Shown: positions 1 to 64,000 of the stretch, one piece after another
Position numbering within the stretch: the stretch's first letter is position 1
Layout: each line of letters starts with the position of its first letter
Virus record (IMG/VR): IMGVR_UViG_3300028833_000068
Span: 1-64,000 of that record
Reading direction: 5' to 3' (one strand)
DNA length: 64,000 bases
From: a virus
Lineage: Duplodnaviria > Caudoviricetes
Position numbers and translations under genes: made by a program
The notes under the pieces: generated by a model
Database searches by the model: none
The model's input: only the letters and a program-made list of their open reading frames with translations
What the model was told of the DNA's origin: nothing

Positions 1-201
1 TGGTCACTCCCCAGAGGAGTCCTTACACGCATCCATTTTTTTTATTTTGTTTAAACAGTACCTTACATTTAATTAAACTACCTTGACAGCAGTCATTGCA
101 AGTCCCATACCAAGGTAAAATACATTTTGTTCCTTTCCACCAAGTACAAATATTGCAAAGTTTTACGAGAAGTTGATTTATTTTTTTGTGGCTTTTTTGT
201 T

Positions 202-429
202 TCATAACTCTGTCTCCAATATATATTTTAATGGTTTTACGGCTTCGTTTGGGATTTGTTTGTTAAGATGTTTAATACGTTTGTCAATATATTTTCCATT
301 AGTAGAATCCTCTATAAATTGTTTCCCACCATTATACCATAATTTATAAATTTTATATTTCATTGTATTATTTATTCTAGTTTTATTAATCCCATTTCTA
401 ACATTTTGTGATGATTTGGGCATAACCAA
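202..429 (-). CDS. hypothetical protein (true start probably the internal Met near 363)
   Basis: ORF track; co-oriented with neighbours; overlaps the end of the HNH gene. Confidence 0.4.
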   Translation of the reverse strand: MVMPKSSQNVRNGINKTRINNTMKYKIYKLWYNGGKQFIEDSTNGKYIDKRIKHLNKQIPNEAVKPLKYILETEL

Positions 430-1106
430 ACTAAATTATTTTCATTATTTATCTCTCCAATTGTTGCATTACTATCGAACTCAAGAATACCTTTTAAATG
501 ATGTACTTCTAATATATCATCGAACTCATGATTATGGCAATATGCGCACACCCTTTCTCTTTTACTCTCTTCTATGGTTTTTCTAGCGTCTCTTCTTATG
601 TCACCACATTTGGTTGTAAGATATTTATGCCCATCAATATATGACCCAAGTGTTCTTTCTTTGATATTATTGCGTTTCTTTTTATCACTACATGTTTTAC
701 AGAGTTTAGAACCTTTGCGTTTTAACCCACCACATACAGGACATACCTCATAACCTTTTTTCTTTTTCTCTCCTAACCAAATGACATTACTAGCTTTACG
801 TTCTCTATGCCTATTATTATACTTCGCAGCACAAGAGTTATTGCAGAAGAAATGTTTGGTTTCACTTTTGTTATACTCACCCTTAAGTATTTTAAACTCT
901 TTACCGCATTCCTCACATTTAACAGTTATATATGAGTTTTCTTTATACCATTCTTTCTGACATTCTTGACAACAGAATTTAGGTAGTATATAACTATTTT
1001 TACTAAGTTCTCGCTTAGTCTTTGTGAACTTTTCCCCACAATGAGCACAGATAAATTCAAATTCATCTGTTGCTTTAGCTTTTTTAATTTCTTCGATATT
1101 ATACAT
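372..1106 (-). CDS. HNH homing endonuclease with N-terminal zinc-ribbon repeats
   Basis: Multiple CxxC pairs; C-terminal CAYC...LEVHHLK...NLVWLCPNHH HNH motif. Confidence 0.85.
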   Translation of the reverse strand: MYNIEEIKKAKATDEFEFICAHCGEKFTKTKRELSKNSYILPKFCCQECQKEWYKENSYITVKCEECGKEFKILKGEYNKSETKHFFCNNSCAAKYNNRHRERKASNVIWLGEKKKKGYEVCPVCGGLKRKGSKLCKTCSDKKKRNNIKERTLGSYIDGHKYLTTKCGDIRRDARKTIEESKRERVCAYCHNHEFDDILEVHHLKGILEFDSNATIGEINNENNLVWLCPNHHKMLEMGLIKLE

Positions 1107-1191
1107 AATTTATTATATTTACATATAAATATCTTCGAAAACCAAAAACTACGCTAAATTCATAGACTTTTTTCAAAAAACTTACATTTCG

Positions 1192-1268
1192 CAGCCCCTA
1201 TCGGATTCGAACCGACCTGTTTGAACACTGTGACAGAGTGACGGACACACCTAGCATCCCCAGAGGCT
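1192..1268 (-). tRNA. tRNA-Asp(GTC)
   Basis: Acceptor AGCCTCT/AGGGGCT, G73, loop CT-GTC-AC, T arm GTCGG TTCGAAT CCGAT. Confidence 0.85.
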
Positions 1269-1283
1269 ATTATTTTTTTTTTG

Positions 1284-1366
1284 AGACGAGGGTGAGATTT
1301 GAACTCACGTGCTTTTCAGCCAAAGGTTTTGCAGACCTAGGTAATTGACCACTCTACCACCTCGTC
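1284..1366 (-). tRNA. tRNA-Cys(GCA) with long variable arm
   Basis: GACGAGG/CCTCGTC, U73, loop CT-GCA-AA, variable hairpin GCT-GAAA-AGC. Confidence 0.9.
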
Positions 1367-1417
1367 ATCTCGTTATTAAAAAATCAAGAGTTGAACCAAC
1401 TTTTTTGAAATTTCAAG

Positions 1418-1490
1418 TGCGACAAGGCGACTCGAACGCTCCTCCTTCAGTTTTTCAGACTGACTTGCAGACCCCTTACACTATTGCCGC
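1418..1490 (-). tRNA. tRNA-Phe(GAA)
   Basis: GCGGCAA/TTGTCGC, TCAGT CT-GAA-AA ACTGA, TTCGAGT T loop. Confidence 0.85.
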
Positions 1491-1507
1491 ATTTTTATTC
1501 CCACATT

Positions 1508-1810
1508 TTATAACTTATCCAAATCATTAACAGTAGCTAACCATTCTTCATTTACATCATCCCAAAATTTACTTCCTTGCTTTGTTTTTCCCCAATTAAA
1601 TGCATGGACAATCCATTCTTTTGGTCTAAGCTCAGCTAACAAATATTTCAATGATAGTATTCCAAATTCCTCTTTAAATTGGTTATTTTTAGATTCTACA
1701 TTATCAATAAATGTTTTGTAAACTTTATATTCGATAAGAAATCTTTGAAAATGCCATTTATATCTTTTTATATCCATATACCATTTTATATTTTGTTGCA
1801 AATATACCAA
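1508..1810 (-). CDS. hypothetical protein
   Basis: ORF track; the annotated start overlaps a promoter motif, so the real start is probably the second Met. Confidence 0.65.
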   Translation of the reverse strand: MVYLQQNIKWYMDIKRYKWHFQRFLIEYKVYKTFIDNVESKNNQFKEEFGILSLKYLLAELRPKEWIVHAFNWGKTKQGSKFWDDVNEEWLATVNDLDKL

Positions 1811-1857
1811 ATTTATTTTAAATCTCCAAATTTATTTAGTTAATTAATCTTAAGCAC

Positions 1858-1902
1858 ATAAAAAAAGCTGCTAAAGACTTTTTTGGAGTTCTTCAACAGC
1901 TT
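1858..1902 (-). terminator. intrinsic terminator, part of a putative attenuator
   Basis: AAGCTGTTGAAGA...TCTTTAGCAGCTT hairpin followed by a U-run. Confidence 0.75.
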
Positions 1903-1950
1903 GGGAAATATATAGTGAAGTAAGTGCCTTCATTTTTTCACATTTTTATA

Positions 1951-2082
1951 CTACGTTTCTATATAGCCCTTAAGCTGCCCTCCAACTTTTGAGTTAGAAT
2001 TAAATACAACGGTATCACTCCATTTACAATCAGTAAATGAACTAGATGTTGTCTTGGCAATATTTTTAATCGTTGTATTCAT
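1951..2082 (-). CDS. putative 43-aa leader peptide (MNTTIKNIAKTTSSSFTDCKWSDTVVFNSNSKVGGQLKGYIET)
   Basis: Hand-translated ATG..TAG ORF whose 3' end is complementary to the downstream terminator's 5' strand. Confidence 0.6.
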   Translation of the reverse strand: MNTTIKNIAKTTSSSFTDCKWSDTVVFNSNSKVGGQLKGYIET

Positions 2083-2195
2083 AATTTAATAGTATTTAAA
2101 ATGTTTGTTTTTTACTTATAATTATATTACTAATCTCAAAAAGTTTTATTTTTTCGATATTTTTTTAAATTTTTTTTATTTTTTCTTGTTTACAA

Positions 2196-2229
2196 TGCAA
2201 AGATATATAAAATTTTCGAGAATTCCAAA
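2196..2229 (-). promoter_or_regulatory. Bacteroidota sigma-A type promoter (TTTG...TAnnTTTG)
   Basis: Minus strand TTTGGAA-N-TATATCTTTGCA; the same motif recurs near 1797, 3565, 7434, 11532, 15154, 15979, 20447, 22021, 23854, 29906, 33383, 36885 and on + near 40457-40490. Confidence 0.8.
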
Positions 2230-2250
2230 TTTTTAAGCAACTTTTTTTCA

Positions 2251-2607
2251 TTAAGCACTTAAAATTACTTCCCAGTCCTCATCAACTTCATTAACTTCTT
2301 CTACTTCCTCTTCGCAATCTGAATCGGTAATTGTTGCTAGATTATTGATAACCTTCTTTGTTCCAACCGCAACAGCATACAATCCACCAACTCCTCTTAA
2401 CTTAATTCGTCTATCACAAGTATATCCTTCAACAACTCCACTTGCCCAACACTTCTCACCAATTTGATTGAGATAACAAAAAGTAATGCCATCACCATCA
2501 ATTGCTTCATATTCCTTGGTTACAGTATTATATAATCTCTTATCCTTAATAACCAAACATCTCTCAACTATTTGGATTACCTTGGAGTTGTCAATTTCAA
2601 TAAACAT
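2251..2607 (-). CDS. hypothetical protein, acidic C-terminus
   Basis: ORF track. Confidence 0.7.
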   Translation of the reverse strand: MFIEIDNSKVIQIVERCLVIKDKRLYNTVTKEYEAIDGDGITFCYLNQIGEKCWASGVVEGYTCDRRIKLRGVGGLYAVAVGTKKVINNLATITDSDCEEEVEEVNEVDEDWEVILSA

Positions 2608-2631
2608 AACAATAATAGTTTTAAAAGTTTG

Positions 2632-2705
2632 TACACCCAGAGGGACTCAAACCCCCAATCTGATGGTTCGTGGCCACCTATTCTATTCAGTTGAACTATG
2701 GGTGC
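2632..2705 (-). tRNA. tRNA-Arg(ACG)
   Basis: GCACCCA/TGGGTGT, GGTGG CC-ACG-AA CCATC; C33; A19/U56. Confidence 0.9.
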
Positions 2706-2711
2706 AAGAAA

Positions 2712-2850
2712 GGAAGCGTAGGTTTATTATGACTATTTTCCTCTACATGGAGAACTGTTACTATTCTTCGCAGTAAAACGCATGTGGTACTTAGCCCTTT
2801 GCCTAGTTTCAGAGTAACATAAATTATTAATCCAACTGCTGTACGCTTCC
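2712..2850 (-). ncRNA. ACAGCA-stem element 1 (structured, non-tRNA cargo)
   Basis: GGAAGCGT-ACAGCAG...ACGCTTCC terminal stem. Confidence 0.7.
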
Positions 2851-2895
2851 GCTAAGAGTTCTATTTGAATTATGAAAAACACACTCAAATTAAAA

Positions 2896-3045
2896 AGGAA
2901 CGACCAATTTTATGTCTTGGCTCGACATTCGCTCCTAAGAGCATAAGCAAGTGCCTCGCAAATATGATTTAACGCTTCTCTTGCTTTCATTTACTGAATC
3001 TAATACAAATGTTTTAAAATAAAGTAAATGTTGCTGTACGTTCCT
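2896..3045 (-). ncRNA. ACAGCA-stem element 2
   Basis: AGGAACG-T-ACAGCAA...CGTTCCT terminal stem; internal CATTTACT/AGTAAATG stem. Confidence 0.7.
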
Positions 3046-3175
3046 ACTGATGCAGCTAGGCGCAACTGGGCTTCCTAGATACACCTTGTGATACCGCTTT
3101 AAACCTCGTGAGCCATTGTTAATGCGCACACGCTCGACTTCCACGAGTATTTACGTCTTTGGTTTATTGCGGTTG

Positions 3176-3249
3176 TGATGAGGGAGGGACTCGAACCCTC
3201 AACCTACAGCTTAGAAGGCTGTTGCTCTGTCCAATTGAGCTACCCCACC
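3176..3249 (-). tRNA. tRNA-Arg(TCT)
   Basis: Canonical cloverleaf, ACAGC CT-TCT-AA GCTGT. Confidence 0.95.
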
Positions 3250-3250
3250 A

Positions 3251-3406
3251 TTATTTCAACGTTTTATCTTTCTTCTCGTCATAGTCATCCCATAGGAATG
3301 GTTCTTTTTCATCAACAATTGGTGCGTGTTTGATTTCATATAGGAATATAGAAATTCCTAATCCCATCATAATGCCAAGTACAATTGCAATAATTTTAAG
3401 AATCAT
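3251..3406 (-). CDS. small single-pass membrane protein (51 aa)
   Basis: Hand-translated MILKIIAIVLGIMMGLGISIFLYEIKHAP...; below the ORF-track cutoff. Confidence 0.6.
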   Translation of the reverse strand: MILKIIAIVLGIMMGLGISIFLYEIKHAPIVDEKEPFLWDDYDEKKDKTLK

Positions 3407-3409
3407 AAC

Positions 3410-3562
3410 TTATTGTTTTTTAAATTCCTTTTCAATTTCTCCATCAAATACCTTTCTATTGTATTCATGAGACTTTTTTTCTTTGGAATTAATCTTACCA
3501 ATCAGTACAATAATGACACCTAGTAAGAAACATATTATCATAAACAATATTAACCTTCCCAT
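3410..3562 (-). CDS. small single-pass membrane protein (50 aa)
   Basis: Hand-translated MGRLILFMIICFLLGVIIVLIGKINSK...; directly downstream of a promoter motif. Confidence 0.55.
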   Translation of the reverse strand: MGRLILFMIICFLLGVIIVLIGKINSKEKKSHEYNRKVFDGEIEKEFKKQ

Positions 3563-3630
3563 AATGCAAATATACCAAAAAATTTTTTAATAACCAAATT
3601 TATTAAGACTTTTTAAGAAAATAATTTGTG

Positions 3631-3718
3631 TGCCCTAGGTAGGACTCAAACCTACACGCTACTATTATTTCGCACTAGATTCTAATTCTAGGATGTCTAT
3701 CAATTCCACCACTAGGGC
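3631..3718 (-). tRNA. tRNA-Leu(TAG)
   Basis: GCCCTAG/CTAGGGC, A73, CTAGA AT-TAG-AA TCTAG, long variable region. Confidence 0.9.
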
Positions 3719-3724
3719 ATTTTC

Positions 3725-3875
3725 GGAAACATTTAATATTCTAATTGCCGTGTTTAGCCACTCCACCACCACATGTTTAATGATTAAGTTGTCATGTGGG
3801 TAGGATTCGAACCTACGAAACCGTTACGGTTAGCAATTCCCTTTTGAACATTTTTATCAATTGCTGTACGTTTCC
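3725..3875 (-). ncRNA. ACAGCA-stem element 3: circularly permuted type-II tRNA-like (YrlA-like)
   Basis: GGAAACGT-ACAGCAA...ATGTTTCC; order is V arm, T arm (GTAGG TTCGAAT CCTAC), CCACATG-linker-CATGTGG, D arm. Confidence 0.85.
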
Positions 3876-3878
3876 TTA

Positions 3879-3960
3879 TGGTAGTGAAGGGGGGACTTGA
3901 ACCCCCATACACCAATTACGGCTTTAACGACTGTATATAAGACAGGACCGATACATCACT
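3879..3960 (-). tRNA. non-canonical tRNA-Ile(TAT)-like, D arm displaced, CCA encoded
   Basis: AGTGATG/CTTCACT-A-CCA, CTGT CT-TAT-AT ACAG, GGGGG TTCAAGT CCCCC; no normal D hairpin. Confidence 0.75.
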
Positions 3961-4168
3961 AGTTTAAAATATTGTTATTCCAATATGGATAATTCTTCTT
4001 TTCAGATTCTGGTGTATCAATAAGTTCATACCTTGCTCCGCAATAAGGACAATGTGCGTTTGTAACCATTGCATCATCGTCTTCTGAAAGTTCTTCCCCA
4101 TTAATTTCGCTTAACATGAAATTTGATTCAAGAATCAAATCATGTTTACATCGCATACATTTTTCCAT
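3959..4168 (-). CDS. small zinc-ribbon protein
   Basis: CxxC...CPYCG. Confidence 0.75.
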   Translation of the reverse strand: MEKCMRCKHDLILESNFMLSEINGEELSEDDDAMVTNAHCPYCGARYELIDTPESEKKNYPYWNNNILN

Positions 4169-4189
4169 ATTGTTAAGTTTTAATTTTAA

Positions 4190-4211
4190 GGGGAACTACG
4201 AAGAGTTCCCC
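4190..4211 (-). terminator. hairpin / putative terminator
   Basis: GGGGAACT-N6-AGTTCCCC after the membrane-protein gene. Confidence 0.55.
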
Positions 4212-4220
4212 ATTTTATTT

Positions 4221-4550
4221 TTATTCGGTTTTCTTTGGTAGGAATATTGGCAAGTTATCGATGAAATTCTTAATGAAAGGAATATCATAGATACCATTAC
4301 TTGCAAGTCCCACTACTGCACAAAGGCAAATCAATGCTAGCCATACTGGTTCTCCAATACATGTAATCAAGCCAAGGAAATAACCTCCTACGGTTAGTGC
4401 AGAACCTGTAATCCATGCGACAAGCTGTGGCCAAAATCCTTCTGTAATGTTAAATTTTCCGTTAATTGCTCCTGCAATCGTAACAGTCAATGAAGCAAGA
4501 ATTGGTGCAAAATACCAAAATGCCTCAGTAAATAATGCTGTTGTAATCAT
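4221..4550 (-). CDS. small multi-pass membrane protein, holin-like
   Basis: About 3 hydrophobic segments, GLASNGIYD motif, basic C-terminus. Confidence 0.6.
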   Translation of the reverse strand: MITTALFTEAFWYFAPILASLTVTIAGAINGKFNITEGFWPQLVAWITGSALTVGGYFLGLITCIGEPVWLALICLCAVVGLASNGIYDIPFIKNFIDNLPIFLPKKTE

Positions 4551-4591
4551 AAATTAGGTTTTTAGTTTTAGTTATTTTAAAAAGTATTTTG

Positions 4592-4663
4592 AGACGATGA
4601 CCAGAATCGAACTGGCGTCCTTTGCATGGCAAGCAAACGCACTAGCCACTGTGCTACACCGTC
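4592..4663 (-). tRNA. tRNA-Gly(GCC)
   Basis: GACGGTG/CATCGTC, U73, TTTGC TT-GCC-AT GCAAA. Confidence 0.9.
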
Positions 4664-4724
4664 AATTAATATCTCTTCCTATTATCCTTTAATGTGTGTC
4701 GAAACACTAATTATTTTCTAAAAG

Positions 4725-4797
4725 AGCGTCATAACAGATTCGAACTGTCTCCTAAACCTTGGAGGGGTCTCATGCTACCATTGAACACCAATGACGC
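4725..4797 (-). tRNA. tRNA-Gly(TCC)
   Basis: GCGTCAT/ATGACGC, U73, AGACC CC-TCC-AA GGTTT; C33. Confidence 0.9.
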
Positions 4798-5006
4798 AAG
4801 TAACTAACTTCGTGATAAATGCCTTAAATAGCGTTTATCTGGTTTGGTATTAGTCTTGAGCTGTTTACCTATTCGCAGCAACCGTTTGTCTAGTCATCTA
4901 GAAGACAAAGGAGAATGTAGACGATTTTGATGACTGACAAACTTGCGGTTTTTTCGCATTAACACCGCCAAAGCTTAAGTCTTATTCTCCTAAATGTTGT
5001 TAATGT

Positions 5007-6023
5007 TTACTGTGCCATTGTAACCTTTGCAGCACGACCTTGTACCTTGTCTACGCCCTTACCTACTGCACTAGCAACTCTAACACCACGATTAACGCTA
5101 AGATATTCAGCAACGGTCTTTGCACGGTCTTCAGAAAGCTTCTGATTAAACTCAGCAGTACCATCCTCAGATGCAGTACCTACAACATCAACGATTGCGT
5201 CATTACCAATGCTATTAAGAATAGTCTTTGCCTCATTACTGAGTTCTGAACTAGCGGTTGCAAATGTAACAATCCATTCTGTGTTATTTACGAATACAGT
5301 AGCGGTATTAGGCTGCGTAATGTGTCTCTCAACAATAACCTCAGTTGGCTTCTTTGCAAGTTCCTCATTCAAACGATTAATCTCGTTCATCATTGCACCA
5401 ACATCATAAGTCTTGAAATGACGTGTACCATTAGAGGTCTTGAAGTGATACTTATAAGTTACCATCAAGCTAAGATTTGCATTGTTGTGGTTAAACTGTA
5501 AGGCACTGCCGTTCTTAAGTCCCCAATAGATTGCTGGAGTCAATACAACTGAATGCTGCTTAGTCTTACCAAAATTAACTGCAAAATCGAAACCAGTCTT
5601 TGCAACAAGGTCATTTCCGCTATGGTCAAAACCATGACGTGCTCCAATACCTAGTACAGCAGATGTCTCAAATGCACGAGGTGTACCCTTATAGCCCAAG
5701 AAGATGTTAGGAAGGTTAAAAGCACCATTCAAGCCAAGACTAATAGACCTAAAGGCAGTCTTTACATCACCAAAATGGTTGTCACCAAGGCTTGTCAAAA
5801 CCTCAAGCTGTGCATCTAACCAAGGAGTGATACCCTTTGTACCAACAAGACCGAAAGTTGTGTTTACTGGGAACACGCTATTCATGTCAAGAGGTGAAGT
5901 TACACCTACGGTTGCTCCAAGGCTAATGTTGTCGAGAACCTTGCTGTTCTCAGTTGCAATCTGTGCATTCGCACCCATCACTACGGCACTAAACAGTGCC
6001 AACATTAAAATCAATTTCTTCAT
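5007..6023 (-). CDS. OmpA-family outer membrane protein
   Basis: Signal peptide, alternating beta-strand region, C-terminal OmpA-like motif GTASEDG...NQKLSEDRAKTVAEYL. Confidence 0.85.
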   Translation of the reverse strand: MKKLILMLALFSAVVMGANAQIATENSKVLDNISLGATVGVTSPLDMNSVFPVNTTFGLVGTKGITPWLDAQLEVLTSLGDNHFGDVKTAFRSISLGLNGAFNLPNIFLGYKGTPRAFETSAVLGIGARHGFDHSGNDLVAKTGFDFAVNFGKTKQHSVVLTPAIYWGLKNGSALQFNHNNANLSLMVTYKYHFKTSNGTRHFKTYDVGAMMNEINRLNEELAKKPTEVIVERHITQPNTATVFVNNTEWIVTFATASSELSNEAKTILNSIGNDAIVDVVGTASEDGTAEFNQKLSEDRAKTVAEYLSVNRGVRVASAVGKGVDKVQGRAAKVTMAQ

Positions 6024-6063
6024 AACAATTTTTTTTTAATTTAATTTTGTTTTTAATTTGTTA

Positions 6064-6372
6064 TTAGAAGGGGAGGTCATCAAGCTCCTTTGCTATTCTG
6101 AGTCTCCACCTATATGTATAATATTTTACGTTAAATTTATAACTAATCTTAAATGACGGTATGTTAACATTAATACCCTTACGTTCAAATGTCTTGACTA
6201 TTAAATCAAAAGCATCTGAACAGTATGGATATGTTGTTTCCACATTAAGCTCTAGTGGTTCTTCATCATCCATCACATTCTTGTTTATACAATCTTGAAT
6301 GTTCCTTATGAAAAATAAACAATACCTAGGAAAATCAATATCCTTTTTTGTTATTTTCTTATATTCAGCCAT
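6064..6372 (-). CDS. hypothetical protein
   Basis: ORF track; DDLPF C-terminus. Confidence 0.7.
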   Translation of the reverse strand: MAEYKKITKKDIDFPRYCLFFIRNIQDCINKNVMDDEEPLELNVETTYPYCSDAFDLIVKTFERKGINVNIPSFKISYKFNVKYYTYRWRLRIAKELDDLPF

Positions 6373-6388
6373 AAATTCTATAAAAAAC

Positions 6389-6491
6389 GGATGCTCTTTT
6401 TGTTTGCTAAACCACTAAGCGACTTTGCCAAACGGCAAGGGTTGGAATCGAACCAACGTAGAAACAGAAGTTTCCATTGCTGTAAGCATCC
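6389..6491 (-). ncRNA. ACAGCA-stem element 4: YrlA-like T-acceptor-D module
   Basis: GGATGCTT-ACAGCAA...GAGCATCC; GTTGG TTCGATT CCAAC, CCTTGCC-GTTT-GGCAAAG, GCTTAGTGGTTTAGC. Confidence 0.85.
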
Positions 6492-6496
6492 TTGTG

Positions 6497-6644
6497 TGGA
6501 CTGTATTGGATTCGAACCAATGTTGCCGATTAGCCGCTTCACATTACATATGAAACATCATTATGTTAATCACCATAATGTGCAAAGGGGTCTCTCCTTT
6601 GTTCCTCCAAGTGCTTCGCTGCATTCCAACTTACTGAACAGTCC
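6497..6644 (-). ncRNA. 148-nt tRNA-like RNA (acceptor and T arm, large internal insert)
   Basis: GGACTGT/ACAGTCC-A, ATTGG TTCGAAT CCAAT; no canonical anticodon arm. Confidence 0.7.
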
Positions 6645-6751
6645 ATTTAATTTATTTTATAAAGAGTTATAGAAACTTATAAAAGCATCTATTTTCTCTT
6701 TCATCATTTCCTTCCCTTTTTCATTGTTTATTTGATTCCATGATAAATTGT

Positions 6752-7123
6752 TTAATACTGTTGTTTGCTTGGAATAACACCCCTTACACCACCACGAGGA
6801 TTATCACAGTCTCCATCGTATCTTGGGATAATGTGGATATGACAGTGTTTAACTGTTTGCCCAGCACTATCCCCACAGTTAGTACCGATGTTATAACCAG
6901 TAGGATGAAACTTATCATCCAGTATCTTTTTCACATCATTCAGTCTAAAACTCAATGATTCCCTCAGCCTATCTGGTAGGTCAAAGAAGGTTTCGTGATG
7001 CTCCTTCGGAATGAGTAGCGTATGTCCAGGGGTTACAGGATAACCATCGTAAACGGCAACCCACTCTGTAGTCTCAAACAGAATTCTACTCTTATCAATA
7101 TTACAAAAAATACAATTATCCAT
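6752..7123 (-). CDS. HIT family nucleotide hydrolase
   Basis: CIFC N-terminus, PGHTLLIPK, GQTVKHCHIHIIPR histidine triad. Confidence 0.95.
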   Translation of the reverse strand: MDNCIFCNIDKSRILFETTEWVAVYDGYPVTPGHTLLIPKEHHETFFDLPDRLRESLSFRLNDVKKILDDKFHPTGYNIGTNCGDSAGQTVKHCHIHIIPRYDGDCDNPRGGVRGVIPSKQQY

Positions 7124-7221
7124 ACTCTAATTTACCGTTTGGGTATTTGTTGAAAAACTCTGTTATAATGTCTCTTATCTCGTCACACATACCTTCTCTT
7201 CCTTCGTATGTGATTTTCTTG

Positions 7222-7297
7222 TGGCACAGACCCGACTCGAACGGGCACAATCCACTTCCCAAAAGTGGGCGGGTACCAATTACCGTTATACTGCGCC
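7222..7297 (-). tRNA. tRNA-Pro(TGG)
   Basis: GGCGCAG/CTGTGCC, CCACT TT-TGG-GA AGTGG, GCCCG TTCGAGT CGGGT. Confidence 0.85.
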
Positions 7298-7305
7298 AAT
7301 TATTC

Positions 7306-7424
7306 GGAAACATCTATCCACTTAGCTATCACGCCAATCTTGGTAGCGTGAGTTGGACTTGAACCAACGACCTTAAAATCCCGAATTTTATACTATATCA
7401 TTTTTTAACTTGCTGTGTGTTTCC
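7306..7424 (-). ncRNA. ACAGCA-stem element 5: circularly permuted tRNA-Pro(CGG)-like
   Basis: GGAAACAC-ACAGCAA...ATGTTTCC; TAAAA TT-CGG-GA TTTTA, AGGTC, T arm, TCACGCT-A-CCA, linker, GGCGTGA, D arm. Confidence 0.85.
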
Positions 7425-7478
7425 TTGTACTTTTGCAAAGATATATAAAATATTTTAAATTTCCAAATTTTTGACGTT

Positions 7479-8423
7479 TTATTTTTCGTTTATGTCTATT
7501 TTTGCAATAAGTGGATAATGGTCTGATGATGTTATATTAGTATCAAAAGAACATTCTTTCAATGACAATTGATATTTTGACTTATCATTATTAACATAGA
7601 ACAACTTATCACAATCTGAATGATTTGTTGGGATTGCTTCTTGAATATTTAATCCATTTATATTATTAATGGCATTAATCAAATTATCTTGAATGTTTGT
7701 TTTATCCCATTCATACTTATCGTAAGTATTTGTGTCACCAAATATGATAATTGGGTTATATGATTTGGCTTTATCTATATATTCCACCAATTGTTTTAAC
7801 TGTGATTCTCTTGCTTCCAAATCTCCAGATATATTTGGACATTTTTCTGCATCATAAAAATCAGCATCCATGTGTAACATATACACATCCAATGGAATTT
7901 CGTTATCTATAACGGTAGTATAATATCTAAATCCTTTATGAGTTAATGCATCATTAGCATGCGTAAAGTACCCATAGCACTTTTTCCATCGTTTAATGTC
8001 TTCTGTTTTTTGAATGACATCAATTCTATTTTTCTTAGCAATGATATTAATACCATCACATTTAAATCTAGGCAATGGAAAATAAGTTAGCCATTCTGTA
8101 TTTGAAAATAACTTTGAAAGGTCAAATCCTCCTGTATATTTGCCACAAGAATAATTATCTTTCAATGATGACATTAATTCATCATGATAATTAAAGTCTT
8201 CTTGAACTCCTATAATATCTGCCTCAGAGGATGATAGATATTTGCTTATGTTTTCAATATCTTCTTTCTTATTTCCATTGTCATTAATTGAAATAATTGT
8301 TGTTCCTTTAAATAACTTATATATCCAAGCAATTGGTTTCAATATCCAAGGAAGGTCATTTAAATCCAATTCACTTGGCAAACCATCAATATTATAGGTT
8401 ATTAGCTTAATTGTTTTATCCAT
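7479..8423 (-). CDS. endonuclease/exonuclease/phosphatase (EEP) family protein
   Basis: ITYNIDG, DIIGVQED, GDTN, SDHYP motifs. Confidence 0.9.
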   Translation of the reverse strand: MDKTIKLITYNIDGLPSELDLNDLPWILKPIAWIYKLFKGTTIISINDNGNKKEDIENISKYLSSSEADIIGVQEDFNYHDELMSSLKDNYSCGKYTGGFDLSKLFSNTEWLTYFPLPRFKCDGINIIAKKNRIDVIQKTEDIKRWKKCYGYFTHANDALTHKGFRYYTTVIDNEIPLDVYMLHMDADFYDAEKCPNISGDLEARESQLKQLVEYIDKAKSYNPIIIFGDTNTYDKYEWDKTNIQDNLINAINNINGLNIQEAIPTNHSDCDKLFYVNNDKSKYQLSLKECSFDTNITSSDHYPLIAKIDINEK

Positions 8424-8463
8424 TTAATCTATTGTTCCTTCTTCTATTAGTTTTACCTTGTAT

Positions 8464-8501
8464 TTGACATACTCTCACGCCTAAAGGCATTGGGCTTTCT
8501 T
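8464..8501. mobile_element. possible orphan IS200/IS605-family end hairpin
   Basis: CTCTCACGCCTAAAGGCATTGGGCTTTCT resembles IS605/IS1341-type subterminal palindromes; no transposase nearby. Confidence 0.4.
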
Positions 8502-8551
8502 GGGAAATTTTTCGTAACTTTTTCATAACAAATTACAGTATTAATCATTTG

Positions 8552-8635
8552 GGTGATATGTTGGATTCGAACCAACGTGAGCTTTCGCTACCAGGACCAC
8601 AATCTGGCGTCATCGGCCTCTAGACGAATATCACC
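8552..8635 (-). tRNA. tRNA-His(GTG) with G-1 and long variable arm
   Basis: G-GTGATAT/ATATCAC-C73, CCAGA TT-GTG-GT CCTGG, AGC-GAAA-GCT variable hairpin. Confidence 0.9.
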
Positions 8636-8832
8636 ATATTAAAAACGAACAGTAGTATATGCCATTACGAGCAGATACCATTACTAGTTACTATCAATTG
8701 CCTCAGCATATCGTCATCATTTTTACAGTACTACTATTATATGACTATTGTTTGCCTACTTCCTATCAAGTCTGTTCTTCTGTGTAGACTTCCCTACATT
8801 GCACGAAGCGGTGACTACAATCCCCCAATGCG

Positions 8833-8917
8833 TGGACTGTATGGGACTCGAACCCATCGTTCTGTATGGTCTTCGTGCGCCTAACCGACCAGCGTTTCCC
8901 TACCACATTGACAGCCC
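8833..8917 (-). ncRNA. tRNA-like RNA with G3:U70 (Ala-type) acceptor, no canonical D or anticodon arm
   Basis: GGGCTGT/ACAGTCC-A, ATGGG TTCGAGT CCCAT, TGGTC/GACCA stem with a 15-nt loop. Confidence 0.7.
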
Positions 8918-8929
8918 ATGTTAAAAAAC

Positions 8930-9045
8930 GGAATCATTAAAACTAAGGTGGTGCAGGATTCGAACCTACGTTCTCTTGGTAAAATCCAAGGCTTTAGTCC
9001 ACTAAGCTAACCGTCTGAAGTTTATATCAATTGCTGTTAGATTCC
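8930..9045 (-). ncRNA. ACAGCA-stem element 6: whole tRNA body (UUU-like loop) inside the scaffold
   Basis: GGAATCTA-ACAGCAA...ATGATTCC; GCTT AGTGGACTA AAGC, CTTGG ATTTTA CCAAG, GTAGG TTCGAAT CCTGC. Confidence 0.8.
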
Positions 9046-9051
9046 TTTTTG

Positions 9052-9134
9052 TCAGGTGGGTAGGATTCAAACCTACGAACTTCTGCTATATCAACACGGC
9101 TATATTTGCAGAACAATGATGCCGTTTCCACCTG
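9052..9134 (-). ncRNA. non-canonical tRNA-like RNA
   Basis: CAGGTGG/CCACCTG-A, GTAGG TTTGAAT CCTAC; TTCTGC/GCAGAA stem; ACGGC/GCCGT possible pseudoknot. Confidence 0.7.
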
Positions 9135-9139
9135 TTTTG

Positions 9140-9212
9140 TCTAGATGAAAGGACTCGAACCTTCGACCACAGCATCCCAAATGCCGCATTCTACCTACTG
9201 AACTACACCTAG
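9140..9212 (-). tRNA. tRNA-Pro(TGG)
   Basis: CTAGGTG/CATCTAG, CGGCA TT-TGG-GA TGCTG. Confidence 0.92.
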
Positions 9213-9325
9213 ATTTGTGCCACCATAGATAATACTCTAGAATTCTTGCATTATATCCTCTATAGTCTTATGCTGCTCTTAGAGAGGTTGCCTAAAGACT
9301 CATATTACTATGAATGAGCACTTTG

Positions 9326-9419
9326 TGGGAAGGGAGGGATTCGAACCCCCCTACTGCGAGACCAATACGCCCATTTGTTAATGCAGGACTGATTTACAGT
9401 CAGTTGACGTTACCTTCCC
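9326..9419 (-). tRNA. non-canonical tRNA-Tyr(GTA), D arm displaced
   Basis: GGGAAGG/CCTTCCC-A, ACTGA CT-GTA-AA TCAGT, GGGGG TTCGAAT CCCTC; only 8 nt between acceptor and anticodon arm. Confidence 0.8.
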
Positions 9420-9421
9420 TT

Positions 9422-9485
9422 TAAGCATAGGTTTCCTAACCACAATCCTTTCGAATTGACCACAGTGATGAGCTGTGTATGCTTA
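9422..9485 (-). ncRNA. small RNA carrying a CAT anticodon arm
   Basis: TAAGCATA/TATGCTTA closing stem, CACAG CT-CAT-CA CTGTG, GAAA tetraloop hairpin. Confidence 0.55.
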
Positions 9486-9486
9486 T

Positions 9487-9681
9487 TTAATCAAATGCAA
9501 TATAATGAAAATACAATGCCATTTTTTTAATTAATATATCCTCATCTATATCTTCTTTCTGAGGATACTTTCCTAGATATTGTTTTACCACTCTTTCATT
9601 TGCTTGTATGGTTGAGAATCCGAATTTATTCTCTTCCACCATTTTATTATATTTTTCTGTTAATCCTTTTACGTTAATCAT
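9487..9681 (-). CDS. hypothetical protein
   Basis: ORF track. Confidence 0.6.
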   Translation of the reverse strand: MINVKGLTEKYNKMVEENKFGFSTIQANERVVKQYLGKYPQKEDIDEDILIKKMALYFHYIAFD

Positions 9682-9684
9682 TTC

Positions 9685-9727
9685 ACTTAAACTTCCCTAA
9701 TCTTATTCCCTCTACGAGGTAATCATA
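9685..9727. repeat. 43-bp direct repeat, copy 1 (copy 2 at 10107-10149)
   Basis: acttaaactt(c/t)cctaatcttattccctctacgaggtaatcata, one mismatch. Confidence 0.9.
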
Positions 9728-9731
9728 TACC

Positions 9732-10088
9732 TCACTTATATTTAAATTCAATTATAAACACATTTTTATCTCTTCTATCGAATCTTGTTATGTTAAGGTT
9801 CTCAATACGTCCTTTCTCTTCATCGAGTCTGAATCCATCCTCAAATGAGCGATACACTTCTAGCTCTTTTGGATTCTGCGTGACAATACAAATCACCTTT
9901 TGCAATGAGTTATCTTCCGTATGACAGAACATTGCCCTCATACCCCTAAAGTTATTGTTTATAGCAATACCTCCGCTTGTAACGAGTCCTAATGCAAACT
10001 CTTCCCAAATAGGAATATCACACTCTAAATAAATACCCATACCGCAAGGGTCTTTGGCATTCAGATGTTCTTTCGTAATTACTTCCAT
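9732..10088 (-). CDS. hypothetical protein flanked by direct repeats
   Basis: ORF track. Confidence 0.7.
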   Translation of the reverse strand: MEVITKEHLNAKDPCGMGIYLECDIPIWEEFALGLVTSGGIAINNNFRGMRAMFCHTEDNSLQKVICIVTQNPKELEVYRSFEDGFRLDEEKGRIENLNITRFDRRDKNVFIIEFKYK

Positions 10089-10104
10089 ATAGCTTTATTT
10101 TAAA

Positions 10105-10542
10105 TTACTTAAACTTTCCTAATCTTATTCCCTCTACGAGGTAATCATACGTTATTTTCCAATCTGTTTCAGCATCAAAGCCAAACTTATCATCTATTCC
10201 CACATTGAAATAAGTTTTTTCTGTAAAGTCTGAGAGGTCAGTATTTCCAGTTTCTGAATTGATATTGACCATATCAAACTTTATGCCATTATTCTTGAAA
10301 AACTCAAGATATTCCTTGATGGCATTCTTATGAGTTGATGACCACAATATGAGTGATATTTGTTGTGCGTGTGACATGATGTCAAGTGTTTCCTTGGCAT
10401 ATGGAAACCATTCATGAGTTTCCTCATTATGGTAGCATGCCTTAAGGATTGTATCGTGAATATCCACGAGCACATATATCTTTTCCCAATTGCGTTCTTT
10501 CATTCTTTTGAAAGCTGCATCAAAACTCTTTTCTATATTCAT
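10105..10542 (-). CDS. HAD-superfamily phosphatase-like protein
   Basis: VDIHDTI motif I, LILWSS, GIDDK. Confidence 0.75.
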   Translation of the reverse strand: MNIEKSFDAAFKRMKERNWEKIYVLVDIHDTILKACYHNEETHEWFPYAKETLDIMSHAQQISLILWSSTHKNAIKEYLEFFKNNGIKFDMVNINSETGNTDLSDFTEKTYFNVGIDDKFGFDAETDWKITYDYLVEGIRLGKFK

Positions 10543-10745
10543 AACTATAATTGTATGTTATTAAAATAAAGGAGAGTAGTATCTAATTAAGTAAATCTCT
10601 AGAGTCGTTAAAGACATAATACAATCTATCATTTACCTTCGACCAATCGGCATCAAGATATACATCTTAATAAGACTTGCTCTCCAACAAGGCTTACCTA
10701 GTTTGAGTGTTGCTTGGCAACTCTCAGGGACTAATAAGCTCCATG

Positions 10746-10817
10746 TTGAGGCTGAATGAATCGAACATTCATAATGAGGACCAGAATCTCATGTAATAAC
10801 CATTATACGAAGCCTCA
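10746..10817 (-). tRNA. tRNA-Gln(CTG)
   Basis: TGAGGCT/AGCCTCA, TGAGA TT-CTG-GT CCTCA. Confidence 0.9.
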
Positions 10818-10824
10818 AGTTTAA

Positions 10825-10886
10825 GGGAACATTTTTAACTTATCCAAATTTGCAGTTCGATGTTAAATACATTGCTGTATGTTCCC
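10825..10886 (-). ncRNA. ACAGCA-stem element 7: minimal scaffold presenting a Cys(GCA) anticodon arm
   Basis: GGGAACAT-ACAGCAA...ATGTTCCC; TTAAC/GTTAA; TCGAA CT-GCA-AA TTTGG. Confidence 0.8.
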
Positions 10887-10992
10887 ACTATTTGATAGCA
10901 GGGTTGCTAGATTTCACTCAAATGACTTTACACATTAAACGTATCTGCATGCACTGTCCGTTCTTGAGACTGTCCTAGTACTTTCTGCTTTG

Positions 10993-11083
10993 TATTGGGT
11001 AGGGGATTCGAACCCCTGAAGAGTCTCGTAAAACTCTTACAAGATTGAAAGTCTTGCTACTTAAACCACTCGTACAACCCAAC
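10993..11083 (-). tRNA. tRNA with Glu(TTC) anticodon on a type-II (long variable arm) body
   Basis: GTTGGGT/ACCCAAT-A, CAAGA CT-TTC-AA TCTTG, AAGAGTTT-TACG-AGACTCTT variable stem. Confidence 0.85.
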
Positions 11084-11236
11084 ATTTGTAAAAAGGTCAG
11101 AGCACCATAGATAGTCTCGTTATTACGATTCGGATTTACACTATCCTCTGATAGAGGCACTATTCGTTTCCAAGTGAGTCATGTTGTACACCATGCGTCT
11201 CGAAACCTAACTATCATCCTCGAATGATGACCTTTG

Positions 11237-11310
11237 TAGCGTTAGCGAGACTCAAACTCGCAATCTCCACCTTGAGGGGGTGGCGGCTTAATCAGTTCGC
11301 CTATAACGCC
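11237..11310 (-). tRNA. tRNA-Glu(CTC)
   Basis: GGCGTTA/TAACGCT, CCACC CC-CTC-AA GGTGG; C33; A19/U56. Confidence 0.9.
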
Positions 11311-11315
11311 ATATT

Positions 11316-11504
11316 TTATATTGCACTTGGCATTTTGCGAATATCCATCGCTTCTGCCTTTCTCATTTCTTTGCAATACTTCTCTATTTCTATTCCTTCA
11401 TCATACCCAAGTCTATATGCCTTAGATATTGCATCATGAACTTTCGAAAAGTTCTTCCATTTTTCAAGAAGTTCTTGGTACTCTTTATAATTCTTACTTT
11501 CCAT
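11316..11504 (-). CDS. hypothetical protein
   Basis: ORF track; directly downstream of a promoter motif. Confidence 0.65.
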   Translation of the reverse strand: MESKNYKEYQELLEKWKNFSKVHDAISKAYRLGYDEGIEIEKYCKEMRKAEAMDIRKMPSAI

Positions 11505-11856
11505 GTTTTATTGCATTTATATGTTTCACGATGCAAAGATATGAAAAATTTTTGAAATAACCAAATTTTTAGCCAACTTTTAACAAAATTAAACAGTTTA
11601 AGGGTGAACATTCTGTAGATTGTTCACCCAATACATTATATATAATACCATGAAAAAGTCTGATATACTATAATAATATGATGATGTAAATCTACACTTA
11701 ACCTATGTACATACCTCTATGGCTTGGATATTCATACCCAAGCTCACGTGGCTGTTCTATATGTAGGTTAAATGTAATCATAATATTATTAATGCTATTT
11801 TATTATAAATATAATGTATTATCAAAAAAAAATCAATAAAACGATGAAAAAAAGTT

Positions 11857-12306
11857 TTAACTTCTTGCAGCAGCTTCTTTTTCTTCTCTTTCTTTTTCAA
11901 GAATTTCTCTCCATTTATTGGTAAATTCTTGAAAGATGTCAGTACCCTTTGCGATACCATAAACCTCCTTTGTCCATCCAAAGATTGATGTTCCAGTACT
12001 ACCAATCTTAAACCAAAGTTCTCCAGTATGGCTTGCGTCTGAGATTTCCCACACTTGATGCACCATTGGCCAAGATTCTCCATTTTCGCCACGCAACACA
12101 CAGAAAACTGCATCACCGCGTTTAACATCAATTGGAACACAAGGTCGAACTAGACAATATTCACGATTGCGGATTAAAGGAGATAGACTATCCCCGAATT
12201 CCCAATGATAGAATGATTCACCGTTTTTTAAGGCTTGTTCCATTTCATATGGGTCTTGAATGACCCTCAGCCCATCAATTGTTTCAGGTTCGTTTACTAT
12301 TCTCAT
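11857..12306 (-). CDS. S24/S26 peptidase-like protein
   Basis: FGDSLSPLI...VKRGDAVF...MVHQV resembles the signal-peptidase/LexA-type fold. Confidence 0.6.
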   Translation of the reverse strand: MRIVNEPETIDGLRVIQDPYEMEQALKNGESFYHWEFGDSLSPLIRNREYCLVRPCVPIDVKRGDAVFCVLRGENGESWPMVHQVWEISDASHTGELWFKIGSTGTSIFGWTKEVYGIAKGTDIFQEFTNKWREILEKEREEKEAAARS

Positions 12307-12322
12307 AATTTATTTTAATTTT

Positions 12323-13819
12323 TTATAATTTAAACATATTAAACAACGTTGAATTACTTAAATTTTTAGATATTCTTTTATCAATATTTATTCCAATTTC
12401 TCTTGACATTTGTGATAGGTCTTTTGACAGTTTACTTAGAGAAGTATCTAGAGAATCGAAATAGATGTCTAGTCCATCCATATATAAGTTAAGTGAACTA
12501 AGTCCGTTTTCCATATTAAAGTTTGGAAATTTTGGGAACTGTGGAACATCAATGTGGTAGTTTTTCATTCTAGCCACAGCTTCCTCAGTTCTTCTTCTTT
12601 GTTCCCTAATGCGTTTTTCTTCCTCTGCAATACGCTTCTTAGTTTCAGCTTCTTCCCTAGCTATTCTTTCAAGTCTAGCTTGTTCTTTCTTAGCCTTTTC
12701 AAGTTCATATTCCTCTACGGTATATGTTCCCAATTCATCCCAAGAGATTGAGAAATGGTCATTTGGGTTAAATCCTTCTAGAAACATCTTTGGAACACCG
12801 CTATACCCATCAATAGAAGATTCAAGAGTTGTTCTCTCTGCTAACGTAATCAATACATATACAGTATCATCATTTGAAATGAAATTACCGTGATTATATT
12901 TTAGAGTCTTTGGATATACCAATTTAATGTTTAATGGTGTTCTTTCTGGCTTTGCAAACTGCTGTCCTCTTTCGTCTCTATAGTAGACGATTGGTTCATT
13001 ACTGATAATCCTTAATGTTTGTGCAAATCTATCTTCCTTAATAAGTCTGCCACTAGGAGTTACCACAAAACCATTTTCATAGTCCTTGAATCCATCAAGT
13101 CTCAATAGAATATATCTAATGGTATTATCAACATCACTTAATGGAGATGTACCTAAGTCAGCCTTATTGAATGGAACGATTTCCTTTACCCTTTTCCAAT
13201 TAAGGTGTTTTGGAAACAACTGTAGCCCCTTTTCATATTCGATGCCAATATGGTCACAATCGTTTTTGGACAAGGTAAATATCTTATCTTGGTCTCCACT
13301 AATTTGTTTGACAATCAATGAATTGAGAGCGATGCCATCAAATTCATCGTGTAATGCCACAAGTTTATACACCTTTTCTGGCATTTCAAACCCCTCACAA
13401 GATACTCCCCTTAGTGCATAATTTTCGCCAACAATGAAATTTGGCATTGAGTCCTTTGACTCTTCGATTACCCCCATATCACTAAAGTCAACCGCCTCAA
13501 ACATTTCCTTTGGAAGTGTGAAACGGTTCTCAACCTTTCTATTATCTGTTCGATATGTTGGATTATGTCTTGTCACTTTTGTTGCAGAGTTATAATCAGC
13601 ATTAACCATGTCTGCAATACTTTCGAATATTGCTTGTGCAACACTTGGTTTATTCCTCATAGGGGTGAAATCTAATTTAAAGTTAATATTATTTGCGTTA
13701 TCCTCTTTGATAATGATATTCCCTTCATTATCAGTAATAACATGTGAAAATTCCAAGTGAGGGACTTTCCTCACTTGGGACTTTGGTCTTGGAATATTAG
13801 GAGGTGTTACCTTTCCCAT
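12323..13819 (-). CDS. hypothetical protein with C-terminal coiled coil
   Basis: 498-aa ORF directly downstream of the TelA-like gene. Confidence 0.8.
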   Translation of the reverse strand: MGKVTPPNIPRPKSQVRKVPHLEFSHVITDNEGNIIIKEDNANNINFKLDFTPMRNKPSVAQAIFESIADMVNADYNSATKVTRHNPTYRTDNRKVENRFTLPKEMFEAVDFSDMGVIEESKDSMPNFIVGENYALRGVSCEGFEMPEKVYKLVALHDEFDGIALNSLIVKQISGDQDKIFTLSKNDCDHIGIEYEKGLQLFPKHLNWKRVKEIVPFNKADLGTSPLSDVDNTIRYILLRLDGFKDYENGFVVTPSGRLIKEDRFAQTLRIISNEPIVYYRDERGQQFAKPERTPLNIKLVYPKTLKYNHGNFISNDDTVYVLITLAERTTLESSIDGYSGVPKMFLEGFNPNDHFSISWDELGTYTVEEYELEKAKKEQARLERIAREEAETKKRIAEEEKRIREQRRRTEEAVARMKNYHIDVPQFPKFPNFNMENGLSSLNLYMDGLDIYFDSLDTSLSKLSKDLSQMSREIGINIDKRISKNLSNSTLFNMFKL

Positions 13820-13821
13820 TA

Positions 13822-15111
13822 TTACTCAATAAGCTTTTTGCCTTGAAGTTCACTAGCGATTACTCGCTGTGTTGATTCTGCAACACCAATAGCCTTCATA
13901 CGCATTTCCTTCTCAAGCTTTGCGATTTCAGCCTCGGCTGCACGTCTCTTCTCAGCGCCTTCCTTCTGTGCCTTCTGAACACCTTCTACGGTCTCTACAA
14001 GCTTCTGTGTAGATAGACGAAGGGTCTCAACATCAATCACCATGCGCTGACTCTGTTTTGCAACCTCAATGGCTTGAGTCTTCATCATTTCAGCATTCTT
14101 ACGCATCAACTCATTGGTTGTGTCAGTAACCTTAGTACCAACCTCGATGGCTTGCTTTTGGTCGAACAATGCAACAGCAAGTGAAAGCTGATTCTTCCAA
14201 AGAGGAATTGTCATAGCAATCTGAGACTCTGTGTTATTAGCATGCAAGATGTTCGTGCGCTGAATAATACGAATCTGAGTAAGTGACTGCTTAAATGCAT
14301 AACGAAGTGCAACAAGGTCACTCAAACGTTTATCAAGTGAATTCTTATATTCCTCAATGTCACTAATCTGATAATCCTCATATTCTCCAGCTCGAACTTT
14401 CATATCCTCAATGAGTTTCTCAAGTTCTTCTGACTTCATCTTACCAGCAACGATAAGGTCTTCAAGTTGGTCAACATAGTCGCAGTTGTTTTCAAACTGC
14501 TTTTGCAATAGGTTATTATCACGAATTGCAATCTGACGAGTTGCCTCAAGTTTCTTAACAATACCATCAATATTCTTCTCAATGGTATTATACTTTGCCT
14601 TAATCTGCTCAACAGAAACAACAAGTTTCTTAAGTCCAGGAATTCTCCTCAAGAACTTCTTGATTCCACTAGGTGCTTCAAGGTCATCAATATTAACCTC
14701 GTGCAACTCTCCCAATAGATTAGAAATGAGTTCTGCTGACTCAATACCAGCCTTAGAATCAAATGACTGCTTAAGGAAGTCACTTGAATAACTATCCATT
14801 GCTTTCTGAAGGTCAGAGCCATAACTTGAGATACTAGTTATGTCATTCTCATTTAAGACTGCTGCAATCTCCTTATAATAAGCCTTACGTGCTGGAGTGA
14901 GATTCGATGTATTAATCTCTCCAGTGTCCTCTACACGCTTCATTACAGCACCACTAGTGAGTTCAGCCTCTGCTTCGGCTGAAATCTCTTCTACAGCACG
15001 TCTTGTGCGAGTAGGTGACTTACGCTTTGTGGCGTTTGCAGCCCTCTTTCTAGGCTTCTTGACTTCCGTTACTTCAGCTTCTACAACTGTTGCTTTTGTT
15101 TTTTCTGCCAT
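13822..15111 (-). CDS. telA: toxic anion resistance protein (TelA/KlaA family)
   Basis: Coiled-coil protein with YGSDLQ, QIRIIQRTN, TIPLWKNQL, TTNELMRKNAEMMK signatures. Confidence 0.85.
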   Translation of the reverse strand: MAEKTKATVVEAEVTEVKKPRKRAANATKRKSPTRTRRAVEEISAEAEAELTSGAVMKRVEDTGEINTSNLTPARKAYYKEIAAVLNENDITSISSYGSDLQKAMDSYSSDFLKQSFDSKAGIESAELISNLLGELHEVNIDDLEAPSGIKKFLRRIPGLKKLVVSVEQIKAKYNTIEKNIDGIVKKLEATRQIAIRDNNLLQKQFENNCDYVDQLEDLIVAGKMKSEELEKLIEDMKVRAGEYEDYQISDIEEYKNSLDKRLSDLVALRYAFKQSLTQIRIIQRTNILHANNTESQIAMTIPLWKNQLSLAVALFDQKQAIEVGTKVTDTTNELMRKNAEMMKTQAIEVAKQSQRMVIDVETLRLSTQKLVETVEGVQKAQKEGAEKRRAAEAEIAKLEKEMRMKAIGVAESTQRVIASELQGKKLIE

Positions 15112-15245
15112 TTTTATTCTATTTTAAAGTTATTAAATATTTTCTCAACTTTATGCAAAGATATAAAAAAGTTTTTTAATTCCCAAATTTTCAATGTTAA
15201 TAAAATAAAAAAAATCACCAACCGATTAGATTGGCGATAATTTCT

Positions 15246-15677
15246 TTAGAATGGTAGGTCATCTGCATCATTAGTAGCAGTTGTTGCTGCTGCCATCTCA
15301 GCTTCATCTGTCTTAGGTTGGAACTTTCCTGTGTCTGTGGTTGCATCATTTGATGCAGTATCACCAGACTTTCCAAGATTTACAAATTCAATTCTGTCAG
15401 CGAGAATATCTCTTGAAACCATTGTTTCGCCATTCTTGCTCTGATAGGTACTAACAGTCTCTGAACCCATCACACTAACAGCACTACCCTTTTTCAAGTA
15501 CTCTTGCATCTTAATGCCTCTGTCGTTAACCCAAGTAACATTAAGCCATGCAGTGCTCTTCTCGCCATTCTTAAACTCGTCTGTGGCAACTCTCATTGAC
15601 ACAAACTGTTTTCCATTCTTACCAGTTTTCAATTCGGCATCTGCTCCTAATCTGCCGATAAAGTTCACATTTACCAT
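15246..15677 (-). CDS. ssb: single-stranded DNA-binding protein
   Basis: IGRLGADAE, YLKKGSAVSV, acidic DDLPF tail. Confidence 0.95.
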   Translation of the reverse strand: MVNVNFIGRLGADAELKTGKNGKQFVSMRVATDEFKNGEKSTAWLNVTWVNDRGIKMQEYLKKGSAVSVMGSETVSTYQSKNGETMVSRDILADRIEFVNLGKSGDTASNDATTDTGKFQPKTDEAEMAAATTATNDADDLPF

Positions 15678-15702
15678 GATTAATTAAGGTTTAGTTAAAA
15701 AA

Positions 15703-16011
15703 TTAGATTATATATAAAATTAGTTTTTCTCCTTTAACACTCCATCCTTGGTTTTTGATTACTTCATATTCCTCTTGTGGTAATTTTGAATTCACTAGAC
15801 TATCTATATCAATCTCATAATAATAGTCAAATGTCTTTTCATCCATTTTCAAGGCAACATCAGTAAACAACGCAATATTGATAAATGCCGATGCATTTAA
15901 CTTGTGTTTCTCCTCAGATGAATTGTCTTTTAAAAGAGTTTTTAAATCATTCTTTGTCATATCACTTATGTTTCGTGATGCAAAGATATGAAAAAAAAAG
16001 TTAAATTCCAA
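15703..16011 (-). CDS. hypothetical protein (likely start at MTKND)
   Basis: ORF track; annotated N-terminus overlaps a promoter. Confidence 0.6.
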   Translation of the reverse strand: MEFNFFFHIFASRNISDMTKNDLKTLLKDNSSEEKHKLNASAFINIALFTDVALKMDEKTFDYYYEIDIDSLVNSKLPQEEYEVIKNQGWSVKGEKLILYII

Positions 16012-16069
16012 ATATTTTAAGAAAAAAAATCTGAAACTATCAAATAATCTCAGATTTTTTAAACATATC

Positions 16070-16318
16070 TTAAAACTTGATTGTACTCACGTATCCATTA
16101 TTTTTGAACTTGTTATACACATCTTGAGTAAGGTCATGTGCCTCTTGCTTCATTTGACTTATTACATGGTGCAAGGCATTAATGCACTCATCAGTTTGGC
16201 GAATATTGGCAATGGCAAAGTCAAAACTACCATCAGTCTTCTTTACCTCATTCTTTGACATATCAATACGCATATTGAAATTGTCAATACAACTCTGAAC
16301 AAATTCATTATCTATCAT
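16070..16318 (-). CDS. hypothetical protein
   Basis: ORF track. Confidence 0.65.
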   Translation of the reverse strand: MIDNEFVQSCIDNFNMRIDMSKNEVKKTDGSFDFAIANIRQTDECINALHHVISQMKQEAHDLTQDVYNKFKNNGYVSTIKF

Positions 16319-16323
16319 ACCTC

Positions 16324-17241
16324 TTACCCAATTATATTTCCACTCTTATCACAAATTAATCCACGATGTATATCAATCACAATTGGACGATGCTTACGTT
16401 TAAACTCAGAACGTACAGAACGCATAATCACAGCTTCTACGGTTTCATAACCATGTTTTTCACATAGTGCCTTAAATACTCCATAATCAAAATAATTATG
16501 AAGCACATGCTCCTTAATTCTAGAATCAAGCCCAACCCAAGCTTGTAGGATTTCGTCAACGTCATCATAGGTCTTTCCAGGGGCTATCTGAGCCAAATCG
16601 CCTCCAGCCTTAACACCATTACCATCAGTTGGAATCAATGCAATAGACTGTTCAAGAGCCTTTGAATCCTTAAAATGATTTTCCTTTAGGTAACGAGCAA
16701 GGTCATAAACCTCATGCTTCCATAAACCGCCAATTGGATTTAATTCTCCTTCATCACCTCCAGCAATGGTCCAAAATCCCAAAAAGCATTCTGTCAAATT
16801 ATCGGTATCAATCACAATACCATTAGTGATACTAGCTAAATTGTGTAAGAAATTACCTCTTAGCCTAGCCTTAATATTACCTTGTGAAACATTGGTACTA
16901 ATTAAACCAAATGAATTAAAAACATTTTCTACATTAACAAATAACTCTTGTAGATTTATTTCTTTAAAATCATTACAAAACTCCATCCCAACAAGTTTGG
17001 CTGTTGATATTTCAACTTCCTCATTTGTTGAACAAGGAAGACTAGCACCAATTAGTGGAATACTCGTCTTATCATATACCATCTTACAAATAGCTGCGCA
17101 TAAAGTTGAATCAATTCCTCCTGAAATTCCAAGAACTTGTGTTTTAATGTGATTTTTAACCAAATATTCAGCAACGCCATTAACAATGTTATCAAGAACC
17201 TTCTTATAATCAAGAGGGCTTGTTCTATAAGTCTCAACCAT
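16324..17241 (-). CDS. nadE: NH3-dependent NAD+ synthetase
   Basis: LGISGGIDST, GNIKARLR, TDNLTE..GFWT..GD, PIGGLWKHEV, SEFKR. Confidence 0.93.
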   Translation of the reverse strand: MVETYRTSPLDYKKVLDNIVNGVAEYLVKNHIKTQVLGISGGIDSTLCAAICKMVYDKTSIPLIGASLPCSTNEEVEISTAKLVGMEFCNDFKEINLQELFVNVENVFNSFGLISTNVSQGNIKARLRGNFLHNLASITNGIVIDTDNLTECFLGFWTIAGGDEGELNPIGGLWKHEVYDLARYLKENHFKDSKALEQSIALIPTDGNGVKAGGDLAQIAPGKTYDDVDEILQAWVGLDSRIKEHVLHNYFDYGVFKALCEKHGYETVEAVIMRSVRSEFKRKHRPIVIDIHRGLICDKSGNIIG

Positions 17242-18373
17242 AACAATTTAAAATTTCGTTTAACATTTCTTTTTTATCTTCAAAAACAAAATATGGATAA
17301 TCTATACCCAAATCACTATAATATAACAATTTTATACCATTTTTTTTACATAATACATTCTTAATTTTATCATTTTTAATAACATATTTAAAGCCATATT
17401 TTCCCTTTTCAAAATGAGAAACTTTTTTAAAATGTTGTATTCCTTGACATTCAATTGCTACTTTATATTTTGGCAAATAAAAATCTAAACTAAATTTTCC
17501 TAACCATTCTAAATCTTTTTTAGACGCAACATGAATATACTCTATATTATTATCATCAAATAATTTTTTTATCGCTAATTCCAAATGAGACATTCTACAA
17601 TGAGGACACCCAGCGCCACACAAATGAGAATTCGCTGTTTGCTCAAAATCACCATGAATAGGACATGTTATTGTAATTAAATTAGCTTGTATTGTGTATT
17701 TTGATTTTGAATAATCATACTTATCACCATGTACTTCTTTAGCTTTTTCTATAAAATCTTTTGTACTTAATTTTCCAACATTTGCACAATATGCGCATTT
17801 TGCGCCATTTATGTGCCTTGATGGGTGTTGCCAGAATTCGCCATGCTTTGGGCAGATAATACAAACTCTTCCCTTTTCGTCACGATGTTCTAAATCAACT
17901 TTAGAATAATCATACTTATCACCATGCGTTTCTTTGGCTCTATTTAAAAATTCATGCATTGTTAATGGCACTCCTCCATTACATTTTGGACAACCCCTAT
18001 GATTGGTTTTATGAATATGATTGGCTGGTGTTTGCCAAAATTCGCCATGCGTAGGACAGATTATGCATACTTTAGTATTAGCATTCACATATTCTACCTT
18101 AGAATAGTCATATTTATCGCCATGTATTTCTTTAGCCTTACTTATAAATTCTTCGGAAGTCAATAGAACTCCTCCATTACATTTTGGACAACCCCTATGA
18201 TTGGTTTTATGAATATGATTGGCTGGTGTTTGCCAAAATTCGCCATGCGTAGGACAGATTATGCATACTTTAGTTCTGTTATTGGTGTATTCTACTTTTG
18301 AATAATCATACTTATCACCATGTACTTCTTTAGCTTTTTCTATAAAATCTTTTGTTGTTATTTTTTTAGGCAT
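17234..18373 (-). CDS. homing endonuclease: DUF723-like zinc repeats plus C-terminal PD-(D/E)XK/Vsr-like domain
   Basis: 4 x (HGDKYDYSK...ICPxHGxFxQ...H...C.xC) repeats; LDFYLPKYKVAIECQGIQH. Confidence 0.85.
   Translation of the reverse strand: MPKKITTKDFIEKAKEVHGDKYDYSKVEYTNNRTKVCIICPTHGEFWQTPANHIHKTNHRGCPKCNGGVLLTSEEFISKAKEIHGDKYDYSKVEYVNANTKVCIICPTHGEFWQTPANHIHKTNHRGCPKCNGGVPLTMHEFLNRAKETHGDKYDYSKVDLEHRDEKGRVCIICPKHGEFWQHPSRHINGAKCAYCANVGKLSTKDFIEKAKEVHGDKYDYSKSKYTIQANLITITCPIHGDFEQTANSHLCGAGCPHCRMSHLELAIKKLFDDNNIEYIHVASKKDLEWLGKFSLDFYLPKYKVAIECQGIQHFKKVSHFEKGKYGFKYVIKNDKIKNVLCKKNGIKLLYYSDLGIDYPYFVFEDKKEMLNEILNCYG
17973..18274. repeat. about 104-bp identical intragenic duplication, period 198 bp
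   Basis: 17973-18076 matches 18171-18274. Confidence 0.85.
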
Positions 18374-18449
18374 AATATTTACATTTTTATATAAATATCT
18401 CCTTAGTCACAAAAAAACATAAAAAAGAATTATTTTTGATTATATTTCT

Positions 18450-18884
18450 TTAAAAGTAAAATCTTAATTTTTTATTTTTTAATAGTCTAATTTCATCACT
18501 TGAGGACAGTTCCCCAGTTTCTAATACATCAAAAGCAGTGCATACTTGTATTTCACAGTCTTTTATGTCTTTCACAACACCTTCACCTCTATAGAAATCA
18601 CCATCAGCATATGCATGCCCATTAATTTCATTGATTTTTCTAAGTTTAAAAATGCATTTACCAAGCTTAGATGTACAAGTTATGTAATCACCAAGTTTAA
18701 ACTTTTTAAGAATCTTCTCTTTTACTGCTTCATAAAGTTCTCTTCTAGTTATACTTACTTCTTTTTGAAGCTTTCCTAATTCAGCATCCTTTTTTTTAAG
18801 CTTTGCTGTTAATTCTTCAATCTTATCCATTTTCGAATTCCTTATTAAAAATCCAATAAAAGTTCTTTTCCACCATTGTTTCAA
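18450..18884 (-). CDS. hypothetical protein (likely start at MDKIEE)
   Basis: ORF track. Confidence 0.65.
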   Translation of the reverse strand: MKQWWKRTFIGFLIRNSKMDKIEELTAKLKKKDAELGKLQKEVSITRRELYEAVKEKILKKFKLGDYITCTSKLGKCIFKLRKINEINGHAYADGDFYRGEGVVKDIKDCEIQVCTAFDVLETGELSSSDEIRLLKNKKLRFYF

Positions 18885-18893
18885 TCATAGTTT

Positions 18894-19916
18894 TTATTTT
18901 TTAATTACTAATACTTTATTTGTTCCTATGTTTTTTATTCCCCATTTACTTGTATCATATTCATAAGGTTTTTGACCCATTTTGATTCTTCTCTGATTAT
19001 ACTCATCTCTTTGTTGGATAAGAGCTTCTTTGCTTTCAGCATCAAATATAACAACCATTTTCTTTGTGTTATTGATGACCTTTGCAGTTGAAATCTTTAT
19101 GCTAAATCCACTACCATTAATGTATGCTACGGTATCACCAATATGGATTGGATTGCCCATGCTATCATTTAACTTGGTTTCAGTGCCTTTTTTTGGAAGG
19201 GTATTCTTCTTTTTATCCTTCTCAATGACTTCTTTCAAATAAGATTCAGCTTCTTCCTTTGTTACAAAGACAACGTAACCATACGCACTTACCCAATTTC
19301 CTTTTTTAAGGAATCTGAAATATTCATCATTATAAGCTGAGACCTTATATTCATAGTACGAGCGTTTCAACTCAATTCTAGTATCATCATCGCAACGGAA
19401 ATTATAAATTCCACTGTCTACATTGTATGAGATTCTTAATATCTTTAATGTGTCAAGTGCCATTTTATCTTTATTCACCACATATAGGCAATCACCGTCA
19501 TTCAATGCAGCAAAACACCCCTTTTTCTTGTAGACATCCAATATTTTAATCGCTCCACCAAGCGTTGTTGACACAAGACCTTGAGATGACTTATTACCTT
19601 TAACAGTAACAACTATAAAATCTTCAAATGGTTTGGTATAATTACCTACCTCAGCGCTTGTTGGAATATATTCTCTGTGTTGCCCCTTTTCGCAGCATTT
19701 AAGCGTAAGATAATCATCATAACTCCACTTAATAATTTTAACAAGATAAGTTTTAATTGTCTCATTTTCTATGTCAACAATGAATATTGGGTCTCCCAAA
19801 TGATTTATCTTGAAATCATTAACATTTGAATATCTATTAATGTAATTTGAAAGTGAAGTAGACCCTTTGGGAGAAACTATTACACCCTTTAAATCACCAA
19901 ATACTTTACTTGCCAT
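18894..19916 (-). CDS. hypothetical protein
   Basis: 340-aa ORF. Confidence 0.8.
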   Translation of the reverse strand: MASKVFGDLKGVIVSPKGSTSLSNYINRYSNVNDFKINHLGDPIFIVDIENETIKTYLVKIIKWSYDDYLTLKCCEKGQHREYIPTSAEVGNYTKPFEDFIVVTVKGNKSSQGLVSTTLGGAIKILDVYKKKGCFAALNDGDCLYVVNKDKMALDTLKILRISYNVDSGIYNFRCDDDTRIELKRSYYEYKVSAYNDEYFRFLKKGNWVSAYGYVVFVTKEEAESYLKEVIEKDKKKNTLPKKGTETKLNDSMGNPIHIGDTVAYINGSGFSIKISTAKVINNTKKMVVIFDAESKEALIQQRDEYNQRRIKMGQKPYEYDTSKWGIKNIGTNKVLVIKK

Positions 19917-20430
19917 TTATCAATTTTCTTACTTTTTCTTTTCTATATGCTTCAATATCTACACCTAACTTAATGTCTCTACATTTCCTCGCAAACTCTT
20001 CAACTTCAACCACATTCAATGCTGCACTTAATTCTATATCAGCTTGCTCTCTATCCAACGATGGAGCACTAGACATAAATCTAGGTGTTAAATCCTTGTC
20101 AATTACAATCCTTCCAAGATGCGGACTTCTTGGGTCATCATAAAGCAATTTAACATTATATATATCATATGCCTTTAAGTCTGTTTTAACAATCGAACTT
20201 GTTAGCTTGAGCATCTTCTTGACAAAATCATTTAAGGACACATAATATATGTCACCAAATCTCTTTGCATCTTCAAGAATGTCATCAAATGCTGAAGTAA
20301 CCATGTTCTTAATACCTTCAATGCGTCTTTTTTCAGTTTCCTTTTCCTCTTCTTTTTCTTGCATTTCTCCCAAAAGCATACCAGCAAGAATCATTAGAAC
20401 AAAACCACATAAAAATATAAATCCACCCAT
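19906..20430 (-). CDS. membrane-anchored hypothetical protein
   Basis: N-terminal hydrophobic helix. Confidence 0.75.
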   Translation of the reverse strand: MGGFIFLCGFVLMILAGMLLGEMQEKEEEKETEKRRIEGIKNMVTSAFDDILEDAKRFGDIYYVSLNDFVKKMLKLTSSIVKTDLKAYDIYNVKLLYDDPRSPHLGRIVIDKDLTPRFMSSAPSLDREQADIELSAALNVVEVEEFARKCRDIKLGVDIEAYRKEKVRKLINGK

Positions 20431-20508
20431 ATTCTATTTACTTTTTTGCAAATATACCAAAAAAAAGTGAGATAACCAAATTTATCCCACTTTTTTAATA
20501 TTAGTTAA

Positions 20509-21810
20509 CTATTTCGCAATTACTAGCGTATGGTCTTTCTTACCCTTGGTTAGCAACAGATACTTACCTTGAATCAGATAAGGTGTTGTAACAGTTTCCT
20601 TCTCACTTGTAGGCTTAATCTTATTGATGGAGAAACCATTGCTCTTAATCAACTTACGAGCCTCAGACTTTGAAGACACCTTATCGTGCATTGCAGCAAG
20701 GTCAACCACAGACACACCGCTAACAAAGGAATCCTTTGATACCTCAACCTTTGCAACACCATCCATAGCTGCAAGAAGAGCACTCTCATCGATTGTTGCC
20801 AACTGCTCGGTAGTTCCTTTACCAAAGAGAATTTCAGTAGCTTCAATTGCCTTGTTGTACTCTTCCTCAGAGTGTACAAGACAAGTCATATACTTTGCCA
20901 ACTCCTTCTGCAAATAACGTGCTGATGGGTTCTCACGATGCTTCTCAATCATTGCGTTAATCTCATCAAGTGGAATGAGAGTAAATTTCTTAATGAATGC
21001 CTCAGAATCTTCGTCAGATTGGTTCAACCAAAATTGGAAAAATTCATAAGGACTTGTTTTTTCAGCACTAAGCCAAATGTTTTTGCCATTTGAACTCTTA
21101 CCAAATTTAGTGCCATCTGCACGAGTAACCAATGGCCAAGTCAACGCACAAGCATCAGTCTTTCCAAGAGCTTTACGAATAAATTCCAAACCAATAGTAC
21201 AGTTACCATACTGATCTTGTCCGCCAATTTCACATCTGCACCCATATTCCTTATACAAATGCAAGAAATCATAACCTTGGGCTGTCATATAAAGGAATTC
21301 ACAAAGTGATATTCCTTCACCCTCACGATTAAGACGTTTCTTTACTGACTCCTTCGCCATCATATAATTGACAGTAGTAAGTTTAGCGACATCCTTCATG
21401 TAGTCAGAAAGATTCATCTTACCCATCCACTCATCATTATTCAACATAATGGCTTTATTCTCAGCATTGCTGTTGAAATCAATTAATTTGCTTACTTGTG
21501 CCTTAATACACTCTGAATTGTGAAGAACTTGTTCATCAGTAATCAATGGACGAGAAGTGTCACGGAATGACGGGTCACCAATTTTAGCAGTAAAACCGCC
21601 TACCAATACAATTGGACGATGACCGTATTTCTGCAATAACTTAGCAGTAGTAAACGCCAATAAGTGTCCAACATGAAGTGAATCTCCTGTAGGATCTGTA
21701 CCAACATAGAATGTAGTTGGCTTACTAAAAACCTCATACAAATCACCACTGACACTAGACATCAGTCCTCTTTCCTTTAGTTCTTCAATTAATTTCTTAG
21801 AATCAATCAT
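20509..21810 (-). CDS. tyrS: tyrosyl-tRNA synthetase
   Basis: YVGTDPTGDSLHVGH (HIGH), QGYDF, GGQDQYGN, KFGKS, C-terminal S4-like domain. Confidence 0.97.
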   Translation of the reverse strand: MIDSKKLIEELKERGLMSSVSGDLYEVFSKPTTFYVGTDPTGDSLHVGHLLAFTTAKLLQKYGHRPIVLVGGFTAKIGDPSFRDTSRPLITDEQVLHNSECIKAQVSKLIDFNSNAENKAIMLNNDEWMGKMNLSDYMKDVAKLTTVNYMMAKESVKKRLNREGEGISLCEFLYMTAQGYDFLHLYKEYGCRCEIGGQDQYGNCTIGLEFIRKALGKTDACALTWPLVTRADGTKFGKSSNGKNIWLSAEKTSPYEFFQFWLNQSDEDSEAFIKKFTLIPLDEINAMIEKHRENPSARYLQKELAKYMTCLVHSEEEYNKAIEATEILFGKGTTEQLATIDESALLAAMDGVAKVEVSKDSFVSGVSVVDLAAMHDKVSSKSEARKLIKSNGFSINKIKPTSEKETVTTPYLIQGKYLLLTKGKKDHTLVIAK

Positions 21811-22135
21811 TTTTTAGTTATATTTTTGTTTTACATACTTTCTGTAAATACGAATAGTCTTTTCTTGCTAATAACAGTATTAGCAATTGCTTCCATTTGT
21901 TTAACACCAATGGAACTTGTTTTATATGATGAAGAGGTAAACTTACATCTTTTCTTACTCTTATTTTTTTTCTTTTTGAAAAAGTTAAAAAACATATTAC
22001 TATTATTATATTTCTACTTTTGCAAATATATAAAAAATATTCAAAATAACAAAATTCTTTAACGATATTTAAGAAAAATGACCATCGACTTTCGTCAACG
22101 GTCATCAGTAAAAGTATGAAAAACTATCTATTCGC

Positions 22136-23815
22136 TTACAACTTAATGTAAGACAGAATTTCTTGGTTAAGTGCCTTGGCTACAAGTTCCTCTGCGGTAA
22201 GATTACGTACCTTTCCAGTTACCTCATCAATAACCTTCGACTCTTCTCCACATAGGGTTGTTATAATGCTTCCGTCAAATCCCGAAAGGAACGTACATCC
22301 ACTCTCGAAGGCAGTACCCTCAAAGTGGGTTACACCGTGTCTTGCAACACAATCCCACCAAATGAATTTCATATTGTCCACAAACTCACTTGGGAATACA
22401 GTCTTCAACGCCCTCTTTGAGTACTCGAAGTTTGTTTCAGTTTGGCGATAGTTGCCACCATACCAACTACGATTAGACGGGTTAAACTCCATATCGGATA
22501 CAACCAGTATGGTCTTTGGATACTGCTCCAATGGAATTTCTGGATGTGCCTTTCTAATCTTGATGATTTCATCAACTGCTGATTGGAAATTAGTTCCACC
22601 GCAGCCTACGCTAGGAAGGTTCATAATTCTATCACAGAATGACTCGCCAACCATATCGTGAGGTGTTGACACATTGTCGAACATAATAACCTTATTATGG
22701 AAAGGACCAGTATTAAGGTCAGCGAAGAACAATGCAAGCGATGATGCAATATCAGAACAATAGATGTCCTTCAATCCTCTAACAGCTTGGTTCATTGAAC
22801 CGCTAGTATCAAGACAGCACCATACATTCTCTGTAATCTTACCACCATCACGAGCCTTATCAACAAGACCCTTGAACTGTGCATCAAGAGTGTGCTTCAA
22901 CTCTATGGGAATATTTGCATTGCCACCACGATAGTAACCATACCTACTACCACGAGCCTCACGTAGGCGCTTTGCAAGTTCAAAGACATAGCCAGTGAAC
23001 TTAGCAACTGGCTGCTGCAATATCCACTCTGTATAGTTCTCTCTCAAATCGTGGTTTGAAAGGAACTTGCTTGACACAAGAAGGTTAAGAGCACGTCCTG
23101 GAATGTGATTCCAATTCAAGTCCTTATAGTTCCTTGAGCAGATAAGCTTCTGGAAATCGTGAGCCTTACCGCTAGCCTTCATCTTATTGTACTCCTTGTA
23201 GGAGATACCCATTTGACTAGCGAATGCCTTTGCGAGGTCATTGGTAATCTTTGTCCAATCAGTATTGCACTTGCTCTGAGACTTAATACGAGGCATGTAC
23301 TTCTTAATCAAGTCAACATGGGTGTCGCAAAGTAGACCTTGTGCGATTACCTCAAAGAGAGCCTTTTGGTTAATACAATTGGTATTCTCCTTGATATCGT
23401 AGAACATAATTGTCCACAAGTCCTTCCAAGAGCCAACAAGTGGCAATGCCCAAATGTTGTTATAGAACGCCTCTGGATGCTCCAATGCAACCCAAAGCAA
23501 TCTCTTGAATGACTCGTCACGAGCACCTTGTCCATTCTGAACCTTATCAGTCTCGTTGTCAGCATTCACCTTGACCTTACGAGTAACCATACGAAGGTAG
23601 AATGGGAAACGAAGAGCTGCCTCTGCATTCTCATTCCAAATATTTGCTTGTTCAGCAAACACCTCTCCAATGGCACGACCACGAAAGTTTCCAGCCTTAC
23701 CGAATTGGTCTACGATTGCAGACCCACTAGAAATTAGTGTTGTTGCCCCGTTTTCTGTCAGTGTTGTTGACTTAAAGTTTGCTGCGTTGATAAATGCGTT
23801 TGCCTTTGTGTTCAT
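22136..23815 (-). CDS. DUF2828-type (TROVE/Ro60-like) protein with C-terminal vWA domain
   Basis: TENGA N-terminal motif, GQGARD, GSWKDL, KYMPR, MIDAS DTSGSM, GGTNFQ, VVSDMEF. Confidence 0.8.
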   Translation of the reverse strand: MNTKANAFINAANFKSTTLTENGATTLISSGSAIVDQFGKAGNFRGRAIGEVFAEQANIWNENAEAALRFPFYLRMVTRKVKVNADNETDKVQNGQGARDESFKRLLWVALEHPEAFYNNIWALPLVGSWKDLWTIMFYDIKENTNCINQKALFEVIAQGLLCDTHVDLIKKYMPRIKSQSKCNTDWTKITNDLAKAFASQMGISYKEYNKMKASGKAHDFQKLICSRNYKDLNWNHIPGRALNLLVSSKFLSNHDLRENYTEWILQQPVAKFTGYVFELAKRLREARGSRYGYYRGGNANIPIELKHTLDAQFKGLVDKARDGGKITENVWCCLDTSGSMNQAVRGLKDIYCSDIASSLALFFADLNTGPFHNKVIMFDNVSTPHDMVGESFCDRIMNLPSVGCGGTNFQSAVDEIIKIRKAHPEIPLEQYPKTILVVSDMEFNPSNRSWYGGNYRQTETNFEYSKRALKTVFPSEFVDNMKFIWWDCVARHGVTHFEGTAFESGCTFLSGFDGSIITTLCGEESKVIDEVTGKVRNLTAEELVAKALNQEILSYIKL

Positions 23816-23945
23816 CTTCTCTTGTTTTTTTTGTATTAAACATTAATTATTTTTGCAAATATATAAAAAAAAATTGGAATAACCAAATTTATTAACACTT
23901 TTTTTCAATAAAAATGATATTTATAGTAGTAATTAACAAATTATT

Positions 23946-24383
23946 ATGAATAAGATTGATATTATTATTAGTGAAGAGATAAAAAGGGCGTTAAATGAGG
24001 ATTTCTTTGGAGAGAAGAAACATGATGATGGCGTTGGTGATTTAATCAAAAATTATCTTCATAGGCATAAGAAAAAGAAGAAGAAAGGTCCAACCATGAA
24101 ACTTCGTAAGAAGAAGGGTGGTGGTAAAGAATATTATGATTATGATGATTATCAGATAAAGAATAAGAAGATTTCCAAGGGTGATGCATCAACAATCAGT
24201 AGCAAGGTTGATATGGAGAAGACCAATATTGCAGCCATTGCTAGAGAGTTATTTCCAGACCATACGGAGGAAGGTGCTCAATCTCAGTTAAGAAAGATTT
24301 TGAATGGTGAAAGACCAATGTCGAAGAAGATTGCAGCAAAGATTGACAAGATGATTTCAGCTGGACAAATCGCTGTAGAATAG
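23946..24383 (+). CDS. hypothetical protein with possible C-terminal HTH
   Basis: AQSQLRKILNGERPMSKKIA resembles an XRE-type HTH; preceded by GATATTTATA. Confidence 0.65.
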   Translation: MNKIDIIISEEIKRALNEDFFGEKKHDDGVGDLIKNYLHRHKKKKKKGPTMKLRKKKGGGKEYYDYDDYQIKNKKISKGDASTISSKVDMEKTNIAAIARELFPDHTEEGAQSQLRKILNGERPMSKKIAAKIDKMISAGQIAVE

Positions 24384-24390
24384 AAAAAAC

Positions 24391-24418
24391 AAAAGAGGAG
24401 TTTTTAAGCTCCTCTTTT
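24391..24418. terminator. bidirectional terminator
   Basis: AAAAGAGGAG...CTCCTCTTTT between convergent genes. Confidence 0.75.
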
Positions 24419-24421
24419 TTG

Positions 24422-25324
24422 TCAAATTAGTTTACCAATTCTAGATATATATTCTTTTTTCATTTCGTCCAATGCTTCTCCCTCAAGTTGTCTAACTCTT
24501 TCTGCTGTTAGTCCAAGTTTTACCCCAATTTCCTCTCGTTCGTATTCTCTTTTGAGACCATTGTCATCATAGAGACCAAAACGCATCTTAATGATTTCTT
24601 TCTTCCTAGGTGAAAGTTTATACAATAATGAAGATACCAACTGCTTATTGAATTCATCGTTTTCCTTATTGATATATTCATTATGTGAAGCACTCACACG
24701 GTTATAATCAGCCATATCGCTTCCTTGATAATTTTCGTCATCATTTGCTTCGCCCAAGTCAATACTTGCATAATGAGTAGCAATCAAATCAGTTTTATCA
24801 TTGATGTCCTTCTTATACTTTGTGTTGACAATCTCAAGGAGTTCTTCTGGGGTTGGAGTTCTTTCAAACTCTTGCAAAAAGTCATTTGTTGCCTTTGAAA
24901 TAACATGGAATGTCTTTGAAAGGTTTGTCTTTCGTACCAATTGATTGTCTCCATTGTTATAGTTATTGATTGCACGTAAAATGTACCACATTGCATAACT
25001 AGCAAACTTAGTACCAACTGTTATGTCAAAACTATCAATTGCTTCATTTAAGCCAAAATTTGCCTCATTCACATAATCCATCAGTGTATCAGTTGTTGCC
25101 CATTTCTTGGCTGCTGCTACTACCATGCGCTGATTACATATCATGATATATTCCTTTGCAAATTCTCTCTCTTCCTTCGTTCCGTGATGAAGCTGATTGA
25201 ACCATGCGACTTCTTCTTCCCTTGTGAATGTAGGAAAATCCTTAATATCATTATAGAAACGAGTGGTGTTTTCTGAGCGGTCTACAAGACCAGTCTCTGC
25301 TTTAAGATTAATTACAAGTCCCAT
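24422..25324 (-). CDS. sigma-70 family RNA polymerase sigma factor
   Basis: NQRMVVAAAKK, GLNEAIDSFD..GTKFASYAMWYI, region 4 LGLTAERVRQLE. Confidence 0.93.
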   Translation of the reverse strand: MGLVINLKAETGLVDRSENTTRFYNDIKDFPTFTREEEVAWFNQLHHGTKEEREFAKEYIMICNQRMVVAAAKKWATTDTLMDYVNEANFGLNEAIDSFDITVGTKFASYAMWYILRAINNYNNGDNQLVRKTNLSKTFHVISKATNDFLQEFERTPTPEELLEIVNTKYKKDINDKTDLIATHYASIDLGEANDDENYQGSDMADYNRVSASHNEYINKENDEFNKQLVSSLLYKLSPRKKEIIKMRFGLYDDNGLKREYEREEIGVKLGLTAERVRQLEGEALDEMKKEYISRIGKLI

Positions 25325-25342
25325 TAAAAATTTTTATTGATT

Positions 25343-25882
25343 TTATTGTTTAACATTGTTTTTCTTTTTCAAAATAACGCTTGTCTTATTGCCATCATCC
25401 CTTGGCGCTGCTTCTGGAACAGCAACGTCTTCTAACAACACAATAAACTCAAGAATTGATTTCTTATTTTCCTCCCTTCTAGAGAGTTCTCTTCCTTTCA
25501 TGGAAAGAATGACTCTTACCTTACTTCCATCCTCAAGGAACTTTCTAGCACTATTTGCCTTTGTCTCCAAATCGTGTTTAGCAATATTCACACTAAGTTG
25601 GATTTCCTTTAATGGTTTGGCAACTTGCTTGTTTTTCTTTGCAGACTTCTTAAGTTCATAAATCATTTTTTCATAATTGCAGATACGGATGATAGGGGTA
25701 TCAAGTTTGCCTTGAATCTCCACCAAGTCTAAATCAATACTTTCAGCAATTTTTCTTGCCTCTGACATTGGTACAATCTTGCTTTCAATGTCATTACCAA
25801 CGATTCTAACATTTCCATTGAATCGAATTTCATCGTTCACTCTGAACTTTGAAGAGAAATCATCTTTCTTCTGTTTTGCCAT
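25343..25882 (-). CDS. infC: translation initiation factor IF-3
   Basis: RVNDEIR, LDLVEI, KEIQLSVNIAKHDLETK, KVRV...KGRE. Confidence 0.95.
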   Translation of the reverse strand: MAKQKKDDFSSKFRVNDEIRFNGNVRIVGNDIESKIVPMSEARKIAESIDLDLVEIQGKLDTPIIRICNYEKMIYELKKSAKKNKQVAKPLKEIQLSVNIAKHDLETKANSARKFLEDGSKVRVILSMKGRELSRREENKKSILEFIVLLEDVAVPEAAPRDDGNKTSVILKKKNNVKQ

Positions 25883-26240
25883 TCTTGCTTTCTAAATCTT
25901 TTATTTTCTTTTCTAACTTTTCAATTTGTTTTTCTCGCATAACAATGCTGTCCTTTTCCATACTAAGGACTAACTTCGCATAAGACAATTCCGTTTTTAA
26001 TTGTTCAAGAGGAGGCTCTTGATTCCTCATCTTTTCAGCCTCTTCTTCAGTCTTCATCGCATTTTCCAAGAATCTAATGGCAGACTTACCCTTTAATGTA
26101 GGAATAGGCTTGCCATTATCTATTGCTAATGCTGATGGTTCTTCATCATTATCAGTTGTAAATATACTGAAATCTTCTGATTCAGCCAAATTATTTTTCT
26201 TAAATTTCCTTAAACGTTTACTCATACCTCTTCTTCCCAA
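25860..26240 (-). CDS. hypothetical protein
   Basis: ORF track. Confidence 0.65.
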   Translation of the reverse strand: MGRRGMSKRLRKFKKNNLAESEDFSIFTTDNDEEPSALAIDNGKPIPTLKGKSAIRFLENAMKTEEEAEKMRNQEPPLEQLKTELSYAKLVLSMEKDSIVMREKQIEKLEKKIKDLESKNGKTEER

Positions 26241-26590
26241 ACCATATCGCTGTCCTTTGCCTTGTACTTTGTTGGCTTCACACCTTCAAACACCTTCTGA
26301 TGCAGCAAAGTTTCAATTAGATACATATTATCAGACACATAATGATAGGTGTCCAACATGTATTTTTCCACATCATCTGGATATGCTGCCCCATCTGCAT
26401 CTTCCTCAGTACCCTTAATTGCCTTGTCCTTTAATCCAAGAATCATTGCTACATCATCAAGAATATGCGTCTGCATTGTCAGCATTACATTCTTGTTAAT
26501 GGTGAGAACATCATCATCCTTGTCCTCAATGTTTAAAAATCTGACCAATTTCAAATGGTCTTCTGTTAGGTTTAAATGTAAAATTGCCAT
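26222..26590 (-). CDS. hypothetical protein
   Basis: ORF track. Confidence 0.75.
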   Translation of the reverse strand: MAILHLNLTEDHLKLVRFLNIEDKDDDVLTINKNVMLTMQTHILDDVAMILGLKDKAIKGTEEDADGAAYPDDVEKYMLDTYHYVSDNMYLIETLLHQKVFEGVKPTKYKAKDSDMVWEEEV

Positions 26591-26614
26591 AAATTATTTC
26601 TTTTTATTCTTATT

Positions 26615-27220
26615 TTAGTATCTTCTATGCCCATTCTTCTTAAATCTTTCTTCTGCTTCAGCACGTCTTTTCTTAACCATCTCACGATATGCCTCTCTAT
26701 CAACTTTCTTAACTTCTTGTTCCTTAATATATATTTCAATCAATTCTTCATCTCTAGATTTCTGAAAATAGTCATATATGGTTAAATCAAGGTCAGTTAT
26801 ACAATTGTTGAATATCTCTAGAATTTTATCCCTATCTCCATTACCGTCAAATCTACTTGCCCCTAGTAATGTACAAGCAACTCTCTTGCCTTTATATAAA
26901 ATATTAACAAGTTTCAAACATTTTTCAAGAGATTCATATGAAAGATAGTCTTTTTGTAAATCTGGTCTAAAATTACCCTTCACTATGAAGCACAAGCAGA
27001 ATGTTGGTTCATTATCTGAAGTACATTCCAACACAGTCCCCAATTTGTTGGAATCTCCATATTTAGTTTCAAGATTTTTATTATAAACATACGGATAATT
27101 AAGCATTACTTTCAGTTGAATACCTTGCCCCATACTATGGTACAAATTAGTACCAACTAATGTGACATCATATTCACTAAAATGGTCATATAAATCTACA
27201 TCTTTTATTACATTAATCAT
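26615..27220 (-). CDS. macro-domain (ADP-ribose) protein
   Basis: DL..., GTN...MGQGI, YESLEKCL, LGASRFDGNGD resemble Poa1p-like macrodomains. Confidence 0.65.
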   Translation of the reverse strand: MINVIKDVDLYDHFSEYDVTLVGTNLYHSMGQGIQLKVMLNYPYVYNKNLETKYGDSNKLGTVLECTSDNEPTFCLCFIVKGNFRPDLQKDYLSYESLEKCLKLVNILYKGKRVACTLLGASRFDGNGDRDKILEIFNNCITDLDLTIYDYFQKSRDEELIEIYIKEQEVKKVDREAYREMVKKRRAEAEERFKKNGHRRY

Positions 27221-28299
27221 TATTTGAAATGTTCTTGCTGCTTAAGCTGCTTCAACAACTCTCGCTCAGTGTCATTAAGATTCTTTGGTGTAATGATATT
27301 TACAATACCAATCATATTTCCAGCATTACCAATGCTTGTACCATATCTTGGTAAACCATAACCCTTGAATCTAAATATCTGCCCACTATTAGTTCCTTGA
27401 GGAATCTTGGTCTTGATGGTCTTACCACTTAAAGTGCCAACCTCAACCTCACAACCCAATATTGCATCTATCGCTGAAACCTCTAAGTTACATACCAAAT
27501 CTCTACCTTGAACCTCAAATATTGGGTGTTCCTTAAATTCAATAACAACAATTAAACTGCCATTCTGTCCTTTTCCATGAGGAGCTGCATTACCAAGTCC
27601 ACTATATTCTATCTGCATACCATTTTCAACACCCCTAGGTATCGTAAACTGGACCTCAGAATTTGAATTTTGAACAACACCATAACCATTGCAATGAGGA
27701 CAAGGATTCTCAATTACATAACCCTTACCACCACAAGTTGGGCAAGTTTGCTGCATGGACATAAAACCATGCTGAGAAAATGCCATTCCAGTACCGCCAC
27801 AAGTCTTACAAGTCTTCTTACGACTGTTGGTGGTCATACCACTTCCATTACAATGCTTACAAGGCTCATTCCTCTTTATCTTAATCTTCTTGGTGCAACC
27901 ATTTAATACCTCCTCAAGAGTCAATTCCACCTTAATTCTAATGCTGCTCCCCCTCTGAGGCTGCTGTGGCTGAGAATTGAAACCAAAACCACCCATGCCA
28001 AAATGACGCAATATGTCATCCATATTCATCCCGCCAAAATTAGGTCCTGAAGAATGGAACTCAAACGTGGACTTTGGATTGTCATATTCCTTACGCTTAT
28101 CAGGGTCTTTTAACGTCTCATATGCTTCTGAAGCTTCTTTGAACCTTTCCTCTGCCTTCTTCTTTTCAGCTTCGGACTTTCCTTGCTGTTTATCTGGATG
28201 TGCATCCAATGCAATCTTTCGATACGCCTTCTTAATCTCTTCGTCACTAGCATCCTTCTTGACACCAAGAATCTTGTAATAATCTTTCCTTTCAGCCAT
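27220..28299 (-). CDS. dnaJ: DnaJ chaperone
   Basis: J domain with HPD, G/F region, 4 x CxxCxGxG. Confidence 0.97.
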   Translation of the reverse strand: MAERKDYYKILGVKKDASDEEIKKAYRKIALDAHPDKQQGKSEAEKKKAEERFKEASEAYETLKDPDKRKEYDNPKSTFEFHSSGPNFGGMNMDDILRHFGMGGFGFNSQPQQPQRGSSIRIKVELTLEEVLNGCTKKIKIKRNEPCKHCNGSGMTTNSRKKTCKTCGGTGMAFSQHGFMSMQQTCPTCGGKGYVIENPCPHCNGYGVVQNSNSEVQFTIPRGVENGMQIEYSGLGNAAPHGKGQNGSLIVVIEFKEHPIFEVQGRDLVCNLEVSAIDAILGCEVEVGTLSGKTIKTKIPQGTNSGQIFRFKGYGLPRYGTSIGNAGNMIGIVNIITPKNLNDTERELLKQLKQQEHFK

Positions 28300-28300
28300 A

Positions 28301-28512
28301 TTATTTTCCCTTTATTCTTATATATTCTAATAAGTCATTAATATCTGTAAATACCTTACCTAAATAAGGCTCTTCAACCTTCTCATGAGTGAAATATATT
28401 ACCTCAATACCATGCTCCTCGCATAACTGCTTCTTGAGTTTGTCACGAAAAATTATCTCATCATGTACTTTTTTTAAACGTTCTATTACTATATCATTTG
28501 TTAACTACCCAT
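28301..28512 (-). pseudogene. internally deleted homing endonuclease remnant
   Basis: LTNDIVIERLKKVH fused to RDKLKKQLCEEHGIEVIYF..., matching the N- and C-termini of the DUF723-type HEGs in this window; start codon out of frame. Confidence 0.65.
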
Positions 28513-28518
28513 TACAAA

Positions 28519-29601
28519 CTAAATATGCATATCTCCCACACTTGCTGTGCCCTTTGCTAACCCCTCAACAAACTCCTTGCGAGACATTTCAAAGACAATG
28601 GTTCCTGCATTAGCTATGGAAATTATTTTCTTATCACCAATGGCTTTCATAATCTGCTTATGATACATTGGTCTACGCATGAACACCTCATTCTTTTTTC
28701 CTTTAAGACCTTGACCATCATCGAAGTCTTCTGTGAACATATTAACAAAGCCACATCCGTCCCAGCTAACAAATTTAAATGAACTGTTTGAGTTGGTCAT
28801 TCCTCTCGAATCATTATGGCTAGCGTCCACATAGAACACTATGTGGTCAACATTAACTTCTCTACCACCAACTATTAATGTTGGATTGTTCTCACAGAAA
28901 TGCTTGATACATTTGCTTATACCACCGATGACTTGGCATTCAATCTTTGTGCTTGCACGAATAACCTCAACTTTTGGGTCTTCTTGATGCTTCTTGTTAC
29001 CGTAGAAATTCATTCCGAAACTGTACAAAAACAAGAGAGTACCCTTTTTAAGACCATTCTTATCTTTCTTCAAGAATAAACCAAGTGTCTTTGTTGCAGA
29101 ACGGTAGCCATAAAAGCAATTGTGTTGCAAGAATGGTCTTGCTTCACTATTGCTTATTTCCCTTACTTCACAATCTCTTGCATAGAATCTATAATGAATT
29201 CTACCACAAGCTGTTCTAATGGTATTCTTAATGACTTCCCATTGTCTACGGTAGTTCTTTTTAAGTTCGCCCTCGTATGTAAACTCTGGAACTTCCATAG
29301 TCATCTCAAAGTCGAAGATCCAAATGGTTCTAACACCATTATCATAGTTCTCATGTGAAATATCTATGAAATAGTTATGTGGTATTCCCTTATGTGTTTC
29401 TCCAAATCGTTTGGTATTATCCATTTGATGGAAGAAGGAATCCACATAGCGCAATTGGGTTGTTCTATTATTGACATAGAACAGCCCAAAAACGTCTTTA
29501 TCTTCCTCAAAGGGGATATCCTCTGAGTTTAGAAAATCTCTAATTTCGCCAACATGAATCCAATCTTGTTCAGTTGGCTCGTACTTAATAGGTTCAATCA
29601 T
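28519..29601 (-). CDS. hypothetical protein with Hef-like homing-endonuclease-related domain
   Basis: RFYARDCEVREI...FLQHNCFYGY, EVIRAST...VIGGISK. Confidence 0.55.
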   Translation of the reverse strand: MIEPIKYEPTEQDWIHVGEIRDFLNSEDIPFEEDKDVFGLFYVNNRTTQLRYVDSFFHQMDNTKRFGETHKGIPHNYFIDISHENYDNGVRTIWIFDFEMTMEVPEFTYEGELKKNYRRQWEVIKNTIRTACGRIHYRFYARDCEVREISNSEARPFLQHNCFYGYRSATKTLGLFLKKDKNGLKKGTLLFLYSFGMNFYGNKKHQEDPKVEVIRASTKIECQVIGGISKCIKHFCENNPTLIVGGREVNVDHIVFYVDASHNDSRGMTNSNSSFKFVSWDGCGFVNMFTEDFDDGQGLKGKKNEVFMRRPMYHKQIMKAIGDKKIISIANAGTIVFEMSRKEFVEGLAKGTASVGDMHI

Positions 29602-29606
29602 CTAAA

Positions 29607-29867
29607 TTAAGCTTCTTTCCAAATAAGTTTGAGTCCGTCTGCATTGAATGACTTCTTGAATACATCTGTAACATTCTCAACTGTTGAACCATCATATACT
29701 TCAACGATGTCATAGTTGTTGTTTTTTGCTTTCAAGTTCTCGTCATATCTCCTCAATGGAGAAGTAAACGCTGTAAAGATAATTTGAAACGCCTTATCAT
29801 TAAATGCTGCTACTGCACCAAAATTACCATTACGCAACTTTACAATTTGATTTTTTTGTAATTCCAT
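29607..29867 (-). CDS. hypothetical protein
   Basis: ORF track. Confidence 0.75.
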   Translation of the reverse strand: MELQKNQIVKLRNGNFGAVAAFNDKAFQIIFTAFTSPLRRYDENLKAKNNNYDIVEVYDGSTVENVTDVFKKSFNADGLKLIWKEA

Positions 29868-30067
29868 AAAATTTTGTTAATTTAAAAACGTTATTTTATA
29901 CTTTTCGCAAAGATATGAAAAAAAATTGAAATATCCAAATTTTTTAAGATAAATTTTCCAAAAATCTGAGAGACTTATTAAAAGCCCCTCAGATTTGCGT
30001 TATTCAACCTTGTCAAGTCAATCTTTAACAAGCTTATCTTCACCGCTTAACGTAAAAAATCATAATT

Positions 30068-30997
30068 TTAATTTTGTTTTATTTCTTTCAATAATTTGTT
30101 TAAGCTATGATATACTTTTTTACCAAGATAATTATCATATTTTTCATTGGAATAATATAACAACTTCACATTATTATCTGAACACAAACTAGCTTTCTTT
30201 ATATCTTTTGCTGTGTTATATTTCAAACCATCATCACCACCGAAATGTTTAAATGACTCAAAGTGTTGTATACCTTGACATTCTATAGCAACATTATATT
30301 CTGGTAAGTAAAAATCAAGCTTCATAGGATTTTTGTATCTGAGCCAATCAAATCCTTTCTGTTCAACAAACTTTACACCATTTTCAACAAGAAAGTCCCT
30401 AGTGCTAGATTCTAGTTTACTCTGAGCACAATGTGGACACCCTTTTCCTTTCATATGGTTATCTGGCGTTTGCCAAAATTCACCGTGCTCTGGACAAATT
30501 ATACACACTTTAGTTTTGTTGTTTTTATACGCCACTTTTGAGTAATCATACTTGTCACCGTGAATTAGCTTGAAGCCATCAATCACATCATTTAAATTCT
30601 TTCTTATGGCTGACGATGATTTTATATATCTACATTTTGGACACCCTTGACCAATAAAATGATTGTCTGGACTAATCCAAAACTCACCATGTTCTAGGCA
30701 TACAATACAAACTTTAGTCTTACTATTGATATAATTTACTTTTGAATAGTCGTACTTGTCACCGTGTATCAGCTTTGCTTTATTTATCCATTCTTCAGTA
30801 GTATATCTATTTCTATATTTAGTACACTTAGGACAACCACTTCCATTCAAATGGTTATTAGGGGTTTGCCAAAATTCGCCATGTTTAAGACAAACTATGC
30901 ACACTTTAATTTGACACCCTTTATAATCTACTTTAGAATAGTCATACTTGTCACCGTGTATTTTTTTCGCTTTATCAATAAATTGTTCTCTGTTCAT
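30068..30997 (-). CDS. homing endonuclease: DUF723-like repeats plus PD-(D/E)XK/Vsr-like domain
   Basis: 3 x HGDKYDYSK repeats; LDFYLPEYNVAIECQGIQH. Confidence 0.85.
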   Translation of the reverse strand: MNREQFIDKAKKIHGDKYDYSKVDYKGCQIKVCIVCLKHGEFWQTPNNHLNGSGCPKCTKYRNRYTTEEWINKAKLIHGDKYDYSKVNYINSKTKVCIVCLEHGEFWISPDNHFIGQGCPKCRYIKSSSAIRKNLNDVIDGFKLIHGDKYDYSKVAYKNNKTKVCIICPEHGEFWQTPDNHMKGKGCPHCAQSKLESSTRDFLVENGVKFVEQKGFDWLRYKNPMKLDFYLPEYNVAIECQGIQHFESFKHFGGDDGLKYNTAKDIKKASLCSDNNVKLLYYSNEKYDNYLGKKVYHSLNKLLKEIKQN

Positions 30998-31077
30998 ATT
31001 AGTTATATTTACTATACATTATTCATATATAATAAATATAACCATATGAAACTTTTTTTAAAGAACTTTAATAAAAA

Positions 31078-32991
31078 TTAATCTTTTATTTCAGTGAATT
31101 CAGCATCTTGAACGTTTTCAGTGCTTGCAGTTGCAGCATCGAAGTCTGACTGCTCAGTTGTCTGCTGTTGCTGCTCTGCACCACCTTGAGCTTGCTGCTG
31201 TCCATACACTCTCTGAGATACTGTTTGCCAAGTCTCATTGATAGTTGCCTCAAGCGAGTTAATCTTGTCAACGTTCTTATCCTTAACAGCCTCTTTAAGG
31301 TCATTTACAAGCCCCTCAAGCTTCGATTTCTCGTCAGACGTAAGATTACTCTCTTGGTCTTTAATAAGCTTCTCTTGGGCAATTACAAGGGCATCACCCT
31401 TGTTGATTGCGTCAGCAGTCTCCTTAGCCTTCTTGTCAGCCTCAGCATACTTCTCTGCCTCAGCCTTAATACGGTTAATCTCATCATCAGAAAGTTTACC
31501 ACTTCCCTCAATACGAATTGACTGCTCCTTACCAGTTGCCTTATCCTTGGCAGAAACCTTCAGAATACCATTAACGTCTAGGTCAAACGATACATCTACT
31601 TGTGGTACGCCTCTTGGGGCTGGAAGTATTCCCTCTAGGTTAAACTGTCCAAGCGACTTGTTACCACTTGCCATTGGGCGTTCCCCTTGGAGTACGTGTA
31701 TCGTAACCACCGTTTGATTATCGCTTGCCGTACTAAACGTTTGTGTTTTTGTACAAGGGATTGTTGTGTTAGCTTCAATGAGCTTTGTGAAAACGCCACC
31801 CATCGTTTCTATACCTAATGCAATTGGATTCACATCCACTAGCAATATATCAGTTGAGCCTTCTCCACCAACGATGTTATTTGCTTGGATAGCTGCACCT
31901 TCTGCAACAGCCAAGTCCATATTAGAACTCTTAAGCAATGTTACGCCAAACTCGTTTGTAAGAGCCTCTTGTACCTTTGGTATACGGCAAGAACCACCAA
32001 TCAAGAGAATGCCATCAAGCTCTTTTGCTTCAATCTTAGCAAGCTCTACAGCCTTCTTAGCACAATTGATAAGCTTGTTAACAATAGGTTCAATTAGCTG
32101 CTCAAACTTAGCCTTTGAAAGTGTCATCTGCAAGTGCTGTGGCACATTATCAGCAATCGTGATATAAGGAATGTTGATGTCAGTAGAAGGAGAGTTAGAC
32201 AACTCAATCTTTGCCTTTTCAACGGCCTCAAGCACACGTGTCATGGCTTGTGAATCCTTTGTGATATCAACTGAACATGTCTTCTTAAACTCAGACACAA
32301 CATAGTCAGCTACTAGCTTATCGATATCACTACCACCAAGGTAAACATCACCATTGGTAGAAAGAATCTCTACCACACCATCAGAAATGTCTGCGACAGA
32401 GTTATCAAGGGTAGAACCACCAAAGTCTACCACCATATACTTACCGCCCTTCTGCATGTCGATGTTAGAAGAAAGAATAGCTGCGGTAGGTTCTGCGATT
32501 ACACGAAGAACATTAAGGCCAGCTAGTTCACCAGCTTGTTTTGTTGCTTGTCTAGCACTGTCGTTGAAGAATGCAGGCACTGTAATCACAGCATCCTTTA
32601 CCTCTTGTCCAAGGTAATCTTCTGCGATTTTCTTCATCTTACCAACGATGTAAGAAGAAATCTCTTCTGGAGAGAATGTCTTATCATCAATTTTCACACG
32701 AGGTTTACCACCTTCGTTAACGATATCGTATTGAACATGCTTAATTGCCTCAGCGCTTTCTTCGTATGTGCTACCCATAAATCTCTTAATGAGGTAAACA
32801 GTTTTCTTTGGGTTAACCATTTGCTGTCGTTTAGCGGCAGTACCCACCTTACGTTCACCTTCATTAATTGAAACTACTGACGGAGTTGTATAACTTCCAT
32901 CTTCATTTGCAACTACAGTGGCTTTACCACCTTCAATTACTGCGACCTCTGACAATGTACTGCCTAGGTCAATTCCAATAACTTTTCCCAT
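31078..32991 (-). CDS. dnaK: Hsp70 chaperone DnaK
   Basis: [41 protein letters not shown]. Confidence 0.98.
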
Positions 32992-33009
32992 TTTACTTAT
33001 TATATTTAA

Positions 33010-33294
33010 TTACATTATTTTTTCCCACATACTATCCAAATTTCCTTGTTCATCTTGGAAAGGTTTTCTTTCTCTAAGATTAAAGAGATTTGGTTCTCCG
33101 AATTCCAATATCATACGTCTTCCAAGTTTTGTTAAAACTGGATTCACTTGAATCTCAATAAGGTCTTCATAACACCATTCAAGCTTAATAGACCCATCTT
33201 CAAATACAAGAAGAATATACTTGGAATCTTTTATTTCCGCATCAGCGAGATATATTTCCTTCGCTCTGCCTTTACTCTGCAATATGTGTGCCAA
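33010..33294 (-). CDS. hypothetical protein
   Basis: ORF track, TTG start, upstream of dnaK. Confidence 0.55.
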   Translation of the reverse strand: MAHILQSKGRAKEIYLADAEIKDSKYILLVFEDGSIKLEWCYEDLIEIQVNPVLTKLGRRMILEFGEPNLFNLRERKPFQDEQGNLDSMWEKIM

Positions 33295-33315
33295 AACTCA
33301 ATTTTTTTATAATAC

Positions 33316-33364
33316 TGACAATTTGTCATATGCCACATGTCATGGCGTTACTGACAAAATGGCA
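33316..33364. promoter_or_regulatory. three TG(A/C)CA-N2-3-TG(T/G)CA inverted-repeat boxes upstream of dnaK
   Basis: TGACAattTGTCA, TGCCAcaTGTCA, TGACAaaaTGGCA just downstream of a promoter. Confidence 0.65.
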
Positions 33365-33462
33365 TAACCTTTCTATCTTTTTTGCAAATATACATAAAAA
33401 AATTGAGACTACCAAATAATAGTCCCAACTTTTAATAATCTTTAACAAAAACATTCAAGTAT

Positions 33463-33879
33463 TTAATCATCCTCTGATGGCAGATAGTCATCGATATTTC
33501 CTACGATATGATTCAACTTAACAAGTAGTTCTGCCATAATTGCATCCTCTGTGAGCATTGTAACGTTATTGGTTTCAAGCTTTCCAAGATTAAATCCTTC
33601 CTTGATTCTTTTCTTTGCCACTTCAACTCCAACTTCCTCATCGAATTCATCTGATGGGTGACAAATTGCCATACCTAGTGTTAATGTTCTCTTAAGTAGC
33701 TTAACATCATATGTCAGCTTACCCTTTACGAAAGAACCATTCATAGCTTCTACATCTACTTCTTCGTTAACCTCTGTTTTCTTCCGTGTCTGCTTAAACT
33801 CACCAACGATGGTGACATAATGTTCTTCTCCATTTGCGTCTACAGCCTTGCCATAAACATGAAAGTACTTTGTTCTCAT
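33463..33879 (-). CDS. hypothetical phage protein
   Basis: ORF track; ICHPSDEFDEEVG motif. Confidence 0.8.
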   Translation of the reverse strand: MRTKYFHVYGKAVDANGEEHYVTIVGEFKQTRKKTEVNEEVDVEAMNGSFVKGKLTYDVKLLKRTLTLGMAICHPSDEFDEEVGVEVAKKRIKEGFNLGKLETNNVTMLTEDAIMAELLVKLNHIVGNIDDYLPSEDD

Positions 33880-33902
33880 AACTATATAGTTTTTAATTTA
33901 AA

Positions 33903-34151
33903 TTATTTTTCATAAAAGAATTCAAAACAAGAAATATCTTCACCACTAACTTCATCTTCAAAATACATTCTCAGTGTATATTCTGATATATCATCAATTT
34001 TACTACCATCTTCGAATTTATATAAGACAGCATAATCCTCATCTGCCTTAATAAGATATGTGCGATGGTCTATACCAAGATACTTATTATAAAAATCAAT
34101 TAATTGCTGAAATGTAAATTTCTTATAATTAGGCTTTATTGTTAGTTTCAT
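33903..34151 (-). CDS. hypothetical protein
   Basis: ORF track. Confidence 0.65.
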   Translation of the reverse strand: MKLTIKPNYKKFTFQQLIDFYNKYLGIDHRTYLIKADEDYAVLYKFEDGSKIDDISEYTLRMYFEDEVSGEDISCFEFFYEK

Positions 34152-34155
34152 AATT

Positions 34156-34356
34156 TTAAAACATATTTTTTGGAATCTTCACCTTTCTAACATATTCATC
34201 ATTTCCAATTAGGTCAAGAAATAACTTATTATAAGAAGGAGGAATAGGACCTCCATTAACCCATACTTGCCCTCTAAAACAGATTATTTCACTTCCACTT
34301 GGAATTGTACCATATTGGCATTCAAAAGGTTTAATTAAAACATACTTTTCATTCAT
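34156..34356 (-). CDS. hypothetical protein
   Basis: ORF track. Confidence 0.65.
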   Translation of the reverse strand: MNEKYVLIKPFECQYGTIPSGSEIICFRGQVWVNGGPIPPSYNKLFLDLIGNDEYVRKVKIPKNMF

Positions 34357-34847
34357 AGTTTAACTTTGTTAAGCTTTTCACACATCTCCTCTAAGATGGG
34401 TGACATTATTTTATCCACTTCCTCCCAATCAACGTGTGGCCTATTACAACCATCTAACCATTGATGAGGGCAACCGATATTACGGTCATCAACCGACATT
34501 ACAGCAAAACTCTTGGTCACTTCATTGTAATTTCCCTCATTCTCTTGCATTGGGTTCTTTCTTATACCATATATCTTAACTCCTTTTTCCTCAAGGATTT
34601 TCAATGGTTCTTTTAAGATTTCATCGTGTCTCATTGAATTAAGAATCCAACCAACATTGTATTCTTTAGTCCAACGTTTCATCACTTCAAATGCAAGTTC
34701 ATTAAGGTGCATTTCTCCAGTTTCCCAAGAGGAACACTTTGTTAATGTATAATCCCAATCTACCTCAATTGGAATAATCCATCTACCATCTTCACTCCTT
34801 TCACTGTAATATAATACTTCGTCTATTATTCCATCAAATTTTCCCAT
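34353..34847 (-). CDS. HAD-superfamily phosphatase-like protein
   Basis: VDWDYTL, ILNSMR, VDDRNIGCP. Confidence 0.75.
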   Translation of the reverse strand: MGKFDGIIDEVLYYSERSEDGRWIIPIEVDWDYTLTKCSSWETGEMHLNELAFEVMKRWTKEYNVGWILNSMRHDEILKEPLKILEEKGVKIYGIRKNPMQENEGNYNEVTKSFAVMSVDDRNIGCPHQWLDGCNRPHVDWEEVDKIMSPILEEMCEKLNKVKL

Positions 34848-35025
34848 AATTTTATTTAAATGTTAATTACAATATCTCTTGCTGATAACCAAGCATTTGC
34901 TTCATTCAACCTAGATTGTCGAACTGATTCTTCCATATATGCTTGAAAATCCCTTAAGAATTCTTCACTTGGACTCCAAGGCTCTATATGTTCAGCAATA
35001 TCTTCAAATCCTAACGTTTCTTCCA

Positions 35026-35612
35026 TTAATACTCATCTCTATTTATTTCTCTTATTTGAATATTCACGAGGTCGTCTGGATATTCCTTCCCTTCCTCAGA
35101 ATATTCCTCTAACTTATGTTTCTTCCAATAGGCATGACTTAATCTTCTTAACACCCCTTGATTCACAAATGTTGTAAATTCATTTCTATCAGCGTATTCC
35201 ACCTCTATATCATGTTCTAACAGTAACGGTATATAAACTCTCCTACGGCACGAGAACGACTATATCCAGCCCTGCAGTGTATTTCAAATGTATCTATCCC
35301 TTTCTCAATCATATCTTCAATGAAATCAACAGTCTTTTCAGCTTGTTCCATTCGCATTGTCTTGAAGTGATGTCCATTATACATAACATCTTCTCCAATA
35401 TCATCGAAATCAAGATTCAATACGTTAGGATGGCCTTTGAAATAATGTTTTGTATTACCTTCGTCAAGATAATATTTTAAACACTCTTGAGTGCCAATAA
35501 TGGATATAAATGCCATATTGGCGTTCTCAACATTTTCATCATTCAAACCCATCTCTTCCATTTTCTCATCAAAGAGAAACTGAGATAATACTTCTATTTT
35601 AACTTCAGCCAT
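35026..35612 (-). CDS. tyrosine/dual-specificity phosphatase-like protein, frameshifted near 35219
   Basis: HCRAGYSRS P-loop; the alternative frame continues LEHDIEVEY...VNQGVLRRL... to TAA at 35026. Confidence 0.75.
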
Positions 35613-35893
35613 TTCTTTAATCTTGTTTTATACTCCCACTTTAATGAAGGGATTAAATGCGTAAATGCTTTTTTACAAGCTTCATTTAAATCCTCATCAT
35701 ATTTCCAAAATCCAAACGAACAAGGTGAATCTTTTTTCCAACTTGTTGTGTACACTTGATACACAGTATTACCATTTGGATTCAATGCCCAATACTCTGC
35801 ATTCTTTGGTCTTTCAAGCAAAGTTATTTCAACCTTGTACTTAAACACATTACTAAACGTTGTGAGTAATTTTTCATAATTAATAACCTTCAT
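35594..35893 (-). CDS. hypothetical protein
   Basis: ORF track. Confidence 0.65.
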   Translation of the reverse strand: MKVINYEKLLTTFSNVFKYKVEITLLERPKNAEYWALNPNGNTVYQVYTTSWKKDSPCSFGFWKYDEDLNEACKKAFTHLIPSLKWEYKTRLKKWLKLK

Positions 35894-36022
35894 CGTTCCA
35901 ACAATTATTATCTTTAATTCTGTTTATCATTCTATTGCTATATGTATACAAGTGTAATGATGCCAATAAAGACAATGTCAAACCACTTATAAATCCTCCC
36001 AATATATATTTATTTCTCTTTT

Positions 36023-36871
36023 TCATAACACATCTCTTAATCTATCTGTAACATCATTTAATGGTATTAACTCATATGTTCCATCGTCCTTAAGCCATAT
36101 TATTCTCCTTGCTATCACCTTTAACCCAATATCTTCCAATGGAAGCTGATAGCAACTTAACTGGGCTGTATAATATGAAAGCGGCTCTTCATAATAGTCC
36201 CCAAACGGAGGTAATAAAAACTTACCCATTTCACGACTAAAATCCTTTGTTAATTCACGATTCGTCTTGTAGTCCATAATTACCAAGCCACTTTTCGAAT
36301 CGTCATTTGGGTCTTTATAATAGAATAATATATCAAAAGTTCCGCAATAATCTTGTTTAAGGTTAGTTAGTTCCTTATTTTTTCCAGTATATACCTTAGT
36401 TTCAGCCAATACAAAGTGAAGGTTTGGATGTAATTCATCGTAGAACTTCAATATTGCCTCTTCCTTTGGTCTTGTTGGTATCAACCAATTCTTATCCTTA
36501 ATATACTTGCATTTATTCTCTTCCGTAATCAACTCTGGATGCCCATTTCTTAACCAACCTAGGGACTCTCCATATGAATGCACTAATGTGCCTTGAGTCG
36601 TTGCTTTAAGATTGGTAAACTTCCACTTATCCATCCAATACTCTGCTGTTTCACCATGTGTTTCAGCATATCTTTCAGCTTGCGTCTCAGAATCAAATGG
36701 ATATGCACAGAACTTGTGCGTTACTTCTGACACTGATGGTAATTGTTGCCCATTAAGGAAATATTTGTGACCATCTTCAATAAATGTTAAATCCTTAAAC
36801 TCGTTTAATATCTTATTCCTTATTTCAGTTACTTCTTTTGGTTCTCCTTTTACTATTAGTTTTTTAGCCAT
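36023..36871 (-). CDS. PD-(D/E)XK nuclease (Cas4-like/exonuclease)
   Basis: PSVS, GTLVH, GTFD, DYKT, QLSCY motifs. Confidence 0.85.
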   Translation of the reverse strand: MAKKLIVKGEPKEVTEIRNKILNEFKDLTFIEDGHKYFLNGQQLPSVSEVTHKFCAYPFDSETQAERYAETHGETAEYWMDKWKFTNLKATTQGTLVHSYGESLGWLRNGHPELITEENKCKYIKDKNWLIPTRPKEEAILKFYDELHPNLHFVLAETKVYTGKNKELTNLKQDYCGTFDILFYYKDPNDDSKSGLVIMDYKTNRELTKDFSREMGKFLLPPFGDYYEEPLSYYTAQLSCYQLPLEDIGLKVIARRIIWLKDDGTYELIPLNDVTDRLRDVL

Positions 36872-36970
36872 TTTCTACACTTTTTGCAAAGATATATAAA
36901 AAAAAATAAAAAAACAAATAAATCAATAAAAAAATGCAGCCATTGCTGACTGCATTCTTTATTTAGAATT

Positions 36971-39900
36971 TTAACTTGTCTTAGTTATGGTAATGTCATC
37001 ACAATCGCAAGGTGGTATATCCTTACCATTTTGTTTCAACTCTATTGGTTTTGTACAAGATGTGCCACTTGCTTTATAACTGATAGTTGTAGATTCAGTA
37101 ATCGCACTAGTTCCAGTATTTTCAGCTATTGGCCATACTTGAATCTTATTTCCACTAGGAGTAGATGCTGAGAACTTAGAACCACTACCTCCAACATTTA
37201 CTACAATATCACTAATACATACGCCACTTCCAGAAATAGTAATTTCTTGTGCGCCACTAGTAGTTTGTGCTGAACTTGCAAACGTTAATGCTGTTGGAGT
37301 AAATGAAACATCTTCACACTTGCATACTACCTTTTCTTGTGTTAACTTAATTGATATTGGCGTGCAAGCTGTTGATGAATTCTTATAATTAACATTTACA
37401 GTTTCAACAATATCAGTTGTGGCTGTTGTATTAGCACTCTTTGGACAAATTTTAATTGTATTTCCAATAACACTTCCAGAGAACTTAGAATCTGATGGAA
37501 GGTCTAACGTTACACTGTTTATACAAGTTCCACTATTATTTATCGTAATTGAACTTACTACTGAACTTGTTGCTGAACTTGCAAACGTTAATGCTGTTGG
37601 AGTTATTCCAAAGTTACTACATTCACATCCAGTACCATTTTGTGTAAGTGATATTGTTTTACTAGCACAACCACTACCATTAGCGCTATATGATACGGTT
37701 GCTGTTGCAGTTATTGCACTAGTCCCTTCATTTTTACTAACTGGATATATTGTAATAGCACTATTTGCAATTGAAGCTGTAAATGCAGTTGAACTTACTG
37801 AAACTTGAACATTACTTATACAAGCACCACTTGTGGTAATTGTTGATGAACTTGCAGCACTACTGCCACTAGCATCTGATGCAAATACCATTGAAGTTGT
37901 ACTAATTGCGAAGTTGGTACAATCACAAGCTGTTCCATTCTGTGTGATTGCTATGGTCTTAGCGGTACAACCACTTGTTCCAGCTTTATAGCTCACTGTT
38001 ACTGTGGCAGTTATTGCACTAGTTCCAGTGTTAGCACTATTTGGATAGACCTCAACATTGCTACCATTTAATATTGCTGTAAATGCAGTTGAACTTGCTG
38101 AAACAAAAATTCCACTTATACAAACACCACTTCTTATTGCTGCTGTTTGTTTCTTAGTTGACCCACTATCAGTATTAGCAAACGTCATTGAGGTTGTACT
38201 TAAACTAAAGTCTCCACAACCGCATCCTACTGGCTCTTGTGTTAAACTAATATCTACTTTAGTACAAGCACTTCCATCTGCCTTATATGTTATTGAAGCA
38301 GTACCAGTCACAGCAGACGCTCCAGTATTAGTTGTCTTAGGGAAGATTGAAACTATATTTCCAGTTACGGTAGCACTAAATGCCGTTGTAGTGGTTGCTG
38401 AAATATCACTTATACAACTTGCAGTAGATACTATTACATTTTGTGCTCTAGTACTTCCGCTATCGCTTGATGCAAAAGTTAAAGGTGTTTGTGGTACACT
38501 AGCTGAATTACAATCACAAGTTACTATTTTTTTTTTATGAGTCACATCAATGAATTGATTACAATCCTTTTCACGACTCTTATAGTTAACTTTAACTCGT
38601 CCAATAATATCATCTGATGTTGTATTTGCTGAAACTGGGTTGACACTTATAAGTTTAGTTCCAGTGTTTACACTTGCTACAAAATGTGAATTGTTACTAG
38701 ATACAGTAATTCCAGAAATACAATCATCTATTGTATAACCTACAGTTTGTACACTAGTTCCACTAGTATCCCAAGTCAATTGGTCATTATCTAACGCCAT
38801 TGAAGTACAATCACAATCCTTTCCTTCATGTTTAACAGTAAATGTCTTTGTACAACTTGTAGTACTAGTTTCATAGGAAACTGTGACCGTTGCAGTTATT
38901 TCTGTTAATGCGGTATTTGAACTCGTTGGTTGTACATAAATCATCTTATTGTCTTGATTGACAATAGTCATAAAATGAGTATTTGGGTTAACGCTTGAAT
39001 GCACATTCTTGATACAAGATTCAGCACTGTATCTCATATATTTCTCTTCTGTGCTAGCACCAGCCCAACTTATAGAGCTACCTTCTAAGAATAATGAATC
39101 ACAAGTACAAACCTTGGCTAACTGAACAACTGCAAATGTTGACATACAAGATGTTGAGTCTGCCATATAAGATACTGTAATTGTGCCTGTTTGGTTTGTA
39201 GTTCCAGTATTTTCACCGTTTGGGGTTACTGTCACTCTATTATTGCTTGCGTCTAACACTACTAAGAAGTGTGTGTTGTTGACAGAAACACTTATATTAC
39301 TTATACAAGTATTTGCAGTATATGTAACACTTTTAGCAGTTATCTCGTTACTATTGAAAGAAAGTTGGCTAGCACCTAAAGTAAATAGGGAACAAGTACA
39401 AGAACTACAAGTACACGTCTGGTCTATTTCCTTATTAGCTGTAACACCACTAGCTTGAGGAAACCAATGTCTATGGTATTGTCCCCCACTCACATATGTT
39501 GCATCAGTACAATCTGCTTTTGCAACAGCCTCACTCCAAGGAGTACTTGCAGTTTCAGTTCTATTGAAAACGGTTCTAGTAGTTCCACTAACATCTCCAC
39601 AAGTATCTCTAAACTGTTGGATGTCATAAATATTGATACTTTGTTTTAGAGTACCAACTGCTGTTCCACCATCGCACCCAAATTCATACACTGTTAATGT
39701 AAAGTCACTATATGTTGGAGTTTGCGAACTTGTACCAATGTTTTCCCAAGCGCCTCCAAGACTATTTTGTGTTAACGTTATTGTGTTACTAGAATTAGTT
39801 GTTCCTCTAAAAGTGTTGGTTGCAACAACATTAGTGCTTCTGTTGGAAGTAGTGTTGTTCTTATTAATAGTAAATGTTGGATAAGCTATTGTACCTATTG

Positions 39901-40371
39901 ATGGGTTTTGACTCCATGCAACGGAAGAAATTGCATCTGTGGCAGCAGTGTTTGTTGTTGTACTACTTTCACAATTACTACCAGTTAGTTTTTTCTCATA
40001 TCTTGTATATGTCAATGTATAGTTTAGAGTAACAGCAGTTTCACATGCAGATATATTAGTAGTTTGGTTTGCTCCAATTGTTAAACTACTATATCTTGTA
40101 TATCTTCATATAAGTCTTGTTGCCTTACATTCTGATTATTAGTATACGTACCATTAACAAAGATGCCATCAGTATCCAAGTTTGGGGACGTATTCTGAGA
40201 AGAAACTTGAATATAAGTTCCTCCAGTCAATTCAGAATAAGTTGGACAATAAGTTGCTGATTTACCACCGTAATTGACAGAAAGAATAGTTCCATTAGCA
40301 CTAGATTGAATCAATCCGTTAATGAAACTATCAAGATAACCAAGAGTTATTATTCTCTGACATTCAGTCAT
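36971..40371 (-). CDS. large Ig/BACON-like repeat virion protein, split by a frameshift near 40105
   Basis: About 8 repeats of roughly 98 aa (CxC...LTF.S...C...VYP..N......TVSY...C); 40081-40371 joins 36971-40015 if one base is added. Confidence 0.75.
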
Positions 40372-40504
40372 AATTACTATTATTTTATAATATATATTAT
40401 TTAATATTTTTAATTATATATAAATATTTAATTTATTAATATTATTTTATAATATATTTGTTTTTTAATATTTTTTTATATATCTTTGCAAAAAATAATA
40501 AATT

Positions 40505-41332
40505 ATGGTAAAATTAATTATACAATGTGCTGACATCCACATACGTCAATTTCAACGCCTAGAGGAATATGGTGAAATTTTAGAGAACTTTATTGAAAAA
40601 TGTAAAAAAACTGTAGAAGGCTACAAAAAAGAAGAAGTTCGTATTGTAATTTGCGGAGATTTATTTAATAACAAGAACAACATTTCAAATGAGTTAATTG
40701 TATTTGCTAGTTTTTTCTTAAGACAACTTGAAGAGATTGCAAAGGTTATCGTAATAGCTGGTAATCACGACCTAATTGTTGAAAATCAAACACGTACAGA
40801 CACTCTAACCGCATTATTTGATACAGCCAACTTTAGTAATTGCATATTCCTAGATTCGGAACTTGATTATAAGAGTGGTTGTGCCATAGACAATAACGTG
40901 GTATGGTGTTTATATTCAATATATGAGGAATTCTTACGTCCAACTACTATTGAAGAAATAAAGGAATCTCATCCAAATTCAAGGTTTATTGGTTTATTTC
41001 ATGGTCAAGTAATTGGTTCTACATTGAACAATGGTTATGTGTCAGATAGTGGTTTAGATGGTGATGCCTTTGAGGGATGTGATTGTGTGATGGCTGGACA
41101 TCTTCATAAACGTCAAGTGTTGAAGAGGGGAGATGCTGAAATTGTATATCCAGGTTCTTTAATTCAACAAACGTATGGAGAGACAGTATCTCAACACGGT
41201 TTTGCCGTATGGGATGTTGAAACAATGAAATATGAATTTATAGATATTGATAGTGATTATGGGTTATATGATATTGAGATAGATAATATCAATGATATTG
41301 AGGAAGATAAAGAAAAGCTGATTAATTTCTAA
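40505..41332 (+). CDS. metallophosphoesterase, SbcD/Mre11/T4 gp47-like nuclease
   Basis: ADIH, GDLF, GNHD, FHG, GHLH, YPGSL motifs. Confidence 0.9.
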   Translation: MVKLIIQCADIHIRQFQRLEEYGEILENFIEKCKKTVEGYKKEEVRIVICGDLFNNKNNISNELIVFASFFLRQLEEIAKVIVIAGNHDLIVENQTRTDTLTALFDTANFSNCIFLDSELDYKSGCAIDNNVVWCLYSIYEEFLRPTTIEEIKESHPNSRFIGLFHGQVIGSTLNNGYVSDSGLDGDAFEGCDCVMAGHLHKRQVLKRGDAEIVYPGSLIQQTYGETVSQHGFAVWDVETMKYEFIDIDSDYGLYDIEIDNINDIEEDKEKLINF

Positions 41333-41345
41333 TCAGCTTTTTCTT

Positions 41346-44300
41346 TTATTTTGACGTATATTGAATCTGTAAAATTGTTGACGATGGAATCATTTGGGTT
41401 AAATAATTCATAACGATGTCATCAATATATTTTATTTCCTCTAAACCTTCTCTAGTATACCATTTATTATGCAATTTGAAATCTATTAAGAATCTCTTGT
41501 TATTAAGAATTTGATTGGTGACTTCATCTACAGTTCCACTAAGAGTTTGACCACTATATGGATTGTATGATTCTAACCACCCAGTAGAATCAGAAAGAAT
41601 ATAATTATTGATATTTGATGTTTCTCCGCTATAGATATAGTTAAAGCCAGAAGTTATACGTTCTGAATCTTCTCCATATATCCATATTTTATCTATAGTT
41701 GTAGCTGAATCACCATTCTTTTTGGCTTTATAGTTTCCAAAGAAATGGATTTTAGAATCTTCATTTAAGAACTTATCATATTGAACAATTGTTTCGCTTG
41801 ATTCAATTAATCCACTGAAACCATATAGATTAATTTCCTCGTCCAAATATGTATAGAAATCCTTATCATAACATCTAGTGTCAAATAGTTCATTATCAGC
41901 AGCATACTTGAAGATTCTATTGAAATATGTGAAGTATTCATGACCATTATCATATACCATATTTCCGTTATGAGGATTATTACCTTCATAATAGTTAATA
42001 ATGGTATTTATCTTTATGTATTCTTCATCATCCTCTGTTAATCTTCTCCAACCACTAGTATAGCCACTAATTTCGCTACTATATACCGATATTTCACTTG
42101 CATAGTTAATATCATCTAATACAAAATAGTTGGTATATGGTTTATCTTCTCTATCCCAATCTTTAAACAAGAAGAAACTAGATATTGAATAGTTGCCATC
42201 TTCATCTTGCTGACAAATAAATTTTTTATCAGCATCCCAGCCATCCCAATCATTTATATATGCCTTTAATTCATAACCATCAGATTTCTCTTCAATATCA
42301 TACATTGTTGGGTTTCCATCCTTATCATATACGATTATATCAGTATCAAAGAAATTATTATCACCTACTCTTATGAACCCATCACTTTTAATTAAGGACA
42401 CATATTTGTTTTCTCCACTACCATTCCATTCCTTCTTGACTGGATATACTACACCTCCAATCATAGCAGCATCTTTATCAATTCTTGTTACATAGCATAT
42501 AACACCGTTATGTAGATTTGATGTAGGAATTGATAATAAACCATTAATATCATCAACTCTTCTTATATTTCTGACACTTTCCTTATATAATGTTTCACCA
42601 CTAGGATAAACTGAATAAACTATATTATCATCAACATCAAATTGGAAGTTATATTTATTAACATCAGAAGATATTATCTTTGATAACCACCCACCATCCA
42701 TTTGATAATATGGATTACCATCCAATTGTTCATTAGAGTTGAAACTAGGATATAAATACCTCTTTAAAATTTTAGAACCATCCCTTCTAGTATATCCACT
42801 TAAATAAGCATCATTTCCTTTGCTTAAATATTCATCTCTATATGCTACAGGAATTCCTTGATACTGTATTCTTCCATTATCAAGTCCATACCTATTATAG
42901 TTAGATATAAATCTATTGTCATATGAAGTAGTCTTTGTTGAGTTAATCCAATTAATTCTATAGTCTTGATGAACAGCATCCCAAGTCTCCTCTATTCTAT
43001 GAGTAAATGAAGTATATTCTGTAACACTAAAGTCTGGTTCATAAGTGGCTTCACAAGAATGTTTTTTAACCTCATTAGTCCACCTTTCACTCTTAAGACC
43101 AAACATTCCAAGAATCATCTCTATTCCATCGATAGTTCCCTTTGTTCTCCAAATATAAGGAGAATTGATTTTAAGCCTTCTCAAAAATTCATTATTTGAC
43201 CTTTGGAAAGTCCAATTACTCTCATCTGTATATGATTTAATCCTATTTGTTCCCGATAAAATGACTTCATCTTCTTTGGCAACTCGATACACAAATTTTC
43301 CTGCGTCTACACCACATGGCTGCACATATGTTGCGCCACTTCCCATTTGTTCTCCATCAATATACAAATATTCACAAGTACCACCACTACAGTATCTTGA
43401 ATCATAACACATAATGAAATATCCATTCTTCAAATCACCCAATGATTCCTTAGTGTATGGATTTAATGTGGTTTTGGCATTTTGTGAAAACTTTCTTACT
43501 ATCTTATTACCTTCAAAATAGTTTATTAACTGACTTTCTTCACTATAATCACTTACCATCCCAGATATTGTTTCCTCAGTAAGGGAATAAGGATAAATAA
43601 GTTTAACATCCCACCCACTATCTCTAACAGCGTCTGTTAGGAAATAATCTGGCAAGTTACTTCTCTCATCATATGTTACTCTATTGATGTATCTGATATT
43701 GTTAATATATGATAAGGCTTCATCAAATTCCCTACCAAATATCCTTAATGCCTTTTGGATTCTTTGACCACCGAATACATATTCCTCTTCATCACCTTCA
43801 TTATATTCACGAGTATATGTCCAATCAAAGTTCTTGATTGCTTCATGTGTCATTGAACGCCATAAGTTATCAGTGAATCGTTCATCATAGAACTCACCAA
43901 TTTCAACCATCTTCTGCGTATAATCATTGAAACCATAATCTGATGCATCAATGTTATACCCACCTTCTCCAATTGGGAATTGGAATGGAACTAACTCTCT
44001 ATAATAACCATAGTCATTCTCACGTATAACAGAAAAAACTGCCTTATAATGAGTGTCCTCATTCATTAAGAGCTTTTGGAAATTATCACACTCATTATAG
44101 AACTTATCCAAGAATTGCAATTCCCTCTTTGGACGAATATGATACCCAGATTTATTTGACAAATAGATAATTTCGTTATTATCTCCAACCCAAACATCTA
44201 TTGTTATAATTTCATCATTTAACTTTACCCTTGCTATTCTTTTCCCTGGACATATTTTTGAACTGAGTGGTGTTACAACCCAAGAACTTATACCACTAGA

Positions 44301-44936
44301 TTGTTCACTATTACTAATTTCATAGTTTTTATACCCTTCATTTGCAAAATACTTCAGTGGGTCAACATCGTTAGGTAATACTTTACTATATATGTTTATA
44401 CCAAATGGGTTATGAACATAATTAGTAACATTAGCTTCACCTAATTGTTTTCTCTCTTCAATTCTTTCAAAATCAACAGTTATTGCTGAAGTATAATAAG
44501 CATTGGTTTGAGAAGAAGAAATATATAATTCTCCTGGAAAACGCTTCAATATATCAGTTACAGAAGCCCTAAACAACTCAGTCAAAGAACCATAATAAGC
44601 AAAGTCATTAAGGTCATAATAGTCTTGCTTTAAAACAATCTTGGTGTCATTTTCATCATCATTAGATGCTGACATTCCACTAATCGTTTCTAGTGTCCAT
44701 ATAGTTCCACTCTCATTCTCTTGCCACTTTTCACTATTGTGCTGATTAGATGGCTTACCATCATTCCTTACTGTTATAATGAAATTATTGGAACGATAAG
44801 TTGGAGTATGCCCAGGAGCAAACTGGTCAACACCACCAATCGTTGTGATGTCTCTCTCAAATATCGTTCCATCTTTAATGTCTTGATGCTTCTGTTGCAA
44901 GACATAATTGCTATGTGACTTAATATAATTCGCCAT
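41346..44936 (-). CDS. putative virion (tail/baseplate) protein
   Basis: 1196 aa; IWRTKGTIDGIEMIL motif and IPSSTIL C-terminus; structural module context. Confidence 0.6.
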   Translation of the reverse strand: MANYIKSHSNYVLQQKHQDIKDGTIFERDITTIGGVDQFAPGHTPTYRSNNFIITVRNDGKPSNQHNSEKWQENESGTIWTLETISGMSASNDDENDTKIVLKQDYYDLNDFAYYGSLTELFRASVTDILKRFPGELYISSSQTNAYYTSAITVDFERIEERKQLGEANVTNYVHNPFGINIYSKVLPNDVDPLKYFANEGYKNYEISNSEQSSGISSWVVTPLSSKICPGKRIARVKLNDEIITIDVWVGDNNEIIYLSNKSGYHIRPKRELQFLDKFYNECDNFQKLLMNEDTHYKAVFSVIRENDYGYYRELVPFQFPIGEGGYNIDASDYGFNDYTQKMVEIGEFYDERFTDNLWRSMTHEAIKNFDWTYTREYNEGDEEEYVFGGQRIQKALRIFGREFDEALSYINNIRYINRVTYDERSNLPDYFLTDAVRDSGWDVKLIYPYSLTEETISGMVSDYSEESQLINYFEGNKIVRKFSQNAKTTLNPYTKESLGDLKNGYFIMCYDSRYCSGGTCEYLYIDGEQMGSGATYVQPCGVDAGKFVYRVAKEDEVILSGTNRIKSYTDESNWTFQRSNNEFLRRLKINSPYIWRTKGTIDGIEMILGMFGLKSERWTNEVKKHSCEATYEPDFSVTEYTSFTHRIEETWDAVHQDYRINWINSTKTTSYDNRFISNYNRYGLDNGRIQYQGIPVAYRDEYLSKGNDAYLSGYTRRDGSKILKRYLYPSFNSNEQLDGNPYYQMDGGWLSKIISSDVNKYNFQFDVDDNIVYSVYPSGETLYKESVRNIRRVDDINGLLSIPTSNLHNGVICYVTRIDKDAAMIGGVVYPVKKEWNGSGENKYVSLIKSDGFIRVGDNNFFDTDIIVYDKDGNPTMYDIEEKSDGYELKAYINDWDGWDADKKFICQQDEDGNYSISSFFLFKDWDREDKPYTNYFVLDDINYASEISVYSSEISGYTSGWRRLTEDDEEYIKINTIINYYEGNNPHNGNMVYDNGHEYFTYFNRIFKYAADNELFDTRCYDKDFYTYLDEEINLYGFSGLIESSETIVQYDKFLNEDSKIHFFGNYKAKKNGDSATTIDKIWIYGEDSERITSGFNYIYSGETSNINNYILSDSTGWLESYNPYSGQTLSGTVDEVTNQILNNKRFLIDFKLHNKWYTREGLEEIKYIDDIVMNYLTQMIPSSTILQIQYTSK

Positions 44937-45853
44937 TATTTATTGTCAATTGTTTGTGAGAAATCTATGTTATTACCCTTGTTACGCTTAACCTCAAAGA
45001 CAGGCTTTCCCGTATACTGGTCTTTCAGAGTGTAATGTTCACTTTGACTATATATCTCATCGTTTTCATTATACGTTGTAACCAAGCCATTATCAAGGTC
45101 TCTAAGCTGGCTGTTTTCTAACATATAACTGATTGTGTCAGCATCATGAGTGGTTAATTCTATATCGAGTTGAATCGGTTCGAATAGTGTATTTACAAGC
45201 AATATACGTTGTGTTGGTTTTCCAATATACGGCAGCGAATTACTCTTAAATGTTGGAGCTGATGAAGGTGAAACAGTTATAAATGTCAAGCTAGAGCTAT
45301 CCTCATAGCGATATGTATATGATTTATCACTAGAAGATGATGGTGAACTAATTACGGGTTCGCACTTATTCGATGAGGTTATTATTCTATAATAGTCTTG
45401 TCTATTACCGCTTTCATCGAGATAAATGATTCTATAGCCTACTAGTTCATTATTTTTTCTTGCTTTTGTTCGTGTATAGGCGTTATCTATTTGTTCTGTA
45501 TCTATCACTAGTCCTTTCACTTCTGGGAATGCTGTTAGATTACCAACATCGGTGATTACTGCTTTTATTTCTCTAGGTTTTATAAAAACGGTATAGAATC
45601 CTTTTTTATTGAATTCACTAAGTGGCAGTTGAAGGTTATACATACCCTCAACGTAATTATCTACGTAATCTTCATTACTATCTCTTTTTGCTACGGTTAG
45701 TATTGAACTATCCAATTTTTTAAAAGAGGTTCTATTTAATGAATCAAAGCTTCTATTTTCGTGATAGCAGAAAGATATATCGACCAAATCTGCAATATCT
45801 CCATCCTTAATATATACTGGGATATTTAACCCATAAGACCCAATACTTCCCAT
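44936..45853 (-). CDS. putative virion structural protein
   Basis: Context; 305-aa ORF. Confidence 0.6.
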   Translation of the reverse strand: MGSIGSYGLNIPVYIKDGDIADLVDISFCYHENRSFDSLNRTSFKKLDSSILTVAKRDSNEDYVDNYVEGMYNLQLPLSEFNKKGFYTVFIKPREIKAVITDVGNLTAFPEVKGLVIDTEQIDNAYTRTKARKNNELVGYRIIYLDESGNRQDYYRIITSSNKCEPVISSPSSSSDKSYTYRYEDSSSLTFITVSPSSAPTFKSNSLPYIGKPTQRILLVNTLFEPIQLDIELTTHDADTISYMLENSQLRDLDNGLVTTYNENDEIYSQSEHYTLKDQYTGKPVFEVKRNKGNNIDFSQTIDNK

Positions 45854-45864
45854 ATTGTTGTTTT

Positions 45865-48537
45865 TTAATTATTCATTATATTGAAAAAATTATTCCCAAA
45901 GTTTTCTAGTGCTTCTAAGCTAGTTACCTCACCAAGCTTTAAATGTTTCTCAAATGCTGCATTTATGCCTCTGTCTATATAAATATCACCTTCTACTTTT
46001 TCCATAGAAGAAATACCTAATTTATATTCTTCTTTAAATATTGGTGAAACATTTATTCCATTATATTCATTCATATCAGAATATTTGCTAAAATTAGAAG
46101 TTAAATCTTCATTTATAAGGTTTATTTCTGTTTTAAAAATAGCCATTGGTTCTTTAGTTATTGTACCATATGCATCATGTACTATATCTTCGGTTATTTG
46201 TTCAAGTTCATATGTATAGACGATATAACTAATTGAATGATTTAATGGATTATTTTCTTCACTTGGTATAATTAATCCATTTGTTTTTGTTCTTAATTGA
46301 TATTGAACTGGAGTTTTAACGAATTTAACCGTTTCATTATATTCTACTCCATAGTTCATATTTTCAGCTAATCTATAGACTGATTCGCCTTTATTTCTAC
46401 TTAATGTTGCTCCAATATAATACTTCATATCGCAATATAAAGAGTCATCAAACATTAGAGTATTAGCTGATGCTTTCATTTTAGATGTTGCTTGTGTAAT
46501 TGCTGATAAAGATGATATTTCGCTAGTACATTCAGCAGATGCATTAGTTTTATTACCTTCTATGTCTTTATAGTAGAATTCCATGTTGGTAATAATATTG
46601 CCTATAAAATAGTTTACAGCGCTATCTCCAATTTCAGTTATGCCAGATGTAAGTTTGAATTTTCCTATTAATGAAACGTTCCCAACTTGATATATTGGTT
46701 CTAGTTCTGTTTCTGCCAATGGTTGATGGTTGTACTTATTATTGTTAGTGATTTTATAAATGCCATTTATCTTATTTCCAACGTCATCAACTAATGTATT
46801 GGTGGCTGCTAAAGAAGCGAGTTTTGATGATGTGCGTCCAGTTAATTCTGCTGCATTATAAATTATAACATTTTCATTATATGCATCAAACAATACTTTA
46901 TCATCACTTTCATTTATGGTTGCTTTTTCTGTTTCATTTAGGCTTTCGTCTAATATTGATGTACCTGAGACATAATATATATGTCCATCATTATCATAGC
47001 AATAGCCATCAATTCTTATATAGTCAACACCATTGATAGTTACTCCACTGTCTTCTACTATTAAAGCATTTCCATCATATGTAATAAAACTCAATTCATT
47101 ATCGTTTGGTTTTCTTCCATATTTCGTGTCAAAGAATGGAAAATGATAGGAATTGTCTTCTATAGACCATTCACCATATGTTTTTTTACCATTAATTAGG
47201 GTATATGGTGTATTCGTTTCTTTTTCCCTATAAACAAAGTATGTCCTTCCACTTAAGTAGTCATTAGGTACACTATATGTTCCATATTCAGTCTTCTCAA
47301 CTTGAATTATAGTGTTGCCTAACAATATGGCATCTGTTTCAATTATAGAATAAGATTCGCCACTTGACATTGCAGAAATCACATCACCGCTAGTGCTTGC
47401 ACTATAAAATCTATCATCATTATCAAAAGCATAGTATGTGTATGCGCTAGAAACAAATTCTTGTGGATTAGCGTTAATATATAGTTTGGTGTAATCTTCC
47501 CATTCAAAACTGTTATAGAATTTATCCATATAGTATTGTGAGAAACAAAATCCCATACCTCCCTCATTTTTAAGAATCATAGTTTTCCCATCTACGATTA
47601 CGGTAGTGCCGCCTTTTGTGTTCCCACTCGCATTATAGTCAATCGCCCCACGATAATCTATTCCTAATTCATATTCTGGTGACAGTATTGAATATTCTCC
47701 AATATTTTCTAAAGAATTTTCTAATTCGATTTGGTCTATTAAACTTGGAATTAGACATTTCCTAAGTGTTTCATCATTTTTGACTTTAGAGTTGTTTATT
47801 GCAATATTGTCTTGAACAGCATTATACCATTCAAGCATTGAATCTAATGTTCTCTTGCCTCCACGATTAAAATACTCCTCGCAATCACAGCAATCTGTTA
47901 TACCACTGTTTTTACAATTCCAATGCTCAGTGTCACCACTTGTAAAGTTTGCTTCAGTTTCATAATATTCTCTTTGTTTAAGCCAGCCAATCCATTTAAT
48001 TACATCTGGATAAAACAACGTTTCTGTTTTCCAATATTCTGTGTACCCACTTAATATTATATATGTTGGTATCACGTTTTTACACAACCATTCATAGAAA
48101 CTATTCCCACCAATTTCATCAAATTTTGCATCTAATTCTTCATATGTTTCTATTTCATTTCCATATATCAATTCGTCAGAATATCTTGTTTTGATTTCAT
48201 AATCATAATATTCAGTTGCAGAAGAATAAATTTTACCACAATGCCCAGCATCATTAAGCAAATGATAATACTTTCTAAAGAAAGCATACCATTCACTTAT
48301 TCTTTCGAATGATATAGTATCTGCACTATTACATTCAAGATTATAATTCTTAGATTTGAAATTGCTAAATGAGAAAGATAATGGTATCATACCATAGTTA
48401 CTAGGGTATTCATATTGTCTTTCTTTGATAGAATTGTCATCGAAGAAATATAATTTGTTATCTTTATATGCTGGCCATACACTAGGTAATCTGCTAGTCA
48501 TTGGCTCTAATGAAATTGTTTTTTGTATTTTTTTCAT
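45865..48537 (-). CDS. putative virion structural protein
   Basis: Context; 890-aa ORF. Confidence 0.6.
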   Translation of the reverse strand: MKKIQKTISLEPMTSRLPSVWPAYKDNKLYFFDDNSIKERQYEYPSNYGMIPLSFSFSNFKSKNYNLECNSADTISFERISEWYAFFRKYYHLLNDAGHCGKIYSSATEYYDYEIKTRYSDELIYGNEIETYEELDAKFDEIGGNSFYEWLCKNVIPTYIILSGYTEYWKTETLFYPDVIKWIGWLKQREYYETEANFTSGDTEHWNCKNSGITDCCDCEEYFNRGGKRTLDSMLEWYNAVQDNIAINNSKVKNDETLRKCLIPSLIDQIELENSLENIGEYSILSPEYELGIDYRGAIDYNASGNTKGGTTVIVDGKTMILKNEGGMGFCFSQYYMDKFYNSFEWEDYTKLYINANPQEFVSSAYTYYAFDNDDRFYSASTSGDVISAMSSGESYSIIETDAILLGNTIIQVEKTEYGTYSVPNDYLSGRTYFVYREKETNTPYTLINGKKTYGEWSIEDNSYHFPFFDTKYGRKPNDNELSFITYDGNALIVEDSGVTINGVDYIRIDGYCYDNDGHIYYVSGTSILDESLNETEKATINESDDKVLFDAYNENVIIYNAAELTGRTSSKLASLAATNTLVDDVGNKINGIYKITNNNKYNHQPLAETELEPIYQVGNVSLIGKFKLTSGITEIGDSAVNYFIGNIITNMEFYYKDIEGNKTNASAECTSEISSLSAITQATSKMKASANTLMFDDSLYCDMKYYIGATLSRNKGESVYRLAENMNYGVEYNETVKFVKTPVQYQLRTKTNGLIIPSEENNPLNHSISYIVYTYELEQITEDIVHDAYGTITKEPMAIFKTEINLINEDLTSNFSKYSDMNEYNGINVSPIFKEEYKLGISSMEKVEGDIYIDRGINAAFEKHLKLGEVTSLEALENFGNNFFNIMNN

Positions 48538-48542
48538 GTCTT

Positions 48543-51530
48543 TTATTCACCACATTTTTTATCGTGAGATGGGAACTGACTTGTATTAACATTTATTTTC
48601 GCTGTAGGTTGTGTTCCATATGTCACGCCTTTAAGAATATTAGTTCTTGTACTCAAATCAATATCAGCTGGTATTTTACCTTCATTGAATTTCATTTCAA
48701 ACAAGTTCATGGTTATATTTCCATCTTCTACTGTTACATACCTACTATCAAATACATATCCATATTCTTTATGTTTAAAATCATATACGGCATATAATGG
48801 AATATACATTTGTTCATTCGCATCTTCTAGATTAGTTCCGTTTTTAAGAACATCTAAATCTGCTGGCGTTAATGCTGATTCTGGATAAATATAGCCATTA
48901 GAATCTGCGTTTTCGCTCCATAGCATTGGTATTGTAAATGGAATTATGTGTCCTATTCCAGCATGGTTAAATTCAACTTTCATATAAATAGGTTTTGGTG
49001 ACAAATTTTCTGAATATTCTCTAAAGATATACAAATAATATCCCTCTGATGAAGTATCAGTTTCGTATTTATTCTTAATGATAAACTCAGAACCTATTCT
49101 ATGGTCATCATCAATTACTAAATCTTCATAATTATATTCTGTTTCATCATCAATTTCTCCGTTGTAAAGCTCACTATTTACTGAAATTTTGTTTCTGAAT
49201 TTTACTTCATCATTTGAATTAACTGCTATAAAGTTATTTTCATTTTTTCTAGAATTATCTACATATCTTTTAAACATTCTATGTTCATCCATAAACACAG
49301 TAGATGTTGCCAATAACGTTTGATTTTGTTTATCAGTACTATCATAGAAACTTAATCTTAGAAAAGATTTAGCAATTTTTGATTTCTGATAATATACGTC
49401 ATTGTTTGTAAAATTCAAAAGACCAACCAAGTCAGAATGATTCCAAACTTTATTTAAAATAGACTTACTTATATCTGAATGGTTCTCAAATTCATAAGGG
49501 AAATAATCTGTAATGAACCAGTTCCCATCTTCAATAATTTTCCAATTCTCAAGATTTCTAGTTCTGAAATGAAGATTTATTCTTATTTCCTCTATTTCTT
49601 TAAAATCTGTACTAGAACCATTATAGCCCCCTTCAAATGATTTTGGTATATAAACATCCTTTTCCATGTCGATTATTGGGTTTATCGCCTCTTTCTTTTT
49701 TGCTTCAAAGAAATCTCTTTGTACGGTATCATCCAATAAAGGATTACCGCCTTGTGGCGCATTTAAAGATAAAGGAATATGTATATAACCATTATTTGTA
49801 TAAATGGTAAAATTATCAAATAAATTGAAATAGTCATCACTAGATATTGGAGTATTAGTAACATTAAATGCTAGTTCTTTGGTTATTTCCCTATTTCCAA
49901 AAACATTATTTTTACCATAAACAGAAAAATGAACTTGATTAGTTACCACATCATCACACATATATCTTGACATTTCATCTATAAATTCTTCATTATAGTC
50001 AAATAAAGATAAATATGGACTACAAATCAACATAGAACTTCCAATAATATTTGATACGACAAAAGTATATTCTTTTGGTAAATCCATCATAATATATTTT
50101 GTCTCACCACTTTCATTTTCTATTCTATATTTATTTCCATTTATTGTAACTCCGCTATATTGTAAAATATCATATCTAGCATCTCTAGCCACATAAGGGT
50201 TTGTAGTTGGACTTAATCCAATAGATTCTTCAATAGGTGTCATAACTTTGCCATAACGTTTTAATTTAAAGTTTTCTTCCTCTTTAATGATTTCCATTGG
50301 AACAGCTTCACCATCAATCATTACAAGACAATCTGCGCTTTCAGTCTTTCCATTAATATAGTCTATATCAAATTCACTTCCATTTATTATTGCTCTATCA
50401 CAAATATTAGGCTCGACTTTGTATTTTGTTTCCCCATAGATGACAAATTCTTCGTTAATGGTATGCATTTCCTCTGGATACCTCTCCTCAAAAGTTCTCA
50501 CCAAACACAATCTATCACCAATATTAATTGTATTCTCTCCATCTTCCAAATATATTGCAATTTCTTTACCCTCGTTTGCATTTAACACTTCATTCTCGAC
50601 AAAAAATGTAGTACCTTCTATTCTTACATAACACGTGTTTTCTCTTAATGCATCAAATGTTCTGCCACTAATCTCAATATCCTCAGTTAAAGCATCAACA
50701 TTTGTGTCGTTTGCATAGAATACTCTACCACTAATTGGAGATAAATCTTCAGACCCATCCATAAGATATTTTGGAATATCATAGTAAAAATAATCACCCA
50801 CCTTATAGATGTTTAAATATTCATCTTTATATTTTATAAAATAATAATACTTTACAAATGATATTGCTTCAAATGGTTCTTCTATGTCTTCTCCTTTTAA
50901 TAGTTTAAACTTAGTTACATAATCAACATATGGCTTAAATTCAATGTCCTCGCAAGCAGTTATTTCTGATGGAAAAAGAATTCTACCATCATCGAAGTAT
51001 TTTAGCCCTTCTCTTTCAAAATCATAAATATATTCATTACCATCAATAACAACTTTTCCATCTTCTATCCAAGCAATTGTGTCTATTGTAACTGCACTTG
51101 TACCACTAACAGATATTGATGTCTCAACAACGATATTCCCAGACTCAACAAGCCAATTATCAATTTGGAATGTATCAGCACTGTCAGAATAGTAATATTT
51201 ACCATTTAGAAAAATATATTTGTACTCAATTGTTGTTCCACTATCTTCGGTTGAATAATCAATTACAGTGCCACTATTTACTGCATATTCCTTATCAATT
51301 ATTACTGCATAGCCTTGGCGCTTAACATTCTTGCTTTCCAATTGAAGAATATTGTTTGGTGTAGATAGACTAGTGTTTGAGACAGCTAGTTTATTAAATT
51401 TCTCCAAGTGATAATCTTGAGAGGTAACTCCAGTAATAAAAGAAAGGTCTGAAGAAAGATATTTCTCCCTCCAAACCAACTCTTCAGCCTTTATATCTCC
51501 ATCTGTAAGTTTTATTCTGTAGTTTAACAT
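48543..51530 (-). CDS. putative virion structural protein
   Basis: Context; 995-aa ORF. Confidence 0.6.
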   Translation of the reverse strand: MLNYRIKLTDGDIKAEELVWREKYLSSDLSFITGVTSQDYHLEKFNKLAVSNTSLSTPNNILQLESKNVKRQGYAVIIDKEYAVNSGTVIDYSTEDSGTTIEYKYIFLNGKYYYSDSADTFQIDNWLVESGNIVVETSISVSGTSAVTIDTIAWIEDGKVVIDGNEYIYDFEREGLKYFDDGRILFPSEITACEDIEFKPYVDYVTKFKLLKGEDIEEPFEAISFVKYYYFIKYKDEYLNIYKVGDYFYYDIPKYLMDGSEDLSPISGRVFYANDTNVDALTEDIEISGRTFDALRENTCYVRIEGTTFFVENEVLNANEGKEIAIYLEDGENTINIGDRLCLVRTFEERYPEEMHTINEEFVIYGETKYKVEPNICDRAIINGSEFDIDYINGKTESADCLVMIDGEAVPMEIIKEEENFKLKRYGKVMTPIEESIGLSPTTNPYVARDARYDILQYSGVTINGNKYRIENESGETKYIMMDLPKEYTFVVSNIIGSSMLICSPYLSLFDYNEEFIDEMSRYMCDDVVTNQVHFSVYGKNNVFGNREITKELAFNVTNTPISSDDYFNLFDNFTIYTNNGYIHIPLSLNAPQGGNPLLDDTVQRDFFEAKKKEAINPIIDMEKDVYIPKSFEGGYNGSSTDFKEIEEIRINLHFRTRNLENWKIIEDGNWFITDYFPYEFENHSDISKSILNKVWNHSDLVGLLNFTNNDVYYQKSKIAKSFLRLSFYDSTDKQNQTLLATSTVFMDEHRMFKRYVDNSRKNENNFIAVNSNDEVKFRNKISVNSELYNGEIDDETEYNYEDLVIDDDHRIGSEFIIKNKYETDTSSEGYYLYIFREYSENLSPKPIYMKVEFNHAGIGHIIPFTIPMLWSENADSNGYIYPESALTPADLDVLKNGTNLEDANEQMYIPLYAVYDFKHKEYGYVFDSRYVTVEDGNITMNLFEMKFNEGKIPADIDLSTRTNILKGVTYGTQPTAKINVNTSQFPSHDKKCGE

Positions 51531-54355
51531 TCTATTTCTTTGTCTTTTACATAATTATCTTCATTTCCAACATATAGTTCAGCACCTCTTATATCGCCAT
51601 ATGAATATAATCCCCACACCTCATATGGGTCTTGTCTCTTAACATAAATATCAACCCTTTTATTAATATAGAATGCGCCATTTGTGAATGGATATTCTTC
51701 AATAGTATCATCATTCATGTTTAGCCCATTATTGACAATGTTACGCCATATTAACCTACAAGTTCCATCCTTAAGTATTTGCGCATAACTAGGAATATTT
51801 AAATTATCCATCTTGAAAACCTTAAATTCTCTTAATGGTCTCATTCCTCCTTCATCGTTTTTGAAAACTTCATTTGGAGTTATGAATTTTCCGTTTTCAT
51901 CATATGCTTTAAACGTATATGTATGATAATCGTCATCCTTACCCTTAACAGTTATACAATGATAATATTTCTTTTTGGTTTTGTCATATATCACAGTCTT
52001 ATCACCAATTGAAAGATAATGATATTGGAGTGTTGTAAATTTAGTGGTTTCACCTCTGATAACTAAACTAACAACACTTAAGAAATCTGGCATAGCTGTT
52101 TGCAGTTTATCAAACGATTTAATTTTTATCTCATAATGTGGATTATAATAATAACCCTCATGTTTCTCATTACAAAGTTCATCATATTTTTGTGTTGCTA
52201 CCCTAAATTTACTTGCAGTGTCGTAATCATCAGACCTAATTTCATCGTGATAGAATTTTTCGAAGTACATTGCATCCTTGCCTTTATAAATTTTATTACA
52301 TGCTGCATCCTTTGATTCCCTTTGTGCTGTATTGAATCTATGCAGTATTGGCTGTATAACCCTTTCAATTGCGTGATATCCATCATAATAACATAAGTCT
52401 CCATAGAAGTGTTTATTAGCGCCAAAATCTATTTCAGTATCATCACTATCGAATACCTTATATCCTCTTGGTGTTGTTTTATCATATGTGTTATTATTAA
52501 TTCGATTAATTGAGTTAATATCATTATTGAATCTAGTTTCTTCACTAGTTTCTATACCACAAGTAATCTTACCAAAACAATGAGAAAATTCAACATTTTC
52601 ACTAGTTATCATTGTTTCACTCCAAGGATTTTCTGTATTATAGCCGAATCCATACCACTCTTTATATCCCTTGTTATTCTTAACAAATGTGAGATATATA
52701 GATGATAATGGTCTACCTAAATTATCCTTTAAATTAGATATATCTATATCATCAGTAAAGACAATCTCGCCAATATCATCAGAATATATATTCTTAGCAA
52801 ATGCAAGCCTTGAAGGATGGCTTTCAAAATCATATTTGCTATCTTGATATTCATCTATTACTTTACCATTATCTTTATATAATGCGTATTCACTTGAAGT
52901 ATCGGCACTTGCAAACTTGAAATTTGGTATCTTTGAAAATATCCTTACATAATACTCACATTCTATTCCACTAACAACTTTCTTATATGACAATTCTTGG
53001 GCATCATCATCTAAGTTAACGTATTTATCTTCTATCACATAATACTTATATCCATCCTCTTCACCATTCTTGATATAATATAAGCCATTGAGGACATATG
53101 TATCATCATTAATGTTAATTGTGGAATCTTCACTAGACACTTCCATCCAATTCTTGCTTATTTGAACATCTGAAAATACGATGAATATATAATCATTTAC
53201 AATGGTTGTAACCTCCGCATTCTGCAAGATTAACGAGGTTTCTCCACTTATAGTATTATATATATTGACATAATCACCTTTGGATAAACCATGTTTTGCA
53301 ATGCTATATATTACCAATTGTTTTACACCGCCATCTGACACTGTATTCTCATTGAAATATAATACCTTTAATGAGTTATTATTGGGTTGTATAATATCAG
53401 TAAATGGTTCAGTAATTGATGAACTAGGATAAGTTAGACAGTAATTCCAATTCTTCTCTATTCTATTTCTATAAGGATTGTATTTAGGAACGAATGAATA
53501 TAAACTTCTATCTGGATACATATCAACAAAATCACCACCGTTCATATACATTATAGGTTTGTTGATTTGCATTGGGAAATCATCATTCCAAAAATCTTTA
53601 TAAGTTGATATTTTGGCTTTATTTTTAAAACCAACCCAACCAGTAAAATTATTTATTAGCCTATTTTCAACACAATCTTCAAATGAATATATATCATCAG
53701 ATTTATAGACATGCAATTTGGTTGGAGTTCTACCTTTATTAACAAAACCACTATCAACTGGATAATATATCCTTTCCTTTACTCTTCCACCCTCAGCATT
53801 ACGCATATCATCCCTTATGGTATTAAAATTAGCAATATCAGTTGTATCTGAGCCTTTACTGCAAATAGCCTTAAATGTATTACTTCTAATTAAATGATTG
53901 TTAAAAATGTCTTTTCCACAATGATAAACATATTCATCATTAGTAATTTGAGTGTCTCTAATAAGTTCAAGAGTTCCAAAATTATTATTTACCCAACCAC
54001 TAATAGTATTATTTTTGTAATATATCTTATCACTAATGACATCTTCATCATTTGCAATCTTTCCACTAAGAACCTTGTAATTCAGAAAAGACACCTCGCT
54101 ACTGCCCTCATCCTTAACAATCTCAGTAATAGAGTTAAAAAGAACATTTGTACAAACTGGATTAACTTGACAAGTTAGACGTATTTTGTTGCAATTTTTA
54201 CGTTCTTCATTGTAGACATCGCTCTGACTAATAGTTTCAGACATGTCAGTTGTGGGTAAAAGTCTCCTTTTACCCACAAGTCTGACGTTTAGTCCCTCAC
54301 TAGTGTTTACAGACTTCTTACTATTAAACCCTTGTAAAAATATTTTATTATCCAT
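51524..54355 (-). CDS. putative virion structural protein
   Basis: Context; 943-aa ORF. Confidence 0.6.
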   Translation of the reverse strand: MDNKIFLQGFNSKKSVNTSEGLNVRLVGKRRLLPTTDMSETISQSDVYNEERKNCNKIRLTCQVNPVCTNVLFNSITEIVKDEGSSEVSFLNYKVLSGKIANDEDVISDKIYYKNNTISGWVNNNFGTLELIRDTQITNDEYVYHCGKDIFNNHLIRSNTFKAICSKGSDTTDIANFNTIRDDMRNAEGGRVKERIYYPVDSGFVNKGRTPTKLHVYKSDDIYSFEDCVENRLINNFTGWVGFKNKAKISTYKDFWNDDFPMQINKPIMYMNGGDFVDMYPDRSLYSFVPKYNPYRNRIEKNWNYCLTYPSSSITEPFTDIIQPNNNSLKVLYFNENTVSDGGVKQLVIYSIAKHGLSKGDYVNIYNTISGETSLILQNAEVTTIVNDYIFIVFSDVQISKNWMEVSSEDSTININDDTYVLNGLYYIKNGEEDGYKYYVIEDKYVNLDDDAQELSYKKVVSGIECEYYVRIFSKIPNFKFASADTSSEYALYKDNGKVIDEYQDSKYDFESHPSRLAFAKNIYSDDIGEIVFTDDIDISNLKDNLGRPLSSIYLTFVKNNKGYKEWYGFGYNTENPWSETMITSENVEFSHCFGKITCGIETSEETRFNNDINSINRINNNTYDKTTPRGYKVFDSDDTEIDFGANKHFYGDLCYYDGYHAIERVIQPILHRFNTAQRESKDAACNKIYKGKDAMYFEKFYHDEIRSDDYDTASKFRVATQKYDELCNEKHEGYYYNPHYEIKIKSFDKLQTAMPDFLSVVSLVIRGETTKFTTLQYHYLSIGDKTVIYDKTKKKYYHCITVKGKDDDYHTYTFKAYDENGKFITPNEVFKNDEGGMRPLREFKVFKMDNLNIPSYAQILKDGTCRLIWRNIVNNGLNMNDDTIEEYPFTNGAFYINKRVDIYVKRQDPYEVWGLYSYGDIRGAELYVGNEDNYVKDKEIEC

Positions 54356-54368
54356 TATTTACTGATTT

Positions 54369-57300
54369 TTAAATGTTAGATTCTCCAAATGCAAACCTAT
54401 ATCTAATATTATCGTCTGTTGTTAAATAAACAAAAAGTTCAGTCAATCTTATGTCATCTATATTTATAACCCACTTATGACCAACAACAATTATTGGGAT
54501 TGATACACCGTCATACGTAATTGTACTAGCTTCCCCAATAGACAATGTTTGAGTAAAGTAATATCTTTGACTTATATGCATATAGTTAACATTTACTTCA
54601 AATACGATATTGGCACTTATTGTACCTTCTATTTTTCTACCTCTATCAAAAACATCTCCATATTGTGTGTGTCTTTTTTTGGTCTCATAAACATCAAATT
54701 GTTTAATTGTTATATTTCCTCCTTCATTTACAATGTTATACTCAACTTCTAAAGGTCCACAATAATAGAATTTGGTAAATTCATATGACACGATACTATT
54801 TTTTAACTTAGTTTCTCCCTTTGCAACATATTTTTTCTTATAACACATTCCAAGATAGTTTTCACCAGTCATATAATAGCTAATGTCTTTATTATACACA
54901 ATTAAACTACTATCAGTTAAACTGCCAACATCATATTGATAGACTAAGCCACCACATTGAGAATAATAGGAATCTATTAAAGCTTTATATGTATAACTTA
55001 TAGCACTAACTTCTTTATCACCTTGGCTGTTCTCATACATTTGCTGTACTGTTAAACCCTTACCTTTATCATTGTCATGCCAAGTCCTATTACTAAAACC
55101 ACGATTGCTTATGTGTATATTTCTAAACGCTCCATCAGAAATGCTAATCTCATGACCATTCATTGTTATGTACCCATCAGAGTTTTCGCCATAAGTGCCA
55201 TATTCCTCACCTTCATCTTTTTTTAAGAAGGATGGCTGTATAATAGCCGCTTTCCTTAATTTTTTCCACCATTCTTCTATCATAGATGGGTCATATGATT
55301 GTGTTTTTTTCATAAAGGTTAAATCTCCAATTGACACATATCTTGGTACAGACACATAAACATCATACTTACCATTGGTGTCTCTTTGATATTCAAACAA
55401 AGTTCCAATTTTTTCTATATAAACATATTCGGTTCCAGATGCACTAGAATTAGATTTAACATCATATCCATTAATATGATAGTTAAAGTGTCCATAATCA
55501 AGTTCTGCAATATTCTTTTTAATATTATAGTTAGGATTTGGCATAGTTGTTGACCACAATGGTGGTGGAACTAATGTTTGATTAAACTTAAGTTTCACAT
55601 CTAGAGTTTCTCCTCTTGATACAATTCCAGTAAATTCATTTGCTTCAAAATTTGGTTTTAAATTGATATTAAAACTACAAGATGAAACCTTTAATCGTAA
55701 TTCATTGTTTGCATCAATTTCACGGAAGTTGATATACCTCTTTGCTGGATAGTTTTCCCCACTAAACCAACCATTAACTGGACCACTAGTAGTATACACT
55801 AGTGCAAATTTTTCATCATCTTGAATAGTTCTATTTCCAAACTTATCGATATAGAACTGGTTACCTAAATAATTTTCACTAGATACAAAATAATTTACAA
55901 TATTTGCTGTACCAAGTTTAGCCTCATAATATCTCTTAATGGTAGTAAGATTAGAGCTAGGTGTCAAGATAGCATCTGCCTTATCTTCAGTAAGAACATA
56001 GTCATATTCATAATTATAATGTATCTCTTCATTAGTGTTTTCATCTATCTCAGTCCTAGATATAACATTATAAGTTTCATCCTCATATGACATTTCAATG
56101 CCATTATAGAAATACCCAAACAAAGCAACATTTTGAACCTTTTTATCACTTACTTCTTTTGCTGTTTTCAAATCTGCTGAGTCTACTGTTGGGTCTTCTG
56201 TAACATCAATTACTATTGGAGTATCATTTCCTCCACCATTTGGTCTTGGATTACCAAGTTCAATATCAACCCTCTCATTTGAAGTGTCTGATGAAAGTGC
56301 CTCAACTAGCTTTAACGGCCATCTATCAGGTCCAAAAGGTCCTAGAGCAACAAGGTCATAATCAAGTCTTCTGTCAACAAACATTGCCCTAAAATATGGG
56401 TTTGTATAGTGTTTGCAAATATCAGTGCCACTTTGATATGCTAGTGCTGGTACAGTTGTTAGTTCTTCATCGTCACCAAGTTCTTTCCATCTATTTGTTA
56501 AGTTTGGTGTTGCATTCGTTGGTATTGCTTCACAGAATATGTTACAATCTCCCTCATCGTTTCCATTGTACATGCCATTGCTTGAGAATGCCCCAAAGTA
56601 ATTACCAATATAATTTCTAATCTTTCTAATGTAATTATTATTTATTCTGATTGTATCCTTATATTGTTCTTTTGTTTCGTCATTATAGTTATACCCCACA
56701 ATATTTGGATATATGGCGTTAACTGTTGTTGAATTATTATCAGAATATATTACATTAGTTGAAATTAAATCAGTATCATCATAACAAGGTGTTAATGACC
56801 TATACAATGTAGGCTGTATACCACCAGTGGCAGTATATTGGAAGGTGTTTTCACCACCTCGTCCAACTACATATGTTGCTTTACATAAGTTGAACAACTT
56901 CTCAAACTTATAAAGAAGAATATTCTGTCTATTAGTCCAAAGTGTTTCTATTCTATCTTCCTCATCAGTTAATTGGGTTTCATCTACGAAACCGCCTATG
57001 AAATCTTGCCAAACTTTTGTTTCTCCAACATTTGGGAACACATAAGATGCTGGGTCTTGTACATCTATCCAATGTTTTAATTGCGGCATATAATTAGTAG
57101 AATCATAATTCGTAACTGGTGGATAGAAATATTCATTACCCTTATCTATCATAAATTTAACTGGCATTGTATTCAGATAAGCATAGAAGTTTTCGCCATT
57201 ATCAACAGTAACAGCTTGTGTTGTGATGTTTGCTGAATATGATTCTTCATCACCTTCCATTTCTTTACCATCACAAATCTGTGCAATCTTAATATCAAAC

Positions 57301-60300
57301 GTAGCTGGCGTGTGAACTCTTAAACCAAAATCTGTAACATAAAGTCCATCTCGATGCATATAGAATGCATCACTGCACAGATACTCATTTATATTGAGTT
57401 CAACAGTATTTGTGCTTTCTTCATTATCGTCTTTAGACACTGATACATAGATATTGGCAATGTGTTTGTATTCTGTTTTAAATAATTCATTACTTCCATA
57501 TACATAGAATTTACCAATACCGTATCCTAGTTCTTCACTAGTTGTCACATATTCTACATTTGTAATGTCAAATCTATAATTGTCAATAAATAAGTCACTG
57601 AATTCTATAGTGCCATTATAATGTTCGCAGATTCTTTCAATCTGAGCTTGTTTTGAGACAGCATCTTTTGCCAAATCTTCATAATATTTAGTACCTAATG
57701 GAGTGCCTATTGCACTAATTGTTATTTTTGGCATTTCCAATCTGACTCTTTCTATCAATGACCTTCCATTATAATCAACAACACGTAAGTTATATGTTCC
57801 ATTTTCTAGAAGTTCACCATTCGTATATGCTGATATTGTATATTCATTGGTCTCATAATCATCTCCAAAATTAACCAATTTGCCAAGAGAAGTATATAGA
57901 CGATATGAATATGGGATTTCAATATCATCTGAAGTAAATTTTATATATCCTATTGCATCATCTTCCTTCTTGTATTCTACTGGACAATATGATGCACCTC
58001 TTTTCTCTATTTCTAATGTAAATGGGTATTTAGTATTTTTGAAACATCTAGCTGAGAACATCTTATTAAACTTCTCAATTGCAGTATTACCTTTTTTAAC
58101 ACCAAAATAGAAATAGAATGAGTTGTTATATAATGGCATAGAATTATCATCTATATAGAACTGTCCTTCACCATTAAAATTTGATTTACCTTGAACGTCA
58201 CCCAATCTAAAGTTAATATATGCTTCATCAGCATCATCACTCATTACTTGTTTAAAATTACCATACTTATAACGTTCAGTAAGTACCTTCATTCTTCCAT
58301 CTAAGTCAGTTGGATACAAATACTTAAACTTTGGTATATAGTAATTGGTATTTTCGTCTAATACTTGTGTTGTATAGAAACTATCATTTCCATAATTCTT
58401 TCTGAGTTTGTTTTGATAAGTTTGTGGAATAAAACCTAGATGGTTCATTGTTGCAAACATTGCACGATTTTCCGTATCATCAAGTTCATACTTGGTGATA
58501 AGCCCATCAGTTTCAAATGTTCCTTCCTTAAAACCAGATGATGTGGGATATTGTACACTATATGACATATCTAAATTCATTCCAAGCTCACTCAATCGTT
58601 CAACATTTATGCAAGACTTCGCCTTGGTATCAGCATATGTACATTCAAGATTCATGAATAGACCATTCTTATAACTAGGAGGTCCACCTTCATCCCAATC
58701 AACCCAATCCATGCCAGTTGTCATAGAAGGACCACTTGTGTCGCCAGAGTCAGACAATGTATTTTTAGAATTTTTTTCTTCTTCAGTATCATCTACTGCA
58801 TCATGTATTGTTGCAATTGGAGGTATATTAGCAGTTGTAGATGGCAATGCATTAAAGAATTGAGGTAATCCATATAAGTTATCCTCATTTAAATTACCTA
58901 ATAATATTATATCTGTTGCAAATAATCTAATTGCTTCAAACCCTTCATTCTCATTAACTCCTTTTCCTATTGCCTCATTGGTAGGATTTAATGCCGTATA
59001 GTAATATGCAGTCAAGCCATCCTTATTTGTCACACCTTTAATAAGACCATTTGAAAACCCCACCATAGTAGCATGAGACTTTCCACGATGCCATTCATCA
59101 TCACTTTCTGGGATGTTTCCACTACTTAATTTAAGTTTCTTGTTGTTATAAATGAAACTACAAGTAAGATATGACTTCATTCTAGAATAACTTCTATTAC
59201 AATCACAGAATTCATTACTAGCGGGAGTAGAGAACAGTCCAAACAAGAAGCTCTTCTTTCTTCTCTTTCTCCAATACCACAATGGCATATAAAGAGACCC
59301 ATTAATCCAATCTTGGAAGAAATCTAACTTAACAATCTTATAATCTTGTGCCAATTTTTGCTGCACTAAGTCCATAAGAACAGACACACTTGCTCTTTTA
59401 TTGCAGTTTTCCATTCCTTCTGGACAATCAGATGCGTCTAGACTATCATCACCACATCCTGGATAGAATGCAGTGTTATCATCACTAAGTCCAGCGCCTA
59501 ATGATATGCACCCAATTAATCCTATATGCGCCCAATTAAACACACACCCAAGGAAAGGTATGCAAATGTTAAGTATCGAATTTAAAATGTCAATAATAGT
59601 ATTGATTACACCAATGATAAATTTGTTAATGAACCATACAATAAGTGCAATTAAATTAAATATAATACACACAACAGCATACATAAATGGTATGTCAATT
59701 CTTAACTTATTAAATGGTACGGGATTTTGGTCATCTACCAAGTTACTACCTTTCAGACCAGTATAGTTAGGCGAATGGGGCCTATGTGCAACTTGGGTCT
59801 TAGGAATATAGTTCTTTACACTATATACATTATTCCAATAAAGGTCACGGAAACAATCCTCTGGTGTTGAAGAACCAAAGGTATACATTTTTTCAATATA
59901 TTCACTATTTTCCACTGTTGTTGGTTTATCCCCAATCAACGTAGGATTCATTGGAACTAGATACTTTGCAGTATGGCGTGAATGCCCCTCGTCTCCAGTT
60001 TCTAGTTTACTAAATCTGAACCTTACTTGCGTTCTAGTTGGAATACCCTTATTTGGATTATCTGTTGGTACAATATTACCATATTCATCAGTGCCTATAA
60101 AGTCTAAGTTCATTGGAATTTGATAACACCATACTCCATTTGTATCAATTAACTGATTTCCTTGGATAGAATATTCTTCAACCAATCCATCTTGTGTCTT
60201 GCGAATCATCTCAATTGTACCTTCACCAGCAATAAGTTGGCTATTCATTCCATTATCTTCACTTGGTGAACATCTATGACCAATTGAATTACCCTCATTG

Positions 60301-61076
60301 TCTGATATAATTGAACCCATAAACACGCAAGTAGGCTCAAACTTATATTGAATCTGAACATCACAGCGTGTAATAGCCGCAATACCATTATCTAGGTTCA
60401 TATCACCCCAAAATGGATAGACAAACACACTTTTGTTTTGTGAGAACAATTGTGCCAAACCATCTAAATTAGTACTTTCCTTAAATTGTCTAGGACTATC
60501 GAACATTGTCATACTATAACCCTTATATTCAAAATCAGTAGGGGTTTGGGAAAGAATGCCTATATCAGATAAATCCATGTCAACGTGTAACTGCTGATTT
60601 CCACTAGGAACACCAAAAAGCATATAGTCACCAGCGTTATTTGTAACGGTGGTGAACTTATAATATTTGTCAAATATTTCTAATTGAACATTATCATCTA
60701 GTATTAACCTTTTATTTGGAAACGTACCAACAATTCTGTAACAATCATCGTCACTGTCACTTGGAAGAAGGTTGTATCTTCTTCCATCTTTGTCTTTATC
60801 CATCACTTCTTGATATGGATAAAGCGATTCCATATATGTTGGGTCATTCTTATCTCTTTCAATGAATATAGAAACCCTTGCATTTGGAATACCAAATGCA
60901 TCATTTGCAAGAACTCTTCCAACTATAACACCATAATTGGAAGAGTGTAATCTGTAAGCATCTACTTGAGATAAACTCATGGTTAATACGTTAAGAAACT
61001 CATAGTCTTGTGACATATTAACATTCAAAACAGTATCGCTTACAATATTTGTGTGTATTCTATAATTTTTTTCCAT
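54369..61076 (-). CDS. very large putative tail/baseplate protein with an internal hydrophobic segment
   Basis: 2235 aa; N-terminal carboxypeptidase-regulatory-like (GRV...GIPNARVSIF...TTVTNNAGDY) domain; TM-like stretch near aa 460-520. Confidence 0.65.
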   Translation of the reverse strand: MEKNYRIHTNIVSDTVLNVNMSQDYEFLNVLTMSLSQVDAYRLHSSNYGVIVGRVLANDAFGIPNARVSIFIERDKNDPTYMESLYPYQEVMDKDKDGRRYNLLPSDSDDDCYRIVGTFPNKRLILDDNVQLEIFDKYYKFTTVTNNAGDYMLFGVPSGNQQLHVDMDLSDIGILSQTPTDFEYKGYSMTMFDSPRQFKESTNLDGLAQLFSQNKSVFVYPFWGDMNLDNGIAAITRCDVQIQYKFEPTCVFMGSIISDNEGNSIGHRCSPSEDNGMNSQLIAGEGTIEMIRKTQDGLVEEYSIQGNQLIDTNGVWCYQIPMNLDFIGTDEYGNIVPTDNPNKGIPTRTQVRFRFSKLETGDEGHSRHTAKYLVPMNPTLIGDKPTTVENSEYIEKMYTFGSSTPEDCFRDLYWNNVYSVKNYIPKTQVAHRPHSPNYTGLKGSNLVDDQNPVPFNKLRIDIPFMYAVVCIIFNLIALIVWFINKFIIGVINTIIDILNSILNICIPFLGCVFNWAHIGLIGCISLGAGLSDDNTAFYPGCGDDSLDASDCPEGMENCNKRASVSVLMDLVQQKLAQDYKIVKLDFFQDWINGSLYMPLWYWRKRRKKSFLFGLFSTPASNEFCDCNRSYSRMKSYLTCSFIYNNKKLKLSSGNIPESDDEWHRGKSHATMVGFSNGLIKGVTNKDGLTAYYYTALNPTNEAIGKGVNENEGFEAIRLFATDIILLGNLNEDNLYGLPQFFNALPSTTANIPPIATIHDAVDDTEEEKNSKNTLSDSGDTSGPSMTTGMDWVDWDEGGPPSYKNGLFMNLECTYADTKAKSCINVERLSELGMNLDMSYSVQYPTSSGFKEGTFETDGLITKYELDDTENRAMFATMNHLGFIPQTYQNKLRKNYGNDSFYTTQVLDENTNYYIPKFKYLYPTDLDGRMKVLTERYKYGNFKQVMSDDADEAYINFRLGDVQGKSNFNGEGQFYIDDNSMPLYNNSFYFYFGVKKGNTAIEKFNKMFSARCFKNTKYPFTLEIEKRGASYCPVEYKKEDDAIGYIKFTSDDIEIPYSYRLYTSLGKLVNFGDDYETNEYTISAYTNGELLENGTYNLRVVDYNGRSLIERVRLEMPKITISAIGTPLGTKYYEDLAKDAVSKQAQIERICEHYNGTIEFSDLFIDNYRFDITNVEYVTTSEELGYGIGKFYVYGSNELFKTEYKHIANIYVSVSKDDNEESTNTVELNINEYLCSDAFYMHRDGLYVTDFGLRVHTPATFDIKIAQICDGKEMEGDEESYSANITTQAVTVDNGENFYAYLNTMPVKFMIDKGNEYFYPPVTNYDSTNYMPQLKHWIDVQDPASYVFPNVGETKVWQDFIGGFVDETQLTDEEDRIETLWTNRQNILLYKFEKLFNLCKATYVVGRGGENTFQYTATGGIQPTLYRSLTPCYDDTDLISTNVIYSDNNSTTVNAIYPNIVGYNYNDETKEQYKDTIRINNNYIRKIRNYIGNYFGAFSSNGMYNGNDEGDCNIFCEAIPTNATPNLTNRWKELGDDEELTTVPALAYQSGTDICKHYTNPYFRAMFVDRRLDYDLVALGPFGPDRWPLKLVEALSSDTSNERVDIELGNPRPNGGGNDTPIVIDVTEDPTVDSADLKTAKEVSDKKVQNVALFGYFYNGIEMSYEDETYNVISRTEIDENTNEEIHYNYEYDYVLTEDKADAILTPSSNLTTIKRYYEAKLGTANIVNYFVSSENYLGNQFYIDKFGNRTIQDDEKFALVYTTSGPVNGWFSGENYPAKRYINFREIDANNELRLKVSSCSFNINLKPNFEANEFTGIVSRGETLDVKLKFNQTLVPPPLWSTTMPNPNYNIKKNIAELDYGHFNYHINGYDVKSNSSASGTEYVYIEKIGTLFEYQRDTNGKYDVYVSVPRYVSIGDLTFMKKTQSYDPSMIEEWWKKLRKAAIIQPSFLKKDEGEEYGTYGENSDGYITMNGHEISISDGAFRNIHISNRGFSNRTWHDNDKGKGLTVQQMYENSQGDKEVSAISYTYKALIDSYYSQCGGLVYQYDVGSLTDSSLIVYNKDISYYMTGENYLGMCYKKKYVAKGETKLKNSIVSYEFTKFYYCGPLEVEYNIVNEGGNITIKQFDVYETKKRHTQYGDVFDRGRKIEGTISANIVFEVNVNYMHISQRYYFTQTLSIGEASTITYDGVSIPIIVVGHKWVINIDDIRLTELFVYLTTDDNIRYRFAFGESNI

Positions 61077-61314
61077 TTTCTAAATACTTTCCCAAAAACT
61101 TAGGTAACACTATTCTATGATTCCCAAAAAATATTGCATAAACTGCCCATAACATTATGATTGGCGTGAGCACTATAGCAAATCCAACTGCAATTACGAA
61201 AAATAACACCTTATAAGAATATCTCGTAACTTTCCTCATAACACTCTCTTCTTGAGGAACACCATATTTTTCCTCAAAATTTCTAGCCTTCTTACAATTA
61301 CAAGCCATAACCAT
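61060..61314 (-). CDS. small membrane protein
   Basis: Hydrophobic stretch VLFFVIAVGFAIVLTPIIMLWAVYAIFF. Confidence 0.7.
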   Translation of the reverse strand: MVMACNCKKARNFEEKYGVPQEESVMRKVTRYSYKVLFFVIAVGFAIVLTPIIMLWAVYAIFFGNHRIVLPKFLGKYLENGKKL

Positions 61315-61445
61315 TTATTAATTTTTCACCGATTTGTTTAAAAACATCTTTATCATAATCAATATAAATCATTTTTATTCCATGCTTTTCACATAATTCC
61401 TTTTTCAATTTATCTCTAAAAAAAGCACACAAAAACTGAAATAGA

Positions 61446-63449
61446 CTAACGAGTTTTTACACGACAAGATATATCAATACTAGGTTGCTTAATTTCAAAG
61501 AGTGAGTTGTAGTCAGAATATAGAACTCTATCAATTGCATCGAGGTCTATTTCCTCGCTATTCGCTGTTGGGTCTTTTGGTATAAATCCACTATCAGTAA
61601 CCACATCACAAGCTCCTCCTTGTACCTTTGTTGGTAATGGACATTTATCTGGTGAATAACCGCCATTCCAAACCTTATAAGCTCTTAATGATATAAGACT
61701 TATAACACCATCTTGCAAGGTAATCTCCTTTTCTAAATCACCAATAAAAATGTCTTCTCCCATATCATGCTTATTAACATCAAAATAACTACGGATGCTT
61801 TCAATTACATTTGAAGTAACATTTGCCACATTATAGTTCTTATCTATGAATAAATCAACTAAAAAGGCTATATTGTATATTCTACCACTCTTAATTTCAA
61901 TATAATCGTTTATTTGTTTATAATGAGACATGTATTCGATTATATTTTCTACTAGAGTTTGTGGCAAAGCAGAATCTAATTTACCTTCATTATTAAGACC
62001 TAATAAATCCATCTCAATCTTATTGTTTGTTTCAACCACACAACTTCTGAATGGAGCACCATATTTAGGGGGCATCTGTGCCAATTTTACCTTATAATCT
62101 TTGACAGTAACAGCACGATTCTGAGATGAGGTATTATATTTCATTAATGCCTTTATCTCTTCCGTAGAAGGTGCATCCTTACCAGCCAACGCTGGAGACA
62201 GATTTGTTACCTTAAGAGAATTGATTACTTCTCCTCTTCTAGTCCCATCAGTTTCTACCACATTACCACCCCAATCAATATTTGCAATAGTAATTTTATT
62301 AATTGAATCTGGTCCTAAATTGGTAGAAACACCCCCTCCAATACGATATAAAACAAACATTGTCCATCCTTCTTTTGGTAATATGCCAAGCATGTTATTA
62401 TTCACTTGTCTTGACATAATATATTCACCATATGTGCTTATACCCTCTGGCAGTGGCTCATAACCATTTCCAGCACCAAATATAATCTTCAAATATCCAT
62501 TATCAGTGAATTCTGTAATGAACTTTTGGGTTAATGGCTTCCACTTTCCAACATAATATCTAGTTGTTCTAGTAGATGCACTATTACTTCCTTCAGTGTA
62601 ATCCTCATATTTGTCTGGATTTAATGTATCGATTATGCCATCTGTTAAATTAGATTCAGTACCAAACCTCCATTGGTCTGCTAGTGAATCACATTCAAAG
62701 AAACGATATGTTTTAACTGCATTTGATGATATTCTATATTCCTCTGCGTCAATAAAATATTCATAAATACTAGGACTAGAAGTATAATCTGAAGTCTCTT
62801 TAAATATAATGGATTCAATTTCCATTACATTCTCTTCTGGTAATACAATTTCCATAAATGGTTTTAAATCAGTAGAACTAATAACTCTACGATATACTCT
62901 AGAATTACCATTAACTACAATAGTAGACTTGGAAACAGTATATCCAGTAATATTTCCATTTCCATCTCTACTTGGGACAATTTTTCTATTTGAAAAACCA
63001 TTCTTATTGAATTGTTCAGAAAAATCAACATCTTCAGTTAATTGGAAATTATAGTTTCCAGCAGAAACAATACTAGTTTGCTGAACAATGGGAGCATAAT
63101 TCCAATCTGGACGAGATATACTATCACCAGTACTAGGAGGTAAAACACAACTAAGTTCTATCTCACAAAGTGATGCCTTCTGTCCAGGTATCTTTAAACC
63201 ATTGGTTCTAGCCATATTTAACACAGTGCTTTCAAGATTTGCACTATCAATATTGGTTTCTTGATACATTCTATCAATATGATAGTTCAAATCATCACCA
63301 ACTGCTGACACAAGGTCAATAAACCATGCACCAACACTTGAATCATTGAAATCATCTGCAAGTTCTGGATAATACTTGTTGCTAAACTTTAGCAACTCAC
63401 CCTTAATATCTTCAAATGACCTACTCAAATAATTTATACCTTTTTCCAT
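61446..63449 (-). CDS. baseplate wedge protein (T4 gp6 / baseplate-J-like)
   Basis: YLSRSFEDIK, IIFGAG, YRIGGG, GKDAPSTEEIK, QNRAVTVKDY. Confidence 0.85.
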   Translation of the reverse strand: MEKGINYLSRSFEDIKGELLKFSNKYYPELADDFNDSSVGAWFIDLVSAVGDDLNYHIDRMYQETNIDSANLESTVLNMARTNGLKIPGQKASLCEIELSCVLPPSTGDSISRPDWNYAPIVQQTSIVSAGNYNFQLTEDVDFSEQFNKNGFSNRKIVPSRDGNGNITGYTVSKSTIVVNGNSRVYRRVISSTDLKPFMEIVLPEENVMEIESIIFKETSDYTSSPSIYEYFIDAEEYRISSNAVKTYRFFECDSLADQWRFGTESNLTDGIIDTLNPDKYEDYTEGSNSASTRTTRYYVGKWKPLTQKFITEFTDNGYLKIIFGAGNGYEPLPEGISTYGEYIMSRQVNNNMLGILPKEGWTMFVLYRIGGGVSTNLGPDSINKITIANIDWGGNVVETDGTRRGEVINSLKVTNLSPALAGKDAPSTEEIKALMKYNTSSQNRAVTVKDYKVKLAQMPPKYGAPFRSCVVETNNKIEMDLLGLNNEGKLDSALPQTLVENIIEYMSHYKQINDYIEIKSGRIYNIAFLVDLFIDKNYNVANVTSNVIESIRSYFDVNKHDMGEDIFIGDLEKEITLQDGVISLISLRAYKVWNGGYSPDKCPLPTKVQGGACDVVTDSGFIPKDPTANSEEIDLDAIDRVLYSDYNSLFEIKQPSIDISCRVKTR

Positions 63450-63451
63450 TT

Positions 63452-63841
63452 TTATATCTGTACTACTACACTGTCATTAGTTACCTTATTTCCTTCTGTT
63501 ACGCTATAATCTATTCTAACGTAAATTTCTGCCTCATCTTCCTCATTCTTAACAACTTGCAAGTTATTAAGCGTGATATTCGTTGCCCATCTACTCACAG
63601 AGTCTCTAACCTCATTCTTAACTGCTTCCCAAGTCACATTCTCGTTTGGGTCAAATATGTATTTGATTAAATCTGTTCCAAATTCTGGCATTCTGCATCT
63701 TTGGCCTTTAGGAGTGAAGACAATATGCATTAATTGACTCCTAACTTTTTCATTTAAATTGTTATTAACATCAACATAAAAATGTTGGAAGTCATCTCTT
63801 AAGAATGGGTATTTTATACCAAAGTACTGACGTTTAGCCAT
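63452..63841 (-). CDS. gp25-like baseplate wedge / sheath initiator
   Basis: GIKYPF...FTPKGQR..MPEFGTDL..YIFDP. Confidence 0.9.
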   Translation of the reverse strand: MAKRQYFGIKYPFLRDDFQHFYVDVNNNLNEKVRSQLMHIVFTPKGQRCRMPEFGTDLIKYIFDPNENVTWEAVKNEVRDSVSRWATNITLNNLQVVKNEEDEAEIYVRIDYSVTEGNKVTNDSVVVQI

Positions 63842-63934
63842 CGTTTTTTATGTGTTTTATTAAATTATTAACATCTAAATTATTTCTAATAATTATTTAA
63901 AAAATAACTTTTTATTCCAAATTTTAAATAAAAA

Positions 63935-63958
63935 AAGCGAGATGTTGCCTCTCGCTTT
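63935..63958 (-). terminator. intrinsic terminator
   Basis: AAAGCGAGA...TCTCGCTTT inverted repeat with an adjacent A/T run. Confidence 0.7.
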
Positions 63959-64000
63959 TAATCTATAAATTCTCTATATGATAGTTTTCTTGCCTCATTA

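What the first reader, a model, noticed from the sequence alone, without database searches (positions are those of the whole stretch)
7306..7424. Complete circularly permuted tRNA-Pro(CGG)-like gene with internal CCA
Order on the minus strand: (ATAGT-A), anticodon arm TAAAA TT-CGG-GA TTTTA, V loop AGGTC, T arm GTTGG TTCAAGT CCAAC, 3' acceptor TCACGCT-A-CCA, 5-nt linker, 5' acceptor GGCGTGA, TA, GCTA AGTGGA TAG. The loop has the same TT-NGG-GA form as the two tRNA-Pro(TGG) genes nearby. All parts of a tRNA are present, broken in the D arm. Permuted tRNA genes are established in some algae and archaea; I do not know them from phages. It could fold as a mimic, or be cut at the linker to yield a two-piece chargeable tRNA.
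Basis: partly seen in the sequence, partly recalled or inferred. Interest (0 to 1): 0.85.

Follow-up and report, generated by a model that had tools for sequence, protein, structure and literature searches.

The report
Phage Y-like RNA carrying permuted tRNA
A giant phage encodes a 119-base small RNA holding every part of a tRNA in rearranged order on a conserved "handle"; it most likely imitates a tRNA as partner of the phage's Ro60-like protein rather than acting as a normal proline tRNA.

Summary
Window 7306-7424 (minus strand) holds an anticodon arm, variable loop, T arm, a 7-bp acceptor stem closed by a 9-nt loop, then U8-A9 and the 5' D-stem strand.

Six orthologues in related about 300-400 kb phage contigs keep these helices: 99.5% of cells paired, 8 pairs with compensatory changes.

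The reading as a tRNA-Pro(CGG) gene with a meaningful internal CCA is only partly supported:
- The anticodon is CGG only here (GAU x3, AAU x2, CAU elsewhere).
- CCA occurs in 2 of 7 and the acceptor loop varies from 4 to 17 nt.
- The most conserved part is a non-tRNA handle: a 7-bp closing stem plus unpaired YACAGCAAGU.

The same handle carries other cargoes (anticodon hairpin alone; T arm + acceptor hairpin + D arm) in 5-22 hits per related genome, mostly handle RNAs, within the tRNA arrays.

The phage encodes a DUF2828/vWA protein whose model matches only Ro60/TROVE structures. In two unrelated cultured phages, such RNAs lie directly after the DUF2828 gene.

Best reading: a Y-RNA-like (YrlA-type) tRNA mimic, opened in the D region and keeping a free anticodon arm.

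The scan had already met the Ile(GAU) orthologue on other DNA. No description was found in Rfam or in the papers searched.

The parts
7436..7467 (-). Promoter-like site: TTTG (7467-7464), 20-nt spacer, TAnnTTTG (7443-7436). The expected start lies a few bases before the closing stem.
   Evidence: Read. The extended motif TAT[AC]TTTGCAAA occurs only 13 times in the 171-kb record, including 48 nt upstream of the Ro-like gene. The same motif lies just upstream of the orthologues in L006, L017, L024 and L025, and of the short handle RNA in L013. That this is the Bacteroidota promoter type is my own knowledge.
7418..7424 (-). Handle, 5' strand of the closing stem (GGAAACA)
   Evidence: Pairs with 7306-7312. 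Pairing probability is 0.99 in all 7 orthologues. It is invariant among orthologues but covaries in paralogues: 6 of 7 pairs change on both sides in A5.
7408..7417 (-). Handle motif, unpaired (CACAGCAAGU): candidate protein-binding site
   Evidence: ACAGCAA is invariant in the 7 orthologues. ACAGCA is kept in paralogues with other stems. CAGCAA is kept in RNAs next to DUF2828 genes of unrelated phages. Infernal aligns it to the GNCGAA position of YrlA in KP2025.
7396..7407 (-). A/U-rich linker between the handle and the tRNA body
   Evidence: Variable in sequence and length among orthologues.
7391..7395 (-). UAGU (tRNA positions 22-25, 3' strand of the D stem) plus A26
   Evidence: Can pair with GCUA at 7323-7326. 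27 of 28 cells are paired in the orthologues but there is no compensatory change. Thermodynamic support is weak.
7374..7390 (-). Anticodon-type arm: 5-bp stem and 7-nt loop UUCGGGA (CGG at 7381-7383, G37)
   Evidence: 3 stem pairs have compensatory changes. The loop keeps U33, R37 and A38 in all orthologues while the triplet varies.
7369..7373 (-). Variable loop AGGUC (positions 44-48; C48 can pair with G15)
   Evidence: AGGUC/GGGUC in all 7 orthologues.
7352..7368 (-). T arm (5 bp, loop UUCAAGU with U54, U55, C56, A58)
   Evidence: 2 compensatory pairs and 100% paired. Part of the Rfam tRNA and YrlA matches.
7329..7351 (-). Acceptor stem closed into a hairpin: 3' strand 7345-7351, loop A-CCA-AGAUU 7336-7344, 5' strand 7329-7335
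   Evidence: 3 compensatory pairs and 100% paired. Pairing probability is 0.96-0.99. The loop is 4-17 nt in the orthologues. It begins N73-C74 and ends in U(-1), like the phage's ordinary pre-tRNAs.
7313..7328 (-). U8-A9, D-stem 5' strand GCUA, D-loop piece AGUGGAUAGA (A14, G15, G18, G19)
   Evidence: UAGCUAAG is kept in 6 of 7 orthologues (UAGCUCAG in L024), and GG in 5 of 7. A local alternative hairpin GCUA/UAG exists here only.
7306..7312 (-). Handle, 3' strand of the closing stem (UGUUUCC), preceded by an A-rich stretch
7222..7297 (-). Next gene in the transcript: an aberrant tRNA-Pro(UGG)-like cloverleaf 8 nt downstream. RNase P cutting at its 5' end would set the 3' end of the element (inferred).
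   Evidence: Cloverleaf in the MFE fold. Not called by ARAGORN or Rfam. Orthologues are likewise followed by tRNA-Pro(UGG).
22136..23815 (-). Candidate protein partner: a 559-aa DUF2828 + DUF7788/vWA protein with a Ro60-like fold
   Evidence: Pfam match. The top 11 Foldseek PDB hits are all Ro60/TROVE, E 4e-6 to 3e-4, TM 0.30-0.43. tblastn hits include mycobacteriophage 'Ro-like RNA binding protein'. It is present in all complete relatives.

Best explanation
The element is a discrete small RNA of about 119 nt, transcribed with the tRNA array. It has two modules.

Module 1 is a handle. It consists of a 7-bp stem formed by the two ends, an unpaired YACAGCAAGU just inside the 5' strand, and an A-rich stretch just inside the 3' strand.

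Module 2 is a complete tRNA body whose acceptor stem is closed by a loop. Its chain is opened in the D loop (or at position 25/26), where the handle is attached.

Shown here:
- the helices and their covariation;
- the conservation of the handle;
- the multi-copy family with varied tRNA-derived cargo;
- a Ro60-like protein gene in the genome;
- handle RNAs lying directly next to DUF2828 genes in unrelated phages.

Inferred:
- The handle is the binding site of the phage's Ro60-like DUF2828/vWA protein, by analogy with Y RNA stems and their GNCGAA motif.
- The tRNA body folds into the L shape, because all tertiary-contact nucleotides are present.
- The tRNA body serves as the effector module, presented to a tRNA-recognising factor: tRNA enzymes, RtcB repair, or host tRNA-cutting defence nucleases, as bait.

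Because the acceptor stem has 7 bp with an N73-C74 start and U(-1) end to its loop, RNase P cleavage and CCA completion into a two-piece RNA is plausible (roughly 40%). This happens in vivo for M. smegmatis YrlA. I think charging and use in translation is unlikely.
For: - Structure: 99.5% of cells paired and 8 compensatory pairs in 7 orthologues, against 35-55% paired in slid controls. In the wider model-fitted alignment all five helices covary, including the closing stem.
- Handle: a 17-nt exact motif is shared with 12 related phage contigs; about nine further exact matches look like chance hits in coding sequence. All copies in the own genome lie on the tRNA strand.
- Family: covariance model R1 gives 5-22 hits per related genome in the tRNA arrays; most span the whole model, and the partial ones are ordinary tRNAs.
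- Varied cargo on the same handle: an anticodon hairpin only (window 10825-10886, L009, L013, L019, L023); T arm + acceptor hairpin + D arm (window 3725-3875 and 6389-6491); a different permutation point in L066.
- Rfam YrlA gives sub-threshold but significant hits on paralogues: 31.7 bits in the window, 41.4 in L002, 39.2 in L006.
- Ro-like protein: Pfam DUF2828 + vWA; Foldseek top 11 hits are all Ro60/TROVE, including phage phiLo Ro60; homology to annotated mycobacteriophage Ro-like proteins; present in all 6 complete relatives.
- Independent co-location: 5 tandem handle RNAs start 9 nt after the DUF2828 stop in Leptolyngbya phage Lbo-JY46. At least 5 lie downstream of DUF2828 in Klebsiella phage KP2025, two of them scoring 40 and 34 bits on YrlA.
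- RNA-repair context: relatives carry RtcB between the RNA array and the Ro-like gene, as in bacterial rsr-yrlA-rtcB loci (PMC4201824, PMC7790460).
- Against a decoding role: the anticodon differs among orthologues, and canonical tRNA-Ile(GAU) and tRNA-Met(CAU) coexist with the GAU and CAU versions.
Against: - No expression or binding data exist.
- This element scores only 18.1 bits on Rfam YrlA (threshold 69).
- The handle motif is not the published GNCGAAN0-1G.
- In this genome the Ro-like gene is 14.7 kb away, not adjacent.
- No RtcB, RNA ligase or CCA enzyme was found in the 171-kb (53% complete) record.
- The protein model is mediocre (pLDDT 65, TM 0.30-0.43).
- Co-occurrence among related jumbo phages is not independent evidence.
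- Loops obey real-tRNA rules (G37 with NGG here, A37 with NAU elsewhere; U33 and A38 invariant).
- The acceptor loop mimics the phage's own pre-tRNA trailer and leader. Both of these last points would also fit a processed, possibly chargeable RNA.
- The D stem has no compensatory change and is weakly predicted.
Confidence: 0.6

Rival explanations
1. It is a two-piece working tRNA. RNase P cuts 5' of G1 in the acceptor loop. The 3' trailer is trimmed and CCA kept or completed. The two pieces stay together through the acceptor, D and closing stems. The RNA is charged (here by ProRS, via G35, G36, A73) and decodes CCG.
For: - The acceptor stem has 7 bp, discriminator A, and a loop beginning C74 (CCA here and in L025) and ending U(-1), as in the phage's ordinary pre-tRNAs.
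- All tertiary nucleotides are present.
- The loop has U33 and G37 with an NGG anticodon, and A37 with NAU in the orthologues.
- M. smegmatis YrlA is cut by RNase P and receives CCA in vivo.
- Relatives encode a CCA-adding-type enzyme.
- No canonical tRNA-Pro(CGG) is present in the window.
Against: - The anticodon changes amino-acid identity among orthologues without matching acceptor changes.
- Canonical tRNAs with the same anticodons coexist in relatives.
- About 45 nt of conserved non-tRNA handle protrudes from the elbow.
- The same handle carries cargo that cannot be a tRNA.
- The L006 loop is only 4 nt.
- G1.U72 here is not the usual Pro identity pair (own knowledge).
Confidence: 0.12
2. 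It is a Ro-independent decoy. The RNA acts alone as bait or sponge for host tRNA-targeting defence nucleases or tRNA-modifying enzymes. The handle only stabilises the ends against exonucleases.
For: - Anticodon triplets change fast while loop geometry is fixed.
- Short family members present only an anticodon-type hairpin, often CUUUUAA (Lys-UUU-like), in three unrelated phage lineages.
- The closed acceptor would resist charging.
Against: - A mere stabilising stem would not need an invariant unpaired ACAGCAA.
- That motif travels with DUF2828 genes across unrelated phages.
- No nuclease target is identified.
Confidence: 0.15
3. It is a true permuted tRNA gene. The handle is a processing signal, its flanks are cut, the ends are joined by RtcB into a circle, and the circle is then opened at the acceptor loop to give a contiguous tRNA.
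For: The order of parts matches permuted tRNA genes. RtcB is encoded by all 5 complete relatives tested.
Against: - There is no bulge-helix-bulge motif: the closing stem is 7 continuous pairs.
- No tRNA splicing endonuclease is found in the own record or in 4 relatives.
- No RtcB is found in the own record.
- The handle is more conserved than the cargo and occurs with non-tRNA cargo.
Confidence: 0.05
4. It is debris: a decayed tRNA pseudogene followed by the 5' fragment of a tandem copy, with no function of its own.
For: Rfam reads 7344-7414 as a weak linear tRNA (29.5 bits). Tandem duplication is a plausible origin.
Against: - Compensatory changes occur in three helices.
- The handle is kept exactly across phages whose Ro-like proteins are only about 50% identical, though those distant phages carry it with other cargo.
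- The element has its own promoter.
- The helices are conserved across the 7 orthologues.
Confidence: 0.03

Closest known systems
YrlA-type bacterial and phage Y RNAs bound by Ro60/Rsr (Rfam RF02553; Chen et al. 2014, PMC4201824; Wang et al. 2018, 10.1101/312249)
   Same: - A terminal stem with a short conserved purine-rich motif near the 5' end.
- A tRNA-like module with a T arm, an acceptor-like stem closed by a loop, U8-A9 and D-arm sequences with tRNA tertiary nucleotides.
- Encoded in genomes that have a Ro60-type protein, with RtcB in relatives.
- Known in tRNA-rich phages.
   Different: - The Rfam score is far below threshold (18 vs 69 bits).
- The motif is YACAGCAAGU, not GNCGAAN0-1G.
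- The handle is attached in the D loop (or at position 25/26) instead of replacing the anticodon arm, so a free 5-bp/7-nt anticodon arm is present.
- The partner is a DUF2828 protein that the TROVE Pfam model does not detect.
- Many copies are scattered in the tRNA array rather than one or two beside rsr.
M. smegmatis YrlA processing (PMC4201824, section read)
   Same: A 7-bp acceptor-like stem closed by a loop. That RNA is cut by RNase P at the tRNA +1 site and gains CCA in vivo, and both halves stay bound to Rsr.
   Different: Processing has not been tested here. CCA is already encoded here and in L025. An anticodon arm is present here.
Circularly permuted tRNA genes of Cyanidioschyzon merolae and some archaea (own knowledge; mentioned in PMC3400036 and PMC4238349)
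   Same: The 3' half lies upstream of the 5' half, and the acceptor ends are joined by a short linker. A D-loop junction is one of the known break points.
   Different: Those use a BHB motif, a splicing endonuclease and a ligase to restore a normal-size tRNA, and the anticodon identity is conserved. Here there is no BHB, no endonuclease, a conserved 45-nt handle, and a varying anticodon.
Two-piece (permuted) tmRNA genes of alpha-proteobacteria and cyanobacteria (own knowledge; Rfam clan CL00001)
   Same: A bacterial example of a permuted tRNA-like gene with an internal CCA, giving a two-piece RNA.
   Different: There is no tag reading frame or pseudoknots here. ARAGORN and the Rfam tmRNA models find nothing at this place. 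tmRNA lacks an anticodon arm.
Thermus phage phiLo Ro60 with Yrl1/Yrl2 (PMC12135203; PDB 9KOP, 9L5Y)
   Same: A phage-encoded Ro60 ring that binds phage-encoded Y-like RNAs. It is the best structural match of the window's DUF2828 protein model.
   Different: Those RNAs carry the CGAA motif, lie next to the gene, and are not described as tRNA-like.

Membership tests
YrlA (Rfam RF02553) | Covariance-model score at or above the gathering threshold (69 bits) | tested here: not met
   18.1 bits, E 0.42 in a 501-nt search. Paralogues reach 31.7-41.4 bits.
YrlA (Rfam RF02553) | tRNA-like domain: T arm, acceptor-like stem closed by a loop, D-arm sequence, and tRNA tertiary nucleotides | tested here: met
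   The T arm and the closed 7-bp acceptor stem covary. U8, A14, G15:C48, G18 G19, U54-A58 and C56 can be read. The D stem is possible but lacks compensatory support.
YrlA (Rfam RF02553) | GNCGAAN0-1G motif near the 5' end within the terminal stem region | tested here: not met
   The motif here is YACAGCAAGU. In KP2025, Infernal aligns CAGCAA to the GGCGAA position, so it may be a diverged equivalent.
YrlA (Rfam RF02553) | The stem in the place of the anticodon stem leads to the Ro-binding module (no free anticodon arm) | tested here: not met
   A free 5-bp/7-nt-loop arm with 3 compensatory pairs occupies the anticodon-arm position. The handle leaves from the D region.
YrlA (Rfam RF02553) | Encoded beside a Ro60/Rsr gene | tested here: inconclusive
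   The Ro-like DUF2828 gene is on the same strand, 14.7 kb away. Handle RNAs lie immediately downstream of the DUF2828 gene in Lbo-JY46 and within a few hundred bases in KP2025.
YrlA (Rfam RF02553) | Bound by Ro60/Rsr in vivo | not testable with these tools
   Needs immunoprecipitation or EMSA.
Circularly permuted tRNA gene (algal/archaeal type) | 3' half upstream of 5' half, acceptor ends joined by a linker | tested here: met
Circularly permuted tRNA gene (algal/archaeal type) | Bulge-helix-bulge motif at the transcript ends, and a splicing endonuclease | tested here: not met
   The closing stem is 7 continuous pairs with a one-sided loop. PF01974 is absent from the own record and from 4 relatives.
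Circularly permuted tRNA gene (algal/archaeal type) | Conserved anticodon/amino-acid identity among orthologues | tested here: not met
   CGG, GAU x3, AAU x2, CAU.
Ordinary (linear) tRNA gene | 5' and 3' acceptor strands at the two ends, pairing and covarying | tested here: not met
   There is no ARAGORN call. Rfam's 5' strand AGCAAGU pairs 4/7 and stays fixed while the 3' strand changes.
Two-piece tmRNA | tRNA-like domain plus a tag reading frame, detected by ARAGORN or Rfam tmRNA models | tested here: not met
   No tmRNA call at this place.

The most novel reading that the evidence does not exclude
Large phages of several unrelated lineages run a modular RNP system. A Ro60-like DUF2828 ring binds a common ACAGCAA handle. 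The handle displays interchangeable tRNA-derived cargo, from bare anticodon hairpins to whole cloverleaves with evolving anticodons.

This element would be the whole-tRNA version. Its role would be to intercept host tRNA-cutting defence nucleases, to deliver damaged tRNA to RtcB, or, after RNase P cleavage, to act as a two-piece chargeable tRNA held on the ring.
Probability: 0.25. Interest if true: 0.85.

Novelty: new variant of a known kind. Interest (0 to 1): 0.65.

Why it matters
Y RNAs with tRNA-like domains are known, but what the tRNA mimicry is for remains open. This RNA makes the question sharper in four ways:
- The mimic is a whole cloverleaf with a free anticodon arm whose triplet changes between close relatives.
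- The same handle carries graded cargo.
- The phages hold many copies inside their tRNA arrays, beside a Ro-like protein and, in relatives, RtcB.
- The handle RNAs also sit next to DUF2828 genes in cultured Klebsiella and Leptolyngbya phages.

That last point gives a tractable system to test whether phage Ro-like RNPs act in the conflict over tRNA cleavage and repair.

It also shows that tRNA finders miss or mis-call such genes, so phage tRNA counts and "pseudo-tRNA" annotations in these arrays need care.

Tried and rejected
- blastn of the region against GenBank phages found no match.
- Single-sequence folding gave non-significant z-scores of -0.8 and -1.2.
- The MFE proposes a long-range pairing of the anticodon-loop region with the 3' flank. 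That pairing exists only in this phage, so I rejected it.
- The linear tRNA reading from Rfam is rejected by covariation.
- A T-arm pattern scan of viral contigs was unspecific. It returned over 118 loci, mostly real tRNAs; only 6 had ACAGCA upstream, and 1 of those was a normal tRNA.
- About nine of the 23 exact handle-motif hits were chance matches in coding sequence.
- My naive scan for "7-bp stem + ACAGCA" gives many chance hits outside the tRNA array and is not evidence by itself.
- The TROVE Pfam model finds nothing in the own record or in relatives. A PDB sequence search with the DUF2828 protein found nothing. Only fold comparison and tblastn link it to Ro60.
- No RtcB, RNA ligase or CCA enzyme was found in the own incomplete record.
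- Literature searches for DUF2828, for permuted tRNA in phages and for Ro-like phage proteins found no description of these RNAs.
- MAFFT misaligned L098, so it was left out of the seed alignment.

Full report
**Setting**

The window is the first 64 kb of a 171-kb IMG/VR virus record estimated to be 53% complete. Its first 11 kb hold a minus-strand tRNA array with 14 ARAGORN genes. Related records are 295-412 kb phage genomes. A promoter-like TTTG-N20-TAnnTTTG sits just upstream of the element. As far as I know this is the Bacteroidota type.

**The observation**

On the minus strand from 7424 to 7306 the sequence reads, in order:
- a 7-nt strand, GGAAACA;
- an unpaired CACAGCAAGU;
- an A/U linker;
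- UAGU-A;
- a 5-bp arm with the 7-nt loop UUCGGGA;
- AGGUC;
- a T arm with loop UUCAAGU;
- a 7-nt 3' acceptor strand;
- the loop A-CCA-AGAUU;
- the complementary 5' acceptor strand;
- UA, GCUA, AGUGGAUAGA;
- UGUUUCC, which pairs with the first 7 nt.

ARAGORN calls nothing here. Rfam's tRNA model reaches 29.5 bits at 7344-7414 by using AGCAAGU as a poor 5' acceptor strand. Rfam's YrlA model gives a weak 18.1-bit match over the T arm, acceptor hairpin and D sequence.

**Orthologues**

The flanking EEP-nuclease gene and two DNA motifs brought in related contigs. Six of them carry the same element in the same neighbourhood: nuclease gene, element, tRNA-Pro(UGG).

On the 7-sequence alignment A4, the structure is closing stem, D stem formed between the upstream UAGY and the downstream GCUA, anticodon arm, T arm and acceptor hairpin. 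Results:
- 99.5% of cells are paired, against 35-55% when partners are slid.
- 8 pairs change on both sides (anticodon arm 3, T arm 2, acceptor 3).
- 0 of 500 shuffles reach that.

The acceptor stem switches wholesale from UCACGCU/GGCGUGA to CCUCCCC/GGGGAGG while AGCAAGU stays fixed. That disposes of the linear-tRNA reading.

The D stem is the weak point. It is almost always pairable but has no compensatory change, and its predicted probability is low. A local D hairpin exists here and in L024 and L098 only. The break is therefore in the D loop in five orthologues, at 25/26 in L024, and ambiguous here.

When the handle is trimmed and the two parts are rejoined, ARAGORN calls all seven as tRNAs: Pro(CGG), Ile(GAU) x3, Ile(AAU) x2 and Met(CAU).

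**What is not conserved**

- The triplet varies, while U33, purine-37 and A38 are fixed.
- CCA follows the discriminator only here and in L025.
- The acceptor loop is 4, 9, 16 or 17 nt.
- None of the phage's 14 ordinary tRNA genes encodes CCA. Most read N73-C-A-A-A and have U at -1.

The acceptor loops of the element and its paralogues start and end in the same way. This could reflect ancestry from a tandem tRNA duplication, or retained processing signals.

**The handle and its family**

A covariance model from A4 (R1) gives 5-22 hits in each of 17 related records. Nearly all lie inside the tRNA arrays; most span the whole model, and the partial matches are ordinary tRNAs. Paralogues have other closing stems (for example GGGUACA/UGUACCC, AGAUACG/CGUAUCU, GGAUGCU/AGCAUCC) but keep ACAGCA just inside the 5' strand and an A-rich run just inside the 3' strand.

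In the model-fitted alignment A5, 6 of the 7 closing-stem pairs change on both sides. Because the alignment is fitted to the model, this leans towards the structure.

Cargo differs between members:
- only an anticodon-type hairpin (window 10825-10886 with CUGCAAA; L009, L019 and L023 with CUUUUAA);
- T arm + acceptor hairpin + D arm, as in YrlA (window 3725-3875 and 6389-6491; YrlA 31.7 bits on the latter, 41.4 and 39.2 bits in L002 and L006);
- whole cloverleaves opened at other points (L098; L066, opened between the T arm and the 3' acceptor strand).

A handle that is more conserved than its cargo points to a scaffold with a common binding partner, not to a tRNA-maturation signal.

**Candidate partner**

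My tests gave the following:
- Pfam gives DUF2828 + DUF7788/vWA.
- An AlphaFold model from 25 sequences has pLDDT 65.
- Its top 11 Foldseek PDB matches are all Ro60/TROVE proteins, led by the Ro60 of Thermus phage phiLo (E 3.9e-6), although TM-scores are only 0.30-0.43.
- tblastn finds homologues in 453 GenBank phages, including mycobacteriophage genes annotated "Ro-like RNA binding protein".
- The gene is in all six complete relatives, but these are kin, so that counts for little.

Independent evidence is stronger:
- In Leptolyngbya phage Lbo-JY46, five tandem units of the form "stem - YACAGCAAA - ... - stem" begin 9 nt after the DUF2828 stop codon. Two of them present a CUUUUAA hairpin loop.
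- In Klebsiella phage KP2025, the DUF2828 gene lies inside the tRNA array and is followed by at least five such units. Two score 40.1 and 34.3 bits on YrlA and 36-39 bits on R1.
- There Infernal aligns CAGCAA with the GGCGAA of the YrlA consensus.

All five complete relatives tested also encode RtcB, placed between the RNA array and the Ro-like gene, and a CCA-adding-type enzyme. The window's own incomplete record shows neither. The same strong promoter motif precedes both the element and the Ro-like gene.

**Comparison with the literature**

Chen et al. 2014 (PMC4201824) report the following:
- They define YrlA as a Ro60-bound RNA with T, acceptor-like, D and sometimes V stem-loops and a GNCGAAN0-1G motif.
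- They find it in 22 phages.
- They show that M. smegmatis YrlA, the one with a 7-bp acceptor stem, is cut by RNase P and receives CCA in vivo, with both halves staying on Rsr.

Wang et al. 2018 (10.1101/312249) show that YrlA is a close tRNA mimic lacking a free CCA end, with the anticodon-stem equivalent leading to the Ro module. Phage Ro60 with Y-like RNAs is also described for phiLo (PMC12135203) and noted for jumbo phages (PMC7824862).

The present RNA works like these but fails several membership tests: score, motif, attachment point and adjacency. I found no description of the ACAGCAA handle, of its link to DUF2828, or of a Y-like RNA with a free anticodon arm.

**Decoding or mimicry**

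Points for a processed, perhaps chargeable RNA:
- a 7-bp acceptor stem with A73;
- a trailer- and leader-like loop;
- all tertiary nucleotides present;
- G37 accompanying the NGG anticodon here, while NAU orthologues have A37.

Points against:
- identity jumps among orthologues without acceptor changes;
- canonical tRNA-Ile(GAU) and tRNA-Met(CAU) coexist in relatives carrying the GAU and CAU versions;
- a conserved 45-nt handle protrudes from the elbow;
- there is no splicing endonuclease;
- the handle occurs on cargo that cannot be a tRNA.

I put the Y-RNA-like mimic at 0.6, a Ro-independent decoy at 0.15, a split working tRNA at 0.12, a ligated permuted tRNA at 0.05 and debris at 0.03.

**Earlier scan notes**

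After I had reached this reading, the scan's index showed that an orthologue (the Ile-GAU form with ACCA) had been followed up on another genome with the same conclusion (e1-5642039). The family and the protein had also been noted on this window.

- the comparative series of anticodons, including this CGG/G37 form;
- the covariation counts;
- the fold match of the protein;
- the RtcB and CCA-enzyme context;
- the independent co-location in two cultured phages.

Noticed in passing
window 7222-7297 (-): A tRNA-Pro(UGG)-like cloverleaf 8 nt after the element. It has a 6-nt connector between the acceptor and D stems and a GGUA/UACC D stem. Neither ARAGORN nor Rfam calls it. Orthologous positions in relatives hold a normal tRNA-Pro(UGG).
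   Followed up: partly
window 8945-9016 (-); also L002/L003 3732-3803, L188 6357-6427, L190 7607-7678: A conserved tRNA-like gene that ARAGORN reports as 'tRNA-???' with a 2-nt anticodon (a 6-nt loop). In the window it lies just after an ACAGCAAU motif (8962-9044), so it may be another handle RNA.
   Followed up: no
window 2713-2849, 2896-3045, 3725-3875, 6389-6491, 10825-10886 (all -): Paralogous handle RNAs (7-bp closing stem + ACAGCA) with different cargo. 6389-6491 matches Rfam YrlA at 31.7 bits. 10825-10886 carries only an anticodon-type hairpin with loop CUGCAAA.
   Followed up: partly
L186 6924-7275 (+), Leptolyngbya phage Lbo-JY46 PP438436.1: Five tandem handle RNAs directly after the DUF2828 gene, separated by UGAUAAG. 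None is annotated in the record.
   Followed up: partly
L185 13518-14070 (+), Klebsiella phage KP2025 PP919962.1: At least five handle RNAs after a DUF2828 gene embedded in the tRNA array. The record also annotates a 432-nt 'tRNA-Arg' running into the DUF2828 CDS, whereas Rfam sees a normal 72-nt tRNA at 11872-11943.
   Followed up: partly
L066 5393-5505 (+): A handle RNA whose tRNA body is permuted at a different point: acceptor hairpin first, then the D arm, the anticodon arm (UAU) and the T arm, with the handle joined between the T arm and the 3' acceptor strand.
   Followed up: partly
L187 1578-1654, L189 3507-3598, L189 8263-8569: Relatives carry tRNAs with a CUA anticodon (amber-suppressor type, reported by ARAGORN as Pyl). 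One relative carries a tmRNA gene inside the array.
   Followed up: no
window 7432-7443, 22030, 23863 and 10 other sites of the record: A strong promoter-like motif, TAT[AC]TTTGCAAA, occurs only 13 times in 171 kb. It precedes both the element and the Ro-like gene.
   Followed up: partly
window 9326-9419 (-): An Rfam tRNA match (34.4 bits) that ARAGORN does not call.
   Followed up: no
window 7479-8423 (-) and 6752-7123 (-): The element is flanked by an endonuclease/exonuclease/phosphatase-family gene (sub-threshold Pfam hits) and a HIT-family hydrolase gene. A TelA gene lies at 13822-15111.
   Followed up: no

Follow-up and report, generated by a model that had tools for sequence, protein, structure and literature searches.

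A jumbo-phage tRNA-Tyr(GUA) gene with a conserved, predicted pseudoknot fold in place of the cloverleaf

A tRNA-Tyr gene without a D hairpin

The window, which is the whole stretch of 64,000 nucleotides analysed here, comprises the first 64 kb of a 171-kb IMG/VR record (33% G+C) that is about 53% complete according to CheckV. On its minus strand, at 9326-9419, this jumbo-phage carries a 94-nt tRNA-Tyr(GUA) gene. The acceptor, anticodon and T arms of the encoded RNA are normal, while the D hairpin between positions 9 and 26 is absent. The gene matches Rfam model RF00005 with 34.4 bits (gathering score 29, E 1e-4 to 4e-4), in an alignment where 15 D-arm positions are replaced by 5 nt and 34 nt are inserted in the variable region, and it was missed by ARAGORN, which called 14 other tRNAs in the window. 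CCA is not encoded, the base after A73 being C, and a scan for sigma-70 promoters and terminators around the gene gave nothing above chance that bears on it. The parts of the gene are listed below in the 5' to 3' order of the RNA; S1 and S2 denote two helices, L2 and L3 two linkers, and the homologues are those described further on.

9326..9419, minus strand: whole gene, non-cloverleaf tRNA-Tyr(GUA); RF00005 34.4 bits, family model R1 108 bits (E 5e-26)
9413..9419, minus strand: acceptor stem 5' strand, pairs with 9327-9333; 7 of 7 pairs change on both sides, 96% of cells paired in 47 homologues
9411..9412, minus strand: U8-A9 linker; invariant in 47/47 and fixed by no search pattern
9406..9410, minus strand: S1 5' strand ACGUC, in place of the D-stem 3' strand; 100% paired with 9367-9371
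9388..9405, minus strand: position 26 (A, 9405) and anticodon arm, 5-bp stem with loop CUGUAAA; the stem covaries, 4 of 5 pairs on both sides
9395-9397, minus strand: anticodon GUA; 33/33 members, anticodon left free in the search
9387, minus strand: single C between the anticodon stem and S2; read from the sequence
9383..9386, minus strand: S2 5' strand CUGC, class II variable-arm helix; 99.5% pairing with 9354-9357, both partners changed in 3 of 4 pairs
9372..9382, minus strand: L2, 11-nt A-rich linker in the variable-arm loop, with AAAU inside; AAAU invariant in the first 24 homologues
9367..9371, minus strand: S1 3' strand GGCGU, in place of the D-stem 5' strand (10-13), behind the anticodon arm; covariation
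9358..9366, minus strand: L3, D-loop-like AUUGGUCUC with A14-, G18- and G19-like bases; conservation in 47 homologues
9354..9357, minus strand: S2 3' strand GCAG; covariation
9351-9353, minus strand: 3-nt tail UAG after S2; read from the sequence
9334..9350, minus strand: T arm, 5-bp stem with loop UUCGAAU; RF00005 alignment and covariation
9326..9333, minus strand: acceptor 3' strand (9327-9333) and discriminator A73 (9326); A73 in 46/47, fixed by no pattern

The RNA has U33, a 7-nt anticodon loop, a purine at position 37 and the GUUCRANYC T-loop region. A long variable arm with a helix is also present: S2 has 4 bp and closes a loop of 25 nt, part of which is engaged in S1. One base precedes S2 and three follow it, which is the class II layout, and the variable-arm helix of E. 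coli tRNA-Tyr has the same spacing. By these function-related features the RNA is a tRNA, yet not a cloverleaf.

Topology of the RNA

The initial annotation had read the acceptor strand as followed by TA, ACGTC, a single A and a perfect Tyr anticodon arm, and this order of parts is what the gene contains. S1 (ACGUC/GGCGU) encloses the anticodon arm and S2 (CUGC/GCAG) encloses the 3' strand of S1, an arrangement of crossing helices that makes a pseudoknot. As ACGUC is continuous with the anticodon stem on its 5' side, it stands where a cloverleaf has the 3' half of the D stem (22-25). GGCGU is followed by A and then by N-U-G-G, resembling A14 and G18-G19 in any tRNA. The annotation spoke of a relocated D arm, and this needs to be narrowed, because what would have moved is only the 5' half of the D stem with the beginning of the D loop, not the whole arm, and the 3' strand ACGUC is still in its D-stem place. 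Read in this way, the design corresponds to a class II tRNA-Tyr in which the loop of the variable arm is enlarged to carry the missing D-arm strand.

The minimum-energy fold calculated with ViennaRNA (-32 kcal/mol, z -2.3) forms S1 and is not able to represent S2. A fold with nested helices only was rejected, since covariation backs both S1 and S2.

Homologues, covariation and distribution

Two pattern scans of IMG/VR were used to collect homologues. The first, in which parts of the anticodon arm and of the T loop were fixed, gave at least 24 distinct close relatives, here called type A. The second was anchored on the L2-S1-L3 module, with the linker, the S1 3' strand and UGG fixed, and added more members. 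Two of the scans made in this analysis gave exactly 76 stretches, and the homologue counts are lower bounds. Because the patterns fixed some parts, some of the invariance arises by construction, and each claim made here rests on the scan that left the part in question free.

Unambiguous alignment to the covariance model was obtained for at least 47 distinct homologues, which come from crAss001 and from phage contigs of IMG/VR. Standard pairs fill 98.3% of the pair cells in these 47 sequences, against 37-49% when the partners are slid by 1-3 columns. S1 is paired in 100% of them and has two covarying pairs, pair 3 being GC in 30 and AU in 17 sequences and pair 4 occurring as six pair types. S2 is paired in 99.5%, with three of its four pairs covarying, and its columns lay outside model R1, which made the alignment. 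The proposal that GGCGT and a D-loop-like stretch lie inside a CTGC/GCAG arm in a pseudoknotted arrangement is thus borne out by covariation of both helices in 47 homologues, and the covariation check suggested for ACGTC/GGCGT comes out in its favour, with pairing in all 47 and two pairs changed on both sides.

A family covariance model built from 24 homologues, with the window left out, gives the window gene 108 bits (E 5e-26), and its next match in the window has 42.7 bits. U8, A9, the A14-like A, the GG and AAAU are conserved in the first 24 relatives, and none of them was fixed by the first pattern. Within L3, the A and the first G are invariant in the 47 homologues and the second G is kept in 45/47. 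Positions 26 and 44 covary in the family alignment as A.C, G.U or A-U. Mutual information among the unpaired columns gave lineage signal only and no further tertiary pairs.

A search for distant DNA relatives matched only this stretch of 100 nt in Bacteroides phage crAss001, a cultured gut phage, and its kin. The crAss001 copy, at 4137-4236 of MH675552, is unannotated and lies in the gap between tRNA-Phe and tRNA-Lys, in a genome that has no annotated tRNA-Tyr; the crAss001 paper reports 25 tRNA genes for 17 amino acids, found by ARAGORN. When the window and crAss001 sequences are aligned, this pair of sequences has compensatory changes in all five helices.

All type A copies came from phage contigs, crAss-like ones included, with lengths between about 28 and 413 kb, and none was in a cellular genome among the 76 matches listed from the genome collection. 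More distant relatives, here called type B, have a 6-bp S1, a 3-5-bp S2, an 8-bp acceptor stem and a 4-bp T stem. They are found in other phages and in at least three bacterial assemblies, which are a Tateyamaria isolate, a Planctomycetota MAG and a Neisseriaceae MAG. A literature search, whose coverage left out most subscription journals, found no description of this tRNA design.

Standard finders reject the gene and its Rfam score is low, as could be expected of a decayed or disrupted tRNA gene, either a pseudogene or a gene with an insertion, an intron or a permuted order. Such an origin is extremely improbable, since 47 distinct copies keep every helix through compensatory changes. A pseudogene was rejected on this covariation. 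With the moved strand placed after the anticodon arm, no excision gives back the cloverleaf order, and an intron or insertion was rejected for this reason; a circularly permuted gene was rejected because the acceptor ends are already at the gene termini.

Other tRNA-like genes of the array

Two further genes on the minus strand of the window are matched by the family model.

9052-9134, minus strand: anticodon-arm-less tRNA-like paralogue, 83 nt; family model match
3882-3960, minus strand: rewired tRNA-Ile(UAU) for the AUA codon, 79 nt; family model match, Rfam 29.4 bits, missed by ARAGORN

The paralogue at 9052-9134 has a perfect acceptor stem, A73, S1 (ACGGC/GCCGU), S2 (CUGC/GCAG) and the T arm, and 8-9 nt stand where the anticodon arm would be. 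Conserved copies, which covary, are present in six relatives. With a strict pattern for this type, matches were confined to IMG/VR contigs that also encode a tyrosyl-tRNA synthetase (TyrRS), all of one clade. In the few sequences of these anticodon-less paralogues, GA in the D-loop-like stretch occurs with U56 and GG with C56, which suggests that the pair of the elbow is kept.

The tRNA-Ile(UAU) family has at least 63 distinct copies in IMG/VR, with a covarying 3-bp helix. As in the tRNA-Tyr variant, the 5' half of its D stem is relocated, together with a D-loop-like UAAUUGG, to a place after the anticodon arm. Unlike the variant, it is a class I tRNA without a variable-arm helix, its fold is nested and its anticodon is another one.

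Several additional observations concern the tRNA genes of the window and of other contigs. The genes for tRNA-Glu(UUC) (10993-11083), tRNA-His (8552-8634) and tRNA-Cys (1284-1366), all on the minus strand, are 83-91 nt long. Rfam alignments place an extra hairpin in the variable region, as an insert of 20 nt in tRNA-Glu and of 11 nt in tRNA-His, which is unusual for class I. At 8945-9016 on the minus strand there is a tRNA-like gene whose anticodon loop has 6 nt (ARAGORN 'tt'), and in relatives it is conserved beside tRNA-Pro. A weak tRNA match of 29.5 bits lies at 7344-7414 (minus), and a sub-threshold YrlA-like match of 31.7 bits at 6381-6480 (minus). Genes for tRNA-Tyr with a normal D arm and a variable region of about 35-45 nt occur in contigs of phages and in MAG contigs assigned to Bacteroides and Pirellulaceae (L030:7379-7486, L061:13515-13621, L091:3370-3476 and L118:4662-4765).

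Tyrosine identity and tRNA-Tyr content of the genomes

GUA in a 7-nt loop is present in 33 of the 33 members collected by an anticodon-free scan, although their anticodon stems vary freely, and all but one of these members keep U33. The discriminator A73 is found in 46/47 homologues. Pair 1-72 is G1-C72 in the window copy, C1-G72 in 10/47 homologues and U1-A72 in 1/47. Bacterial TyrRS enzymes favour G1-C72 as an identity pair, and C1-G72 is reportedly disfavoured, so the occurrence of C1-G72 in 10 of the 47 members means that charging rules may differ between lineages. Among the Tyr identity elements that the initial annotation considered intact, GUA and A73 are therefore conserved throughout the family, and G1-C72 is not.

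Neither the window nor the 171-kb record (53% complete by CheckV) gave another tRNA with a GUA anticodon, in agreement with the earlier remark that the window has no canonical tRNA-Tyr. A pattern for any GUA tRNA detected no other tRNA-Tyr in four complete genomes that carry the variant, crAss001 included, while a 94% complete genome has the variant and another tRNA-Tyr; a gene may still be present where a pattern gives no match. The variant genes are located in tRNA arrays, and in most genomes with an otherwise near-complete tRNA set the variant is the only tRNA-Tyr.

The gene product is probably a functional elongator tRNA-Tyr(GUA) whose core is rewired and which any bacterial-type TyrRS would charge. 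The RNA would be cut from the minus-strand tRNA array and receive CCA. The D-like helix S1 would stack on the anticodon stem, and U8 together with the A14-, G18- and G19-like bases would restore the core and, together with the T loop, the elbow, leading to the usual L shape; the GA/U56 and GG/C56 combinations of the anticodon-less paralogues lend support to this elbow. Charging may proceed through the anticodon, A73 and the variable-arm helix, by the host enzyme in crAss001-like phages and by the enzyme of the host or of the phage itself in the window phage. The charged tRNA is expected to read UAU and UAC.

It has also to be considered that the RNA is a tRNA mimic acting outside translation, either as a decoy or sponge for nucleases that target tRNA-Tyr or as a ligand of TyrRS or of another tRNA-binding protein. 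The same array does encode several tRNA-like RNAs that are unable to decode, including the anticodon-arm-less gene at 9052-9134 and the weak YrlA-like match; mimics of tRNA are clearly among the products of this phage. A decoy needs no anticodon, yet GUA, U33 (with its one exception) and the 7-nt loop are kept in 33/33 members, and the variant is the only tRNA-Tyr in most genomes with an otherwise near-complete tRNA set. The retention of GUA in the anticodon-free scan and the position as sole tRNA-Tyr in most genomes fit a decoding tRNA better than a decoy, and a mimic is accordingly improbable.

The phage TyrRS and the tRNA-Tyr slot in relatives

The phage encodes its own TyrRS, as had been annotated, at a distance of 11 kb from the tRNA variant.

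20509..21810, minus strand: tyrosyl-tRNA synthetase, bacterial type, full-length; Pfam PF00579 5.7e-75, SYY C-terminal domain PF22421

The C-terminal domain is a tRNA-binding one. The protein aligns end to end with solved bacterial TyrRS structures (E 1e-121 to 1e-90), and a protein search places it in a large metagenomic family with contigs of up to 425 kb. Relatives of the enzyme with 52-85% identity are encoded by 15 IMG/VR contigs from this jumbo-phage group, and the variant is also present in several of these contigs. On the contig of L051, a 387-kb relative, the TyrRS match (G002:C1:244191-245470) is split between two adjacent frames that cover residues 6-243 and 241-428; the gene may be split, or else a frameshift or a sequencing error could be the reason.

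When ten other records carrying a variant, of type A or type B, were searched for TyrRS, it was present in two jumbo-phage relatives. It was not found in crAss001 (100% complete), in two other complete type A genomes and one that is 94% complete, or in a complete type B genome. Conversely, among seven TyrRS-encoding genomes at least 94% complete by CheckV, two have the variant and five give no match to it; two of these five have a cloverleaf-like tRNA-Tyr at the locus, and the rest have other GUA tRNAs or no pattern match. The expected co-occurrence of the variant with a phage tyrS does not hold, given four type A genomes of at least 94% completeness without TyrRS and no match to the variant in five of seven TyrRS-encoding genomes of that completeness, and an obligate link between the two was rejected.

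In the ten TyrRS contigs that were examined, the genes around the tRNA-Tyr slot follow one another as they do in the window (Gln, Tyr, Pro, the tRNA-like gene with a 6-nt loop, His). The slot is filled either by the variant or by a cloverleaf-like tRNA-Tyr of 87-90 nt that ARAGORN detects. The latter combines C8 with a D stem of 5 bp and an odd variable region, and its acceptor and T arms are near-identical to those of the variant. Its copies in TyrRS-encoding relatives are the following.

L171:1467-1556: cloverleaf-like tRNA-Tyr; best Rfam match is the tRNA-Sec model, 30.7 bits, below threshold
L170:1488-1574: cloverleaf-like tRNA-Tyr
L179:1488-1574: cloverleaf-like tRNA-Tyr
L181:1467-1553: cloverleaf-like tRNA-Tyr
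L172:1575-1664: cloverleaf-like tRNA-Tyr

The shared slot and the near-identical acceptor and T arms indicate that the variant and this hairpin form are homologous and apparently interchangeable, which would be expected of two forms with one function. One genome of 412 kb has the cloverleaf-like form, the variant and an ordinary tRNA-Tyr in tandem. In most TyrRS-encoding phages the tRNA-Tyr at this locus has C1-G72, and the window and L051 have G1-C72.

These data bear on the idea of a dedicated pair made up of the variant and the phage TyrRS, in which the rewired tRNA is a poor substrate of the host enzyme and needs the phage synthetase. The full-length bacterial-type TyrRS 11 kb away, with relatives in 15 IMG/VR contigs of which several have the variant, is in line with it, and the C1-G72 pair of most TyrRS-encoding relatives could point to co-adaptation. 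Against a dedicated pair are the absence of TyrRS from the complete and near-complete type A and type B genomes named above, the detection of the variant in only 2/7 TyrRS-encoding genomes of at least 94% completeness and the ordinary bacterial G1-C72 of the window copy, so that we give this explanation little credence. Bacterial TyrRS, as in the complex from T. thermophilus, contacts the tRNA at its acceptor end, at the anticodon and along the extended variable arm, rather than at the D arm. As this binding mode needs no D arm, it would also explain charging of the working tRNA-Tyr by host enzymes. The phage TyrRS may charge the variant and would be a possible enzyme for it, not a necessary one.

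Defence as a possible cause of the rewiring

[quoted passage not shown] The tRNA-Tyr of T5 reportedly resists through a distinctive variable loop (PMC13096335; PMC11555353). Since the published cleavage site lies in the variable arm, escape from PtuAB-type defences, which had been proposed for this gene, is plausible for the variant.

The rewiring may have been selected as an escape from nucleases acting on the variable arm of tRNA-Tyr, such as PtuAB of Septu, retron-Eco7 and Bacteroidota analogues. Such selection concerns why the design exists and is compatible with a working tRNA. The variable arm is exactly the part that has been rebuilt, with a loop grown to 25 nt and locked in a pseudoknot. 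In addition, at one syntenic locus of close relatives several layouts of the D arm and variable region are combined with acceptor and T arms that are nearly the same, a picture resembling rapid change under conflict. However, T5 and T6 escape with an ordinary cloverleaf tRNA-Tyr, through dosage or small loop differences (PMC11555353; PMC13096335), so a drastic change is not required. The S2 stem, the place where Septu cuts, persists in the variant, and the D-arm rewiring is also found in tRNA-Ile(UAU), which has no variable arm, so that the cause may be more general. We therefore hold selection by such nucleases to be possible, though somewhat doubtful.

A broader scenario is that translation in the jumbo-phage clade of the window has its own private branch for tyrosine, which conflict over tRNA-Tyr has shaped and which is made up of a variant resistant to PtuAB-type nucleases, a phage TyrRS that charges it and the 9052-9134 paralogue as a nuclease decoy or synthetase ligand; more generally, the cloverleaf would not be the sole natural route to the L shape, the D arm being wired in a second way in tRNA-Tyr and tRNA-Ile(UAU). 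Taken as a whole, this combination is unlikely.

Comparison with known systems

To our knowledge, the cloverleaf is treated as universal for cytoplasmic and phage tRNAs, and the known exceptions lose arms or shift helix lengths, none of them rewiring the core. The variant has all the standard tRNA parts, joined in another order as a predicted pseudoknot that is conserved across dozens of phage lineages. If it is charged and decodes, then RNase P, the CCA-adding enzyme, TyrRS, EF-Tu and the ribosome accept a substrate that is not a cloverleaf, and it would offer a naturally distinct scaffold for engineered tRNAs. Under the same condition, the arms race over tRNA-Tyr would become directly testable in a cultured phage-host pair. 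Inventories of phage tRNAs made with ARAGORN-like finders would then be incomplete, with an unannotated tRNA-Tyr in crAss001.

A first comparison is with the canonical class II tRNA-Tyr(GUA) (RF00005; E. coli tyrT/tyrU, T5, T6), with which the variant shares the 7-bp acceptor stem, A73, U8, the GUA arm, the T arm, and a variable-arm helix that begins one base after the anticodon stem and is followed by a 3-nt tail. It differs in having no D hairpin, in carrying the D-stem 5' strand in the loop of the variable arm and in its pseudoknot.

Circularly permuted and split tRNA genes, known from Cyanidioschyzon merolae and Nanoarchaeum, are repaired by processing to a normal cloverleaf. They resemble the variant in that the order of the parts departs from the cloverleaf (for a review, PMC4033280). 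The acceptor ends of the variant, in contrast, are already terminal and no cut-and-join restores the cloverleaf order, from which it follows that the mature RNA itself must be rewired.

D-armless mitochondrial tRNAs, such as mt tRNA-Ser(AGY) and the minimal tRNAs of nematodes and mites (PMC2797822, PMC7803006), likewise have no hairpin between the acceptor and anticodon stems; in them the arm is lost and the tRNAs are shorter, whereas the variant, at 94 nt, keeps the helix and the GG loop in rewired form. Allo-tRNAs and 8/4 or 9/3 tRNAs (Mukai et al., PMC5389517) are also natural and conserved departures, in their case from the 7/5 layout, and are found in metagenomes and phages. An 8-bp acceptor stem and a 4-bp T stem are also seen in the type B relatives. 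The abstract of that paper deals with 8/4 and 9/3 acceptor/T-stem splits and mentions no relocated D-arm strand or pseudoknot. The tRNA-like structures of plant RNA viruses (TLS-Val, TLS-His; PMC7749636, PMC8127992) are also tRNA-shaped, contain a pseudoknot and are aminoacylated by host enzymes. Their pseudoknot forms the acceptor arm, at a genome's 3' terminus, while that of the variant would replace the D arm in the product of a free-standing gene of a tRNA array.

What the first reader, a model, noticed from the sequence alone, without database searches (positions are those of the whole stretch)
10825..10886. 62-nt mini-RNA displaying only a Cys(GCA) anticodon stem-loop
The smallest family member: handle, a TTAAC/GTTAA stem, then TCGAA CT-GCA-AA TTTGG. 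Its 7-nt loop is identical to that of the tRNA-Cys at 1284-1366. An isolated anticodon arm on a protein-binding handle would suit a decoy for anticodon nucleases or modification enzymes (inference).
Basis: partly seen in the sequence, partly recalled or inferred. Interest (0 to 1): 0.75.

Follow-up and report, generated by a model that had tools for sequence, protein, structure and literature searches.

The report
Phage Y-like RNA displaying anticodon arm
This 62-base stretch is a real small RNA gene of a giant rumen-type phage: a conserved "handle" that probably docks the phage's own Ro60-like ring protein holds up a look-alike of the cysteine tRNA's anticodon arm, a stripped-down form of tRNA mimicry that may bait host enzymes that read or cut tRNA anticodon loops.

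Summary
Window 10825-10886 (minus strand) has an 8-bp terminal helix, unpaired ACAGCAA, a 6-bp second helix, and a 5-bp/7-nt hairpin whose loop CUGCAAA equals that of the phage's tRNA-Cys.

**Family.** It belongs to a large family of "handle" RNAs. A covariance model built only from 18 mini-elements of other phages hits exactly these coordinates (51.3 bits, E about 1e-9).

Of 83 mini-elements found by handle alone, 48 carry an anticodon-arm-like hairpin, against 11.9 in shuffles. Stems covary while loops copy real tRNA loops (Lys, Cys, Tyr, His, Asp, Ile, Ser, Pro).

**Likely partner.** The same window encodes a 559-aa DUF2828+vWA protein (22136-23815) that folds like Ro60. A homologue is present in 13 of 13 complete handle-bearing genomes. 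In four cultured phages, handle RNAs abut or closely follow its gene.

**Reading.** I read the element as a minimal Y-RNA-like partner RNA. Protein binding and the decoy role are inferred, not shown.

**Caveats.**
- Nearest-neighbour energies favour an 8-nt-loop register in this copy.
- The exact Cys variant was seen only here.
- RtcB, syntenic in 8 of 10 complete relatives, is missing at that spot here.

The scan noted this family before on other DNA.

The parts
10879..10886 (-). Handle, 5' strand (GGGAACAU), RNA positions 1-8
   Evidence: Pairs with 10825-10832 by eight Watson-Crick pairs. Across 63 unique family members, positions 3, 5, 7 and 8 covary with their 3' partners while G1, G2 and C6 stay fixed.
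10872..10878 (-). Unpaired ACAGCAA motif, the family signature
   Evidence: It is nearly invariant in the 63 members. The pattern with its stem is found 12 times in the window against 1.36 expected. It occupies the place of the GNCGAA/CGAA Ro-binding motif of canonical Y RNAs.
10862..10867 (-). Second helix, 5' strand (UUUAAC)
   Evidence: Pairs with 10834-10839. Pair probabilities are 0.59-0.94. Equivalent helices are present in homologous mini-elements.
10856..10860 (-). Anticodon-arm mimic, 5' stem strand (UCGAA)
   Evidence: Five pairs with UUUGG, two of them G-U. The register is supported by the covariance-model alignment and by the Cys-type cargo in L091, but not by the MFE.
10849..10855 (-). 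7-nt loop CUGCAAA (C32 U33 GCA A37 A38 equivalent)
   Evidence: Identical to the anticodon loop of tRNA-Cys at 1283-1366. It is the only CTGCAAA of 41 in the record with 5 of 5 flanking pairs.
10844..10848 (-). Anticodon-arm mimic, 3' stem strand (UUUGG)
   Evidence: Part of the AAAUUUGGAU block shared with type-B relatives, where it forms loop plus stem of a Pro-like hairpin.
10834..10839 (-). Second helix, 3' strand (GUUAAA)
10825..10832 (-). Handle, 3' strand (AUGUUCCC), preceded by an A-rich joiner
   Evidence: tRNA-Gln(ctg) starts 7 nt downstream, at 10817.
2712..9045 (-). Six further handle RNAs of the same family: 2712-2850, 2896-3045, 3725-3875, 6389-6491, 7306-7424, 8930-9045
   Evidence: All share the 5' handle plus ACAGCAR and a complementary 3' end. 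Several enclose permuted or whole tRNA-like bodies. 6381-6480 gives a weak YrlA match of 31.7 bits.
22136..23815 (-). Gene for a 559-aa Ro60-like protein (DUF2828 + DUF7788/vWA), the probable protein partner
   Evidence: Pfam gives DUF2828 at 33.5 bits, DUF7788 at 54.9 bits and a weak VWA_2. The AlphaFold2 model has pLDDT 73.7. The top 12 Foldseek PDB matches are all Ro60/TROVE proteins, E 7e-8 to 1e-5, full length. tblastn reaches mycobacteriophage 'Ro-like RNA binding protein' genes.
1283..1366 (-). Canonical tRNA-Cys(GCA) whose anticodon loop the element copies
   Evidence: ARAGORN and Rfam call it. The loop is CUGCAAA and the stem is unrelated to the mimic's stem.

Best explanation
The element is a small non-coding RNA gene, a minimal member of a phage family of Y-RNA-like "ACAGCAA-handle" RNAs.

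Its 5' and 3' ends pair into a short helix. That helix and the adjacent single-stranded ACAGCAA form a constant handle. The handle most likely docks the phage's own Ro60-like ring protein (gene at 22136-23815), as the terminal stem of a Y RNA docks Ro60.

The rest of the RNA is a rod of two stacked helices. Its tip copies the anticodon loop of tRNA-Cys(GCA).

I propose that the particle uses this tip as bait or tether for a factor that reads anticodon loops. The most likely target is a host tRNA-targeting nuclease, which would be titrated or brought to the Ro60-like ring. That would protect the tRNAs the phage needs.

- **Shown:** the structure, family membership, covariation, loop mimicry, the presence and fold of the protein, and its co-occurrence with the handle.
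For: **Membership.** A model built from 18 foreign mini-elements hits 10825-10886 at 51.3 bits.

**Structure in homologues.** RNAalifold finds the anticodon-like hairpin unaided, with compensatory changes at 4 of 5 pairs. The covariation score is 0.344 against 0.124 in shuffles, 0 of 500 reaching it.

**Loop mimicry.**
- 48 of 83 handle-defined minis carry a Y-U-NNN-R-N hairpin, against 11.9 +/- 3.1 in shuffles. The strict CU-NNN-AA form is 25 against 0.8.
- CTNNNAA inside mini cargos has 5 of 5 flanking pairs in 15 of 38 cases, against 372 of 7760 in the background.
- Loops equal those of the cognate phage tRNAs (Cys, Lys, Tyr identical) while the stems are unrelated.
- CUUUUAA sits on 9 different stems.
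- Two orthologous 63-nt minis differ only by GUA versus GCU in the triplet.

**Partner protein.**
- It has the Ro60 fold.
- It is present in G001-G005 and in 8 of 8 other handle-bearing records that are at least 90% complete.
- Handle RNAs abut the Ro-like gene in Leptolyngbya phage Lbo-JY46, Enterococcus phage PEF1 and Mycobacterium phage MiniLon. In E. coli phage REP11 they lie about 0.35-1 kb downstream, inside the tRNA cluster that starts right after the gene. The reversed-motif control gives 0 in all four.

**Published parallels.**
- Y RNAs dock Ro60 through a terminal stem with a 5'-side motif and carry tRNA-like modules (PMC4201824).
- A phage Ro60 binds phage Y-like RNAs and host PNPase (PMC12135203).
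- The Ro60-like gp130 of Felixounavirus Bas63 counters a defence system (PMC11482910).

**RNA-repair context.** RtcB lies between the Ro60-like gene and the tRNA/handle island in 5 of 5 closest complete relatives, and is present in 8 of 10 overall.
Against: - There is no binding, expression or processing data.
- The Ro60-like gene is about 11 kb from this element, not adjacent.
- The handle lacks the canonical GNCGAA/CGAA motif, and Rfam YrlA does not match this element.
- In this copy the 7-nt-loop register is thermodynamically disfavoured, and the stem has two G-U pairs.
- The exact Cys variant was seen only in this record. Positional orthologues in the closest relatives carry a Pro-like loop, so purifying selection on this copy is not demonstrated.
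- The known phenotype of a homologous protein is against ppl, a putative DNA-directed system, not a tRNA nuclease.
- 35 of 83 minis have no anticodon-like hairpin, and those of E. coli phage REP11 do not look like anticodon arms.
- I ran no negative control of phages that lack the protein.
Confidence: 0.5

Rival explanations
1. The RNA and the likely Ro60-like partner are the same, but the anticodon-like tip engages something other than a defence nuclease. Candidates are a tRNA-modification enzyme (MiaA-type for A36-A37-A38, TrmD-type for G36-G37, TGT for GUN), an aminoacyl-tRNA synthetase, the ribosome, or an exoribonuclease such as PNPase as in the RYPER complex. The RNA would then act as tether or gate rather than decoy.
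For: - Bacterial and phage Y RNAs tether Ro60 to PNPase.
- The mimics keep the cognate position-37/38 letters: A37 after NNA and NNU triplets, G37 after UGG, C38 for Asp. Those are the features that modification enzymes read; that link rests on established knowledge, not on a test here.
- The phage encodes its own TyrRS at 20509-21810.
Against: - A PNPase tether would not need exact, anticodon-specific loops.
- Ser(GCU)-type mimics exist although SerRS does not read the anticodon (established knowledge), so synthetases cannot be the general reader.
- No test distinguishes these readers here.
Confidence: 0.2
2. This particular copy is a decaying or recently rearranged relic of a type-B mini-element with no function of its own. 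The Cys-like hairpin would be a by-product of an internal deletion or recombination.
For: - The closest relatives have a 74-77-nt element with a clean Pro-like hairpin at the same spot.
- G000 keeps the AAAUUUGGAU block but lacks about 11 nt.
- The stem is weak and the MFE prefers another register.
- The exact variant was not found elsewhere.
Against: - The handle (8 of 8 Watson-Crick) and second helix (6 of 6) are intact.
- The new hairpin has the family's canonical geometry and an exact tRNA-Cys loop.
- Its cargo closely matches a Cys-type cargo on a different handle in another phage (L091), with a U-A to C-G change in the stem.
- It scores higher against the mini-element model than its positional orthologues: 51.3 against 24-38 bits.
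Confidence: 0.12
3. The handle RNAs are precursors. An endonuclease removes the handle and RtcB joins the ends, as for the circularly permuted tRNA genes of the red alga Cyanidioschyzon. This would yield working tRNAs from the permuted members, and the minis would be spare parts or by-products.
For: - Several members hold tRNA halves in permuted order, some with an internal CCA.
- RtcB lies next to the island in most relatives.
Against: - A 62-nt RNA with only an anticodon arm cannot give a tRNA.
- The handle enters the tRNA body at different places and sometimes around an unpermuted body with a 6-nt loop and conserved acceptor mismatches.
- RtcB is absent from two complete relatives and from the syntenic spot in this record.
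- No self-cleaving ribozyme family was matched by Rfam.
Confidence: 0.05
4. The conserved helix plus ACAGCAA is a cis-acting processing or punctuation signal of the polycistronic tRNA transcript, for example an RNase site or a terminator-like element. It would not be a trans-acting RNA.
For: - Handles often start 3-6 nt after a tRNA 3' end, and many are followed by G/U plus a U-run.
Against: - No terminator-like site is found around this element. Its 3' flank is not U-rich, and tRNA-Gln follows 7 nt later.
- A punctuation role does not explain covarying internal hairpins with exact anticodon loops.
- It does not explain tandem arrays directly beside Ro-like genes outside tRNA clusters.
Confidence: 0.05

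Closest known systems
Bacterial and phage Y RNAs bound by Ro60/Rsr (YrlA, YrlB, Yrn1; Rfam RF02553; Chen et al. 2014, PMC4201824)
   Same: - The 5' and 3' ends pair into a terminal stem with a conserved motif on the 5' side.
- The variable remainder mimics tRNA.
- They are encoded near a Ro60-type gene, several per genome, and sometimes near RtcB.
   Different: - The motif is ACAGCAA instead of GNCGAAN0-1G.
- Rfam YrlA gives no match to this element, and only sub-threshold matches to the tRNA-like part of larger members (31.7 and 37.7 bits against a cut-off of 69).
- The protein is a divergent DUF2828-type Ro60 that the TROVE Pfam model does not detect.
- The cargo here is a bare anticodon arm, the part that YrlA lacks.
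- Copies lie scattered in a tRNA island 11-20 kb from the protein gene.
Thermus phage phiLo Ro60 with Yrl1/Yrl2 (PMC12135203; PDB 9KOP, 9L5Y)
   Same: A phage-encoded Ro60 binds phage-encoded Y-like RNAs. The proposed role is hijacking host RNA enzymes to escape defence. These structures are among the top fold matches of the protein in this window.
   Different: The phiLo RNAs carry the CGAA motif and no anticodon mimic. No array lies in a tRNA island.
Ro60-like gp130 of Felixounavirus Bas63 (PhageMaP preprint, PMC11482910)
   Same: It is a Ro60-fold phage protein directly upstream of the tRNA stretch, with a measured anti-defence phenotype. The authors guessed that some "tRNAs" are Y RNAs. 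In the related E. coli phage REP11 I find four unannotated handle RNAs in that stretch.
   Different: The countered system (ppl) is thought to act on DNA. The Y RNAs were not mapped. The REP11 cargos are not anticodon-like. I did not check the REP11/gp130 relationship by sequence.
Phage answers to anticodon nucleases: own tRNAs with altered loops, and tRNA repair (T4 Pnk/Rnl1 against PrrC; RtcB in jumbo phages, PMC7824862)
   Same: The same arena of tRNA islands and RNA ligase. The anticodons displayed (Lys UUU, Tyr, His, Asp, Cys, Ile, Pro, Ser) are those of tRNAs known as nuclease targets in various bacteria (established knowledge).
   Different: Those strategies replace or mend tRNAs. An RNA that only imitates the target loop on a protein-binding handle has not been described, as far as my searches reach.
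Class I RNAs of dictyostelid amoebae (PMC7919456)
   Same: They are about 60 nt, with a short stem joining the 5' and 3' ends, a conserved 11-nt single-stranded motif next to the 5' stem strand, a variable remainder and many gene copies.
   Different: They are eukaryotic, with an RRM protein as the known partner.

Membership tests
ACAGCAA-handle RNAs of phages (Y-like RNAs travelling with DUF2828-type Ro60-like proteins; no published name found) | Terminal helix formed by the 5' and 3' ends, G-G start, C at position 6 | tested here: met
   GGGAACAU pairs with AUGUUCCC, 8 of 8 Watson-Crick. It fits the logo of 63 members.
ACAGCAA-handle RNAs of phages (Y-like RNAs travelling with DUF2828-type Ro60-like proteins; no published name found) | Single-stranded ACAGCAR directly 3' of the 5' strand, with an A-rich joiner before the 3' strand | tested here: met
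   ACAGCAA is at 10872-10878 and an AAAA-type joiner precedes the 3' strand.
ACAGCAA-handle RNAs of phages (Y-like RNAs travelling with DUF2828-type Ro60-like proteins; no published name found) | Significant score against a covariance model built from other members | tested here: met
   R1 gives 51.3 bits, E about 1e-9, full length, with all 13 pairs standard.
ACAGCAA-handle RNAs of phages (Y-like RNAs travelling with DUF2828-type Ro60-like proteins; no published name found) | Same genome encodes the Ro60-like protein, on the same strand, near a tRNA cluster | tested here: met
   The gene is at 22136-23815 on the minus strand. The element lies inside the tRNA island.
ACAGCAA-handle RNAs of phages (Y-like RNAs travelling with DUF2828-type Ro60-like proteins; no published name found) | Physical binding of the handle to the Ro60-like protein | not testable with these tools
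   Only co-occurrence was measured: 13 of 13 complete genomes, with adjacency or close proximity in 4 cultured phages.
Canonical Y RNA / YrlA (Rfam RF02553) | Rfam gathering score (69 bits) | tested here: not met
   There is no YrlA match to 10790-10920 even at E up to 10. The larger member at 6381-6480 reaches 31.7 bits.
Canonical Y RNA / YrlA (Rfam RF02553) | GNCGAAN0-1G (CGAA) Ro-binding motif near the 5' end | tested here: not met
   ACAGCAA stands in its place.
Canonical Y RNA / YrlA (Rfam RF02553) | tRNA-like module with T arm, D arm and closed acceptor | tested here: not met
   This member has only an anticodon-arm look-alike. Other members in the window have the module.
Canonical Y RNA / YrlA (Rfam RF02553) | Encoded within about 2 kb of a TROVE-domain Ro60 gene | tested here: not met
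   Pfam TROVE finds nothing in the record or in five complete relatives. The Ro60-fold gene is a DUF2828 type about 11 kb away.
tRNA (RF00005) | Cloverleaf with acceptor, D, anticodon and T arms | tested here: not met
   Neither ARAGORN nor Rfam calls a tRNA at 10825-10886. Only the anticodon arm has a counterpart.
Circularly permuted tRNA genes (Cyanidioschyzon type) | 3' half upstream of 5' half, with leader and trailer forming a processing motif, yielding a full tRNA | tested here: not met
   This element holds no tRNA halves: no acceptor, T or D parts are present. Permuted order is seen in other family members, but processing is untested.

The most novel reading that the evidence does not exclude
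Large phages carry a small library of exchangeable anticodon-loop baits (Lys, Cys, Tyr, His, Asp, Ile, Ser, Pro). Each is mounted on a common handle that loads it onto a Ro60-like ring. The particles would capture or neutralise host nucleases that cut specific tRNA anticodon loops. Specificity could be re-aimed by two-letter changes or by swapping cargos between handles. This 62-nt RNA would be the Cys-specific bait of this phage.
Probability: 0.25. Interest if true: 0.9.

Novelty: new variant of a known kind. Interest (0 to 1): 0.72.

Why it matters
Ro60 and Y RNAs are a long-studied particle whose bacterial and viral roles remain unclear. tRNA cleavage is now recognised as a common bacterial defence against phages.

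This element, with its many relatives, suggests that a divergent and widespread phage branch of the Ro60 system uses a different RNA docking motif (ACAGCAA). It also suggests that this branch presents not only tRNA "top halves" but bare, anticodon-specific loops.

If the loops are baits, this would be an RNA-based counter-defence with readable specificity. The displayed anticodon would predict which host tRNA is under attack.

The question is directly testable. The same RNAs and protein occur in cultivable phages of E. coli, Enterococcus, Mycobacterium and a cyanobacterium, and one homologous protein already has an anti-defence phenotype.

It also matters for annotation. These RNAs are unannotated, and parts of them are miscalled as odd tRNAs or small ORFs.

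Tried and rejected
**Searches that found nothing**
- Canonical Ro60: Pfam TROVE finds nothing in this record or in five complete relatives. The partner surfaced only through DUF2828 and the fold search, after a lead from earlier notes.
- RNA ligases in this record: RtcB, Rnl2-type and Rnl1-type all found nothing. The Rnl1 control rang nowhere, so that search is uninformative.
- RtcB as the obligate partner: it is syntenic in 5 of 5 closest complete relatives but absent from 2 of 5 further ones. Here the syntenic spot holds NAD synthase and a homing-endonuclease-like gene instead.
- Known RNA families: Rfam at gathering and at loose thresholds gave nothing for this element. No ribozyme, riboswitch or tmRNA was matched.
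- A blastn search of phage records with the 1-kb region gave no match.
- A second protein from the tRNA island gave no related loci.
- Literature searches for permuted tRNAs in phages, anticodon-arm decoys, DUF2828 and the motif letters found no description of this family.

**Readings considered and dropped**
- Self-cleaving ribozyme or circularisation: no support. The termini pair flush, which is a poor geometry for ligation.
- Intrinsic terminator or promoter: none at the element. One weak promoter-like site lies upstream of tRNA-Glu(ctc).
- Hypervariable-triplet idea: among 9 close pairs of minis, only one shows a triplet switch. Loops are otherwise conserved within lineages.

**Not possible**

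Full report
**What is there**

The window is the first 64 kb of a 171-kb IMG/VR virus record, judged about half complete. Its first 12 kb hold a tRNA island on the minus strand. ARAGORN tRNAs there and Rfam adds a few more.

The finding lies between tRNA-Glu(ttc) (10992-11083) and tRNA-Gln(ctg) (10745-10817). Read on the minus strand, the 62 nt are laid out as follows:
- an eight-pair terminal helix, GGGAACAU with AUGUUCCC;
- unpaired ACAGCAA;
- a six-pair helix, UUUAAC with GUUAAA;
- a hairpin, UCGAA-CUGCAAA-UUUGG.

The loop is letter for letter that of the phage's tRNA-Cys at 1283-1366. No tRNA or Rfam family is called on it. No ORF of 50 aa or more overlaps it.

**Is it more than chance?**

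- The fold is modestly better than shuffles (z = -2.47).
- Of 41 CTGCAAA words in the 171-kb record, only this one has five of five flanking pairs.
- The stronger argument is the family. The pattern GGAANNNN-ACAGCAA occurs 12 times in the window against 1.36 expected. The six or seven copies in the tRNA island all end in the matching complement.
- Five complete relatives of 295-413 kb carry 10-15 such RNAs each, all in the tRNA island and on its strand.
- Across 63 distinct members, G1, G2, C6 and ACAGCA are almost invariant. Helix positions 3, 5, 7 and 8 covary with their partners.

I collected mini-members from IMG/VR by the handle alone. This gave 83 distinct sequences lying in tRNA-rich contexts.
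- 48 carry a hairpin of at least four pairs with a 7-nt Y-U-NNN-R-N loop. Mononucleotide shuffles of the cargos give 11.9 +/- 3.1, with a maximum of 21 in 500.
- The strict form CU-NNN-AA occurs 25 times against 0.8 expected.
- Anchoring on the loop word instead of the pairing gives the same answer. Five of five flanking pairs occur in 15 of 38 cases inside cargos, against 372 of 7760 elsewhere in the same loci.
- The loops are CUUUUAA (13 times, on nine different stems), UUUGGGU, CUGCAAA/UUGCAAC, CUGUAAA, CUGUGAA, UUGUCAC, CUGAUAA and CUGCUAA. These are the loops of Lys, Pro, Cys, Tyr, His, Asp, Ile and Ser tRNAs.
- Within a genome they equal the loops of the phage's own cognate tRNAs, while the stems are unrelated and A/U-rich.
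- On an alignment of 18 minis without the present one, RNAalifold predicts just this hairpin, with compensatory changes at four of five pairs.
- My pair count gives a covariation score of 0.344 against 0.124 in shuffles, 0 of 500 reaching it. The slid controls are far lower. These 18 were chosen for having the hairpin, so this count is not independent of the choice. The motif-anchored test is.
- Two orthologous 63-nt minis in two relatives are identical except for GUA against GCU in the triplet. Other close pairs keep their loops. Loops are therefore conserved, with occasional switches.

**Caveats for this copy**

- Nearest-neighbour energies prefer a register shifted by one, with an 8-nt loop: -13.1 against -9.1 kcal/mol.
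- At the same spot before tRNA-Gln, all relatives carry a 73-80-nt element on the same GGGAACAY handle. That includes three relatives whose neighbouring protein is 89-95% identical. Their hairpin is Pro-like, UUAAA-UUUGGGU-UUUAA.
- The present copy keeps the block AAAUUUGGAU but is about 11 nt shorter.
- Its interior resembles a Cys-type cargo found on a different handle in another phage (L091, with a U-A to C-G change in the stem). It scores higher against the mini model than its positional orthologues do.
- I read this as cargo exchange between handles rather than decay. However, the exact variant was not found elsewhere, so selection on it is unproven.

**The likely partner**

Pfam TROVE finds nothing in the record or in five relatives. 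Earlier notes of this scan on other genomes pointed to a DUF2828-type Ro60-like protein. I tested that lead here.
- The window encodes a 559-aa protein at 22136-23815, on the same strand. It matches DUF2828 (33.5 bits), DUF7788 (54.9 bits) and, weakly, vWA.
- An AlphaFold2 model from 44 homologues has pLDDT 73.7.
- Its twelve best PDB matches are all Ro60/TROVE proteins, over the full length: frog and human Ro60, Deinococcus Rsr and Thermus phage phiLo Ro60, with E from 7e-8 to 1e-5.
- tblastn reaches 453 cultured phage records. They include mycobacteriophage genes annotated "Ro-like RNA binding protein" and Felixounavirus "RNA-binding protein" genes.
- The protein is present in all five complete relatives, always upstream of the island. 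It is also in eight of eight further handle-bearing records that are at least 90% complete. The records without it are fragments.
- In four cultured phages of unrelated hosts, RNAs with a perfect closing helix plus ACAGCAR lie next to or just downstream of the Ro-like gene. There are four in tandem after it in Leptolyngbya phage Lbo-JY46, two of them with CUUUUAA loops. Two lie before it in Enterococcus phage PEF1, one with a CUGCAAA loop. Two follow it in Mycobacterium phage MiniLon. Four lie in the tRNA cluster that follows it in E. coli phage REP11. The reversed motif gives none.
- The MiniLon RNA matches Rfam YrlA only in its tRNA-like part (37.7 bits). The handle is therefore a docking module different from the GNCGAA/CGAA motif of described Y RNAs.

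**Context**

- RtcB RNA ligase lies between the Ro60-like gene and the island in the five closest complete relatives. It is present in eight of ten overall. This recalls the rsr-yrlBA-rtcBA operon of Salmonella (PMC7790460, listed; the operon layout is from established knowledge).
- In this record RtcB was not found. The syntenic place holds other genes.
- A preprint reports that the Ro60-like gp130 of Felixounavirus Bas63, directly upstream of its tRNAs, counters the ppl defence system. The authors guess that some of those "tRNAs" are Y RNAs (PMC11482910).
- The phiLo study shows a phage Ro60 binding phage Y-like RNAs and host PNPase (PMC12135203).

**Mechanism**

*Shown:* a structured RNA family with a constant terminal handle and exchangeable cargo; cargos that copy tRNA parts, here only the anticodon arm; a Ro60-fold protein that travels with the handle.

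*Inferred:* the handle docks that protein as Y RNA stems dock Ro60, and the anticodon-like tip engages a factor that reads anticodon loops. I favour a host tRNA-targeting nuclease, for three reasons:
- the loops are exact, anticodon-specific copies;
- they mostly duplicate tRNAs that the phage also supplies;
- the system sits with tRNA-supply and RNA-repair genes.

Other readers (modification enzymes, synthetases, exonucleases) are not excluded.

I rate membership in the family near certain, the Ro60-like partnership likely (about 0.65), and the decoy role possible (about 0.3).

**Novelty**

Y RNAs with tRNA-like modules next to Ro60 genes, including in 22 phages, were described in 2014. I found no description of the following:
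- the ACAGCAA handle;
- its link to the DUF2828 branch of Ro60;
- arrays inside tRNA islands;
- members that display only an anticodon arm.

Earlier agents of this scan reported the same family on other genomes, including Cys(GCA) arms in a 401-kb rumen phage. This element is therefore one more member, not a first sighting within the scan. I class it as a new variant of a known kind.

Noticed in passing
window 7306-7424 (-), with orthologues in G001-G005: This handle RNA encloses a circularly permuted tRNA-like body: anticodon arm, T arm, acceptor 3' strand, short linker, acceptor 5' strand, then D arm. The handle enters through the D loop. The anticodon differs between orthologues: CGG here, and GAU, AAU or CAU in relatives. 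Some copies encode CCA before the linker.
   Followed up: partly
window 8930-9045 (-), with orthologues: This handle RNA surrounds an unpermuted tRNA-like body. It has a conserved 6-nt loop AUUUUA and conserved A-C/C-A mismatches at acceptor positions 3-70 and 4-69, while other acceptor pairs covary. ARAGORN calls it a tRNA with a 2-letter anticodon.
   Followed up: partly
window 15246-18373 (-), compared with L010 1057-3228: Relatives have RtcB just upstream of the SSB and TelA genes that precede the tRNA island. This record has no RtcB there. It has an NAD synthase and a DUF723/zinc-finger homing-endonuclease-like gene instead.
   Followed up: partly
window 6752-7123 (-) and 7479-8423 (-): A HIT-family hydrolase and an endonuclease/exonuclease/phosphatase-family protein are encoded inside the tRNA/handle island. 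Both could be RNA-end-processing enzymes.
   Followed up: no
window 20509-21810 (-): A phage-encoded tyrosyl-tRNA synthetase lies between the Ro60-like gene and the island.
   Followed up: no
islands of G001-G005 (loci L030-L042): Each relative carries a tRNA with anticodon CUA, which ARAGORN labels 'Pyl'. This is an amber suppressor and hints at TAG recoding in this phage group.
   Followed up: no
window 10887-10991 (-): The 105-nt spacer between tRNA-Glu(ttc) and the element holds no called gene, while some relatives (L010, L131) have tRNA-Leu(aag) there. It may be a decayed tRNA.
   Followed up: no
L126 (E. coli phage REP11) 7714-8492: Four unannotated RNAs of the form GACCNNNU-ACAGCAA...NNNGGUC lie among the tRNA genes just after the Ro-like 'RNA-binding protein' gene. 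One encloses a permuted tRNA-like module. Their small cargos are not anticodon-like.
   Followed up: partly
L129 (Serratia phage BF) about 7521-7692: An ACAGCAG word with a possible closing helix lies between an RNA ligase gene and the Ro-like gene, overlapping a small annotated ORF. It is a weaker candidate handle RNA.
   Followed up: no
window 2733-2888 and 2935-3144 (-): These mechanical ORFs of 51 and 69 aa overlap handle RNAs 2712-2850 and 2896-3045. They are probably not genes.
   Followed up: no
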